Source: Paramoeba atlantica
Lineage: Eukaryota > Protista > Discosea
Assembly (NCBI GenBank): GCA_977017575.1
Contig: CDRNVI010000037.1
Span: 62,001 to 126,000, forward strand
DNA length: 64,000 nucleotides
Direction: 5' to 3'
The notes beneath the pieces were generated by a model that saw only the letters and a list, made by a program, of their open reading frames with translations, searched no databases and was not told the origin of the DNA. Shown here one piece after another: positions 1 through 64,000 of the stretch; the first letter of the stretch is position 1, and every line of letters starts with the position of its first letter. The position numbers and the translations under genes are program-made.

Positions 1-204
1 AACTGTCAGTTTCAGATTCAAGTCCAGGACTGTCACCCTTCACCAGGAGGTGGAGTGCTAGTGTTCGTTGATGGGGAGCTTAAAGCAGAGGGTGAGGAAC
101 ACAGTCTGCGATTTGCCGAGGTATTTCATCTCTCGACCGAGGCCAATCACAATTGGTACATCAGCAACCAAATCTTTCGTATTATCGGAGGAGGCTCTCA
201 GTAG
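1..204 (+). CDS. NTF2: Nuclear transport factor 2, 3' part (5' truncated by window edge)
   Basis: Frame 1 reads ..IQVQDCHPSPGGGVLVFVDGELKAEGEEHSLRFAEVFHLSTEANHNWYISNQIFRIIGGGSQ*, matching the NTF2 C-terminal half (DCxP..V.V.G.LK...F.EVF.L...Y..N.IFR). Not in the ORF track. Confidence 0.85.
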   Translation, partial: NCQFQIQVQDCHPSPGGGVLVFVDGELKAEGEEHSLRFAEVFHLSTEANHNWYISNQIFRIIGGGSQ

Positions 205-663
205 GCGGCTACGTGGACATTTTTATGGGGTTCTTTCCACGTTTTCGACGAAATGTACAGCGATGTACGGAATGTATACTTCATCGGATTACGTGGGCGT
301 GGCTGTATTGCGGTAGTATTTTTAGTTGAGCAATGGTTTTTATTAGTTTTCATTAGCAATATTTACACACCTCAAAAAATACATCATTAAGAAATATTAA
401 ATTTCTTGTTGGTTTATTATGCAATGCTTTCTATGATGCATTAGGATTTTTCTATTCTAGGAAGTATAGGGAAGATCTAACTTACGCCATTAGTATCGAA
501 GACCAGTAAGAAAGAAAAGAAGCTATCTCTCCATACTTGAAGCGTACTCTCTACTGCGCATTGTGCAAACATATTTTTTTATCTCATACACATTTCTTGT
601 GCGATTAATCTCTCTTTTTAACTGAATCGTTAAACGCCTCCGGGGATTATCCTGCACATCAAA

Positions 664-2010
664 ATGATGGGTTTGCTTCTACTTTCACTTCTTTGCTTCT
701 TTTATCCGGAGTGCACCCCAGGAGTAAGCTGTGACTTTGTATCATCCAAAACCTCCGCGTTAGGCAAGGACCTCTCTTCCGAATCACCGAAACGAAGAAA
801 GCAGAAGGCTTCTCCTCCCGTCAAACGTTCACTCTTCAATCGTATTGCAACACCAATGCAGGAGTACTGGAAGGACAGTGAAGGAAATAAAAACGAAGTA
901 ACTGAACGTACTCCAAACAGTGCCTCAAAGGAAAATGACACTGATCCCTTGATGACACCTTACTGGGAACAACCTGAGAAGCCGTCGCCCACAACCGTGC
1001 AATTTTCCATGAATGCCTCCATCGATACTTCAGACGTTTTTCCTCACGGGCAAATCAACGCCTCAGTCTCAATTAACGAGCAGAAGCCGGAGGAAATCGA
1101 GTTCAGTTTCTTACGTCGAGTAGGTCACGCGATTTCTGGCTTCTTCACATCATCGGAAGAGACAGAAGAGAACATTCTCGCTACCTCAGACTCAAAAATT
1201 GAGGAATCGCTCGCTCCGAATGATGAACTCAGTCAAGTCCATTTGGGACACAGTGAATGCGGCTGTGGTTGTGGGTCTGATGAAAAGAATGAAGCCAAGC
1301 CAAAGAAAGGGAAAATTCGCTCGTTCTTTTCCAACGTGTATACAAAGGTTGCCAACTTCTTTCGTTCCGAGAAAACGGAAGACTCGGAGGACGACGGGAA
1401 GAACTCACAGAAATCATGTGATGCGACCGCATGTAAAAGAAAGGGAAGATGCCCCTTTGGGTTTGACAAAGGCGTCTCTGCTGAAGCGAAACCACATGAG
1501 GAGCAAAATAAGAAACCGAACGAACAAGAAACTTCCCAAGAGCCATCGCTTACTGATGTCGCTGACGCCGCAGAGGAGATTGTAAAAAAAGGTAAGGACA
1601 ATCTCCCAAAGATGGATCCCATCGCTAATTTCACAGACAAGCTTCCCGAACTTCCGTTGGCAAATACACAAGCAGCCCAGTTGGACAAAAACACAAGTTT
1701 CGAATTCTCAAAAAAAGCGAATGCAGACGTAGCAAAACAAGATTCGACGCTGAGCTCGTCCTTAAGAGAAGACGAAAATTTGCTACCTAAGCAAGAGCGC
1801 CGCCGAACCCCAGCCTGGGTTGGTATCGCAGCTACCGTAGGAGTGCTTGCGTGCCTTGTGCTCTTCGTCTGCGTTGGATTTGCGATTCGGATGCGAACGA
1901 CAAGTCGTGCGAAGCCAGAATTTGCAATCTTCCCTTCATCTCTACATGTCCCGCTACGTCGGGATAGCTCGCTTCAGCTTGGAAGTTTGAGGGAGGAGTC
2001 GATGGTTTAA
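664..2010 (+). CDS. Hypothetical type I membrane protein (signal peptide, acidic low-complexity ectodomain, C-terminal TM helix)
   Basis: 448-aa ORF; hydrophobic N-terminus MGLLLLSLLCFFY; TM-like AWVGIAATVGVLACLVLFVCVGFAI near the C-terminus. No family recognised. Confidence 0.7.
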   Translation: MMGLLLLSLLCFFYPECTPGVSCDFVSSKTSALGKDLSSESPKRRKQKASPPVKRSLFNRIATPMQEYWKDSEGNKNEVTERTPNSASKENDTDPLMTPYWEQPEKPSPTTVQFSMNASIDTSDVFPHGQINASVSINEQKPEEIEFSFLRRVGHAISGFFTSSEETEENILATSDSKIEESLAPNDELSQVHLGHSECGCGCGSDEKNEAKPKKGKIRSFFSNVYTKVANFFRSEKTEDSEDDGKNSQKSCDATACKRKGRCPFGFDKGVSAEAKPHEEQNKKPNEQETSQEPSLTDVADAAEEIVKKGKDNLPKMDPIANFTDKLPELPLANTQAAQLDKNTSFEFSKKANADVAKQDSTLSSSLREDENLLPKQERRRTPAWVGIAATVGVLACLVLFVCVGFAIRMRTTSRAKPEFAIFPSSLHVPLRRDSSLQLGSLREESMV

Positions 2011-2475
2011 AAATGCGTCTGCTTTTCTGATTGCTTTCTTCGTATTCCGGGTTTAAATTTTAGAATGTGATGTTTTTTAGAGCACAGTTTATTTCATATT
2101 TGCTATTTCAGTTGGTATGAAGAAAGGCTTTGAATTAAGAAACACATTTTAATAAGACCTACTTTTATGTTTATGAGATTTTCGGCTTAATTCATTGAGT
2201 TTATCTTATGTTAAAATTGATCAATACGTACATAGTTCGATGCTACTAAAGTCCATTTTGTATTTTTGTTCTGCCAATCCTAACAAATACTGTATCTCGC
2301 ACCCTTCTATTAGATTGCACGAAAACATTTACGTAACACCATTTCACTCCTTCTTATCACCAAAGAAAACAAATATGGTATCTCACGTACACCAAACAGG
2401 TGACCACAAAACCAAAACTCCTTTGCAATTATCCCTACAACCCTTTTTCTTCCATTTCTCACCTCTCCCTCCCCC

Positions 2476-4245
2476 ATGCCCTCCCCCCACACCATCCCCG
2501 TACCCCCCAACGCCCCCCTCTCCGAGGGTCTCCGCGCCATCTCCCTCGTCGTCGCGGCCAGCCCCGAAGGCGGGATTGGAAAAAACAACAACCTCCCCTG
2601 GGACCTCCCCTCCGACCTCAAACACTTCCGTACCCTCACCTCCACCCTCTCCTCGAAATCCCTCGAGGGGATCAAACAAAACGCCGTCATCATGGGACGT
2701 AAGACCTGGGAGTCCATCCCGGAGAAATACCGACCCCTTCCCCATCGGGTTAATATTGTCATTAGCTCCACGCTGACCCCCACGACCCCCTCACCGAATA
2801 ACGAAGAGAATACAAAACAAAATGGAATAAAGTCCAACGAAAGGGAATTTAAGAATAGTGAAATGCAACAAAATCAAAAGGAACCGACAAGTTTAATGGA
2901 AAGCGAAGGCAAGCTGAAGAGCCCTACAGAAAATACACAAGACCAAAAGGCAGGAGTGAAAGGGGATGGGGGAGTAAAGGAGGATGGGGAAGTGAAAGAG
3001 GGCAAGGGATCGATAGATCAGAAGGATTCGAAAGCGCCCAATAAATCCCTCTACATTGTCCCTACTCTCCACGATGCCCTACGCCTCACCATCTCCCCGG
3101 ATCTCCGGGCCTCCATCGACCACGTCTTCATCATCGGCGGGGCCTCGCTCTACAACGAGGTGTTGGACCCGCGAGGGGCGTTCTTCCCCTATCTCTCCTG
3201 TGTGCATCTCACCCGTGTAGGGGACGAACTGCCCTGTGACATTACCGTCCCGCGGCTGTGTGAGCAGAGCTGGGAGGGGGAGGCCGGAGCTAACGGGTTC
3301 GTGCTGCAGCAACCCGTGCCGGAGGTCACCGAGCCCCACAACGGGATTGTGGTGAAATTCCAAAAATGGGTGAAATCGAATCCTCAGGAAAGTCAGTACT
3401 TAGCTCTGATTCGGGAGATTTTGGAAAAGGGGGTGGATAAGGGGGACCGGACGGGGACGGGGACCCGGAGTGTGTTTGGGGCTCAAATGCGGTTTGATTT
3501 GGGGAATGGGAGGCTGCCGCTGCTGACGACGAAGCGGGTGTTCTGGCGTGGGGTCGCGGAGGAACTGCTGTGGTTTATTCGAGGGGACACCGACGCGAGA
3601 CACCTCGCGGAGAAGAAGATTCATATTTGGGATGGGAACGGCTCCCGGGCGTATTTGGACTCCATTGGGTTAAGTTCCCGGGCGGAGATGGATTTAGGTC
3701 CGGTTTATGGGTTTCAGTGGCGACACTTTGGGGCAGAGTACGAGACCTGTGGGAGTGATTACGCCGGGAAAGGGGTGGACCAGTTAAAGGGGCTAGTGGA
3801 GAAAATCAAACAAAACCCCAATGACCGGCGATTGTTGATGTCGGCGTGGAATCCGGTCGCGATTCCCGAGATGGCACTTCCCCCATGTCATGTGTTGTGT
3901 CAGTTTTATGTCGCCAACGATGCGTTGAGTTGTCAGCTCTACCAACGGAGCTGTGACATGGGGCTCGGGGTGCCGTTTAATATTGCCTCCTACGCTTTGT
4001 TGACCATATTACTGGCGAAGGCTACGGGACTTCGCTGTGGGGAGCTCATCCATACTCTAGGCGATGCCCATGTGTATCGGAATCACATAGAGCCCCTGGA
4101 GGAACAGCTGCGTCGAACCCCTCGGTCGTTTCCCTATCTTCACTTCAAGAGACACCACGAGACGTTGGAGGACTACGCATTTGAGGATTTCGAGCTCGTA
4201 GATTACAACCCCTATGGGATGATCAAAATGGAAATGGCAGTGTAG
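2476..4245 (+). CDS. DHFR-TS: Bifunctional dihydrofolate reductase-thymidylate synthase
   Basis: DHFR motifs [37 protein letters not shown]; TS motifs [48 protein letters not shown]. Short kinetoplastid-type junction. Confidence 0.98.
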
Positions 4246-5331
4246 GGAATGAAAGGGGAGGATTAGGCGAAACGTGGGGATTTGTAAATTTTCTTCTTTG
4301 TACATCAATTGCATTGAATTAATAGAGATTTCCGTACATGCGTTTTATGTTTTGCCACCATGTATGTGGTGGGTTGTGTATATCTAGAATTTGTACAGTA
4401 TTCTATTTTGGATTGTCCCCGGTGACTGCGACGTACATGAGTTGCGCATTTCTTATTTTAGAGAGTTCTTCTTTTGAAAACATTAGCACAAATACTGCGC
4501 ACAATACTGTGTAAAGGAAGGTCTGTCCCTTTATAATATTTCGGAGCAGATTCTTATGCATGTATGTTCGTTTAAACTGGTTTACTTCTAAGAGGCTGTA
4601 TAAGCTGAATCATAGGCTGATTAATGTCCTCAGAAATACATTGTTTGATCAGAATGGTTTGATTTGAAACACATATTGGATGGACCTCACACAAAGTGAT
4701 GTCTTTTACTGATACCTCCCTTTGGTTAAAAGAAATATTTTGTTTAGAAAACTGGGGTATATGCAACTTCGCTTGATTGTTGAGAGCCATCACATTACAT
4801 AACGAAACCTCTTACCGAAATACAGAAATTTTTTGATATCTGACATAGTACTGTTCATACGTTTTTTACTTTTCAAAAGTTTTTTGTTATCCAAAATTTG
4901 TTTTTCCATTTCAGGATGCTTAGTGATGTAGTTTACGATCATAAGTTTGCTCCCCACTGAAACGCGATTGCAGACGAACTCCAAAGCGTAAACTTTTAGA
5001 AAGGGCTCATTCCTCCCTAAAATACCCTTGGGGATGTGATGTCAAGTTGGCTAATCCTTCTGGTTACTAATTACAAAGAAGCAAAGTCAATATCCTTCGC
5101 TACGTTCGATTTTCAGGCTCAAGAAGTGAATGAGCTGGAAATCGAAGGAATCGAGCTGGAATCGATCGTGTAAATTTACGCACCGCCATCGAACTGGACT
5201 TCTAAAAACTTTTCAAACGACACGCGTCATAGAAAATGCGAAGAAGAGTTTTCGAAAGCGATACAGTGTTGGAATCCAAGAAAATCGGTGGGGATTAAGT
5301 TTTGCAAAAAGTCGTAATGACTTTCTTATCA

Positions 5332-5540
5332 CTGTAACCCCTAGTTATCTGTCACACGTCACCCCCCCCTAGTTACTCCCCCTAGTATCTGTCACTTTTT
5401 GGCACTTCGATTTTTTTCGTCGACTACCCCTCCCCCTAGTTATCAGTCACTTTCTCACGAAAAGTAGTGACAGATCAGAAGAGAATCTAGGTGAAGAGAC
5501 AGTTCATCTTTTCACGAAAAGTAGTGACAGATACAGTCAG
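5332..5540. mobile_element. MITE of the CTAGTTATCTGTCAC-repeat family (degenerate copy)
   Basis: Repeated ctagttatctgtcac motifs and an internal sequence shared with 32028-32361 and about 61420-61560. Confidence 0.6.
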
Positions 5541-5817
5541 CAAAAAAACCGTTCGAATGTTTCGGTTTTTTTTCTTTTGTATAGAGCTATTGATTAAATA
5601 TCATCGTTGCGCTGGTAATGTGTGCTAGTAGTGTAGGCATGAGTGTCACCTAATAGTACCCGTAGATAGTTCACCTCAGTTCGTTCTACCAAAGAAATAA
5701 GAATGAATATAAAAAAGTTTAGCATTCGAAAGGTTTTTTTGCTACCTATTATAGAGAAAATCTTGTCCCGAAAAATAGATGAAACGTAATGGCCCAAGAG
5801 AGATTATGCCCGTAAAA

Positions 5818-6505
5818 TTAGTATTTAGTATTCCCCACACGAGCCTTCAGCACTGCCTTCATACGGGCAGGCATACTGTCCACCTGGGCACGGCATACTG
5901 AAGGTGGTATGTTCGCCCATTCCATTTTTACCCTCTCCCACAACTCTCGGACCCCGCTTGGTGGATCATCGTGCGCTGCAAGGCGCCGCTTGAGTTCCCC
6001 CCAAACGTTTTCGATTGGATTTAAGTCAGGGGACTGCGGGGGCCACCGCATGACTTCAAACCCGGTACCCCGGAGGTGCCGCTGCGCACAATGGTTTGTG
6101 TGCTTGGGGTCATTATCTTGTTGGAAGATGACCATTGGGGGGTCTAGACCCATAGTTTCGTTGGAGGGGGCAAGATTCTCTTCAAGAATCTCGACGTACT
6201 GTGTGGCGTTCAGGTTCCCTTGAACTAGACGCACATGCCCCACACCGCTTCGGGGCATGCACGCCCGAATTATGATGTGCCCCCCTCCGTACTTTACCGT
6301 GGGCATTACTCCTTTTTCACCCAGTTCCTCCCCCGGGGTCCCCCATGTCCAAAGACTTCCCCCCGTTTCAAAGCGCGAGATCTTTGTCTCGTCCGACCAT
6401 ACAACTGGAGCCCAGTCGTGCACTGTCCAGTGCTCATGGGCCGTGGCAAAGTCCATCCGAAGCTTGCGATGGCGCTTGGACAGGTAGTATGTAAGGGGGG
6501 ATAGT
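5818..6505 (-). mobile_element. Tc1/mariner (DD34E) transposase, 5'-truncated
   Basis: VVWSDETKI, KYGGGHI, FQQDNDPKHT, WPPQSPDLNPIENVW. Confidence 0.9.
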
Positions 6506-6775
6506 ATTTAGGAAACTTGCGGATCGCGTTTCAGAGCACTTTGATAAAAGGATAAGGCCCCCCTTGTGCTAATTTTGGCCATGCTGCATTCACGAGCCCT
6601 GTTCGAAAGCTCTGGAATGCACTATTTGTATCGAAAACAAATGTATTGTAAACAAATAAATTTTACGAATTTTAGACCCCTCACGTTAAAAAAGGTTTCC
6701 CCCCTGCATTTGTTCAGATTATGCTACTTATTTTTTGAGTTTCCTTATTACTTTAGTTCAGCTCTCACTTACAGA

Positions 6776-7379
6776 ATGTGTGACGTTCCGGCTTCAAGGC
6801 CGCGCCTGGCTAAGATTCGAGGCACAGCTCTTCCGCAAGAGTACGATCTAGAGAGACTCGTTGCCGGTATTCCCGATCCACATAGCTCCTGGACGGCAGA
6901 CACTCCGGTTTGTGAGTGGGATGGCGTAATATGCATGTCGCGCGGCACACCCACATCACTCCGTTGGTCATCGCATGCCTCGCGTATGAAAGGTGGAACT
7001 GTGTATTTGCAGTTTATGCCGGTTTCCATTCAAACGTTTTCTGTACCGAGCTGTGGGCTTTTCGGGGGAAGTTACATTCGGATTACTTCCTCGGCATCTT
7101 AATTATCTTTATCTCCAAGAAAATAAGTTTACTGGAGAATTACAAGTTAGCGACCTTCCGGACATGATTATTGAGCTCAATATTGTAAAAAACCAATTTC
7201 ATGGCAAGGTTGACCTCGTTTCAGATTTAAATGAAATTGTACCGAAAAGTTTGATCGCCATGCAAGTAGGCCAAAATGTGGATCTTTTTGGTACAATCAA
7301 TGTTGCTTTGCTTCGAAGATGGAAATCATCCTTTATGTACGATGTCAGTGGGACAAGCATTAGACGAGTAACGAAATGA
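6776..7379 (+). CDS. LRR family copy 1 (frameshift in G5 run at 7064-7068)
   Basis: RLAKIRGTALPQEYDLERL..W...PVCEWDGVIC cap, then LRRs that continue in a second frame (GEVTFGLLPRHLNYLYLQENKFTGEL). Confidence 0.8.
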
Positions 7380-7780
7380 CAATCCAGCTCTAAATTCACA
7401 GTGATTCATACACTGTAGTATTGTTATTTACATTGAGATGACAATATTTTTATGTACATTGAGGCGATCTTTATTTTTTGTTTATGATTCAACCATTCTT
7501 GTGGTAATACTGTCCCCTCTATTTAGCGTATTTTATTCCACTATTTAGTGTTGTTTTTTAGCTTTGTGAGCATTGGTGCCGGAAAGGCGTCGAATGTCCT
7601 TACCCCCTATCTAGTGTTGAATTTCGATTAATTTCTTTAAACATTAAATTATTTAAATAATATTTAAAATATGAGAGATAGTCATTTATACGCTGTCAGG
7701 TATTTTGTTTGTGTCCGAAATGAAAGCATATGTAAAAATTGTTTTTTTATTTCTGTCTTCTTCTGACAATTATTCGTCTA

Positions 7781-8062
7781 ATGAGTGCTCAGGAAGAACC
7801 CAAAAAACCTGTCATTAAAAATGTTGACATGACAGAAGAGATGCAAGGAGATGCGATTGCTACTGCTAATGAAGCATTGGATAAATTCAACATTGAAAAG
7901 GACATAGCAGCACACATTAAGAAAGAATTTGATCGAAAACACAACCCAACTTGGCATTGTGTAGTCGGACGCAATTTCGGTTCTTTTGTTACACATGAGA
8001 CGCAACATTTTATTTACTTTTACGTAGGGCAGATTGCAGTGCTGTTGTGGAGATCAGGTTGA
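7781..8062 (+). CDS. DYNLL1: Dynein light chain LC8
   Basis: [56 protein letters not shown]. Confidence 0.97.
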
Positions 8063-8528
8063 ACAGCATGTATTTTTATCATTTGATAGTGTAAATTGCA
8101 TGCTTGGATAAAAGGAATGCTCTTGTCGTTTTTCGATTTATTATCTAGGATATTGGCCTAAGAAATTTAGCACGCGATTTTTAGTCATACTTTCTTAGCG
8201 TTATTGCATTGTTCTCAAGCAGAATGGTTTATTTTCTTAATTATTTTTTTTCGTGTATTGTTCACATAATAAACTACTCGGTTGTTACGACTTTGGCAAC
8301 TCGTGTTTATTTGCACGCGAGTAAAAAGTATAACGCGATGATAGCGTCAACTATAAAGTAGCAGCATCCTCAATGCATTTCATGGATTAATTTTGAGAAT
8401 GTGTACTGTTCACTGTAGTAATTTGTGTATGATATTTTTGCACCAAAATATTTGCCTTTCTTATGAGGTAGTGCATGTGAAAAATATCTTTACTCTTGCG
8501 CAATTATTTGTAGCGAATACCACCCCTT

Positions 8529-8921
8529 ATGCTATTGTCCAGAATTTGTTTGCCACCGACACTCTCCAGGTCGCAAACTGTGCGAAATCATTCATCGAAG
8601 GCGTTGCCTTGTGTTCTGTATAGTTCATCCGTCCGTCAAATTCAAACACGCGATCCAAACTATGAAGATGATCGATGGCTGGAGGCTGAACTTGCAAACA
8701 AAGAAATGTCTGCAGAAGAACGCTATGCATTCTTAAAGCAACGTGAAGTTATTAAGCAAATGATGTCCAAAGTAGCAGATCATGCTAAAGAAAAGGCGAA
8801 TGCAGAAAATAACGTGTCCAAATCTGAAGTGGACTTGTCACGCAATGACTTAGAAAAGAAAATTACCGCACTAGAGGCCGAAGTGGCAAGGCTAAAGCTT
8901 GAAGAAAAGAAGCCACTATAA
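8529..8921 (+). CDS. IF1: Mitochondrial F1-ATPase inhibitor IF1 (kinetoplastid type)
   Basis: Basic, presequence-like N-terminus; DDRWLEAE...SAEERYA..KQRE motif recalled from trypanosomatid IF1; C-terminal coiled coil. Confidence 0.75.
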   Translation: MLLSRICLPPTLSRSQTVRNHSSKALPCVLYSSSVRQIQTRDPNYEDDRWLEAELANKEMSAEERYAFLKQREVIKQMMSKVADHAKEKANAENNVSKSEVDLSRNDLEKKITALEAEVARLKLEEKKPL

Positions 8922-9469
8922 GCGCAAATATTACTTTAAACCTTTACCGCGCTGAAAATTGTTGAAATCGTAATTCTTTAATCCAAATGTGTGGCTCAGC
9001 ATGGCATACATCATTCTACGGTAACTTTCTAGTGTCCAAAATAATAATTTTTGCCTTTCCCCTGTATATTTGTAATTTCCTTATTCGTTTCTTTTATAAT
9101 ATGCTTAGTGTTTATTCCTTATTGCGTATTATATCGTAAGCGCACATGTAGTATCGCGCACTAGATACATCATGAAATTACTGTCTATAAGTAAATCACC
9201 GTAACATTTCATGTTCGAAATATACAGTAGATATCCCCAGACGTTTTTATTGATCCGTAAATCATTTGTTTGTTTTTTAGACCTCACCCTTTAAAAAAAT
9301 ATTAGTATTATACTATTTCGTACTATAGGCGGTTACATTTTTGTTGGGTGTCAGGCGTCACTTTCTTACCATAATGCATTGGCGGCGTGATACGTTCTGT
9401 TTGAATACAAAAAATATTCAAAACCGTATTTTAGAGAGAGCTATTTATTTAATAAGGAAGGACTCTTCC

Positions 9470-10072
9470 ATGAATGGTATTTTCGCGGCTGAATTAGCAC
9501 CTGCTTGCGCAGCCAAAGTACGCGGCGCTGCAGTACCGCCGGAGTATAATTTAGTGAGACTCACGCAACGCATCGAAAATCCGAAAGAATCATGGCACAC
9601 GAATACACCTGGATGTGAGTGGGATTTCGTTTCCTGTAATGAACAAGGCGATGTGATCAACATTACGTGGATTTTCATTGGCTTACAAGGATCACTTTGT
9701 TGGGAGTATTTACCAAAACAACTTATGATTCTTAGCCTTACGGGAAATCACCTTAAAGGGGAAATACCGCTCTCGGATATGCCTTATGACCTCGAGTTCA
9801 TAAATATGGGAGAAAATGAGTTTGGCGGCAGCATCGAGTTACAGCATCTTCCGCCGACCTTGGAATATCTTTATTTGCATGACAATTTATTTGATTGTCA
9901 GATTAAGTTTACCTTATTGCCGAAAAGTCTCCTTGAACTCGTTTTGCACAAAAACGGTAAACTGCGAGGGGAGCTTGATGTTTCATTACTACCGGAGTCC
10001 TTAAAGTACAATATGCGCAATACAGGAATCACCGCTTTGAACGGCCCTACTCGCCGAGGATTTTCTTTGTAG
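9470..10072 (+). CDS. LRR family copy 2
   Basis: AAKVRGAAVPPEYNL..W.TNTPGCEWDFVSC cap plus LP..L..L.L..N.L.G repeats. Confidence 0.85.
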   Translation: MNGIFAAELAPACAAKVRGAAVPPEYNLVRLTQRIENPKESWHTNTPGCEWDFVSCNEQGDVINITWIFIGLQGSLCWEYLPKQLMILSLTGNHLKGEIPLSDMPYDLEFINMGENEFGGSIELQHLPPTLEYLYLHDNLFDCQIKFTLLPKSLLELVLHKNGKLRGELDVSLLPESLKYNMRNTGITALNGPTRRGFSL

Positions 10073-10904
10073 CCTGCCTCAATGTCAAATTCTTTTTATG
10101 TCAATAAAGGCGCAGACTTCAGATCATATATTTTTTATAGTGTACAGGGGGGACATTTGTCTGTGTAATACTAATCTGGAGAACATTAATCTGTGTGATA
10201 TTAATCTGTGTGATATTAATCTGTGTTAACTCGAAAATATTTGGTCCGGCAGAAATCTGTGCTAAAAAAACAAAAATGCGCCGCAGGCGAAATTTTCCTG
10301 TTTTAGTAAATGTTTTTTTTCTCTTTTCTTGATTTTTAATTGTAAAAATGGACAAATTTGTGAAAAAAGATCATAGCCCCGGCATAGAGGGGGGGCGTTT
10401 ATCCGTGTAAAATCTGTGAGATCATAGTACATATTTTTATACGCCACATAGTACCTATTTTTATGCACTGTATAGTTCTTTCTATACTATTCAGGTATCA
10501 TCCTCGATCAGAATAACTTAAGATGATGTTCCGATAGTTTACAACCGTCCATCCATAGTATTTCTCTCCTGCAAATAACAAACCGTTAGTCGTACAATCT
10601 GTTTTTCGGAGCAAAGAACTTCACAAAACAACAGATCACTTTCGTCCGTCTTCCTCAAACCTCTCCAATTGCCAAAACTGAACATCGATATTTACATGCA
10701 ACGGAACATCGCAGAACTCTCGGGATGTAAACATGGAACATCACAAACCACCCCTTTGTAAATATTTTTGCAGCAAATCCTTTCACATTCCTAGACTACT
10801 CCAACTCTGAGCTTATCCGATCATGTCATCATCTCCTTTCACTTTTATTATTCCTACAGTAAGTCCGTGTTGCATCCCTTTCAAAAATCCTTTTGACACA
10901 TTCT

Positions 10905-12005
10905 CTCGTAACAACGCGAGGTCGTCAGTCCCGGGTAATAGGGTGGGTGGATCCAATGCAAGTACCGACTGTCATCAACACGATGTCAGTCACTCTCAGA
11001 CGTCAAGCCATCTCCGTATGGTGAATGCGGAATAAACGGATGAGTCTCCCGTGCCACACAAGGTGGTACATGTTCTCGCAACAATGCGAGGTCGTCAGTC
11101 CCGGGTAATAGGGTGGGTGGATCCAATGCAAGTACCGACTGTCATCAACACGATGTCAGTCACTCTCAGACGTCATGCCGTCTCCGTATGGTGAATGCGG
11201 AATAAACGGATGAGTCTCCCGTGCCACACAAGGTGGTGCGTGTTCTCGCAACAACGCGAGGTCGTCAGTCCCGGGTAATAGGGTGGGTGGATCCAATGCA
11301 AGTACCGACTGTCATCAACACGATGTCAGTCACTCTCAGACGTCAAGTCGTCTCCGTATGCTAAATGCGGAATAAACGGATGAGTCTCCCGTGCCACACA
11401 AGGTGGTGCATGTTCTCGCAACAACGCGAGGTCGTCAGTTCCGAGTAATAGGGTGGGTGGATCCAATGCAAGTACCGACTGTCATCAACACGATGTCAGT
11501 CACTCTCAGACGTCATGCCGTCTCCGTATGGTGAATGCGGAATAAACGGATGAGTCTCCCGTGCCACACAAGGTGGTGCGTGTTCTCGCAACAACGCGAG
11601 GTCGTCAGTCCCGGGTAATAGGGTGGGTGGATCCAATGCAAGTACCGACTGTCATCAACACGATGTCAGTCACTCTCAGACGTCAAGTCGTCTCCGTATG
11701 CTAAATGCGGAATAAACGGATGAGTCTCCCGTGCCACACAAGGTGGTGCATGTTCTCGCAACAACGCGAGGTCGTCAGTTCCGAGTAATAGGGTGGGTGG
11801 ATCCAATGCAAGTACCGACTGTCATCAACACGATGTCAGTCACTCTCAGACGTCATGCCGTCTCCGTATGGTGAATGCGGAATAAACGTATGAGTCTCCC
11901 GTGCCACGCAAGGTGGTGCGTGTTCTCGCAACAACGCAAGGTCGTCAGTCCCGGGTAATAGGGTGGGTGGATCCAATGCAAGTACCGACTGTCATCAACA
12001 CGATG
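10905..12005 (+). repeat. 170-bp tandem array, about 6.5 copies, with a 340-bp higher-order dimer
   Basis: gtcgtcagt recurs at 10921, 11091, 11261, 11431, 11601, 11771 and 11941 (170-bp spacing). Variants alternate A/B. Confidence 0.97.
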
Positions 12006-12713
12006 ATGTTTCTGTACCTTGTATTTGTTTTCTTAAACTGTATCAACAACATGTCCGTTAATCTCACTTCCCCGCGGAATGTTGACAATGCGTTGCCGGA
12101 CCTCCCTCGAGCTTCCGCTGCGTACAGACGCAAACACTGCATTTCGTCCACAGCAGATCTCGACCCGTTAAGATACGACTTCTCACTGATCTGCGCTGGA
12201 CATATTTCCCCGACATTAAGGCTGTCAGCCAATGGTCCATAGTTAGAGAAAGAATCCCATCCGGGCAAGGTGCGGAAATAGCGATTACAAAACTATTAAA
12301 TAAGCATCAGCACACGCCCTGGTAGCTGAACACGCCAGGTCACGAGGAAAGAACACCCCCACACCACCTCCCTGCACCCAAACTGGGTTTCGATGCATGC
12401 AGATCCGACCCTGAACCTAGGAAAGACGTATTCCACCCCAAGCACGCTCAATAAAGCAGCCGTGAAGGCCTTATAGGGTAGAGAAATATGTGGATTGAAA
12501 CACATAACAATAGAGCTCATAAGACAGAAGGAAAGATCACCAAGCGCTGAACCAACGGGATACGAAAAACCAAGCAGGACAGAAGAATCTCCGCACAAAA
12601 TCGCTGCTCCACGAACGTCCCTGAAAGGTAAACCTGATGAATACAAAGGACCATGCAAACACCGCTGCTTGAGAAAACTCTCCTGTGTGCACAAGTGCTG
12701 CAAAATACGTATA

Positions 12714-13465
12714 CAGGGGTGAAAACTGCCATCTGGGGGGGTCTAAAATTAGCAAAAACTTTTCAATTTCGGAAAATAATACCGCATTCGAGAGCTCTCG
12801 CAGAGTTGTATGTCTTTGCACTGGTAGCTGCTGACATATCAAATTAGAACTCCAAATACCGAATAGGCCAAAAAAGCAAATTGTCACTTAAAGAATAATA
12901 AAAAATCTCAGATATTTTTAGGAGGCATTATTTTAAAACCCGTGTTGCATCCACAACATGCACCCTTCTTTTCTACGATGATTCTACAACGTATTCCGAA
13001 GTTTTTAAACTTATTATCAAACTTATCTTTGTCTTTTGCCTGAAGTTTATCGTAAAAAACATGAATCGTTCCACCCAGAGTTTCACAGTTCCCTAGTGGA
13101 CCCAAACACTTTGGTAAGTCCGGGAATAAGACTGTATTTTCTCGAAGTCGGCCACAAGAAGTAATCTTTGGTGTTCTTTAATCTTTCCTGGCAAAGTATA
13201 AGAACGGGCGTTCGAAACACCATGAGAATTCCTTGAGCGAACTCGCTTTTGGGGCGTAAAATGGGGCAAAAATGAAAAATTGCCATATTTTCACAAGAAA
13301 AAAAACATGTTTTTTTCTCATCGGGTTAAATCTTTCAAGCCGAGCGTTCCGAATACGCCAAAGACATACAACTCTGCGAGATCTCTCCAATGCGCTATTA
13401 TTTTCCAAAATTGGACAATTTTTACAAAATTTAGACCCCCCCCCAGATGGAAGTTTTCACCCCTG
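12714..13465. mobile_element. Tc1/mariner-type MITE with TA target duplication
   Basis: TA|caggggtgaaaactgccatctgggggggtctaaaatt ... aatttagaccccccccccagatggaagttttcacccctg|TA. A related right end lies at about 44010-44048. Confidence 0.9.
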
Positions 13466-13577
13466 TACTTGTATGTACCGTTGCCAAGTGTGGACGCTCA
13501 GGACAACTTATCAACGAGAGCACCACCACCTGATGTCCAAGCAGGAACCGCAAACCCCACCATCCTCGGGTCATGTG

Positions 13578-13720
13578 AGAAGGAAGAGGAAGAAAGAGGA
13601 AGAAATCAATCTTGATCTTTCAAGATTAGATTCACAAGAAGAATCAGAGATCCTCTTTCTTCCTCTTTCTTCCTCTTTCAAGACTAGATTCTTTCAGAAT
13701 CTTGATCTCCTCATCATGTG
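13578..13720. mobile_element. Small purine/pyrimidine foldback insertion with 7-bp duplication TCATGTG
   Basis: tcatgtg at 13571-13577 and 13714-13720. Removal fuses ..PPSSGHV to PPSGATPRN.. in one frame. Confidence 0.7.
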
Positions 13721-16306
13721 CCACCCTCTGGCGCGACTCCTAGAAATGCAACACTTCACTCACTGAACACCGCACGAGTAGAACCATGCCGTCACCGATG
13801 CTCCGCCAAGTTATGCTGTCTGCACAACTGTTGCAAAATATATGGACCACTCAGGTGCAATGAACCCCTCGTCCGACCTTCTCCTCTCCCCCCTGTTTCG
13901 CACACTACGGAAGGTCGAGTTCCATCGTGGGATGAAACAAACGAAAAGGAACGCCTTCGTCTGCTTGAACAACACAAATCCATAGCAGGAGGGAAAATGT
14001 GTCTAAAGCTTAACGACGACCAATGGAAAGCCGTCGAAAATAAGGCATACGATGCATGCCGAAGAATACTACATCCCATAGTAGACACCCCGGAAATCGC
14101 CGTCAAAAACGCAGAACTCTTGGGGGTCCTCTATGGCGGTGGCGGTCTATGAAATTGCACATGAAATAAATCCCACCAAAGGTTTCCTCACACGATCGAA
14201 TCGCGGACACGCCCGATTTAAGCACCGACCTCTTTCCTCTGAAAATGCAGCTCATCAAATGGCAAAACACATACGCAGCCAAAAGAAATCACTACGCTAC
14301 ACGCACGGAACGGACCGCCAAGAGCTCCGTCGCTGCATTAAGGAAAGCGAGAAACTAGAGAAAGTATACTCAGAAGAGGCCAAAGCTCATAAAACACAGC
14401 TAGAGAGGCATTGGGCCCATAGTCATAGTCTAACTAGTATTTTAGTACGTACTAAAATACTAGTAATCGACTAGTACGTACTATGAGATACTACTTTTTT
14501 GGAATGGAAGGATTTTTTTTCTCAGGTATTGCGGCACTCCTATAAAAAATCGTTACTTTTGATCGAAACAGACGAGACAACCTATTTTGCATGGGCATAG
14601 TACAGTATAGAGAACTTTTGCGAGTATTTTCACGGTCGACGTGGAGCTCTGCTTTTAGAGAGGGATGGGGATAACTTAAAGAGGAATGATAACTGCTGCT
14701 CGAGAATTGCTGATGGGGGATTATAACTGCTGATGATGAGGAACCATCGCAAGGTTGCGGGTGTTAAGAATAAGAAGCTGAGATACACAAGGGGTCATAA
14801 GAGGCACCATGAAAATAGTATTTCATAGAGGCGAAAAGAAAATTTTTGTAATACGAATAATAAAACTATGTGAAAAGTTTTACAAAAAAAATAGAAAGGG
14901 GGAATGACGTGTGAATCGTGCCAGTACCTCATTGGTATGCGCGTATATATTACTTCCTCGTATATTCTACGTATATTGCTTTGATATACGTTGATGTATA
15001 TGACGAACAAACGAATCAGGAAAACCATTGTTACCCGGATGGTGGTAAGATACGCCACCTAAAAGAAAAAATCGCCCAGCGGAGTAAACTACATTTCGGA
15101 GTAAACTACAATTACAAAACTACAATACAAAAAGAAACTACATTTCTACCAAATTGTATCAGGAACATCATTTTTAAGCTCACAATTTGATTAATTAAAA
15201 ATAATTCGAACTGATATTAAAAAACTTAATAAATTTGCTCTGATATTAATTCAATTTGAGCCATACTTCTGCGCCACATTAATTATTTGTTTTATGATTT
15301 GTCACTCTTCTTTCGAGAACTGCTCGCCCGGTAAGGTAAAGATCCTTCGTTTCCACGTAAAAACATTTGGGCCGCCACCACGTCTGTCCGGATACGAGCT
15401 TGACGGGAAGTGTACTTCCAGGAAAGCACAGAAAGAACTGAGTCGCACGCCGTTACGAGAGGGGGAGCCATAAATAATGCTGTGCCGCTTCATGAATCGT
15501 GGAGAAACGCTTGGACCCAACTTCGTGCCACCACTGAACATCGCTCATACCACAAGTCCACTCGTAATCTTGGCAAGTCGTATATGCGTCCCACTCCTCT
15601 CGAGTAAAATCAAAAATGTAGGTGTTCCCGTTCCTAGTAAGTCGTTGGCCCGCTGAATTGATAATGGCTCTTTGCCACGAGGTCGGGCGGATAAAACTAT
15701 CCACTCCGGAGAAAACCACATAATACCGGCCCAAATTTTTACATCGTATTCAGAAGCCACTCGTTTGACATGTTTGTTCACGGATTCCACTACTTTCGGC
15801 TCCGAAGAGTCTACTAGCTGACGCAAGGTTGGGTACACTAGGGCAGCCATAGGCTGATCATGCATGTCGGAAAAATTTTCCTGTGCGATGCGTAATGGCA
15901 TGCACTCGTTTAGGAAATCTTTTGCTGCCTTCATTAGATCATTCAAAGGATGTTTGGCAAATATTTCAGCGAGGTCGTGAACAGATTGGGGAGCTCGGAG
16001 ACCTTCTAGTTCACTCTTAATAAAGGATGCGACAGTGGGCATCTGCTCTGATAGGAACTTTATACTCTCAAACTTGTCGGAGATCCAGCGTGTGACCCCA
16101 CCGTGTTTGGGAGACGTCACAGCCCGTACTTTGTGGAAGTGAGCAATAGATTGTTTGAGCAATGTTTTCCCGGTCCGTGCTTCCTATAGGACGAATGCGT
16201 GAATATATTTCTTCTTCTGCAGAAACAAGGGAGTCGTGGATATTTGCCATGCTAGACTCTATTTCACGTCTTGCGACGTTGTTTACGGGAGCCCCATCCG
16301 CCATTA

Positions 16307-17243
16307 TAAACCCCCGCTCACGAAAAGTGACCCCCCTCTTTTTTTTCGTACAAATGTCCGTTTGAGCTGTTTTTTGTTGCATTTTGCAGATCTCAACACA
16401 AGGACTTTGCGCGTGCAGAAATGAGACAAAAAGAAACGAATACTCACAATTTAGAGAAGAATTACCATTTTGTCACTTTTTCGCCCTTCAATCTTATACA
16501 CTCCTTAAGTCGAGAATCAAAACTTAATACTGTTTTGTCGATCACTTTTTGAGTTAAAGAAGACCATGCTTTACATACACATCGGATAAGTGAAGGTTTG
16601 TCCGATGGGGTTTGTTCGTCTACCGCCTCTTGGACCATAGACCAGACGTTTTCTATGGGGGAAAGGTCGGGCGAGTTGGGGGGCCAGTTTCTTAGAACAT
16701 CACTCATTCAATTCTCAATATACTCTTTGGAGGCACGGGCAGTATGTGCCGTTGCCCCATCCTGTTGAAATACACTATTAGGGGGGAAATCTACCTGTTT
16801 TAATGTTTCTATGTACGTCTCACTTGTAATAGATGTGTCATTGTAGATGTCTCACTTGTAATAGATGGTCACAGGACTCAAAGTGTATTCCCCGCTAGAT
16901 TTTTTTTCGTTCAGATATTTTTTGATTATCCTTCTAGAGACGTTAAAATCACGGGATAATTGTTTTATCGGAACACCTTCTGCCTGTCTCATCTTCAAAA
17001 GAACCTTACCACTATCCGTAAGCCCCCCTTTTGGGAGCCGATATGGTGATTTGGTAATTTTTGGAAAAAAAAGTTGAAAAACCAATTAAGTTTTTTGACT
17101 AAATTTTAAAATTTTAAAATGAGCTAAAAACAGCGGGAACGTACAGATCTCGAAATTTTGAACGAAAAAGTGATATGATAACCCACCGACGCCCCCCTGT
17201 GCTAAAAATAAGGGGGGGTCACTTATTCGTGAGCGGGGGTTTA
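16307..17243 (-). mobile_element. Internally deleted Tc1/IS630 element with TA duplication, nested in the hAT-like element
   Basis: TIR taaacccccgctcacgaa(a/t)aagtgacccccc at both ends; HTH fragment 16852-17085; FQQDGATAHT..WPPNSPDLSPIENVW. Confidence 0.9.
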
Positions 17244-18200
17244 TATCGAAGTTTGCAAAGACGAGCATCCGATAGGCAAGAGCGAAGAACTTCCATCGAG
17301 GATTGCGCCATTTCAACTCCATTGAATGACTTGTGTTTCGGATGGTAAATCGGAGGGAGAAGGAAGTTCCGGTCCACGACGTACAAGATTGCGATAAGTA
17401 CGTGTTCATTTAAAACTTTGTCAACCCCCCCCGTCTACCGCCAACCCAAAGAATTTCGCTCCGTCAATGCTGCGCCGAATATCATCCCAAATCATATCGG
17501 CAATCCGACGCTCGCTAAGGTGAAACTCGCGAGGAGAAGGAAGAATGCAAGCAACTTCTGAAGGTGAGACATCAGCAGGGAACTCCTCAAACAGGAGTCG
17601 AACACAACCCAGGAACCCCTCGGTAGATAGATTACTTTGTGCGGCAAAACATGGAAGGGCTTCGGAGATATACTCTTCTAAAGACTTTGGGTTCGTTGTC
17701 TCCGCAGAGTCTTCACTCAAGTCTTAAGATTTCGAGCAGCACTCCTTGTAGTGCTTGTAACACACATTTTCTCCCTTGCTGTGGGACAACCAGCCTCAAA
17801 GATTACATCGAATGTGCTGTGTGTGTCCCATCGCATCGTTTCGGATGCCGGGGACGCTTTTGCGTGCCCAATCAAGGCACAACCGTTCCGAACTTAGGTT
17901 ACACCTCTCGTACACCAAATGTCGTTGGCGACGAAGGCTCGCACAGGACTATGATTTTTAGCAGAGGCCCGTCGGCGCGTGTTTTCCGGAACGGGTGTGG
18001 AAACGTGTTCCGCTGTGTTATCTCTCATATGAAGGGAAAGTCGTGTTTAATAAAATGCAATATTCTAAGTAGACAAGAATGATATGATTTGTATACCACT
18101 GTAACCCAAAGATTAAATTAAATCAGCGTATTATACAAAGCAAAAAGATTGGGGCAACTACGGCGAAACTTATTTTCCAAGAATATGCACTCACCAAAGT

Positions 18201-19029
18201 TGTGGATTTTCAATGTCAGTGCAACAATTTGTCATACTCAGTGCAACAAATTAATAATAATTGTCATACTCAGCGCAACAAAAGGTTAATTTCTACATAA
18301 TACACTTCATATACTAATTTCTACATAATTCAGTTCATTCATGCCAAAGTACAGAAGATTATCTGAAAACAATCGCAAAGATATTCAAACGATGTTTGAA
18401 AGTGGCGCCACGAAGAGGGAAATTGCCCGATCGATTGATAAGTCCCCAAGTACGGTATGTCGTGAGCTGGCACGCAACAGGAAAAGAGGTGGGCAATGGG
18501 AAAAGGGGGCCGTTGAAAACATGAATGGTCTGGTCCGTCAGTATCACACCAAGTCAGATACTTTTGAGGAGTTGACACAGCGCGAAGTTAGTAAGACGGC
18601 CAACAAACTGAACAAACGGCCACGAAAGTGCTTGAAATGATTCTCCCCAAAGAGCTTGGAAGGCCAAATTTTACTATAAAGAGACGGTACTATACATGAA
18701 AGCAGTAAGTTGTATAGCCGTAAGTTGTAAAGCAGTAAAGGTAAAAAGTTTATCTCTTTACTAAAGAAACGCGTTATGTTGTTCCGTCAATATCGATTAT
18801 CCAGGTACTCCTTTTTTCTTCTCCTTACATAATTTTTTTTCTTAATCCATTGTTTCTTTCTTAACATGGCTCATACAATCCCGCGTCCGTTTGTGGTGCT
18901 GTCCGACCGAAAAAACAGTCTTGCACTGAGTATGCGAAAATCCTGACATCCGGAACACACCCATATTTTTCTCATTTTTGTTGCACTGAGTATGACAAAA
19001 AGGTGTTGCACTGAGTATGACAATCCACA
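18201..19029 (+). mobile_element. IS30-family insertion sequence, internally deleted
   Basis: 26-bp imperfect IRs tgtggatt....tcagtgcaaca; AGT 3-bp duplication. ORF 18341-18640 fuses the IS30 HTH (REIARSIDKSPSTVCRELARN) to the IS30 C-terminus (WEKGAVENMNGLVRQY..LNKRPRKCL). Confidence 0.85.
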
Positions 19030-21620
19030 AGTAGTATCTCATAGTACGTACTATAGTACGTACTGAAATACTAGACAGACTACGCATAGTAGATTCACAA
19101 GGAATCCGTGGACAGCAGCATCCGAGTCGTTGGACCGTACATCTACTTCCGTCATCTCCGAGTATCCTGAATGCGATTTACCTACAGTAGAAGAATATTT
19201 TACAGCAGTCACAGCACCTCATGCCGAAGAGCACCGCCTGCCTCCGAATGACGTACTTGGTCCCATACCCATCAACGAAATGACATGGTCTCCACAAACC
19301 GCGCAAGAGGTTGCAGACGCACTAAGCAGCAAAAGAAACGCAAGTTCGCCAGAACGTGACACGATTACAAACGCGCTGCTAAAACGATGTAAATATCTAT
19401 ACCCACGTATAGCGGTCACTTTTAATGATCTTCTGCGCCACGGTATCTGCCCGCCATGTTGGTCCTCCGCCATAGTTAAACTCATTCACAAAGGAGGCGA
19501 CAAGCACACCCCGAAAAATTGGAGACCTATCTCCCGGCAAATTATTCAATAGCATAATCGGACACCAAATTCTGGCACATGCCGTGTCCTCTGGATTCCT
19601 AGATACCACCGTGCAAAAAGGCTTTCTTCCGAAGATGAGTAGTACACTGGAACACACGCAAGTTCTATCCGAAATACTGCAATACTACCGCCAAGACAAA
19701 AGGCAATACTGTCTTACGCAGTTTGATCTCAGCAATGCATTCGGTTCGGTCCCCCACAACATCATCTTCGAGGCACTACGATGGGCAAAAATTTCACCAC
19801 AAATTGTATCCTATGTTGAAAGCATGTACTCACACGCAGAAATGCGTATAAAGTGTGCCGAAGGATTGTCACGCGCAATACCGATACATAGAGGCGTACT
19901 ACAAGGAGATACCCTCTCCCCCATAAGTTTTAACCTAGTGATGGAAACTGTATTACGATACCTCAAGCAATCGTGCCCTCGGTATGGCCTTGACTATCCA
20001 GACACTCCAAGACATTTCCTGAAAGCCTATGTTGACGATCTGACGATACTGACTAGCAGCGACAGCGATATGCAGAGCGCGACGAATACACTTGAAACTG
20101 CACTGAAACGAATAGGACTCTCAATAAACGTAGACAAGAGCCGTACACAATGCATGTCCATGCGCGAAGGTAGCGAGCACCCAGGGTACATGACCAGGAA
20201 ACCGAGAATCATCATCGAAGGCAGAGCTATACCACATATATGTGACCGCGGAAGTACTTTTTTGGGAATGACCATAGCGCCAGGAGGACAACAAGCGAAG
20301 GAACATGGATGTCAGACTAAAAACATGGCTTTGGAATGTCGACGAAAGTCCACATAGCCTCCCCGAAAAACTTTGGATCTAGAATCATATCTCGTCTGCG
20401 CTATATTCTTACTGTTCATCCATGTGTCACATTCAACTTTGTGTTGCGACTGCAGAAACGAGTTACGCGTCACCTTAAGAAATGGATCAACGCAGCATCC
20501 AAAACCTGCACTGAAATTCTATATACTGAACGAGGGTGGAACCTTAAAAGTTTATCCAAGCTGTGGTCCGAATGCTCTATCCTAGCCCTAACACAGATGC
20601 ACAAGTCACGGGACCCATCAATAAAGGCTGCACTACCCCGAATCAAACAAGAAGAAGAAAAGCGATCATCTGGTCATATTCGCCCAAGCGCTGAAGCCCT
20701 TCAACACCTTTATAATGCGCGAAAAGCGCAACAGTTAGCACGTGAACATCACGACTCATATGTCATTAGTCACCTGCAGAGAAGGGCACCAACAGCTGCA
20801 AAATGGTGGAACCTCCCCTCGGAAGCCGATCTGGCTAAAGAGTTCTCCGCAGCCCTAAACGATCTCAATAGTGAAAAACTCTCTCGCTTCGCGGCATCAG
20901 TTCTAACACTAACACCACTGCCATCTAGAACGAATCTTCGGCTCTGGGGCCTACGACGTGCCAATGTATTGTGCCCTATATGCCAGACCGAGCCTCAAAC
21001 CACAAGGCACGTGCTCTCGGGGTGCAAGGAGTCTCTCCGACAAGGAAGATACACCATCCGTCACGACATGCTGCTTGAAGAGCTGGGGAAACATCTACTG
21101 CGGTCGCCGCATACCAAAACAATACACCTTGATATCCCGGGTTTTAGGAATGCCCCGGCCTGGCTCGGCACCCGTGACGACCTACTACGCCCCGATGGGT
21201 TGATTACACTGAAGGATGGAAGTGAGTTCATTATTGAACTCACTGTGCCCTGGGAAGAGAACCAGTCTCAGGCGCACGAGGGCAAATCCCGAAAATATAA
21301 TGCCCTATTTCATGAACGACGCACACTCAACCCTAGGACAAACCTTCTTGTTTTCGAAGTGGGAGCCCGCGGCTCGCTACTTACCTCCTGCCGGACCCTT
21401 AATCTCCTCTTTGACGAGGACACAAAGCTTGCAGAAAATTGTCGGCGAAGTCTGATGCAGACCGCCCTTCGAGGCAGTTTCATTATCTGGCAGAATCGAG
21501 AATCTGCCATGTGGACAGAAGAGCGTATTTAGCGTTTGTAAAAGATGAGTCTGGGGAGCGTCATATGCGCCCCCGGACTTATCTACATATTCTCTGCCTT
21601 ATGAAGGCATGATAAAATAT

Positions 21621-21874
21621 AGTCACTCTCAGACGTCAAGCCGTCTCCGTATGGTGAATGCGGAATAAACGGATGAGTCTCCCGTGCCACACAAGGTGGT
21701 GCATGTTCTCGCAACAATGCGAGGTCGTCAGTCCCGGGTAATGAGGTGGGTGGATCCAATGCAAGTACCGACTGTCATCAAAACGATGTCAGTCACTCTC
21801 AGACGTCATGCCGTCTCCGTATGGTGAATGCGGAATAAACGGATGAGTCTCCCGTGCCACACAAGGTGGTGCAT
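21621..21874 (+). repeat. 170-bp array resumes (about 1.5 copies) after the retrotransposon 3' end
   Basis: agtcactctcagacgtcaagccgtctccgtatggtgaatgcgg.. is the same unit as at 10905-12005. Confidence 0.97.
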
Positions 21875-23009
21875 CAAAAGTTTGCACTGTTTTTGATAAG
21901 ATTGACAACTATTGTATACGCCAGGCCTATTGATTCTCGGAAGAATTTCAGCCTTCCAGAGGTGGTGTATATTCCCACCGTATTATCAATAGGAAACCCT
22001 CCTGCTGCCATTTTTTTCCTGGGGGCCATGTCCTTGCTCCAAAAAATTTTCAAACAATTCACATTCCCCTTTCTCTGTGAGAGCACAAGAGATGCGTGTT
22101 CTACGCGTTTTTTAACATTGCCCCCCAAAAATTTCTTGCATCGTGAATGATGTCGAAGAGCATAATCCATTGAACACCAATTTGAATTTTAGAAGACGTT
22201 GTGGCGGCCACTTTACAGGCCAAATGCCCCTGGACAAAAAAAATGCCTATGGACAGATAAAATGCCAATGGACAGATATAATGCCACTAATAAAAAAGGT
22301 CGGCGTCAGTACCATCTGAAAGATAGCAATGCCGGGGAAGACCACGAAGAGGTCCCAACCATGCTCCCCCATAGGGCTGTCGGAAATTTACATTATAATT
22401 AGATAAAATCTTTCATAGGGCTACATTTACATAAATAGGCCCCATTGTGAGCGTAGCCCACTTCTGGAGGCAAAAGGCCCACTTCTGGAGGCCCCGTTTG
22501 CGAGAAAGGCCCAATTGTGAGCGTAGCCCTGGGACAGAATTATATTTTTTGGCCAGCGGGTCCAAAATTGAAAAAAATGGGGGGTCCAGGAGGGGGGTCC
22601 ATGGGTGGAGGGGAAATCTTGATTTTCGAAATCAAGCGCAGGGAAGTGGTAGAGTAGGCCGCGGCGATGACTTTCCACCCCCCCACCTGGGGGTACCCTC
22701 CCCCTGGTACGCGCGGGAGGGGTCCGACAAGGTCAAAAAATCCGAAATATTTGGGATGACCAAAATGGGATTTTGACCCAAAAAAAGTAAAAATATTGAT
22801 TTTCCAAAATTGACTCCTAAACCGTATTTCGCGAGTTTGGGACCTCAGCTACCATTCTACGACGTTTTTGTGGACAGATTTGACTACTGCCCCTACTGGT
22901 GAGGCATCCAAAAGGTCCCAAATTCGGTGTAAAATTTCGCAATTTTTGCCGAAAAATTTAGCTTTTTCCCACCAAAAAATAGAGTATTCATGATCCTTTG
23001 GAGATTTTT

Positions 23010-23120
23010 CTTTTTTAGGCTCTTCGTTAAACGCGGAGGTAGTTTTCAACGCGAAGCGCGCAGCATGAGTGACTTCTAAGTTGAAAACGACCACCCCGTT
23101 TAACGAAGAGCCTAAAAAAG
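23010..23120. repeat. 111-bp palindromic element, copy 1
   Basis: About 41-bp inverted arms cttttttaggctcttcgttaaacg.. / ..cgtttaacgaagagcctaaaaaag. An inverted copy lies at 28590-28700 and a partial copy from about 63935. Confidence 0.85.
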
Positions 23121-23996
23121 TTAATACGGCACATTTATATTGCATATTGCACAAAATACCTTCCAACAAACGAAGTAACCGAAAAATGCATTTACTCAGG
23201 GACGCAAATGGGTTTCACGTTTGCTCCCGGTGAGGCCCCGGAGTTGCGAGAGGCCTCCATACCCCACAACTACCACCTTCCCCCCTATTTAGCGGGGGTC
23301 GCGTGAGCGACCCCTGATAAATGGGGGGAAAGTGGTAGTTGCTTTGGGGAATATGAGAGGCCGAACGCACGGAGGGGCCGGCCGGTCCAAAAAACCCAGA
23401 TCTTGTTTACTCGTCTGCGACATAAACCGGTGAATGCTGCAAAAAAAATTAAGTTGAGGTGTATATTATGTAATATAAGGTGTATATTATATAATATAGT
23501 TACTATAAACTTTTAAAAACTATAAGAAACTATATTTTTTTGTTTAACTTTTTAAGCTCTCTTGAGCTCACCAACACGCCATAAATACACAGAAAATTCA
23601 TTTGTGTGCGATTTTTCTTGTTTTCAAACCCGAAAATTAATGCCCGAAATATAAGTTACGTGGGGTAATTTCTGCAAAGATTATTTTATTGAAGTGTGGC
23701 GCACGGAGGGAAGTAAGCAAACGGTTGAATGTAACTTTCGTCAGAAGGGGACGTGCCCCAGTCCCATGTGGCCTTGACAAATTGCCTTATGCGAATCTTG
23801 CGTCTCGAACATTTCACTGCATCGCTGTCGCCGTGCAGTGGCTGAAGCCGCCGACCATATGTCTTAGGACTGAACAATTGCTGTTCACAATTTTATGAGT
23901 TTGAATAAATTTTAAGAGTTTGAATAAATTACTATAAATAAATTACTATAAAAAATAAATAACCTACTTTTACGTTGATTTTTTCAATTGTTTCGT

Positions 23997-24599
23997 ATGT
24001 TTGGCCTGCCCTGGAGCGTCTGCGTCAATATTTTTCCCTCTGACACAGGCTCGAGTTCTACTCGACTGGGAAAAGTACGGCACAATTTCCTCCCTTTGGA
24101 GTATAAACTGACGCAACTGGTGGAAAACATTGTCCACCAACCCCCGACATGGGGTACCGAAACCCCAGCCTGTGAGTGGCCAGGAGTTCAATGTGACGCG
24201 CACGAAACCATCACTCGTATTTTCTGGACGTCATTGGGCTTAGCCGGGCCGTTGTGTTGGGATCACCTCCCCGACACACTGGTATACATCGACACCTGGA
24301 GCAATAAACTTTGTGGTACAGTGCCCTGGGCAAGACTCCCGGAGGGACTCGAAACGCTGTCGCTCGTGAGTAATGAATTTATCGGGGTGGTAGACCTGTC
24401 GGCGCTTCCGTCCTCGCTCATGGTCTTAAACCTCGCGGGAAATCAATTCAATGGTAAAGTTGAATTCTCATCTCTACCATTTTCCCTTGATTTTTTGAAT
24501 TTAGATGAGAATTCCGCGCTGGAGGGAGAGGCAGATGTAGCGAATTGCTTACGACGAGTTGCATATACCTGGAAAAATACAGGTATCACAGTAATATAG
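23997..24599 (+). CDS. LRR family copy 3
   Basis: RLGKVRHNFLPLEYKL..W.TETPACEWPGVQC plus LRRs. Confidence 0.85.
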   Translation: MFGLPWSVCVNIFPSDTGSSSTRLGKVRHNFLPLEYKLTQLVENIVHQPPTWGTETPACEWPGVQCDAHETITRIFWTSLGLAGPLCWDHLPDTLVYIDTWSNKLCGTVPWARLPEGLETLSLVSNEFIGVVDLSALPSSLMVLNLAGNQFNGKVEFSSLPFSLDFLNLDENSALEGEADVANCLRRVAYTWKNTGITVI

Positions 24600-25750
24600 T
24601 GGAAATGGAATATACAATGTATGTGTAAGAATCTCTACGTCTTGGAATTTAGCTCCTCGTCTTTCGCAAAGTTATTCATCATAATATGACATATGGGTTG
24701 TAGGATAATGAATTTCTCCTCGTTTCTGAATAGTGTGACCTCCCGCGTCTACTTCACGTGCCCCCTTCACGTGAGGGGCTGCGGGTATGATCTCGCGTGA
24801 TCTCACATGATCTCGTTTTGAGGTCGTCCAACCACCCTCCCGAGCCAAATCCGCTCGAGAGATCTCGCATGATCTCACGTGATCTCGTCTTGGGCCTCGC
24901 CCGCATCCCCTCACGTGTATAATTATTATACACGTGTACAGAGTGGCTGCTTGTATGGGATCTATGTCGAAATGTTTCTGCGGTATGTTAAGTTTTCCCC
25001 TTTAACTCATCTTCCCAGCTGCGTAAAAACTACGTACGGAAGTTTAACTACATCGTTTTCGCAAATCATGCACTGTCTAATTTGGATATTTGACGCCTAT
25101 CAAATTTTATTGTCCAGTACTACTTTGGCATTATTATTTTGAGGACAGCTGATGCATACACCAATCTAGCGCATAATGATTCCAACTGGTGCAACGGTAA
25201 ATGAGAAACTATACTGTCTGGGATTTTCTTTATGAAACGATTACAGTGTTATATTTAATTACGGTATTATTGAGGGAGATACGGAGTATCTAACTCGCTT
25301 ACTAAGGTTAATTCCAAAACTTGAAAATGCCCTTCAAAGAAGCGAGAGATCGAGTTTTTTCAAAATTTTAAAACGTAGCAGTAGCTCATTAGATGAACTC
25401 TTTAATACTCGAAAAATCATCTACAACGACCTCATTTCCCAAATTGTAGAACACTTTTGGTAAAAAAAAGTGCGTCTGCAAAGGTCTGCGATACGACAAA
25501 CTGGTTGACTAAGGAGAGTCCTTTGAGTAGTCCAGTTGGTAAAGGGGTTCCATTTTGACGCTGGATGTCCGCGGTTCGATTCCCGGCATCGACATTTTTG
25601 AACAAAAAAAAATTATATGCTCAAAATCGCGAAAAAAACAAATTCGGAACGATTTTTTTTTTCAGATTTTTTTTTTCTTGAAAAAAGTGGCCAGCTGGGC
25701 CACCAAAAACACGGTTTGCATTTTGTATATATATAGAGAGAAAAATAATG

Positions 25751-27725
25751 TGCAGGTCCGAGTGGTACAGTGTGTAGCTACAGTGGCCCTTGAGAGAGTG
25801 AGAGCAGTGCCACGTGAGGCAGTGATTGCACAGTGATGCAGTGCAGCTGCAGTGGCACGTGCCAGAATAAGTGCACTGCCATGTGAGGCAGTGACTGCAG
25901 TGATGCAGTGTAGCTACAGTGGCACGTGCCAGAATAAGTGCACTGCCATGTGAGGCAGTGACTGCAGTGATGCAGTGTAGCTGCAGTGGCACGTGAGAGA
26001 GTAAGTGCACTGCCATGTGAGGCAGTGACTGCAGTGATGCAGTGTAGCTGCAGTGGCACGTGAGAGAGTAAGAGTAGTGCCACGTGAGGCAGTGACTGCA
26101 GTGATGCAGCGCAGCTGCAGCGGCACGTGCGAGAGTAAGATTACTGCCACGTGAGGCAGTGAATGCAGTGTAGATACAGTGGAATGTGAGAGAGTCAGTG
26201 ACTGCAGTGTAGCTACAGTGGCACGTGAGAGAGTAAGATTACTGCCACGTGAGGCAGTGAATGCAGTGTAGATACAGTGGAATGTGAGAGAGTCAGTGAC
26301 TCGCGGGCGTAGTTGGTAGACGGTGGGCCTTACAACCTGCAGGTTGTTGGTTCGATTCCCGCTATCGACAAAACTCGCAACCTGGCGGCCTCACTACAAA
26401 GGGAAAGCGATCAGGAGTGCCTTCACCCAACCCCGCTCCCCTGGAGGACCGACCCGGAACCGCCGAGCTGAACCAGGCTCCAGCGCAGCCGCTAAATTGC
26501 GAGCTGCTTACGCAAAGGAGGCTTGAGACACAGCCTACACGATGCAACGGGGTTGGACGCCCGTCCTGGTAGCTACGGTTGGGTAGCCGTGCTCGGGCCG
26601 CAAGGCGTCGAGTGCCGTCTGGGAAGGGGGTAGCAAGACGATGAAGGTCGGTGTCCTGAGACTCTACCCTAACGGTTGGCGCTGCAGAGCCCTCCGTGTT
26701 CTTCTCTTCTCTAAGATTACTGCCACGTGAGGCAGTGAATGCAGTGTAGATACAGTGGAATGTGAGAGAGTCAGTGACTGCAGTGTAGCTACAGTGGCAC
26801 GTGAGAGAGTAAGAATACTGCCACGTGAGGCAGTGACTGCAGTGATGCAGTGCAGCTGCAGTAACACGTGAGAGAGTGAGAGTACTGCCACGTGAGGCAG
26901 TGACTGCAGTGTAGCTGCAGTAGCACGTGAGAGAGTAAGTGTACTGCCACGTGAGGCAGTGACTGCAGTGTAGCTGCAGTAGCACGTGAGAGAGTGAGAG
27001 TACTGCCACGTGAGGCAGTGACTGCATCGGCACTGTACCTACAGTGGCACGTGAGAGAGTGAGAGCAGTGCCCCGTGAGGCAGTGACTGCAGTGTAGCTG
27101 CAGTGGCACGTGCGAGAGTAAGAGTAGTGCCGCGTGAGGCAGTGATTGCAGTGTAGCTACAGTGAGAGAGTAAGATTACTGCCACGTGAGAGATTACTGG
27201 CACGTGAGAGAGTAAGATTACTGCCACGTGAGGCAGTGAATGCAGTGATGCAGTGCAGCTGCAGTAGCACGTGAGAGAGTAAGTGTACTGCCACGTGAGG
27301 CAGTGATTGCAGTGTAGATACAGTGGCAGAGTGACAGGCAGTGCCACGTGAGGCAGTGACTGCAGTGATGCAGTGCAGCTGCAGTAGCACGTGAGAGAGT
27401 AAGATTACTGCCACGTGAGGCAGTGAATGCATCGGCACTGTACCTACAGTGGCACGTGAGAGAGTGAGAGCAGTGCCCCGTGAGGCAGTGATGCAGTGTA
27501 GCTGCAGTAACACGTGAGAGAGTGAGAGTACTGCCACGTGAGGCAGTGACTGCAGTGTAGCTGCAGTAGCACGTGAGAGAGTGAGAGTACTTCCACGTGA
27601 GGCAGTGATCGCAGTGCAGCTGCATTGGCACGTGCGAGAGTAAGAGTAGTGTCACGTGAGGCAGCGACTGCAGTGTAGATACAGTGGCACGTGAGAGAGT
27701 AAGTGTACTGCCACGTGGGGCAGTG
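25751..27725. repeat. 59/67-bp palindrome-rich satellite, flanked by direct repeats (25684-25744, about 27950-28011)
   Basis: Unit gtggcacgtgagagagtaagNNNactgccacgtgaggcagtgactgcagtg(atgcagtg)tagctgca; 67-bp spacing between 25852 and 25919. Confidence 0.95.
26302..26712 (+). mobile_element. About 410-bp tRNA-headed, structured insertion (SINE-like) inside the satellite
   Basis: A-box-like tagttggt and B-box ggttcgattccc in the first 70 nt; several hairpins including gcc-GCAA-ggc; ends in cttctcttctct. Confidence 0.55.
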
Positions 27726-28133
27726 ACTCACGTTGAGTGAGTCCACTGAGTGAGTCCCACGGGGGTGGGAGAGTGTTGTGGAAGAGTGGCCTGCTGGCCA
27801 TGTTGTGGAAGGGTGGCCAGCTGGCCATGTTGTGGAAGTGACCATGTTTTGGAAGTGGCCATGTTGTGGAAGTGACCATGTTTTAGAAGTGGCCAATTTG
27901 TGGAAGGGTGGCCAGCTGGCCACCAAAAACACGGTATGTGCTTCGTCGAAAAGTGGCCAGCTGGCCACCAAAAACACGGTTTGCATTTTGTATATATGTA
28001 GAGAAAAAAAAACGAGCAGGGTCATACTTCAAAAAAAAGATTTCAGAAGCTTGTTTCCTTCAAGATTACTTGTCACGAGGTAAAGCACGACCCGCGCCAG
28101 CGGGTCTGCACCGCCTCGAACGGCCCGCCGTAT

Positions 28134-28338
28134 AACCCAGATTGAAAGGGGCGAGGGTGATACGAAGCAACAGGCGTGGCAGATTCCCACTGAAAAGAAA
28201 TGGTATCTCCCTCACGAAGTTTGTCTCCGAGCTAGAAAGCGCAAAGGCTTTTCTCGTGCGGGGAGATACCATTTCTTTTCAGTGGGAATCTGCCACGCCT
28301 GTTGCTTCGTATCTCCCTCGCCCCTTTCAATCTGGGTT
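28134..28338. repeat. Near-perfect foldback hairpin with 78-bp arms
   Basis: 28134-28211 is the reverse complement of 28261-28338 with 1 mismatch. Confidence 0.95.
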
Positions 28339-28589
28339 TAATTACGCTTTTAAGGTTATTTTTGGCTAAAATTAATCTTAATTAAATTAACCGTAATATA
28401 CTCGTAAGTTAATAATTTTTGAACACACTTTTTGAGCGCCCAAGCCATTGGATTCGTCTGTGATCATTTTATAAAGGTTTGTGTTTCGTATGAAAGTGAG
28501 GTCGATGGTGATAGACATGAAAAAAAGTATTTTGTTTCGGGGCTAAAAATAATCTTAAATAAAGATAACCGTAATTAAAAATAATGTCA

Positions 28590-28700
28590 CTTTTTTAGGC
28601 TCTTCGTTAAACGCGGTGGTTGTTTTCAACTTAGAAGTCACTCATGCTGCGCGCTTCGCGTTGAAAACTACCGCCGCGCTTAACGAAGAGCCTAAAAAAG
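28590..28700. repeat. 111-bp palindromic element, copy 2 (inverted relative to copy 1)
   Basis: Same arms as copy 1; the spacer is the reverse complement of the copy 1 spacer. Confidence 0.85.
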
Positions 28701-29363
28701 AAAATTTAGCCTGGAAAACGGAAAAATTATAGCCAAAAATAGCCGAATTTCGGGTAAAAATGGGGTGATTTTCGCGTATTTTTGCTGTCAGAGCACTAAA
28801 TCCGACATTTGCGCGTGGGAAATCACTCGTAGGCATGAGTGTCAGTATAGTTCGAAGTATCACTTCGAAGAAGTGATACCTTGCGAAAACAACTGCGGAG
28901 AAAGCTAGTGTAGGTCCCAAACTATCAAAATACAATAGGGGAAACGATTTTGGAAAAATATTTTTTTTGTCATTTTTCTCGCCAATTTGAAATTTTTTTC
29001 AAAAAAATTTTTCCGAAAATATCCGAACTTGGCGGACCCGTCCTGCGGATACGCGCGGGGGTCACCCCCGGGTAGGGGGGTGGAAAATGCGCGCCAAGAC
29101 CCCGGCTACCCTTTCTGCGGTTTTTTTTCGAAAACTAATTTTTTCGAAAAAATTTGCTCGACCATGACCCCCCCCCTGGACCCCCCCCATGGACCCCCCA
29201 TTTTTTTCAAATTTTTTTTTCAGTTTTGGTCCACCGGAGCCCCCTTTTATATTTTTTTCTTCTATTATATTACTGTGTTCCCCTTTATATTTTCACTGTT
29301 TTTGTTCACTTTTTTTTCAATAATCGAGTGTAGAGCGGTAGTTTTACAACCACCGCAACCGTG

Positions 29364-30290
29364 TTATAATCCACTCCTATTTGAATACTTCACTGTACTC
29401 AAGTTATATTGCTTCGTGTCATGGTTGCAGACTCCTAGAAAATTATGCTGCGTAGAATTACACGTGTCTTGTACAATAGGGTGATCGACATCAAGGAGTG
29501 TCAACGAAGTTAAATAAAGTTGCCGAGGGCGAATACGCCAGTCGACGCACTCACTGTTCCACAGAAGTCCGAATGCCGACTTCAGAAATTCTTTGCTATG
29601 CTGATTGTAGTGGAGCAGTTTGTGTTTGTCTAAATGCCCAAAAAAACGTTCTCTTCGGTTTCTCACACGTCGAAAATCTATGTTAAATAGGTCATCGACG
29701 GAAGAACCTGTTTCTTGGCGTGGGCAGTGGCGCACAGATCGGTAAGTTTTGTCTGCAATCACCATTTCATCCACCTTGTGGGTTCATCCATAAATATCGG
29801 ACCCAGCCAAGCATTCACTGTCGTGCATGCTACCTTCAAAGGGTCCACTCCACGCTAAGGGACAGCCGTCGATCATGATGAAGACCTGAAAAGTCCAGTA
29901 TTTTGTGGCGTGCTTTCCGTTATACAGACTTTGCGGGCCCCTTCTGAAGACAGGAAGTCCATCGACAATTGAAGTACACATAAAATAGTTCTCTTCACGC
30001 ACTCTAAATCTTCTTTCAACATCAGCCATGTTTCCTACGTTGTTGGAGGCAGCAAGAACAGGTTCCATAATCGACTTTCTAAACCATGTAGGAGAAAAAA
30101 GACGATTGCCAATGTAAGGATAAAGAACAGCACAAGCCTGTTCGAAAGTTAAATTCATGTGCAACATAGAAATAGCGAAAACTTGAATGTTGGAGCAATT
30201 AAACGTCTGTGAAAGGTACTGAACAATGTCGGGGTTGTATCCGGTGAAAGCATGGCACACAAGGGTCCAAGGCAACATGGGATTTGACAT
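29364..30290 (-). mobile_element. PIF/Harbinger or ISL2EU (IS5-like DDE) transposase with one internal stop
   Basis: TSIVDG, GPFEGSMHDSE, VIADKTY and FRRVRNRRERFFGHL, in two in-frame ORFs separated by a stop at about 29784. Confidence 0.75.
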
Positions 30291-30547
30291 ACAATACCAG
30301 TATGAAACACTGCGTTAGGATAAGAAAACACTTGCTAGAAACTGTTAACAAATAGAAGCGCTCAAAAAATTGCAGAAATGAAAAACAGAAGAAGAGCTTT
30401 CATTAGACAAAGCAATAAAATATTGTTTCATGAACACAAGAGTAACAGCAACAACGTAGAACGACTAGCAACTTTTATAACTTGTTTGTACCTATGCCAC
30501 TTTCTACTTTTCGTTTACCGGTCTTCGTACATGTACCTTTTTCCTTT

Positions 30548-31552
30548 TCACTTTCGAATGGAACGCGAACCTGCCTGGTCATATAATGATTTAGTTGGAC
30601 GAGACAATTTTTGACCATCATAGATTAGAGGCGGTCTGTTTAATGCTTCACTGGATCGGCTATTTGACGCTTCCTGTCGACGAACGGTGTTATTCGCCTC
30701 CAGACTCTGCACACGAGCCTGTAAAATTGAGCACTGGTCCTTGAGGGATTGTACTTCACTTTTCAGTGCAAGAAATTCGTCTTGCAACTGATTTACGTCA
30801 CGTGCCGTTTGCGATGCTGAAGCCTCCGTTAGGGAAACGACCCTCTTTATATCCCTGGTGCGCTCGCGACATCGCTTGGCCACTTCAGAGGAATCCCCAC
30901 GTAAACTTCGCCAAACGCTACGAAACCATTCAGCAACAACTTCATGAGCACTAGAAGAATTCTCATACAAGCCAGAGTAACACTTCTTCAAGTACTCACA
31001 TAGTTTTTTGGATAGCAATTCGAGCGGAAGCTCTTTCATGTTTAATCCCCATTTCCCGCACGCGCTTTTCCACTGCCAATAAGCTGGCATTTCTTCTTCC
31101 TTTACCCCGTTGAGCATTGAGCGCTCATCATCTTTGAAGAACAATAATCCCGTATCACGCGATTGAGTCAACAAGACCAGAGCTTCCAATAATATACGCT
31201 CGTCGATGGGCACTCCACACAAAGAGCGCGTCACACCAGTATGCGCCATGTCTTGAACAAGATTCCGTCGCGCTACCAGCCATCCTGCACAGGTTTCCAA
31301 GATGTTCTCTTCTATACGATCTAGGAGATCCGCAGGTGGCATACGCTTCTCAGCATATTTTATGCTATTTTTTTCGGCCGCGCTCAGTCCCGCAAACTTG
31401 ATATCCACTATTTCCTTACGGGTTAGTGGTATCAAGAAGGTTTCTTTCATCTGGTGGCGCACCCACTTACGAAGACGTTCATAAGTGTCTGAGGAAGGAT
31501 TTCCGTAGACGTCTTGATAAACGTTTTGATCGGGGGGCAAGTCGTGTTCCAT
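30548..31552 (-). CDS. Hypothetical protein with C-terminal coiled coil; probable accessory ORF of the Harbinger-like element
   Basis: 334-aa ORF directly upstream of and co-oriented with the transposase, against the host-gene strand. Confidence 0.5.
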   Translation of the reverse strand: MEHDLPPDQNVYQDVYGNPSSDTYERLRKWVRHQMKETFLIPLTRKEIVDIKFAGLSAAEKNSIKYAEKRMPPADLLDRIEENILETCAGWLVARRNLVQDMAHTGVTRSLCGVPIDERILLEALVLLTQSRDTGLLFFKDDERSMLNGVKEEEMPAYWQWKSACGKWGLNMKELPLELLSKKLCEYLKKCYSGLYENSSSAHEVVAEWFRSVWRSLRGDSSEVAKRCRERTRDIKRVVSLTEASASQTARDVNQLQDEFLALKSEVQSLKDQCSILQARVQSLEANNTVRRQEASNSRSSEALNRPPLIYDGQKLSRPTKSLYDQAGSRSIRK

Positions 31553-32027
31553 TCAAAAACGAGCCCGAAAAACTAGGTGCAAAACAAAAAATTGCTATTA
31601 AATATTTATTTTTTTGGTAGTCAAATTGCACTATACAATTACAAAATACAAAATATAGATTAGAAAGAAACTGCATATTCTCCACAACTTAAGTGTCCGA
31701 ACTTTTAACTCGACCGAACACGGGCGAACACGGGCGAAGAACGCTAGAACCGAGCAGGCTTCACCCCTCTAAGGCAGTCGCAAAACTTCATAAATTTAAC
31801 CCCGGGTCCATCATTGAAACTATTCGTTTTTTATTCTAAAGATCAACCGGAAACGTTTAAGAATATCTTCCGGGACTATCGTATTCGTTTACTCTTGGTC
31901 AAGGAGGCCAAATGGCATATGACTAAATACTGGAGAATACTTTGCACTCCTTTTCCGCGTCTTCTGACTTATTTTACCACTGTTCTTCATCCGAAACATT
32001 CGAAAAAGTACACCCAAAAAAGTTGTA

Positions 32028-32361
32028 CTGTGCCCCCCCCCTAGTTATCTGTCACACGTCACCCCCTAGTTATCTGTCACTTTTTGGCACTTCGAATTTT
32101 TTTTCGTCGACTACCCCACTAGTCGACTTTTTTATCTGTCACTTTTTAAAAATAGGGAAAATGCTTTTTTCTGAAAAAAATGATAAAATGAAACTTACAT
32201 TTTTTCTTTTTGTGTTTCAAGCGAATGGTCGTGCGTGGTGCTATTATACACTGATGCTATATATACACTGATCCGCCTAGTTATCTGTCACACCCCTACC
32301 CCCCCTAGTTATCTGTCACCTTTTCGCGAAAAGCAGTGACAGATAAGTAGGGGGGGTACAG
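32028..32361. mobile_element. MITE with TA duplication (CTAGTTATCTGTCAC family)
   Basis: TA|ctgtgcccccccc ... ggggggtacag|TA, with internal ctagttatctgtcac repeats. Confidence 0.8.
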
Positions 32362-32524
32362 TAATTAGCTTTTTTGACCCCTACCTGGCTAGGGGGGTAG
32401 GGGGTCGCTCGAGTGAAAAGGATCTCTCATTCGGAACGATTGGGTCGAAAAACGGTGGTATACCAAATCTTTCCAAAATCGAACAAAATACAAGACCTGT
32501 AGGGGGGGTAAAAGAAGCTGATCA

Positions 32525-33752
32525 CCACTGTATGTCCAGCTAAGGTTGTTGTCAAAATCTGTTGTATTTCCCGGGCATAGACATCCCCCATCGGCATGCG
32601 CATCATCTCATAAGTCGCCCCCCATATTGAAAGCGATAGTGCGCCCCAGCCTCACGGGGTCATTGTACTTGAAAGAAACCAGTCTTCAAATTCCTTTTTA
32701 TAGATTGTTCATGAAGAATTTTCCCTACGTAAGAAATAGGCTGTCCAATTGGGACATTTGCTAGACATTTCATTTCTAACTCTTGGTTCTGTTGTTTTGG
32801 CCAGCAAATAAATCGACGGCGCGCTCCCTCTGCTCCTTCTTCGTGTGTTGTAAAAGGTATTACCTCGCCTTTCGTAGGACGACTCTTTAATTCGTCGTAG
32901 TCTACCCTTCGTATAATGTTTGATTTCACTAATTGTACCAAGTCTGCTTCTGAAACAGGATTTACTTATAGGAGAAAATTTTGTGTAGCGATTATTGCAT
33001 GTGGGAGAAATTAAAAGTTTCCAGATTTCGTCAAATCTTTCTTTGACAGCGGATGTCATCCATTGCATCAATGTATTCAAATCCAGAGCAGTCACGTTAG
33101 GGGTATGAATAGGTAACTTTATCTGTTCTGGCGTGGGCTTCTGACACGTTCGATGGTGGCGCGACCACACTCTACGACTTCTAAATTGCGCATGTTTCTC
33201 TTTTGTATCCCATGATATGCCTAGTTGGGTCGGTCCCGTTTCCTTTACAACAATCTCGTTGCATGCTGGGTCCCCAAAGCTCGGGCTGTATTTTCGTTTA
33301 TCCCGGAATATCGGAGGAGTGAAGATATTTGGCGATGGTTGGTCAGGCGCATAACCTCCTCCATAGTTACTTTCCCATGCGCAACACTCTCCATTAATTG
33401 GTGAACACCCCCGCGCTTGATGGAATGGGACGAATATTCCTTCCCCAGGTGGCTTCGTAAGAAGCGGGTGATATGGATCGACCCAAGACTCGTAATTCGA
33501 GTGCAGGGGGGAAGGATTGCGCAAATACTGGTACAGACGGTTGGTATGTGTACCATCGAAAACAAACCATTGTATCGGGGCGAAAAAGTTGAGCCTTTGT
33601 AGTCTTCGTTTTGTGGCCCCAGTAAAGGACAATGCAGTCCGGTCGCAATACTATGAAATCTTTCCGCATCAGATGACTAACTTCCCCCGATCGGGAGGCA
33701 GTTTTGTGGGCTATAAGGACCGTTGCCGCCATTTCGGGCGTCATAAATGGTA
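32525..33752 (-). mobile_element. TATE/DIRS-like tyrosine-recombinase retroelement fragment (YR followed by RT start)
   Basis: YR motifs KTASRSGEV, KTKT, YSSHSIKRGG and TNHRQISSLLRY; downstream RRRFICWPKQQN, LKTGFFQ and MRMPMG resemble RT motifs. Frameshifted. Confidence 0.7.
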
Positions 33753-33755
33753 GTA

Positions 33756-34271
33756 CTATCCCCCCCCTATCCTAGCGTTGCCCCGGTACCCCCTCTTATT
33801 AGCGTTGCTTTTGAAGTTCATCCTGCCGCGAAGCGGCAATTTGTTTTTCATTTTTTCCATTCATTTTTTGTGGTCATATTCATGCAAAAATATGAAATTA
33901 TTATCTTCGAAGTAATTTCTTTTTGGGTCGCTTCGCTAACCCAAGTGTCATGTCAACCCGAGTGCGCAGAACATAATTTTATGAGGTCTTCCTTTTACGA
34001 ACACCTACTTAATTTTCTAATGAATAGGAAGAAATTATAAAAACGTAATTTGATTACATCATTTTCTTAATCCTTTTAATAAGACATGGCCCGTCTAAGG
34101 TCAATTAGATCATTATAAATTATTTATTATCCACAACCCCGTAATCGCATTCACACTCCTCACCACATCCCACAACATCTTCGGCTTACCAATTTTTGTG
34201 TCCCTGTTTTTGACTCCCCCTCCTAGCGTTGCTTTTTACGAAAACCAGGCAACGCTAGGATAGGAGGATAG
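33756..34271. mobile_element. MITE with TA duplication that truncates the YR element
   Basis: TA|ctatccccccctatcctagcgttgcc ... ggcaacgctaggataggaggatag|TA. Confidence 0.85.
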
Positions 34272-34973
34272 TAAGCGGTTGATTTGTATTTGGTTGCTCG
34301 GTTTTTCTTGATTGCATTGGGAGACTCTTTAAAGTTATAAAGTGAAAGTAGACAACTTGCTAAAACATTTATAAATATTATAATTTTCTTTCATGGGTTG
34401 AGCCGGAATCAAAAATACTTTCTCAAGTTCTCGAAAATGTTTTTTGATGATGCGGTCCATTAACGACCAAATAATTTCAAGGCGTTGTGGGAAGGTACAT
34501 TGCACTGTTTGGTGAGTAATTGTGAGTAGTTTCATTTTTGGCTGAGTTGGAATACTGGCCCTTTATACATTTAACGGGAGTTTCCATCAAATGCATACAT
34601 GAATGAGAAACCAATTATGAAGAAAAAATGTCCTAAAAAAATAAACCAAACGGGAAATTTAGAAAAATTCGGGAAAAACAAGCATTTTTTCGTGTATTTT
34701 GTAGCTATGATGGACGTAGGAGTTGGTATGGGCAAAAAGACCGCGGAAATCGCTTTAATTTTTTGAGCTCTGTAGAATGTCGAAGGAATTAGGTCAAAAG
34801 CTCTTACGAGAGGGGGGACCATTGCCTGGACGGTACTTCTCTTGCGTGTGTAGATCATAAGTGTTCTGCTATAAATTAATCTCACATGAATTTTATATAC
34901 GTTTAACGTCTAGCAATGTATATTCGTTTTGTCTTGCCACCAGTTCTGTAGGATCACATTTCCTTTCTATCAC

Positions 34974-37553
34974 ATGAGCACGCATGAAATACTAGCTAAG
35001 GACGCCGAAATAAGCCAGCTGAAACTGCGATTGCGTCAAGTTCAGCATCAACTTGCATCGGCAATTGCCAAACCCGGTTCGAATACTACGAGCTCGTTTT
35101 CTGAATCGACTCCTGGGGACAGTGCGACTGATAAGGAAAAAAATACTCACACTTTTTCTGAATCACACCACTCTTCCATAGAGAGGGTAACGAAAAGGAA
35201 ATTAGCGGATGACATAGTCGATGGTGCAGCTTCGAGACGAAGGGCTGTACCATCCTCAAAGAGTATACCAGGAACGAAAGAAACACAAAACAGAGCACAA
35301 GTCGCTGCGGATGCAGAAATTCTGAAATCGTTGCACACAAAGATCGACGAAATTTTACAGTGCTGTGTCCACATGAAATCTTCTTCCCAAGAGGTTGAAG
35401 AGCGATCTACTCGGAAGGAGGTCACAAAGGAACCAAGTCCAGTAATATTACAGGAACTTTACAAGGCAATAAGCGAGCTGTCCGAAAAGTTCACAAAAAA
35501 TACGCAAATATCCGAGAAGCAATTGCTCCAGAGGTTGGAAAAATTAGAGCGAAATATAGCCAAATTTGAACGCGGTACGATCGATGCATTGCATAAGCTA
35601 AAAAATACAGTCATCACATTGGGTAAACAAGAGTCCTCAATGATACAAACTGAATGCGAAGGAGACGCTTCCCCACTTTCCCATGCACTAACATCTCAGG
35701 GAATTGCCTCTGTCTTACAAGTATGTGAACGCGATATCAAAGAAGTGGGGAACACCATTTCAAAACCTTCAAAGAAAGCTAAAACAGTTTCTTTGGAGGC
35801 TCGCAAACGGATTACTGCAATACCTAAGAAAAGGCCCGCGAAAAGTAGAAAAAATGTTCCGATCGTCGATGTCACACAAAGACCATTGCAAACGAGCGCT
35901 ATTCTTGACACACAACCAGGTCAAACTACTTCCTTACGGTCTTTACCGCTGGATGAAGAGAAGCTCATTTCTAAACAATCTATCGACAACAGTACAACGA
36001 CCCGCATTGCCATCCCATCCCCATCCCAAGAACTCACACCGCCTCCCGCACCCACACAACACCTCGCCTCCCTCCCCCTCCCCGACTTGCTCCACTCCCT
36101 TATGCAACACCTCTCCGAGACCGCTCTCGTTACCGATCACGAATCCATCCAATCCCTCTCCCGGGCCCACCTCCACCTCCTACGACGCACCCTCCCCTGC
36201 GTCACCCACCTCACCGCCCCCTTCCTCCACCTCCTCCGCACCCGGTGGACCTCCTGTCCCCCCCTCACCCTTCACCGCACCCTCCACACCCTCCTCGTCC
36301 TCCTCAAACGCGCCTTCCCCGTTCGCGACTTCACCCAGTCCTACGTCCATCTCGTCTCCCAAGCCTACTTCCTCCACGCCTCCACACTCCGTGCGCTCCC
36401 CGAGCCCGAGCTCAGAGTCCTATGCATCGCGTTCCAAGCCCTCACCGCAAAGGAGGGCCTCGCCCCCTCCTGGCTCCTCCTCTACTACGCCACCTGCGCC
36501 ATCGGGCCTCGCTTCCCCGACACGCTGTTAAAATTCCTCACGGTGTTCCACAGCGTCTCCGGGAGCAGCGCTGCCCCGGCAGTGCTGGGGGGGGAGCCGT
36601 ATCGCGGGGCCGCCCCCCACCCCGGGCTGCTCTATGCCACGCTGCACCTCACGCTGCTGCGGCTGTGTGCGGACTGCGGCCCCTCGTTAAAGGGGTTCCT
36701 CCACGATGCGGGGTTCCCCCCCTCCCCGAGTTATCATGTGGAGACGCTGTTACGGGTCGCGTTGCGACGGATCCGATCCCACCACAGCGGCGCCGGGGGG
36801 TGGGGGTTGCCAACGGGGGTGGGGGCCACGGGGTCGTGGGAGGAGAAGCCAAGGGTTCTCCCCGGGAAGGGCGCTGCTCCTTTTTATGAGGGGAAGAGGA
36901 GTGGGGGATCGGGTTCCTCTCCTGGGGAGGGGCTAAGAAAGGGAGAGGAGGAGCCACCAGGTTGTGTTGCTCCGTTTGTTGTGGATCTTGAGGCACGGCT
37001 GTCGTTACGACTGCTCGTGACCTCCACCATGGACCCCTCCCGGGCGGTTGGGTTTGTGCACCGCGAGCTCGCAGAGGGGTGGGGATGTGTGTCGATGTTG
37101 GCGGCATTGGTGGCGGCCTACCCCCGGCTCCCGGGGTGGCTGCCCCCGAGCCACCCGTTGATACAACAAGCCCTGGCGGTACTACGATGGCAACCTGCAG
37201 GAGGTGGAAGGGGAGAAAGGGGAGTAGAACAACGGGGTAGTAGGGGGGAGGACAATTTCATGAACGCCGAGACTCCGGGGACGGGGACAAAGGGGAGACT
37301 GGACCCGTTGGAGGCGCTACAGATGGAGGCCGCCATTGTGGTGCTGAAATGCTGTGGTCCTGGGGTGGAGATGGAGAGTGTGTTCAGGGCCTTGGTGCCG
37401 TTTCTTCGACGCTGGGAACGGGAGGTGGATCTTGGGGCCTTGGAAGGAGGTAGTGAAGAGCGTGCGAACGCTTCATCGCAAACAGTGGATTTACGACAAA
37501 GCTTGTTAAGGGCTATCGTCGAAATCACAAACGTGCGACACCGAAAAGAGTAG
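34974..37553 (+). CDS. Large hypothetical protein (N-terminal coiled coils, helical C-terminal half)
   Basis: Open frame of about 860 aa on the host strand; no family recognised. Confidence 0.75.
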   Translation: MSTHEILAKDAEISQLKLRLRQVQHQLASAIAKPGSNTTSSFSESTPGDSATDKEKNTHTFSESHHSSIERVTKRKLADDIVDGAASRRRAVPSSKSIPGTKETQNRAQVAADAEILKSLHTKIDEILQCCVHMKSSSQEVEERSTRKEVTKEPSPVILQELYKAISELSEKFTKNTQISEKQLLQRLEKLERNIAKFERGTIDALHKLKNTVITLGKQESSMIQTECEGDASPLSHALTSQGIASVLQVCERDIKEVGNTISKPSKKAKTVSLEARKRITAIPKKRPAKSRKNVPIVDVTQRPLQTSAILDTQPGQTTSLRSLPLDEEKLISKQSIDNSTTTRIAIPSPSQELTPPPAPTQHLASLPLPDLLHSLMQHLSETALVTDHESIQSLSRAHLHLLRRTLPCVTHLTAPFLHLLRTRWTSCPPLTLHRTLHTLLVLLKRAFPVRDFTQSYVHLVSQAYFLHASTLRALPEPELRVLCIAFQALTAKEGLAPSWLLLYYATCAIGPRFPDTLLKFLTVFHSVSGSSAAPAVLGGEPYRGAAPHPGLLYATLHLTLLRLCADCGPSLKGFLHDAGFPPSPSYHVETLLRVALRRIRSHHSGAGGWGLPTGVGATGSWEEKPRVLPGKGAAPFYEGKRSGGSGSSPGEGLRKGEEEPPGCVAPFVVDLEARLSLRLLVTSTMDPSRAVGFVHRELAEGWGCVSMLAALVAAYPRLPGWLPPSHPLIQQALAVLRWQPAGGGRGERGVEQRGSRGEDNFMNAETPGTGTKGRLDPLEALQMEAAIVVLKCCGPGVEMESVFRALVPFLRRWEREVDLGALEGGSEERANASSQTVDLRQSLLRAIVEITNVRHRKE

Positions 37554-37901
37554 GATGGTGAACCGATTAAGATACAGTTTCTGTGCCTCTTTTTGGTGCG
37601 AGGAGCTAATTTAAGAGTTTGATCTCTTTTGGAACAGGTGTTGTGCCTGTATGTGTGATTCTTACACGAAAGAGGAATCAAGTCCGGGTTAGAAATCAGG
37701 TAAAGTGTCTTTACCTTCGTCTTTACCTTTGCATGTCTGCTTGTGTTTTTTATTGAAACTTCTTTAAAAGACATTAGCGTAGTACATACACACTACCATA
37801 TCTGAGTTAAACCTTTTTTGGGTGCATTTTACAGCACCACTGAATATAGAATTAACGAATCACACACTATTTCTCGTTCTTGCTGTTCTATTTCACACAT
37901 C

Positions 37902-38552
37902 ATGTTTAGACGGTGCATTCAAATCCATGAGAACTGGCGAGAGCTTTACCACCGCATTCATGGACCTCGAAGACTCGCACTCGCCCAATGGCTTCGGGAC
38001 AGGAAAGTAAACGCGACAGGAGTACCGGGGGATGGTGCCTTCCCTCCTGGCTACTCCCCCAATCATGCTCAAGGCCCTGCTCCGAATAGCTACGTCCAGC
38101 AGAGCATGGAAAACGCACACGAGCGTCATAAACGGGACAGGACCTCCACAGAAACTTTACAAGACCGTAACGTAAGTCCGTCCACCTCTTCTCCATTGGG
38201 AGGAGAGTCGCCACAGAAGGAATTGGTTCCCCACACATCCGGATCCTATCCTACTGCTCGGTATCGCTACAACCGCTGGTGGGTGAGTAACTCGGGTGAT
38301 TTTGTGGAGCAAATCCACGTGTTCGAGGATCCCAGGGTGATTGAACGTCGACGCACGCAATTGCCCGACCCTACCCATGAGGACTTGTGGCGGAAGAACC
38401 AGTGCCCCTTTTTCACCCCTTTCGAGCCTTTCGTAAAGGTGATGGACTACCCCGATGACCCGGATGCGAAGCACTTGTACAGCGCGACTATCCCAAAGTG
38501 GAAAGATTTCATGAAGCGCACGCGACCACCTATACCTCGTACCTGGTATTGA
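37902..38552 (+). CDS. Hypothetical mitochondrial protein, possibly a kinetoplastid mitoribosomal subunit
   Basis: MFRRC-type presequence; W/Y/P-rich conserved-looking blocks (RYRYNRWW, DYPDDPDAKHL, IPRTWY). The function is a recollection, not verified. Confidence 0.5.
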   Translation: MFRRCIQIHENWRELYHRIHGPRRLALAQWLRDRKVNATGVPGDGAFPPGYSPNHAQGPAPNSYVQQSMENAHERHKRDRTSTETLQDRNVSPSTSSPLGGESPQKELVPHTSGSYPTARYRYNRWWVSNSGDFVEQIHVFEDPRVIERRRTQLPDPTHEDLWRKNQCPFFTPFEPFVKVMDYPDDPDAKHLYSATIPKWKDFMKRTRPPIPRTWY

Positions 38553-38785
38553 GGTCGAGAGTTTGTTTTTGTCGGGTTTGGGAGTGCCTGGAGGATTTTT
38601 ATGGGACTTCGCAGCAAAACTCAGTTATTCTGACTTAAAGTCACTTTGGTACAATAAATCTAATAGCTAAACATTCAATTCACGGCTTATACAAGTTCTG
38701 TAATTCTGTATAAATGTTTAAAATGCGTCTTAGTTTCTACCATGTTCCGTCTTACCATTAGCGAGATGGACCGAGCAGATACATC

Positions 38786-39421
38786 ATGTTTGGTCACACG
38801 CATTGCATTTCAGCAGCAAGACGTATTTTTAAGGAAAAACCAAAATTGGATCGAGTTGCGAAAGTACGACAAATTCGAAAACGGCCATGTGTTGAATTAT
38901 TACCAGTAAGTGCAAAGACGATTTTCTTTTCCGAATATGCCAAATACGGAAAATCGAATCCAGCGACTCCTTTCACACTAAAAGCGGCGAATATAGAATA
39001 TGATAGGTTAACCGAAGACCTGCTTCGCAGATACAAAGATATTGCCTTTATTAATTTGCAAAGGAAACGACACTTGCAAGACATTGTAAAAGGTCTAAGA
39101 AGTTCCGCTTTTTGTTTATACAAAAGCAGGCATATGAAATCTATCTATCAAGACATAGTGCCTGTATTTTCCGATCGAAGAAACGCGTTTCTTGCGGCAT
39201 TCAAGCAGGTTAGGGCCGACTACCTTGCCCTGTCGTACAGGAAGAAGAAAGTTCTGTTGGACGAGGCAAAATCAATAAGGGAAAATGCAAGGTCCTTCAT
39301 ACAACAACAAGATCAAAGTAGAACACCGCTTTATCACAAGAGTTCAGGTGCTGCATCGACAAAAAAGGACTATCAATGGAAAAAAGGAAAAGAAACTGCA
39401 ATTTCGAACAAGAGAAAATAG
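38786..39421 (+). CDS. Kinetoplast-associated (KAP-like) basic protein with two degenerate HMG boxes
   Basis: Lys/Arg-rich; two blocks with HMG-like spacing (SAKTIFF...YDRLTEDLLRRYKDIA; SAFCLY...YLALSYRKKKVLLDEA). Confidence 0.5.
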   Translation: MFGHTHCISAARRIFKEKPKLDRVAKVRQIRKRPCVELLPVSAKTIFFSEYAKYGKSNPATPFTLKAANIEYDRLTEDLLRRYKDIAFINLQRKRHLQDIVKGLRSSAFCLYKSRHMKSIYQDIVPVFSDRRNAFLAAFKQVRADYLALSYRKKKVLLDEAKSIRENARSFIQQQDQSRTPLYHKSSGAASTKKDYQWKKGKETAISNKRK

Positions 39422-40759
39422 TTGCTGTCACCCCTATTCAATAGCGCCGTGATTCAAAAAAAAATGCTTTACACCCTATCTAGAAATCTACCCTTGCATT
39501 TCTTAGTACAGTGCCACACACTATCCTCTAATTCCATTTCTTTTGGTGATGAGTGTGTCCTTTTTCCACTGAAGACCCTTCTCGTGACAAGCCCGTGGCT
39601 TTGAAGCCACTGCTCGCTATGCTTCCGTCCGGCGTGATATACGGCTGAGGGTGAACTTTCTTCGACAAGCGAACCCCCGACACCCCTGGCATACCATAGA
39701 AAATAACGGAAAAAGGGTATACAATAGTCATATACAATATTATCTACGTAGATAATGGCCTTTTGTCGAAAGGAAAAATGTCAAGCTAAAAAGTCATAAG
39801 AAAAGCGAATTTTCCTTTACCTCCACCCAAAAAATTGTCGAATCCGCCGCTTTCCGTATCTACCCCAACAACAAAAAGTGTATCGAAAGGGAGCAGAAGC
39901 TTGTTTAACAACGATAAAAAAGGGCGCCGCGAACCGATTTTTTTTCGGTATATATATTACGTACTCAACTTTTACGTAACAATTACGTATATATTACGTA
40001 CGAATATACGGTATTTTATTTTTTCGGTAAATAAGGTATACCGAAACCGATTTTTTTTCTTTCACATTATTTTCCAGGCCCCCCCTTGAATGGGGCCTTT
40101 TGCCCAAAATCGGCGTCCTATTAAATAGGGGGAGATAGTAATAAAACAGGGTTGCGCAAGTTTATAGTTACAGTAGATAAGAAAAATGGGTTAAACTGAA
40201 CTAATATTCGCAATTTTGCAAATTTTTACAGAAAAAATCTCTTTTTTCTCGTACTTTAAGCTTTTCTCAACTTGTACATGCTTACTTCTTACAAATAAAC
40301 GCATGCACGGCATTGCTTCAAATTTACTAAAACTTGAAACAATGAATCACCCCCGTTACACTTCAAACTTCCGGTGCATACCTCTGCTTATGCTTGTATT
40401 CGGTACCCTTCTTTTACAGCTTCCTACCTGTCCCGCTTCAGACGCTTTTTGGCCATAGAGCTCATTTTTGTTGCAAACGAGAAATCTCGCTCTCATAGCA
40501 AAGCACTACGCTGACATTTTACCTTATAGCCGGGTTTGTAAACCCGGTTTGTACCGGATAAGTTTAAGATTTATTATCAAAATACAGCAAATATTGCCGC
40601 GCTCTTTTGTTGCTCTTAAAAACTCTCAACATTTAAAAAAAGGAGTGCGCTACTGTACTACCACTCCGAGTATTGAGTCCAGCAATTGAAAAGCGTTCAA
40701 TAAAATAAGTTTATAGAATTGTCCACCGAGTCGTCCAGTAGAATTATCGTAAAATTTTA

Positions 40760-41413
40760 ATGATAACATTATTTTTCATGTCAGACACGCCATCAAGGCC
40801 ACGCCTGGGTAAAGTACGTGGTCACAGATTACCTCAAGAATACGATCTCGCACGGTTTTTCCGGGGCATTGAGGAGCCGCCCAAAACGTGGTCCACTGAA
40901 ACACCTGCATGTAGGTGGAGAGGCGTCAGGTGCAATAGTCAAAGCAAAATAAATAGAATCGACATTTCTTGCACGCGAAGCAAGGGCACAATTGACTGGG
41001 CACACAGTCCCGAGACAGCCATTACTATCAATCTTCCTCAGAACACCCTTTCCGGGTCTGTGCAATGGGAAAGTTTGCCTCCCTATCTGGAAGAACTACG
41101 ACTTCACAACAACGCTTTCGAAGGAGAAATCCATCTAGGGGACATACCGAGATCGATGCAGAAAATTAGGCTAGACTACAATAAATTTTCCGGGGAGGTA
41201 GATTTCTCGAACGTTCCCCGTGGTCTTGTAGAGTTGGTCCTTTCCCATAACCGCGGACTCACGGGTTCGGTAGACGTGACGAAATTGTCCATGGCATTGC
41301 GTGCGGATCTTTCACGTTCGCAGAACTTGTGTTGGAAAGGGACGCAAATCGTGGAGAAAAGTTTTCTGGACATGTACGTTAGCAAAAACAGTTTCTTGGG
41401 TACGCATTTGTGA
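40760..41413 (+). CDS. LRR family copy 4
   Basis: RLGKVRGHRLPQEYDL..TPACRWRGVRC plus LRRs. Confidence 0.85.
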   Translation: MITLFFMSDTPSRPRLGKVRGHRLPQEYDLARFFRGIEEPPKTWSTETPACRWRGVRCNSQSKINRIDISCTRSKGTIDWAHSPETAITINLPQNTLSGSVQWESLPPYLEELRLHNNAFEGEIHLGDIPRSMQKIRLDYNKFSGEVDFSNVPRGLVELVLSHNRGLTGSVDVTKLSMALRADLSRSQNLCWKGTQIVEKSFLDMYVSKNSFLGTHL

Positions 41414-41887
41414 GTACTAGCACGCATGCAGTACAGCATTGCATATTACTGTATACAGTGACCCCCGTTTAAGTTCTTAAGGAAAATGAGGCGCGCTTGA
41501 ACGTGGGGTACAGTTTAAAGAACTTATAAACTTATCCATAAATCTTTAGGATGCGATGTCTTTTTTTGTATTTTCTTGTGGTGTTTACTAAAAGTGTTTG
41601 CCATATGAGCACTAAATACGTATATAAAGCACTAAAATATGTATAAAAATTTTGATAAAGACACTGAACGTATGAGTCGTGAAAAAAAGCATGGGTCTTC
41701 AAAAAAAGAGGAGCTAGGAAATTGGTTTGAAACGGATGCTTAGCGTTTGAAAATTGATACCATGACTGTTTCTTAGTTCTCCAGGTACTCTATTTACATG
41801 AGTAATTGTCTACTTTTTGATACGTACGTTTACACACCCTACTCAGCATCCTTTGATTGGATATTCTACATTGTAAATTTATAGCGA

Positions 41888-42517
41888 ATGGATTTTTCCA
41901 GTGAGGCATTCGAAACGCAAAAGCGAGCGACATCCGGATCAGCGACGCGCCTAGGGAGAGTCAGCGCTGCGTCGCATTTTCAAGATCAGCTTTTTCAATT
42001 CACCTGCAACGTGCATCCTGTTCATCCCACGTGGGATATAAAGAGACCTGCGTGTGAGTGGAACGGTGTGAATTGTGACGAGCGGGGGAATGTCGTGGAA
42101 CTGATGTGGGCGATTCGTAACTTAGCGGGTAAGCCCTGCTGGTCATCGTTACCTGCCATGTTGCAAAAGATTTACCTGAACGGTAATCATCTCTCTGGGT
42201 CATTACCGTTTGAAGATCTTCCGGGGCAGCTGGTGGAACTGCACGCAAGCGGAAATTTGTTTTCGGGTGCACTCGATTTCACGCAGCTGCCGCCCACAAT
42301 GTGTTCCATAAATCTGGATCGCAATCGGTTTGATGGGGAAGTAAATCTTAGTCAGCTTCCGAATGGTCTCACAATATTGTGTTTAGATTACAATCAAAGG
42401 TTGAGTGGTCAAATTTCCAAAGAACATTTACCAAAGACTCTTGTGCATTGTTCACTGCTGGGGACAGGCATCGAATGGGGTGACAGCCATAGTTCGTCCA
42501 TGTGTACTACTATGTGA
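41888..42517 (+). CDS. LRR family copy 5
   Basis: RLGRVSA..W.IKRPACEWNGVNC plus LRRs. Confidence 0.85.
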   Translation: MDFSSEAFETQKRATSGSATRLGRVSAASHFQDQLFQFTCNVHPVHPTWDIKRPACEWNGVNCDERGNVVELMWAIRNLAGKPCWSSLPAMLQKIYLNGNHLSGSLPFEDLPGQLVELHASGNLFSGALDFTQLPPTMCSINLDRNRFDGEVNLSQLPNGLTILCLDYNQRLSGQISKEHLPKTLVHCSLLGTGIEWGDSHSSSMCTTM

Positions 42518-42852
42518 GAAGAACTCATCCTTGACTAAAGATGACGCTTGTCAATTCACTTGGCAGACACGCAACGCATGTCGGTCTATCCAATGAAGCA
42601 GTAGTGGTACAGTGTATTGTAAAAAAAGTGTAATAACTTTCTATGTAGGTGTTCTGTGTTGTTTTAGAAGAAAATATTTGGAAATTCTTGATGAAGGGAT
42701 AGATTCAGGAGGGTTTTTGCAACGCTACGTAACAGAAGTTGCGTTCACCGGCTTAATGATGTACATATTAAATTCAACCGAGTAGCATAATCAACTTTTA
42801 CTTTTGAAACCAACGTACTTTTTTCAAAAACGTTTTTCTCAAATACGATTTG

Positions 42853-43680
42853 ATGTCAAAAGAAAGCATTCCAGTTGGGGAAAAGGAAGCAATTAAATCT
42901 AATCCACCTACTATAGACACAGAAACTGTGGGCATACCTAAAGAAGTATTGGGAAAACTTTCTTCTCTTCAAGACGCGCTTAACCAGTTTATTGACAAAG
43001 ATTGGATATCGAAGAGATCTTGCGCGGACTGGTCTCTCGCGATAACGTTAGAATGTGCAGAGCTAATTGATTCCTACCCGTGGAAATGGTGGAAGAGCGT
43101 TCACCGTGAGCCCGATCTAAAAAATGTATGCATTGAACTTGTAGATATCCTTCATTTCTCGTTGTCTGGAATGATACAAGTGGATGCTCTAGCAGGTCGA
43201 ACAGATACAACGGAAAATGGTCCTAATACTGATGAAGCTAAAAACGGCGAGAAAAATTTATTGCTAGACCGCGTTCATCATCCTCTTTCTAACACACAGA
43301 ATGCTATTCGAACGTTCCGTCAACTTATTCGTGATGCCGACCACAACCTTTTCGACATTGTTACTTCAACTGTCATTCAAGCTGCAAGCGATCTTTCTTT
43401 TAATCTTGTTGCCTACTACCTCGCAAAGCACACGTTAAATCATGTACGGCAGCTCGGGGGTTACAAGGCATCGAAGTATCGAAAAGTGGACAGTGCAGGT
43501 CGTGAAGATAACGAACTCTTACATGATTGTATTCGTGATCTGGGTCCGTGTACGACAGAATTTCTTCAGAATTTCGATTCAAAAGCAAACTGTATTCTGA
43601 GTAGAGTGTATGACGTATTTGATACGCCTCAAGAACAACGCCAGACAGTGGAGAGGTGGTTGTGGAAGAAAGGCAACTAA
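42853..43680 (+). CDS. DUT: Dimeric all-alpha dUTPase (trypanosomatid type)
   Basis: LQDALN, ECAELIDSYPWKWWK, IELVDILHF, YLAKHTLN.VRQ..GYK...Y.KV..GREDNE. Confidence 0.93.
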   Translation: MSKESIPVGEKEAIKSNPPTIDTETVGIPKEVLGKLSSLQDALNQFIDKDWISKRSCADWSLAITLECAELIDSYPWKWWKSVHREPDLKNVCIELVDILHFSLSGMIQVDALAGRTDTTENGPNTDEAKNGEKNLLLDRVHHPLSNTQNAIRTFRQLIRDADHNLFDIVTSTVIQAASDLSFNLVAYYLAKHTLNHVRQLGGYKASKYRKVDSAGREDNELLHDCIRDLGPCTTEFLQNFDSKANCILSRVYDVFDTPQEQRQTVERWLWKKGN

Positions 43681-44106
43681 AGGCCGGAATAAATACTTTT
43701 TATTGGTTTTGCGATAGAAGAGAGAAATTCGTAGTCTTTCAAGAAATCGCAATTGTACCCGGCGTACATATTCATTTTGAGCTCCATTTAAATACATTTT
43801 TTGGGTTTCATAGAATACATAATAAGAAAAGCAATTGAAGAAAACCGCGGCCTTATGGAAACGGTTATGGAACGGTCCTACAACATGTACCAGAATATAC
43901 GAAAAAAATTACAGCATTCATAAATATCACGGAAACCATAAATTAAGGGGAGACAAACATTGTAAATCCCATGATTTCGAGCGTATTCTGAAATATGGAC
44001 AAGTTTTACAAATTTTAGACCCCCCAGCATCTGATTTTCACCCCTGCATACGATGATCTCTGCGTTGTCGTGCACGTTTCTTTTTCTCTCGGCATTCCTG
44101 TCATTA

Positions 44107-45568
44107 CCGTTACCCCCCCCCCTTACTTCGCCTCCCCCCTTACTTCACCACATTTAGTCACTGGATGTGTGGTGAAGTAAGGGGGGTGTCAGATTTTTCC
44201 CCAGGCAACTTACCACCTCTACACAGCCGGACGGGTGCACTGCAACCGACCGTTACATCGGTAGAGGACTTCGGCCTCCAGACTTCCAAATCTATCTGTG
44301 AAGTGTCTGGCTTGCCAGTGACCAATCGGAGCAATCCGGAATGATTGATTCGTTGAACCATTTCGAATTTAGAACGATTTTCTTCCATGTCAGTTTCATC
44401 ATCGCTTTGATCATAAAGTTGCGCCACAGCGTCTTGTAGTTCTAAAATTTAAGTTGATGTTCAATAAGTTATGTTCTGCGACATCATTTAAATTTTACGA
44501 TGTAAGAAATTTTCATGGGCGGAAAGATAAAAATGCATGGGACATTGTGGACAAGCTACCGGTGAAACTTTAATTAAGAATAACATTAATTAACGTAATG
44601 TCTGACGAGAAAAAAATGATTACGTTAATTAATGCTACGTTCATTAAAGTTACGTTAATTTGTGTTTTTGTGGCGCGATAGCAAAATTTAGTTCCACAAA
44701 AAATTTGAGGTTTATTATTTTTAAGCCCACAAAATTGAACAAAGTTTGGACACTTATCCAAAATTTCACCTAAAGCGAAATAGTCCACCGCCTATGGGTG
44801 TAGTTTCCAAGGGCAACGGGCCGTATTGAGGCGTCTGCTAGAAATTTAAAAAAAGAAATTATTACTTATTTTTCGCCTTTTTTTGACCAAATTTAATTAC
44901 CGTCAAAGTACTTATTAACAATAATAGTAATTAACGGAATGTTTTTTTGGACGGAAATTATTCCGTTAATTATTATTCCAATGATTTTTACCAAAATCCT
45001 AACAAAATTTAAGCGTCAAGAGATCTATCTTGTAACTTCTGCGGATACGTCTTAATCGATTCATCCTTTCGCGGTGACGTCGTTTTTGTTTTTCAGGAGA
45101 GAAATGTTTTGAATTTTGTTGATGAACAGACCGACCACTGACTAAAATTTTTGGGAAGAGTTTGGTGAAAATCTAAAAAAAATATTATTCCGTTAATTAT
45201 TATTCCGTTAATTTTTATTCCAATGATTTTTATTCCGTTAATAAGTACTTTGACGGTATTACGTTAATTAATACTACGTTAATTAAAAAAACGTACATTT
45301 TAATTACGTTAAAAAGTGTTTCACCGGTAAAAGAAACATAAAATATAGAACGTGCAACACGAGGTATTACAACACTCAAGAAAAGGAAATTATGCTCAAT
45401 ATCGATAGCATAGTGTACTTCAATAATTTGAGGATTTCCGAAAGAAATATAGATTGATCGAACTTTGAATCACTTATTCACCCCCCTTACTTCACCACCC
45501 CCCTTACTTCACCACAAAGTACAGGTTTTGGACCAAAAAGTGGGGGCTAAGTAAGGGGGGGATAACGG
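44107..45568. mobile_element. Three nested TA-duplicating MITEs (44107-45568 > 44559-45327 > 44900-45256)
   Basis: TIR pairs ccgtta..ccccttactt / aagtaaggg..taacgg, ccggtgaaac / gtttcaccgg and ccgtcaaagtacttattaac / gttaataagtactttgacgg, each flanked by TA. Confidence 0.8.
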
Positions 45569-45570
45569 TA

Positions 45571-45870
45571 TATAAATTCCTTCTGTATGATAGAAACAGT
45601 GTCTCGTGCAGCCGCAGTTCGCATTTCATGGACAGAAGCAACAACTTTGCTTCCAACGTTTTGGTCAATTCTGTGACAGTTTGACTGCTTAAAAGTGTTT
45701 CTAGTGCCAATTGTTCACGGCCATTGTCATTCGCCATACGTTATAGAACCTGGATAATTTGACATTGTGTTCACAAAAAACACTTTGCGAGTAGAATATG
45801 ACAAGAAAACGTTTAGACCACATCAAAGCAAAATATCACTTTTTCGTAAAATTATGCTTCACTTTCACTT
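45571..45870 (-). pseudogene. Merlin transposase remnant
   Basis: High nucleotide similarity to about 53970-54130 (ctcgtgcagccgcagttcgcatttcatg.., tcaattctgtgacagtttgac). Confidence 0.8.
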
Positions 45871-46147
45871 TCACTTCTACTGGTGATCACTTTTTTAACA
45901 CTTTAGCAAGAATAACTTATCACACCTGTGACCTTCTAACATACCTGTGACCTCGTACAATACCGGGGTGTATATTAAGCCGGACCCGTTTATTTGTTTT
46001 CCTTAATTTATCAGTGGACTGCAAACCATGGATTCTAATAATTTATTGGAACCATTGGTTTATTATAACCATTGGTTTATTATAAACCAATACTTTATCT
46101 ATATAACTTACCTCTAACTTTCGTAAATTTGTTTTGGCATCCACCAC

Positions 46148-46987
46148 ATGAGCATAACAATACTTGCGATGTCCCTCTCCGACGCTCAGAAGCCGCACGC
46201 CCCGCGAAATTCGCACAACGAGGGAAATGAAGAAGGCAAGCACAATGTTCGAATAGGAAGGGTGGGAGGTTCGAATTTACCTCAGGAATACGAGCTCGCA
46301 CGGTTTGTTGAATTAGTAGAAAATCCACACCCTACATGGAACGTATCGACACCGGCGTGTGAATGGAAAGGTGTAACTTGTGAGGATGGCCTACATGTCA
46401 CTAAGATTGATTGGGAAAATGTTGCCGAGCTGAATAGCCTATCCGGGTCCATTCAATGGGAGTGGCTCCCCCAGAAAATCTTAGTGGTTGATGTCGCAAA
46501 ACAGAAATTGTCTGGAAATGTCCCTCTCAAGACGCTTCCTTCGAAATTACGTGTTTTAAATTTGGTTCTAAATCAATTTTCGGGCGGTTTGGATTTACAA
46601 TTTTTGCCAAACACATTAGAGAAGGTTTGGGTGGATTACAATAATTTTCAAGATGGTGTGGACTTGACGCAGTTGTCTCAGAGCTTGTTAGCGTTAACTC
46701 TTAGTAGCAATAAGTTATCCGGGCATGTCGATCTTGTTAGTTTGCCTAGCGGCATGACCTGTCTCAATCTATCGCGAAATTTGTTTACTGGACCAGTTCA
46801 GCTGCGCCGGTTGCCCGCGACGCTGAAAGCACTGTACCTTAACAACAATCACTTCACTGGGTTAGCAAGGCTTGATAATCTTCCAGAAAGCTTGGAAGTC
46901 TTGTGGATGCACGACAATGACGAACTCGCCTCTGAAGGCAATCCTCTTGATATCGATCACACTCTAGCGCTGAGCATTACCCTCTAA
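46148..46987 (+). CDS. LRR family copy 6 (longest copy)
   Basis: RIGRVGGSNLPQEYEL..TPACEWKGVTC plus about 8 LRRs. Confidence 0.88.
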   Translation: MSITILAMSLSDAQKPHAPRNSHNEGNEEGKHNVRIGRVGGSNLPQEYELARFVELVENPHPTWNVSTPACEWKGVTCEDGLHVTKIDWENVAELNSLSGSIQWEWLPQKILVVDVAKQKLSGNVPLKTLPSKLRVLNLVLNQFSGGLDLQFLPNTLEKVWVDYNNFQDGVDLTQLSQSLLALTLSSNKLSGHVDLVSLPSGMTCLNLSRNLFTGPVQLRRLPATLKALYLNNNHFTGLARLDNLPESLEVLWMHDNDELASEGNPLDIDHTLALSITL

Positions 46988-47475
46988 TATGATGATGCTT
47001 TTTACTGTTTATACAAATGTATAATATTATATTATATTTGCCGTAATACAGGATTTTTGCTGTATGATAATGCTTGTTTTGCTGGCGAAGGGTTTAAGGG
47101 GGGGGTGTAAAAAATGCTGTTATTTTAAGAAGTTACTTTAAACATAGTAACTTGCTATACTATTTCATTTTCCTGATCCTTTTCGAACATTAAGTTAATC
47201 GATTTTGGATATTGTATAAATTAGCAGTATAAATTAGCTGTAAATTTACATTACATTGGTGTACATTCACTTTGTACTACATTCACCTGGTACAAAAATA
47301 TGTATAAATGTTACATGTTATTGTACGTTTCTGGGAAAGAGTGCACTTATAGAACCCCATTGCACGAGGACTGCTCTATTCTTGATTTTCTAGTGTAAAA
47401 ATCGTGTATGCAGTTGTGGCTTTTTATAGGACACGTGATTCTGTACACGTTTTTCGAAGGTACATTTAAAATTTT

Positions 47476-47739
47476 ATGGATACGTTGACACCTCCGACAT
47501 CGGCCCGCGATGACCAGGGGCGTGTGGTAAACGAACTTCAACGCGACGTTGAACTTTTCGAGCAGTTTCGCAGTGCAGCCGGAAAAGGCGATCGTTCGCA
47601 AATACAGAAAATAATAGGACTTTATGAACTCGAAAAAGAAAGCTTGACAAAGGAGTGTGAGAAATACGCTAAAACACTGAAGAAGCTTGAAGAACAGTGT
47701 ACTCAACTGCGAAGGTGGTATGAGAATATCATGACATAA
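47476..47739 (+). CDS. Small coiled-coil hypothetical protein
   Basis: 87-aa ATG ORF on the host strand with heptad-like composition. Confidence 0.55.
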   Translation: MDTLTPPTSARDDQGRVVNELQRDVELFEQFRSAAGKGDRSQIQKIIGLYELEKESLTKECEKYAKTLKKLEEQCTQLRRWYENIMT

Positions 47740-48217
47740 CTGTCAAAAGCAATTCTTTTTGATTGACTTTAAATTTTGTACAGTCCAAAATTAGTCATAC
47801 GTTTTATTCTGTCCCTCAGTATGACAGAATTCAAATGCGATCGATCGATCAGTTACCTTACCGGTTCGGAGCTCAAGTTTAGTGGCTCTTTTTGAGGCGC
47901 AGCGGCACACCAAATTGTACTCTCATAAACTTTCGATGCTCAAGATGATCCTACACCCCTAATCAGAAAAACTGTTATAAAGGGTTTGAAATCATGGAGA
48001 GAGCTTTTGATTTTATTCTTTTTCGTAGTAAGTTTTTCGTAGTGTTAGGACAGTAGCGGAAAAATATAAATCTAATTTGTACTGTAGGTTATTGGCGTTT
48101 TCTTATTACGTCTACTCGATTTCCACCACTGGGTGGATTTTTGCGTTCAATGATATTCTGCTACTGCAGGCTGATATTTTCTACTTTTCAATGCTTTTCT
48201 GAACAAGAATACTAAAA

Positions 48218-48547
48218 ATGCAATGGCTAGCAGAAGAGCTCCAAATTCGGAAAGAATTACAGCCGCTTTTGCGACTTACTTGTAATCATTTCACTAATAG
48301 TCGTGCATTCAAAGATTACGAGGAACGTATAGAGACTACCATTTTGGCTCTATCTCACCCAGCGCCAGAGGAAAAACAAGTGGGGCAAATATTACTTCGG
48401 AATCTCCTTTTGGATTACCATCAACAGGATCTGACGTGGTATCAGCCTTCATCCCTATTATTGCGGCAGTCAGTGGAGTTAGCTCGATCGGAAATTCGAA
48501 AGTCGGAAAAAGAAAATCATGGAGTTCATACGCTTCCTGGGCAGTAA
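48218..48547 (+). CDS. Hypothetical protein
   Basis: 109-aa ATG ORF on the host strand; no motif recognised. Confidence 0.35.
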   Translation: MQWLAEELQIRKELQPLLRLTCNHFTNSRAFKDYEERIETTILALSHPAPEEKQVGQILLRNLLLDYHQQDLTWYQPSSLLLRQSVELARSEIRKSEKENHGVHTLPGQ

Positions 48548-49282
48548 AAAAACTTCGGAAATAATATTTCTGATAATTTGCGCCCCACAGAATTCGTACA
48601 CAGAGCGAAAAGAAGCACTTTTCAAGTCCGAAATATCGCTCCTTTACGAAGGCTTATTACGAAGGCTTATACGAAGGCTTATTACCGCCGTTCTACCTTG
48701 TTGCAGCCTTTTACACCCCTTTAAAATTCCCCCCAGAGAAAGTAAGAGCTCATTTACCAATGTAAGTTGGTAAAACACTCATAGGCATGACAGACATTGC
48801 GCGATATACGCAGCCCAGAAACACCCTATCAAAAGCACCTGCAAGGTGCAGGCTTCAATTCACATACGGATCCGACACCTCTTTTTCCATTAATTCAATT
48901 AATTGTCTTTTTTCTCAAAAAGCAGTCATAATGAAGTAAAGGAGCACATGATGTGTTCGCAAAAGAAAAGGAGTTGGAGCGGGTAAAAAATTGCGGTGGT
49001 TGTGTAAGTACCGTGTAACTACGGTGTACCCCCCCGTAACAAGGATCTGACACATTTTATCCCCAGTAACAAAGATTTGGCTCGGTAGGGTGGCTGGACG
49101 GGGGGTGGTCTTTTGGTCCAAAACCGATTCTATTACTGGGGGTATACAATACCGCTCCACCCTCTTTACACTTATTGGGGTGCCAATCATAGCGGATACT
49201 GTTCGAAAAATATAGTGTAAATACTGAAATCTGTGTATTTTCTTAAATATTGGAATCACCATTTTTCGAATTGATCGCCAAA

Positions 49283-50240
49283 ATGCTTCAAATATGGAAC
49301 GGGTCGACTCTAAAGATATTTTTCCAGTGTTTTGCTAGCATTGGGCTTCTCTTCTTGGGCGTTTTCCTGCCAAGTGTTCATGCCCAAACCCCCCATGGGA
49401 GTCTATTTCCAAAGGAGCCGAAATACTCCGTACGCTTTATTGAGCACTCTGAAGACATTCCACTGGATCGTGAGACCCTACAGAAACATTACGAAAGTTT
49501 ACGAATCCGTTCTGGCGTCGACCACACACTTTATCAATGCTTTCTACCCCTGTCAGATCACGCCGGACACATCCTCGGGCTCTCGATCGACCACGGTGTC
49601 TGAGTTCTACAACTTTACCAGCACCGAAGGGCGAATGCAGCTTCATCGCATCCTACAGGACACGCTGTCTCGGAAACGTATACGCAAATCTGCGGGATGG
49701 TGGAATTTTGATCTGCAATGGGACTCCGGTCTATTCCAATACCACCCGGACGCGAAGAATCGAACCGTGCGGCAATCCGAATACTGTCTTGGAAGGTTTT
49801 CGTCGTCCAACCACACAGAGGAAGCCCTACCGCAGTACGTGCCATCACCGGATGCCGCGGAGCCTGGATATCTTCGCTACACCTTAGCGTACGGTGATTT
49901 TTGTGAACTCACCCATCAGCCGCGAATGTGTGAGCTTCAAGTTTTCTGTTCCCGTATTGGGGAGATTGCACATGCGGACCGCTCGATGGAAATCCGAGAA
50001 ATCGCAAGCTGTAAGTACGAAGCTCATCTTTATCTGGACGCTTTGTGTGCATTTCCTCATTTCAAGGTGCAGGTAAGTCCTGAAAATGATATTTACTGTC
50101 TTCCGGTTATAGAAGACCCGGAAACTACAGAAACTGAGTTTATTTCTCCCCAGTATCCTATCGGTGACGATAGGAATGATGGGAAAGAAGATGAGAGCAT
50201 GAGCATGGGCGCAATATCGGAACAACAAGATCTAGAATGA
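49283..50240 (+). CDS. OS-9/Yos9-like ER lectin (MRH domain), split by a frameshift near 49555-49600
   Basis: Signal peptide and LYQCFLP in one frame; AGWWNF..FQYH..YCLG..YGDFCELTHQPR..C..EIASCKYE..LC in the next frame. Confidence 0.75.
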
Positions 50241-50590
50241 CTGCAACATAGGACAAGATGGGTAACACTTTCAGATTCTGTGTTGCGGCAAAGGCTACCA
50301 TCCGTGCGTACACTGTGTAACGTCATCTTATTCTACTCAAACACAGGCGCGAAGCGAGCTCAACGATCTGCACATCGTTTCTTTACATTTTACACTCTTT
50401 TTGGGTTGAGAGCTTGCATGTTTGCCTTTTCCCTTTACCTTGAAGGTCTTTTCACCACGAAGTCCGTCATGTCTTGGTTTTTTTCATAAGCAATGATACG
50501 GTAAGTCCTCATCTTTTTGTCTTTTCAATCCTAAAAAAGATGTACCTTGAAGTGCTTTCTAATCTTCATACATCACTTCCCCACCCCAAA

Positions 50591-51830
50591 ATGCTACCCC
50601 GCAAAATTCTCGTCTTCGGCGCCAACGGCTTTCTTGGCTCCCACATTATTCAGGAAGCCCACCGCCTCTCCTGCATGACCCCACCCCCCACATCCCCTCC
50701 TCCCACCCCCTCCGAAAACGCACCCTCCGAAAAAACACCCCCTCGAAACCCTACCCCTCCCGGCACCCCCACCCTCCCCTTCCCCCCGCTCACCCTCGTC
50801 GGGTTAAGCCGACGGGGCGCACCGAGCTCCGGTCCCCTCACTACCCCGCCCTTTGCCTCTTCCGATTCTTCTTCTCCTTCTTCTTCTTCTCCTCCTTCTT
50901 CCCCTTCTCCCCCCGCTGCCTTCTCCCTTACCTGGGAGTGCTGTGACGCCAGCCACCCCCCCCGACCTCCACGCCGCCCTCTCCCGTCACCCCGACGCCT
51001 CCGCGGTGATCTCCTGCATCGGGTGCTTCGCCTCCACCGCGTCCGTGACCCGGCAGGGCAACGCGCTCCCCAATGTGAACCTCGCACGCGCGATCTACAC
51101 ACAGGGGCTGGGCCGTTGTGTAGATCATAAGAATAAGAATAAAGATAAGAATAAAGAAGGTAATGAAGAGAAGGCTAAAGAAATGAATAAAGAAAATACG
51201 AAAGAGAATATTGAAAATACGAAAGAGAGTATTGAAAATACGAAAGAGAATATTGAAAATACGAAAGAGAGAATTGAAAATACGAAAGAGAATATTGAAA
51301 ATACGAAAGAGAATATGTTTGTAAAGAAAAACAAAGAAAAGGAGAGCGCTCACGATAGTGCTGGTCCTCCTCATCTTCGTAAAATGGTCTACATCTCTGC
51401 GGTCCAGTTCATCCGTCCGCTTCACCCTGTTTTAGGGATTCGCCTTCTCCCCCCTCTCCAAATCCTGCGGGGTTACTACGAGGGCAAACAAGAGGCGGAG
51501 GCGGCGGTGAGGACACTGGGCCCCGCCGAGGGGTTAGTGCTGCGACCCGGGATGATTTACGGGAGGCGTAGAGTTACGGAATCCGGGTGGGAGATCCCGC
51601 TGCAGTGGGTAGGGGGGCCACTGCGGGCGGTGCTGTCCCCGATGTACGCCCAATGTAACGGGTGTAGCGCCCTGACCCCTCCGATTTCCGCACAGGAGGT
51701 CGCGAGGGTGGCCCTGTTTGGGGCGCTGCTGGCCTCCCCACGGTTGCAGGGGACGATGGAGGTGGGGGAGATGGTGGAGGTGGGGGGGAAGGGGTGGGGA
51801 GAGGTGGCGAAGGGGGCGAGGTGGGTGTAG
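50591..51830 (+). CDS. NAD(P)-binding Rossmann-fold epimerase/dehydrogenase, frameshift in C8 run at 50956-50963
   Basis: KILVFGANGFLGSHI, VISCIG, VYISA, YYEGKQEAE, LRPGMIYG. Confidence 0.85.
51190..51315 (+). repeat. Coding 21-bp tandem repeat (ENTKE(N/S/R)I, about 6 copies)
   Basis: gaaaatacgaaagagaatatt repeated. Confidence 0.9.
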
Positions 51831-52252
51831 TGTGGGGAAGGGGGGGTAGAAATGGGAGGAAAGAAATGGGGGTGGTTGTACAAAGATTGACTGAAATGAT
51901 GTATGAAAGTCATTGTGGCTACTAGAGACAATTCTATCAGGGAAGTTCCTGTACATATTGTACCCCGAGTAAAAAATTAGCTCCTGTACATAAAACATTT
52001 TGCTTGTACATTTTACATGTACATGTAGATGAATATTCTAATCGTGATGAGTTACCATACAATAAGTTCAAATCAAAATATATGGAAATACTGGTGACGA
52101 TAGGTAAGCATCCCGCTTCATTGCGTAAATCTATAATTCGCCAGGTATGCTTGTATAAAAACGCATACTTTTCTGTCTCATGCGTGTACAGGCGTGTACA
52201 GGATTGACGATTCATTTTTATCAACTAGCCTTCTAAATATTTTTACCATTTC

Positions 52253-52885
52253 GTGTGTCGTATCCTCATGTGTGATTTGCAGTTGCTGTATGGTCATAAG
52301 TACCCTAAGATACTTGACTGCTCCGACACAACTAGTAAAATTACGAAAGCTGGAAAAATAAGAGGTATGCAACTGCCTCTAGAGTACGATCTTGAACGCA
52401 TGGTAAGTAACATAGAGAATCCTCTTCCCTCTTGGAATGCATCTGTACCTGCACACAAGTGGAAAGGAGTTATCTGTTCCGGGGACGCCATACTAAAATT
52501 TGAAGCTGAGAGCAAATTATTGCGCGGGACACTTTCATGGAGTACACTCCTACGATCGCTAACTCGATTATCGGTGTATAGTAACAAACTCAGTGGAGAC
52601 ATTGAACTGGAAAATCTCCCCCCAAAACTCAGCTCGTTAAACGCTTCGTACAATCGTTTTACTGGTAACGTTGATCTTTGCAACCTTCCAGTGACACTAA
52701 ATGCGTTGATACTCTCGGAGAATGAGTTATATGGCCACGTAACGTTTACCAATCTTCCTTCTGTAATCGTAAGTCTTTCATTGCGCAACAACGTCGAACT
52801 TACTGGTACAGTACACTTGCATTTGTTGCCGATAAGCATAAGATACAAGACTTTTACGAACACAAAAATTACAGTGTTGGATTGA
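52253..52885 (+). CDS. LRR family copy 7 (start codon uncertain)
   Basis: KAGKIRGMQLPLEYDLER..W..KWKGVIC plus LRRs. Confidence 0.82.
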   Translation: MCRILMCDLQLLYGHKYPKILDCSDTTSKITKAGKIRGMQLPLEYDLERMVSNIENPLPSWNASVPAHKWKGVICSGDAILKFEAESKLLRGTLSWSTLLRSLTRLSVYSNKLSGDIELENLPPKLSSLNASYNRFTGNVDLCNLPVTLNALILSENELYGHVTFTNLPSVIVSLSLRNNVELTGTVHLHLLPISIRYKTFTNTKITVLD

Positions 52886-53161
52886 GCTTGCACATACAGT
52901 CTGCGTCATAATATTCCCCCCTCAGGAATAGAAACGGAAGATATTAAATGAAATGAAGCGGGGTAACCATGGCATGAATTTCTTTTTGATAACTTTTCGG
53001 GGATTTTCACAACCCAAACTGGTTTTTTTCTATCCTAATGATAGACCTTACTAATGACATTAGTAATGCGGCGTGTCACGTGAATGCATCTGTATGTGAC
53101 ACATGAATACATGTGTGTTCTCACAATCAAGGCTTAAAAGGGAGTCTCATAATGAATCATC

Positions 53162-53281
53162 GTGATCCAAATCATCGCATTTTTTGTTGTTTTCAAGGCT
53201 ACTATCATAATGGCTTTTTTCTTAGATGCGGCGGATAATATGCCTAAAGCGGCTCGGGTGCGTGGGGCATCCCTCCCGCAA
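53162..53281 (+). pseudogene. LRR family copy 8, truncated at the Merlin end
   Basis: AADNMPKAARVRGASLPQ matches the family N-terminus and stops next to the Merlin TIR. Confidence 0.55.
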
Positions 53282-53295
53282 GTTGGTTCCTCTGT

Positions 53296-54540
53296 GGAAC
53301 CAACTGCGGTCAAAGTCAAGCATTATTTCACACTTTCAGAAAAATCTCATATTGACTGGTCATATTGACTTTTATAAAATTTATAGCACCTTAAACCTCT
53401 CTTCGAGTTATCTTAAACGCTAGCTTAAACATATTCTAGAACGATTTCCACGTTCTCGCAATACCACTTCACGTCTTGAAACAGGCGACGGAGGGCATGA
53501 CCGTCTTGTTCTCCTCTTTTCAGCTTGCCGTTTACAACTTCTCCGGCGAACTTCAGCCGGTTGTCTCGCGCTTCTACTCCACTACCAAGTGTGCCGTTGC
53601 CCCGCATGCGGACTTCTTTTTTCAACATCCCGTTCATGCGCTCAGCAGTCTGAGTGTGCACCCCGGTGACAGGATCAACCCAGTGACGGCGATGGTTTAC
53701 TGTTCCATGGTTGAGTCTGTTGCCCAAGGCATTGCTGCCTCTCCATCCATCCGTGTGAACAATGGTACGTTCGCTTGCGGCCAGTTCAAACACAGGGTCA
53801 TTAGTCGAGGAACTACGGCGGTCTTCCAGCGTGCTTACAAATATCTGCTCAGCTTTCCGAGAACGAGAGGTCTGTGTCAGGACGTTTGCCCAGGTTGATC
53901 CCCCTTGGCGAATGCGGGCTGGTCGGTTATTACCCCCCCTTTTTGGCTTAGAAAAGCAAGTTTCGTCCTTCTGCATGATAGTAACAGTTCCTCGTGCAGC
54001 CGCAGTTCGCATTTCATGAACGGAAGCAACAATACGTTCCAACTTTTTTGTCAATTCTGTGACAGTTTGACTACTTAAAAGTGTTTCCAGAGTCAGTTGA
54101 TCACGACCATTGCCGTTCGCCATACCATATAGAACTTGAAGAATTTGGCTTGGTGTTCGGCGACCGAAGGAACTTAAGAGTGGCTCCATGTGGTATGTAC
54201 GACTCCGACACAAACGATCGGGGCAGACCCAATGATCGCCTTTCCGCAAGCAAATGCGAGTTTCATGCCGCTTGCTACAGATGACGCTCTGGAAAACAAG
54301 TTTGTGGCCTTTCAACCACTCGACAATATCATTTTCGGGGGCGCGGGCGAGCACACTATAGCTAATACTGTCTGTACATTGGAAATTGGGGCAAAACGAG
54401 CAATCCATCGAGAATGGTGCAGAAATATGCGAAAAATATCCTAAAAAACACTTTGTAAGTAAAATATGATCAAATGAGAACATCAACAAAAAAGTTTTTT
54501 TTTGTGAAATAATGTTTGACTTTCACCCCAACTGCTTACC
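53296..54540 (-). mobile_element. Merlin (IS1595/IS1016-like) DNA transposon with intact 354-aa transposase (53425-54489)
   Basis: Cys-rich N-terminus, QKDETCF, VHTDGWRG, VNHRRHWVDPVTGVHTQTAE. Imperfect TIRs share aaagtcaa.cattatttcaca. Confidence 0.88.
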
Positions 54541-54870
54541 CATGGGCTCTGGAATGTGATCTTGAAAGAACGTCTCTTCCGAAATGACGATTCGGGGTTT
54601 CTTGTGTCTTGCTTTATACAGTATTACTACTAGTAGAGTTTACCTACTAGTAGTAGTGGGTAGTACTAGGATGTTCATATATTTCTTTTGTAAATATGGG
54701 GGACAGTACTATACCTCCCCCCTGTTTATCAGTTCCCCTAATTCTGGTACGCTTATGAGTTCCTTTTTCTAAGGTTTTTCTGAGGCCCGCTCACGTGGGC
54801 CCTCGCCATGCCCCCCCTTCGGCTTCGCAAATTGCTTCTCACTAACGACGCCGCGTATGGCTGAAAATGT

Positions 54871-54940
54871 AACCGCAGGGAGTCGAACCTTCGACCACTA
54901 GATTATGAAGGTCAGGTCTTACCCACTGGACTACCTGGGT
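54871..54940 (-). pseudogene. Degenerate tRNA-like sequence (CAT in the loop position)
   Basis: Minus strand tagtccagtgggtaagac...ggttcgactccc carries A/B boxes, but the stems are broken. It resembles the tRNA-like sequence at about 25520-25585. Confidence 0.45.
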
Positions 54941-55499
54941 TCGAGTCCCGGGACCTACGTTTTTAAACACCGTGATTTGTGCCCAAATCGAGGATAGAGG
55001 GGGGACTGGGCCTTCTTTTCTCACCCTTCTGGATCCACCCTACCCCGGACACCATAAAGAAGGGAGAGGCAGAGGTTGTAAACAACACCCGCAATTTACG
55101 CAACATACGCAGAGCGTAAATTGAACGGCTACGAGCTCCACCCACCTTCAAGTTCAGTAGAAGAACTAACGAGCTACGAGGCTCAACCAGGCACTATGGC
55201 GCATATAAGATTAATTATGTAATTTTTTCGCAGTCTGATAAAACAAAATACTAGTAGTATTTATCGTTCAATAGCGGGAGTTTTGGTGCGTAACTTTCAG
55301 TTTTTTACTCTCTTGCTGTCATCTAGATCATCAGACCCCCTCTCATTATTCTTCGCTGGTGAAACCCTCACCCTTCACCAAGAAATACAAGCCCACACAC
55401 CCACACATACACACTCATCGCTCTCGTCAAATTTCTCCTTTCTTTCCTACACCTCTCTATCCCCCGTCCTCACATCCCCCCTCTCTCCTCTCCTCTCCC

Positions 55500-58043
55500 A
55501 TGACCATCGTCTCCGTCATCAAACGCAACCACTCCACCCAACACCTCGAGCGCACCAAACTCCTCACCCGGGTCGCCCTCCTCACCTCCGATCTCGACAC
55601 CCGCTACCTCGACACCCCCTCCCTGGTCGACGCCGTCCTCGCCGGCACCTACCCCAACATCTCCACCGAGGCCCTGGATGAGCTCCTGGCACAAACCGCC
55701 GCCTCCCGATCCACCCAGCACCCGGACTACGGCAAACTCGCGGGTCGTCTCGCTCTCACGGCGCTCTATAAAACGACACCGGATACCTTCCTGGAAGCCA
55801 TGACCGTGCTCTACAACTACACCAACCCCGTCACCGGTGAGCCCTCCCCCATTATCTCCCCTTTTATTTATAATCTCATAAAACAAAATGAAGCTCTGTT
55901 GCAAAACGCTCTACTGCCCTCCAATGATCTCAACTACGAGTACTTCGGGTACAAGACGTTGGAGCGAAGCTATCTGCTTCGGGTTGAAAAACAGGGGAAG
56001 CGGATTGTGGTGGAGCGCCCGCAGTACATGCTAATGCGTGTGGCGCTGGGGATTCACGGGGAGGACATGGAGGGGGTGGTGAAGGCCTATGGGTTACTCT
56101 CCCAAGGGTGGTTTACCCATTCCACCCCGACGTTGTTTAATGCGGGAACCCCGGCCCCGCAGATGAGCAGTTGTTTTTTGCTCTCCACGGTGTCGGATTC
56201 GATTGCGGGGATTTATGACACGTTGCGACGGTGTGCGGTGATTTCGAAGAGTGCCGGGGGGATTGGGTTGCATGTGCATGAGATCCGGGCCGCGGGGTCG
56301 TATATTAAAGGGACGAACGGGACCTCGAATGGGCTGGTGCCGATGTTGCGGGTGTTTAATGACACGGCAAGGTATGTGGATCAGGGAGGGGGGAAGCGAA
56401 AAGGGGCGTTTGCGATTTATCTCGAGCCCTGGCATGCGGATATTTTTGACTTTCTCTCGTTGAAGCGTAACACGGGGAAGGAGGAGATGCGTGCGCGGGA
56501 TTTGTTCTACGGGTTGTGGATTCCGGATCTGTTTATGAAACGGGTGCAGGAGAAGGGAACGTGGACGTTGTTTGACCCGAACACCGCACCAGGGCTTCCT
56601 GAGACGTACGGCGAGGAATTTGAAAAGCTGTATGAGAAGTACGAACAGGAGGGGGTGGGGGTTCGTACGGTCCAAGCCCAGGAGCTGTGGTTTACGATTG
56701 TGGAGAGTCAAATTGAGACCGGTACTCCGTACATGTTGTACAAGGATGCGTGCAATCGGAAATCCAACCAGAAAAATCTTGGCACCATCCAGTGTAGTAA
56801 TTTGTGCACCGAGATTGTGGAGTACACCAGCCCGGAGGAAGTTGCAGTGTGCAATCTTGCTTCCATTGCGCTCCCCATGTACGTGCGAGAACAGGAACCA
56901 GCTCAAGGTGAGAGTACTAAAGATGCCACCCCTCTCCCTTACTTTGATTTTGAAAAACTGCGCAACGATGCCGCCTTTGTGACCATCTCCCTGAACCGTG
57001 TCATTGACCGCAACCACTACCCCGTCCAGGAGGCACGTCGGAGTAATCTACGACACCGTCCGATTGGGATTGGCGTCCAGGGTCTCGCAGACGCCTTTCT
57101 TCGCCTCCGACTCCCCTTTGCCTCCGCTGAGGCTCAAAAACTCAACGATGAAATTTTTGAAACTATTTATTTTGGCGCCGCCGAAGCCTCCTGTGAACTC
57201 GCTAAGCAGTTCGGCCCGTATGAGACATTCCCGGGTAGTCCTATGAGTCAGGGACAATTCCAGTTTGACTTATGGGGGGAGAAACCTCCCAGTGGTCGGT
57301 GGGACTGGGATGCGCTGCGGGTCCGAATCCAACAGCACGGCATGCGAAATTCTCTGCTACTAGCTCCCATGCCTACGGCCTCGACATCTCAGATCCTTGG
57401 CAACAATGAGTGCTTTGAGCCTTTTACCAGTAACCTCTACGTGCGTCGTGTACTCAGCGGCGAGTTCCCTGTGGTGAATAAATATCTGGTACGGGATCTT
57501 ATCCGACTGGGGATTTGGAATGAGGACACGCGGAACGCCATTATAGCCGCCAACGGCAGCGTGCAAACTCTCCCAAGCCTCCCACAGGAGTACAAGGAGC
57601 TCTACCGCACCGTGTGGGAAATCAAACAAAAGGACATTCTCGATATGGCCGTGGCCCGGGGGAAGTACATTTGCCAGAGCCAATCACTGAATCTGTTTTT
57701 GGAGACCCCCAGCAGCGCGCAAATCACCTCGATGCACTTTTACGGCTGGAAGAAAGGGCTGAAGACCGGGATGTACTATTTGCGCTCCCGTCCGGCCGTG
57801 GATGCGATTAAGTTTACCGTCGATACCGCGCGACTCGAGGGGAAAGGATCTGTGGAGAAAAAAAAAGTGGCAGCCACGACCTCTCCCTCGAAAGTAGGCT
57901 CGAAACGTACGCAGCAGGAGAGGGAGGGGGGAGAAAGAAGTGATATTCGTTCTCCTCTCCGGCCCGGACCTCCGACAGTGGATGATGCCGCTCGTAGTGC
58001 AGCTGACGAGGAGGAGGGGGAGTGCCTGGCGTGTGGGTCGTAG
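55500..58043 (+). CDS. RNR1: Ribonucleoside-diphosphate reductase large subunit (class Ia, ATP cone)
   Basis: [74 protein letters not shown]-terminal CLACGS. Confidence 0.98.
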
Positions 58044-58542
58044 AAATGTTTCAAAAAGAAAGGGGGTTTTAGAAGGAAAAGAATTACTCGCTTGTGTAAA
58101 TGTTTGAACAGCGTATGGGTGGGGTTCGGTTTGCAATAAATTCGGTGGGAAAGTGGAATAAGAAATAGAAAGGACTCGAATGTATTAAGATGGGGAGGAA
58201 ACAGCAGATGTGACTGCAAAAAGTGTTATGAAATTATTTCATAAACGCTATTCCAAATAGCGTCAAAGTAGAGACCAATGTTGTAAATTTTAAAGCTCGA
58301 AAAATTGTAGTGGATAAAATAGAGATGAAACAATCTTATTTTTCTCTTTCTTGTTTTACGATCATTCGAAACTTTTTCGAACTACCAAACTGACAAGCTA
58401 TATTCATTCGGGAGATTATTGAACGTCCTTTATGCATTGAATATGATGAAATGATGCAGAACTTTATGATTAACTTTTTTAACACATTTAATATACTTTT
58501 TTCCTTGTCCTTCATTTTTCTTCATTTTGAGGAACGCATATC

Positions 58543-59151
58543 ATGCCATGTTCATCTCTAGGTGGCATCTCCAGAGCTTCTTCAAGTGACGCATCATCAT
58601 CACCTTCACGTGCCTCCAAAGTGCACCACTCGAATTTACCCCAGGAATATGAACTCGAGAAGCTTGTACAAGACATGGGAAACACTCCTCCCTCGTGGAA
58701 TATCCACAACTCCCCCGGAAAATGGAATGGTGTAATTTGCTTTCAAAGTAATCAGGTGAGATCTCTTATCTGGTTAAACCTTGCGCTGAAGGGGACAGTA
58801 AATTTGTCCGCGCTCCCTCGCTCGCTTATTCATGTGGATTTGTCCATGAACCAATTGGGTGGAGAGATCCAACTCGAGGAACTCCCTCCCAAGTTGTCCT
58901 GTTTAAATTTAAGTCTAAATCGATTTACGGGGTCGTTAAATTTAAATCTATTACCGCAGTCGTTGAGAGATCTGGATCTTTCTCGGAATCGTTTTTCTGG
59001 TCACGTAAATCTTGAAAAAATACCGCTAAAGTTGACACTACTTGACTTGAGTTGCAATAAAGAGCTCCAAGGGCACGTCAATGTCGCAAAGCTTTCGCCC
59101 GTATTGTGTCTCAGTACGCATGAAACAATGCTTGTTTGTACGAATTCCTGA
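58543..59151 (+). CDS. LRR family copy 9
   Basis: RASKVHHSNLPQEYELEKL..W..KWNGVIC plus LRRs. Confidence 0.85.
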   Translation: MPCSSLGGISRASSSDASSSPSRASKVHHSNLPQEYELEKLVQDMGNTPPSWNIHNSPGKWNGVICFQSNQVRSLIWLNLALKGTVNLSALPRSLIHVDLSMNQLGGEIQLEELPPKLSCLNLSLNRFTGSLNLNLLPQSLRDLDLSRNRFSGHVNLEKIPLKLTLLDLSCNKELQGHVNVAKLSPVLCLSTHETMLVCTNS

Positions 59152-59406
59152 AGCGTTGGTCCGGGTAGATTGTGTTCCTTCGGAAATCGCATTTGTCTCA
59201 TAGCCCCCGCCTCCTTTAAAAGTTTCGCTTACTCTTAACAAACTACGCCTACGAGCTATCGAACTATTATTCTTAGTGCGGTTCACTACATGTTTAGAAA
59301 TCACTGATTTGAATGATTTCCCATACACACTCATGCAGAAGTATTAATTAACCTTGTACCTCCTTTTTTGGAACATTTTTTTATTAGTTCATAGCCATTG
59401 GTACCA

Positions 59407-59995
59407 ATGTATGATTATTGCCTGGGATTGTTTGCCGCAGACCCAAGTTGCACCTCTGCACGGTTGGGTTGCGTAAGTGCTGCAATGTCGCAAGAATAGC
59501 GACTTTTACTGTTTCTTCAGAACGTGTCTATTCTACATCCCTCGTGGGACTCACACACTCCTGCGTGTCAGTGGGATGGCGTGAGCTGCAATGAGGACGG
59601 AGAAGTAACAAGTATCGACTGGGCATCGAGAAAACTACAGGGAACTCTTGATTGGAAAAGTCTGCCGGAAAGTCTTCTTGAGCTGCGTCTCGATGCGAAC
59701 AGGTTATCAGGTAGCATTGTTCTCAAAGACTTACCTCGCAAGTTGAAGTACTTCAGTGCGGGAACAAACCAATTTTCCGGAAGCATTAGTTACCTTGAGG
59801 ACGCTCCAAAATCAATGGAGCGACTTTTTGTTGGTGATAATAATCTTTCAGGTCCTGTGCATTTCGCAGATTTTAACTTGGGTTTACTTGTCTCGGAATA
59901 CAGGGCTCTCGGGCAGTGTATTCGTGTCAACGTTACCTTGGGGGTTGCAATCCGGAAGCTTGAGCGTCGTTGGAATAGGCATACGTAAATACTGA
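59407..59995 (+). pseudogene. LRR family copy 10 with in-frame TAG at 59497 and a late frameshift
   Basis: FAADPS..RLGCVSAAMSQE*..WDSHTPACQWDGVSC plus LRRs. Confidence 0.75.
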
Positions 59996-60135
59996 AATAG
60001 ATCAGTGTAAGTTAACCCAGGCACGTAGGGCGGGGTAAATACATACACACACATGTACAGGTGGGCATTGATCTTGCCCCTCCTGGAAAATTTTCATTTT
60101 TTGATGCGTGTCTGTTCTTTCTCTTTTTTTAAGTA

Positions 60136-60853
60136 CTGTGACCCCCCCCCCTTTATACTTCGCTGGTCAGATCCCCCCCTTTAGACTTCGCTGGTCAGAT
60201 CCCCCCCTTTATACTTCGTTTTTCGTGTGTGCCCCCCCCCGAAGGGGGGGCATTTTTCAAATTTTAGTAATTTTTCTGAAAAGTTTAGGAAAAAAAACGG
60301 GAACGTTCCAAGCCTTTTCTTCTAGAAATGGGAGGTGATATAGAAGGAAAGACAGGAAAACTGGATGAGCCGCGCCGCGAAGCGGCGCGGCCTTCTTTTT
60401 TACACTTTTTTTACAGCGGGGGAAAAATTCAGACCCCCCCTTTATATACTCCTCTTCTCATTAATTTCTATGAATGCCATTCCTAGTTTTTCAGAAAAAA
60501 ATTATGTTTTTGAAGAAAAAAACAGGAAAAACTAGGATAAAGGGGAGAACATCACAGAAAACTTTGACCCTCACTTTCGACAAGGGCGTTAGATCTCACG
60601 TTCCGCAATAGCTTATAGCAGAAAAATAGCGTTTTTACATCAGGCAGAATCATTAATCGGGACTTTTTGCCTAACCATTCTCATTAATTTCTATAAATTT
60701 AAATTTAAATTTTCTTTTTTGTTATAATTTATATTTATAGAAATTAATGATTTCGCTTCGCGGCGCCAATTTTTTTTTTATGTAGTGATTCAGACCCCCC
60801 CGTTTAAGCGCACTTTTCGCGGAAAACGAGTTGCCCTTAAACGGGGGGGACAG
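60136..60853. mobile_element. MITE-like element with TA flanks (possibly composite)
   Basis: TA|ctgtgacccccccc ... gggggggacag|TA. Confidence 0.6.
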
Positions 60854-60928
60854 TAATTATTAATGAGAGGGGGAGTAATTTCGTCAGCTTTCACATCACT
60901 CAAAGGAGAAAAGCGGACGAACTGAGCT

Positions 60929-61705
60929 TAATAAATCCCGGCTCACAAAAAGTGACTCCCCCACTTTGTTGCATTTTGCAGATCTCAAGAGAATTTTGCG
61001 CGCCCAGGAACGGACTAAAACAAAGAGCAATGAGCTTGTTTAGATTACAGTTACCAATTTGTCACTTACATACACTTCTCAAGACGAGCGTCAAAGCTTA
61101 ACACCGTCCTATTGATCACTTTTTGTAGCAATCTAGACCACTCGTTTTTTAAAAAGTGTCCGTAATAAGGGGTGGTCACAGTAAGTGGAAACGACCACTA
61201 TTTTTGACTACGAACTAATTTTATTATGCTATAATTTTATTTTGTTATGACTATTTTGACTCGTAACTAATTTGACGTTGTTTGTTCAACAGCGCATTTC
61301 TTAAATAGAACACATTCTGCACGTAAACATGTTTGTCCATAAAAAAGGCGACGCGAGACGGCGCCAAATTTGATTTTGCCCTTTTTTGAAGAGTTTTTTT
61401 CGGTTTTTTCATACTTAATGTACCCCCCCCCCTAGTTATCTGTCACCCACCCCCCACCCCCCCCCAGTTATCTGTGGCTTTTCGACACTTCGAATATTTT
61501 TTTTCGTCGACCACCCCCCCCCCTAGTTATCTGTCCTTTTTTTTCAATTTAGGGTACAGTTTGACTGCATATTACCCAATATTTTTTTATTCTTTTCTTT
61601 TTTATGAGCTGAAAACCGCGGGAACGTACAGATCTCAAAATTGTGAACGAAAACGTGTTATGATAACCCTACCATCCCCCCTCATGCAAAAAATAAGGGG
61701 GTGCC
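60929..61705 (-). mobile_element. Second decayed copy of the 16307-17243 Tc1 family, with a CTAGTTATCTGTC MITE inside
   Basis: Shares ttgttgcattttgcagatctcaa and gggaacgtacagatctc..atgataacc with 16307-17243. Confidence 0.7.
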
Positions 61706-61899
61706 TTATTGGTGGCCAGGTCTTTCTTTGCTTGGTGGCCAGGGCTCCCTTGGTCGTTTACGCACAGATCTTAGTAAAACTTACGGGTGAAGACTTTACC
61801 CGCAACTTTTACATTTTCCATCATTCGTACGCAATGCAACGAGTTCAGTATGTCAGGAGTACGTAGTACGTTACAGTAAAACTCCTCGCTGACATATCG

Positions 61900-62621
61900 T
61901 TTCCTGTGTTAGTACAATACGTTGTTAGGAGGCGTAACTTCTCAAGCGTGATTGACCCCCACGCTTGGGTTTCCAAGCAAAGACGTACTGCACCTGTTAC
62001 AGGTGGTTTATACTGCGTTTTCGGGCTATGAGTCATTCTTTTCATCTCATTTTCACCTCAAGTTTCCACGCAAAAAAAATCGGTCAGCATACATATTCCT
62101 CAGGGCCGACATACGGCTGGACTGTATACCACACATAATAGGATATGTTCTCCCTTCATCCGATCAATACGAGTGTCAACGGCAGCCCCAACATATGCAT
62201 ACTTATCGATGTCCGACTTGAGAATTTCCCATAGCTCATCCGCGAGAACAGATTCACATTCTTGAAGTTTTCCGGTCTTTTTGAGGATAAGGGCTAGAAA
62301 CTGTTCGATGGTGACATTTGGAGGCCATTGTTCCAGGAGCGACCGAACAAAAGTATGAAATTGCTGAGAAGGAGTGTTCATGAGAGCATGCATTCTGGGT
62401 ACTATTCGTGTTGCGTAAAGTTCGGCTTCCCTTTCACACGACATAGCCATTTGAACAGCGTCAATTTTCTCCTTATCAATTCGAAGATCGCAGTGCTTAC
62501 GATGTTGCTGATAATGATTACGAGTCTTATAATGAGATTCATGCCCCATGCCGTCAACGTGTATGGCCGTGACGGCAATTGAAAAAGAATACGTAAAGTA
62601 GATGAATAAATAAGTGGGCAT
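61900..62621 (-). pseudogene. hAT-like transposase remnant, same family as 14424-19084
   Basis: ADELWEILKSDIDKYAYVGAAVDTRIDRMKGEHILL aligns with ADMIWDDIRRSIDGAKFFGLAVDGGVDKVLNEHVLI. Confidence 0.6.
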
Positions 62622-63134
62622 GTAAATAATGAGTCAAGAATGAAATACAGGACCTTTGCTTTTCTATCATCCGCTTATTTCGGTAACTTATCGCTTTAAT
62701 ACTGTGTTTTAATTTTGATTTGCACTCTCCCCTCACACTTTCTCGTTTTTTGTTCACGAGAACGCCGGGCTTGGGACCGGTATCTAGCGTGTTTTTGGAG
62801 CTGTGATAATGGGGTTTTACATGTAGTTGTAAAAGTGGGGTTTTAGTTGTAAAAGTCGTGGTCAAAGCCCATTTGTTTTTTATTGCTTGATGAATTATGC
62901 CCATTGTTTAAGAATGCGAAATCCGAACATCCTCCCCGGAATGTTAAACCGGACTGTGGTTTAGTTTTTCTTTTTTTCAAAAGTCTGTGTCAACAGTATT
63001 AAACTGCTCTCCCTCTACGATCGATTCAGACCCCACCTTCAAGTTTCCAGGGCTTTAGCGGAAAAATGTAGTTCCATTAGTGAAACAAAATCTTTGTGAG
63101 AGATCTCATGCCCTTCGGCAAGAACGGTAATGTA

Positions 63135-63479
63135 TCATCTACACACATCATGTACGTTGCACTGCATGCGTCCCTTCTGTCGTTCAATGTTATTTGGGTC
63201 ATTGAAGAAGACGCGAACCATACACTGCAGCAGATCGTCTAACAAGCGCCGCTTTTTATTTTCAATGTGCAATATATGCCCGAATTCACGTTCGGAATGA
63301 GTTTCGGTAAAATGAATTTTATTCCGCGCTAAACGATAAATGCGGAGATGCTTGTACTTTTGGGAATTTGAGGTCTTCCAATAGTTTTCAATGAGCTGCC
63401 CATTGACGTCGTGGATCATAAGATCGAAATCGGAGTCAAAACTTTCGCTTGAGAAGTTATTCTCAAAATACCGGATCAC
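63135..63479 (-). pseudogene. hAT transposase C-terminal dimerisation-domain remnant
   Basis: YWK..KYKHLRIYRLA..T..SEREFGHI..KRRLL..L..FFN resembles the hAT dimerisation motif. Confidence 0.55.
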
Positions 63480-64000
63480 TCTGCTTTTTTCCCATAGTAC
63501 ATAAGCATGGTTTTTATGACGCTGTTCTTCATCTCTTTTACATATTTCTCCGTACTGAAGTCGGAATACTTAACGTAAGGAGAAAGAGCACATAAAAACA
63601 AAAAAAGGTGAACGCAGTTGCTTGTAGTAGCGCATACGGAGGTAGGGAACAATAGCCTTAGTACTCACTTCATCAGTTCGCTAGTGCTCCATCAAGGTGA
63701 AAAACCCGTTGACGCATTGGAGCGAAGTTGTTGAAGATGATTCGCATAGCTCGCCAAGCATTCTCAAAGGCATAAGCAAGTGATACTTTTAGGAGGGTTT
63801 TTTGATCTTCGGCAGTGAAAAAATCAGAAGTATCAGGCTTATTCCACGCCTTCAGCGCTTCCGTAATCCTCTCATTATGATGATCCTCTCATAACATAGC
63901 TGCAGAATTATTAATAATTTATGTGTTGAATCTTTTTTAGTGGCTTTGTTAAACGCGGTGGTTGTTTTCAACTTAGAGGGTTGAAACCTGTTAAGTTTTG

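Follow-up and report, generated by a model that had tools for sequence, protein, structure and literature searches.

Kojima et al. (PMC4640811) describe RLE lineages as often target-specific, and Utopia, NeSL-1 and Dong/R4 as RLE elements homing to repeated sequence families. The targets of the latter three are U2 snRNA genes, SL1 genes, and microsatellites or rDNA, and most of their copies lie in the target. The single ORF of R2, which is specific for 28S rDNA, has N-terminal Cys motifs and an RT, together with a CCHC knuckle and an endonuclease of the PD-(D/E)XK type; a structured 3' UTR, 5' truncations, and insertions without duplication or with a small deletion complete the picture, and, the target apart, all of this is shared by the family described below. 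CRE1/CRE2, SLACS and CZAR, which are trypanosomatid and spliced-leader-gene-specific, resemble this family in being RLE-type elements.

In the window, the 64,000-nucleotide stretch of Paramoeba atlantica DNA analyzed here, a tandem array of 170-bp units is split by a 9.6-kb block. Very probably, this block is a dead R2-like copy that reached the array in a single integration, not a dedicated parasite of the repeat, and its family homes in part to leucine-rich repeats (LRRs). Two base pairs of target were lost in that one event and none were duplicated; loss of coding capacity and four DNA-transposon insertions followed. The features, in window coordinates, are these:

10904-12005, no strand: left part of the 170-bp array, 6.5 units, ending ..acacgatg
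12006-21620, + strand: whole inserted block (9.6 kb), a decayed RLE retrotransposon copy (subfamily A) that contains four nested TIR elements
12006-12710, + strand: 5' end and N-terminal ORF remnant; truncated, spliced-leader-like head ATGTTTCTGTACCTTG.. and first Cys motif CKHRCLRKLSCVHKCCK
12711-13467, no strand: nested insertion 1, 757 bp, terminal inverted repeats of ~108 bp (TACAGGGGTGAAAAC..), with 40 or more genomic copies
13468-14422, + strand: ORF remnant with Cys motif CRHRCSAKLCCLHNCCK; sister positions ~772-1467 (second Cys motif) largely gone
14423-19084, no strand: nested insertion 2, a TIR element with a 5-bp CATAG duplication at its flanks, carrying a Cys-rich ORF (17627-18079) and two insertions
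16306-17245, no strand: nested insertion 3, a 940-bp TIR element with 99-100% identical copies elsewhere
18194-19030, no strand: nested insertion 4, a TIR element of 837 bp in which a remnant of an IS30-type HTH_38 ORF survives (18341-18640)
19085-21532, + strand: coding region for RT, CCHC knuckle and RLE, broken by frameshifts into three open pieces (19067-19549, 19476-20354 and 20321-21529)
21533-21620, + strand: 3' UTR with the short tail ATGATAAAATAT; its two hairpins lie at ~21547-21580 and ~21594-21611
21621-21874, no strand: right part of the array, 1.5 units, starting agtcactctc

Domain search, motif alignment to an R2 protein and folding agree with the initial annotation in identifying a + strand RLE retrotransposon with an RT, a CCHC knuckle, an endonuclease and two 3' hairpins. 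The RVT_1 domain of the window copy lies at 19584-20357 (E = 6e-27), and the motifs FTRNPW, CPICQTEPQTTRHVLSGC, RHD, RPD, ELTVPWE and KSRKY are preserved. Among solved structures, R2 proteins (9nl3, 9dou and 8gh6) were the best matches, with an E value of 7e-33 and an alignment spanning the RT through the RLE; the C-terminal piece of the window copy alone had no match in the PDB at E < 0.01. The intact ORF of the closest sister follows the R2 protein 9nl3 column for column (C..C..H..C, RHD/RHN, RPD/KPD, ELTVPWE/VDVTVRYE and KSRKY/KVRKY), and the window copy retains the sister's knuckle and RLE residues. Neither an APE-type endonuclease nor LTRs were found, and the Pfam matches in the 1,550-aa ORF were limited to RVT_1 and a weak zf-RVT. 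The element begins with a leader-like head and finishes in a short tail rich in A/T. On these sequence features, the window element is classed as an RLE-type, R2-like non-LTR retrotransposon.

The family nevertheless departs from R2 in several respects: it has no rDNA target, its homing is partial and directed to a protein-coding LRR register, its N-terminus carries two to three CX3CX6CX3CC motifs (no Pfam match) in place of the C2H2/Myb region, and its 5' end bears a spliced-leader-like head. The host presumably has a kinetoplastid-type spliced leader, which the head of the element resembles. In contrast to CRE1/CRE2, SLACS and CZAR, the spliced-leader-like sequence here heads the element at dispersed sites, with no insertion into a spliced-leader array. 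The genome has 878 such leader-like heads. Among the best 120 of 702 protein matches listed, the nearest proteins outside this genome share ~30% identity and are all unnamed, and no trypanosomatid name appears. No prior description of the family was found in the literature, and it is an undescribed R2-like lineage.

The window copy is old, dead and nearly full-length, with frameshifts, internal loss and the four DNA transposons inside it. Aligned to the intact 4,741-bp sister of subfamily B, window positions 12019-12706 correspond to B34-771, 13717-14422 to B1468-2172 and 19085-21619 to B2168-4739. Three nested insertions had been claimed; there are four, two of which (16306-17245 and 18194-19030) sit within the one at 14423-19084, the other being that at 12711-13467. 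The assignment of Cys-rich ORF pieces to the retrotransposon held in part: its own Cys motifs lie at ~12477-12719 and ~13706-14149, but the Cys-rich ORF found at 17627-18079 is part of a nested DNA transposon. The folding energy of the two 3' UTR hairpins is -37.7 kcal/mol (z = -7.0), and the terminal hairpin stem is kept in 17 subfamilies despite differing sequences.

The interruption of the array is as precise as first described. Tandem Repeats Finder gives the left part (10904-12005) a period of 170 bp, 6.5 copies and 95% matches. The left junction reads ..caacacgatg followed by ATGTTTCTGTACC.., and the right junction ..GATAAAATAT followed by agtcactctc..; compared with the intact unit, caacacgatgTCagtcactctc, the array is split in register between 12005 and 21621, with TC alone lost and nothing duplicated. 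In-register resumption is expected from any lone insertion into an array, and it is therefore no evidence of specificity. The fusion of the left and right parts into one unit minus 2 bp speaks against another reading, in which the repeats are part of the element, as terminal repeats or transduced sequence, rather than a host target. Units do stand on both sides of the element, as such an origin would have it, yet no other family copy carries the unit, and uninterrupted arrays at a second locus (C39:203899-206633 and C40:642772-644996; one with 13 and one with 16 unbroken units) are free of the element. Since the repeat also exists without the element, it is not the element's terminal repeat, and the element-free arrays reduce this reading to practically nothing. 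The view of the repeat as a host target thus stands, and the array is a host tandem repeat of low copy number.

The only other copy of the inserted element lies on contig C39 (99.75-99.84% identity) and shares both the unique flanks and the junction; because the flanks are common at 99.8% and the junction is identical, the two copies are one event. The element is thus found in both assembled copies of its locus. Nested insertion 3 is recent: the C39 copy, identical in other respects, lacks it. The reads of run X1 contain both element junctions; in them, units adjoin only the four array flanks and the two ends of the window element, with no further foreign sequence, and an empty allele of the window locus was not seen. 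About 39 element-free units lie elsewhere in the assembly (which may under-represent tandem arrays), the whole second locus among them. Three further, 5'-truncated fragments of lineage A, at C49:224049 (94%), C39:696977 (92%) and C43:573119 (88%), have unrelated flanks, and two of these sites are each represented on two contigs (C39:697k/C40 and C43/C19). No other family copy in the assembly carries the 170-bp unit.

The initial annotation had proposed a new retrotransposon-target pair and suggested examining the flanks of other copies. Those flanks yielded no independent insertion at the 170-bp target, only one event in the assembly and run X1, and the other copies lie elsewhere, an outcome that the initial annotation had itself named as refuting its proposal. 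The element landed once in the 170-bp repeat and its relatives land elsewhere; therefore, no new element-target pair is shown. It is very unlikely, in our estimation, that subfamily A evolved true specificity for the unit and that no copy of such a pair survives but the one in the window. The precise insertion, with its 2-bp loss and lack of duplication, would suit a site-specific R2-type event, as would the multicopy nature of the target and the frequent target specificity of RLE lineages (PMC4640811); the three other lineage-A pieces, being 5'-truncated, could be atypical events, and subfamily A differs most from subfamily B in the N-terminal region. Against this stand the single event, the unoccupied units (an entire locus included), the reads without another junction, the lineage-A fragments at unrelated sites, and the homing of the closest relatives to LRR codons. 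Past specificity of subfamily A, represented by a single near-full-length copy, is the weaker reading, and nothing argues for it.

The relatives show where the family does prefer to insert. Subfamily B, the closest sister, is intact (4,741 bp, as at C87:278125-282865; ORF of 1,550-1,570 aa; RVT_1 E = 1e-32 in the intact sister), its two compared copies are 99.4% identical, and it shares 88% amino-acid identity with the window copy over the C-terminal 403 residues. None of its copies lies in the 170-bp repeat; six of eight sites lie in LRRs, between codons 18 and 19 of the 23-residue repeat. Family-wide, 18 of ~75 independent insertions fall within LRR arrays and share a single phase of the 69-nt repeat, and a motif-based LRR test gave 16/76 versus a background of 1.25% (P ~2e-15). 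The 5' junctions were read for 11 copies; in nine copies read at both flanks, the host LRR reading frame runs on across the element, with the codon boundary equal within one codon and no duplication. The family homes in part to a single LRR codon register, LPxxLxxLx/LxxNxFxG (the slash marking the insertion point), a preference most pronounced in the closest sister subfamily. The fixed register is held by the relatives (18 junctions, one phase), not by the window copy. Unlike Utopia, NeSL-1 and Dong/R4, this family prefers a coding repeat, with about a quarter of its copies there and one copy in the 170-bp repeat. We found no report in the searchable literature of a non-LTR element homing to a protein-coding repeat. 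In a check of the assembly for empty alleles of two sister-family insertions, their 5' flanks each occurred once.

The 170-bp site does not mimic the LRR target. With position-weight matrices built on half-sites of the LRR target (7 upstream, 16 downstream), it ranked 86-311 of the 340 unit positions and scored negative, versus +10 to +25 at real LRR sites. Between subfamilies A and B, nucleotide identity is 78% in the N-terminal Cys-motif region versus 85%, and the second motif is absent from A; this region is likely the DNA-binding part. A switch of homing in subfamily A, from the sister's LRR register to the 170-bp repeat (whose units might be small structured-RNA genes in an array), with the window copy as its last relic, is in our view highly unlikely. 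If true, a single RLE lineage would have changed its target recently, and the change could be traced to the Cys motifs of the N-terminal region.

As for the mechanism, the architecture, the 5' truncations, the variability of the tails and the absence of duplications suggest that integration occurred by target-primed reverse transcription. By family resemblance, the endonuclease would nick the target, the RT would engage the conserved 3' UTR hairpins, and the second strand would be cleaved almost opposite the first nick. The window copy is one of the non-LRR insertions of its family, and it originated either by relaxed endonuclease cleavage or by capture at a break in a near-perfect inverted repeat. 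The insertion site sits in the right arm of this 10-bp inverted repeat, which has one mismatch (gactgtcatc aacac gatgtcagtc). Under endonuclease-independent capture, the hairpin-prone repeat would have broken spontaneously and the cDNA been joined there, so that the site would tell nothing of the endonuclease. The position in the inverted repeat, the lack of resemblance to the LRR target, and the truncated 5' head, whose ATG beside the target GATG resembles short junction duplications at other 5' ends, speak for this origin, which we consider unlikely. Relaxed cleavage accounts for the site equally well because about three quarters of family insertions, intact full-length copies included, are at non-LRR sites with equally clean junctions.

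On its own, the window locus amounts to an ordinary dead transposon within a satellite, and the new specificity proposed for it is best dropped. It is of use as a contrast case for a family whose intact, near-identical copies occupy one codon boundary of LRR genes, in several subfamilies and without duplication, and to whose count of in-phase insertions this analysis contributes independently. Homing is partial, and 88% identity over the C-terminal 403 residues does not keep a copy from occupying quite different DNA; both points matter for the use of such proteins as programmable site-specific integrases.

The 170-bp unit itself is, as initially noted, not recognizable as a known RNA gene. Rfam returned no family at the gathering threshold and none at E <= 10, and ARAGORN found no tRNA; the unit thus matches no rRNA, 5S, snRNA, SL RNA, snoRNA or tRNA in these searches. 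A minus-strand C/D-box snoRNA has no support, as complementarity to SSU rDNA, the one rRNA compared, did not exceed that of shuffled controls and the adjoining genes lie on the opposite strand. Derivation from LRR coding DNA was rejected, since tblastn of nine LRR proteins from the window gave only E >= 0.07. In read run X4, which may be RNA, the sole match was a 200-base contig of collapsed units that resembles the second locus, by which transcription is not shown. The minus strand of the unit carries TGATGA and CTGA, with 49 nt between them.

The locus is one ancient, decayed insertion from an R2-like retrotransposon family that homes to leucine-rich repeats (LRRs; 23 residues, 69 nt) and carries a leader-like head. 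It lies inside a 170-bp tandem array:

10904-12005, left part of the array, 6.5 copies, 95% matches (Tandem Repeats Finder)
21621-21874, right part of the array, starting agtcactctc..

The left part stops at ..caacacgatg (12005), and agtcactctc.. restarts the array at 21621. Comparison of both junctions with the uninterrupted unit, caacacgatgTCagtcactctc, indicates that two bases are gone and none duplicated, in agreement with the initial annotation. The insertion falls within the right arm of an inverted repeat whose 10-bp arms pair almost perfectly (gactgtcatc aacac gatgtcagtc).

ORF pieces on the + strand lie between the array parts and include a reverse transcriptase (RT):

19584-20357, + strand, RVT_1 (E 6e-27)

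FTRNPW lies upstream of the RT, and CPICQTEPQTTRHVLSGC, RHD, RPD, ELTVPWE and KSRKY lie downstream. The C-terminal 403 residues gave >100 matches in the genome (45.7 Mb, 248 contigs searched), many of them contained in open frames of 1500-1860 aa. Nearest to the window element (subfamily A) is subfamily B, with 88% protein identity; its copies at C87:278125-282865 and on contig C71 are 99.4% identical across 4741 bp, with ORFs of 1550 and 1570 aa. The best solved relatives of the C-terminal 886 aa of B are the R2 proteins 9nl3 and 9dou (E about 1e-32), and one alignment with R2 protein spans RT, CCHC knuckle and endonuclease motifs, whereas the likeness of LINE-1 ORF2 to B is confined to the RT. 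A Pfam search found no APE endonuclease in the B ORF and no match in its N-terminal 664 aa. Among the best 120 of 702 matches listed, the nearest proteins beyond the P. atlantica genome are metagenome ORFs with about 30% identity. Judged by these similarities, the window element is classified as an R2-like non-LTR element with a restriction-like endonuclease (RLE), from an undescribed lineage, of the CRE clade or another. The RVT_1 match and the R2 alignment of B bear out the RT, CCHC knuckle and RLE motifs first read on the + strand.

Alignment to B recovers three blocks of the window copy, with foreign DNA filling the gaps between them:

12019-12706, block 1, B34-771, 78% identity
13717-14422, block 2, B1468-2172, 85% identity
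19085-21619, block 3, B2168-4739, 85% identity

Three nested insertions had been proposed, and four were found:

12711-13467, 757 bp, inverted ends of about 108 bp, at least 40 genome copies
14423-19084, TIR element with a CATAG duplication on its flanks
16306-17245, 940-bp TIR element within 14423-19084
18194-19030, 837-bp TIR element within 14423-19084, IS30-type HTH_38 ORF remnant (E 2e-13)

The Cys-rich ORF pieces originally described stand in part: three CX3CX6CX3CC motifs occur in the N-terminal 664 aa of B, and the ORF at 17627-18079 is part of the TIR element at 14423-19084. Frameshifts break the RT-RLE region into three frames; the window copy is dead and old. Since the 940-bp element is missing from an otherwise identical (99.8%) copy on contig C39 and has >30 copies elsewhere at 90-100% identity, some at 99-100%, it is a non-autonomous DNA transposon that moved recently. 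A longer copy of the 837-bp element lies at C3:577344-578796.

The C39 copy is the only other one with >88% identity to the window element. The two are 99.75-99.84% identical over unique left flank, junction, element and unique right flank, differing only in array unit number and the 940-bp insertion. Because the identity includes flanks and junction, they are one insertion event, with the C39 copy representing a second haplotype or recent duplication. Only one further locus contains the 170-bp unit; it is assembled twice at 98% identity (C39:203899-206633, 16 unbroken units; C40:642772-644996, 13), with flanks different from those of the window locus and units differing between the loci at about 5-7% of positions. 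As this second locus is element-free, the repeat is host sequence with most units unoccupied, and its reading as the element's own terminal repeat is ruled out. In two independent sequencing runs, contigs of one contain both junctions and those of the other the 5' junction; besides the element, four array flanks alone abut 170-bp units there, and no other element junction appears. The search for independent copies at gatg^tc^agtcac returned none besides the event shared by C39 and the window contig, C37, of which the window covers 62001-126000. With a single event, an empty second array and lineage-A pieces elsewhere, the proposed new pairing of a site-specific retrotransposon with the 170-bp repeat is not upheld. 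About 350 bp upstream of the arrays (window 10457-10795 vs C40:642415-642758 and C39) is 76% similar between loci; thus, the arrays belong to an older duplicated segment.

Against Rfam the unit gave no hit, whether the cutoff was the gathering threshold or E <= 10, and no tRNA was found in it, in line with the first view that it is none of the familiar RNAs. Words resembling C and D boxes occur on its minus strand, and its complementarity to SSU rDNA is not above chance. One collapsed unit contig occurs in a possibly-RNA run, which is no proof of transcription. No LRR ancestry was found, and as an LRR-type target the site received negative scores with weight matrices from real half-sites, ranking 86-311 of 340 unit positions on both strands. 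A separate set of assembly contigs (C143, C149, C161, C170, C172, C177) carries eleven dispersed SSU rRNA genes, spaced by up to about 100 kb instead of being packed in tandem; more than one organism may be represented in the assembly.

The final 621 bases, used as a query, retrieved three further lineage-A pieces with the window copy's GAAGGCATGAT terminal hairpin, all 5'-truncated, with unrelated flanks containing neither the 170-bp unit nor a common motif:

C49:224049-224248, 94% identity
C39:696977-697082, twin on C40, 92% identity
C43:573119-573386, twin on C19, 88% identity

No B copy lies in the 170-bp repeat. The 3' flanks of B at junction loci L004, L006, L007 and L009 open at L-x-x-N-x-F-x-G codons, and at L003 and L005 degenerate repeats begin the flank, in the same 69-nt phase. 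Nine copies, representing six subfamilies or more, had both junctions read (the C87 copy and L004/L087, L091/L119, L092/L120, L098/L121, L026/L122, L030/L123, L029/L124 and L085/L125). In most, the host frame ..L-P-x-x-L-x-x-L-x / L-x-x-N-x-F-x-G.. continues across the element, and target duplication was seen in 0/9; in two (C87 and L091/L119) the repeats are degenerate or shortened, which limits placement of the break to within about one codon. Near-identical elements with differing flanks represent independent insertions. Among about 75 independent 3' junctions, 18 fall in LRR arrays, all 18 in one phase, and the LRR motif test gave 16/76 (P about 2e-15), the background being 1.25% of positions across the window, itself rich in LRRs. 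About three quarters of family insertions, intact ones included, fall outside LRRs, as does the window copy.

The window itself has at least nine small + strand genes of one family, in which 23-residue LRRs come after an N-terminal cap, ..LPxEYxL..W..TPACxWxGVxC, and the 170-bp array separates two of these genes:

6990-7376, 9329-10069, 23979-24596, 40742-41410, 41885-42514, + strand, LRR genes 1-5
46127-46984, 52229-52882, 58531-59148, 59500-59985, + strand, LRR genes 6-9

The 3' UTR is 88 nt long, and its two hairpins, noted at the outset, are confirmed by folding (-37.7 kcal/mol, z = -7.0 vs shuffles). Family 3' ends share a conserved ..CTCT-stem-loop-stem-ATGA followed by variable short A/T-rich tails, with terminal pairing kept across 17 subfamilies despite differing stems (GCCTT/AAGGC, ATCTT/AAGAT, GCAGT/ACTGC, GTAGAA/TTCTAC, AGTGAT/ATCACT and others). 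As in R2, the RT would recognise this 3' structure, and a nick made in the target by the RLE would prime cDNA synthesis. Reading of target DNA is probably the role of the N-terminal Cys motifs; A and B diverge most in this region, the sole hint of a different specificity of A.

At the other end, some family members are 5'-truncated, and the 5' junctions can show short duplications. Full-length elements start with GATAAAGATACAGTTTCTGTACCTTGTTG (L057+L005, the C87 copy; L003+L058 on C71; 5' junction loci L119-L126), a head resembling the 3' portion of the spliced leaders of kinetoplastids and diplonemids. Its 24-base core has 878 genome occurrences (<=2 mismatches) vs 0 for a reversed control. 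Three 3' ends from different subfamilies (L011, L079, L113) directly abut ..A/AGATACAGTTTCTG.. in a non-coding unit that has a leader head and a GTTGGTACATTTT..CCCGGAAACGGGCA hairpin, either as tail-to-head nesting or as a second landing site. In the most distant subfamily (42% identity), a long (TG)n tract follows the ..ATGATTAAATGA ends of L112 and L113 (C2:379176, C12:566606), two copies that may be a single locus present twice in the assembly. The tract, lacking at a third copy, L110, may point to a microsatellite association.
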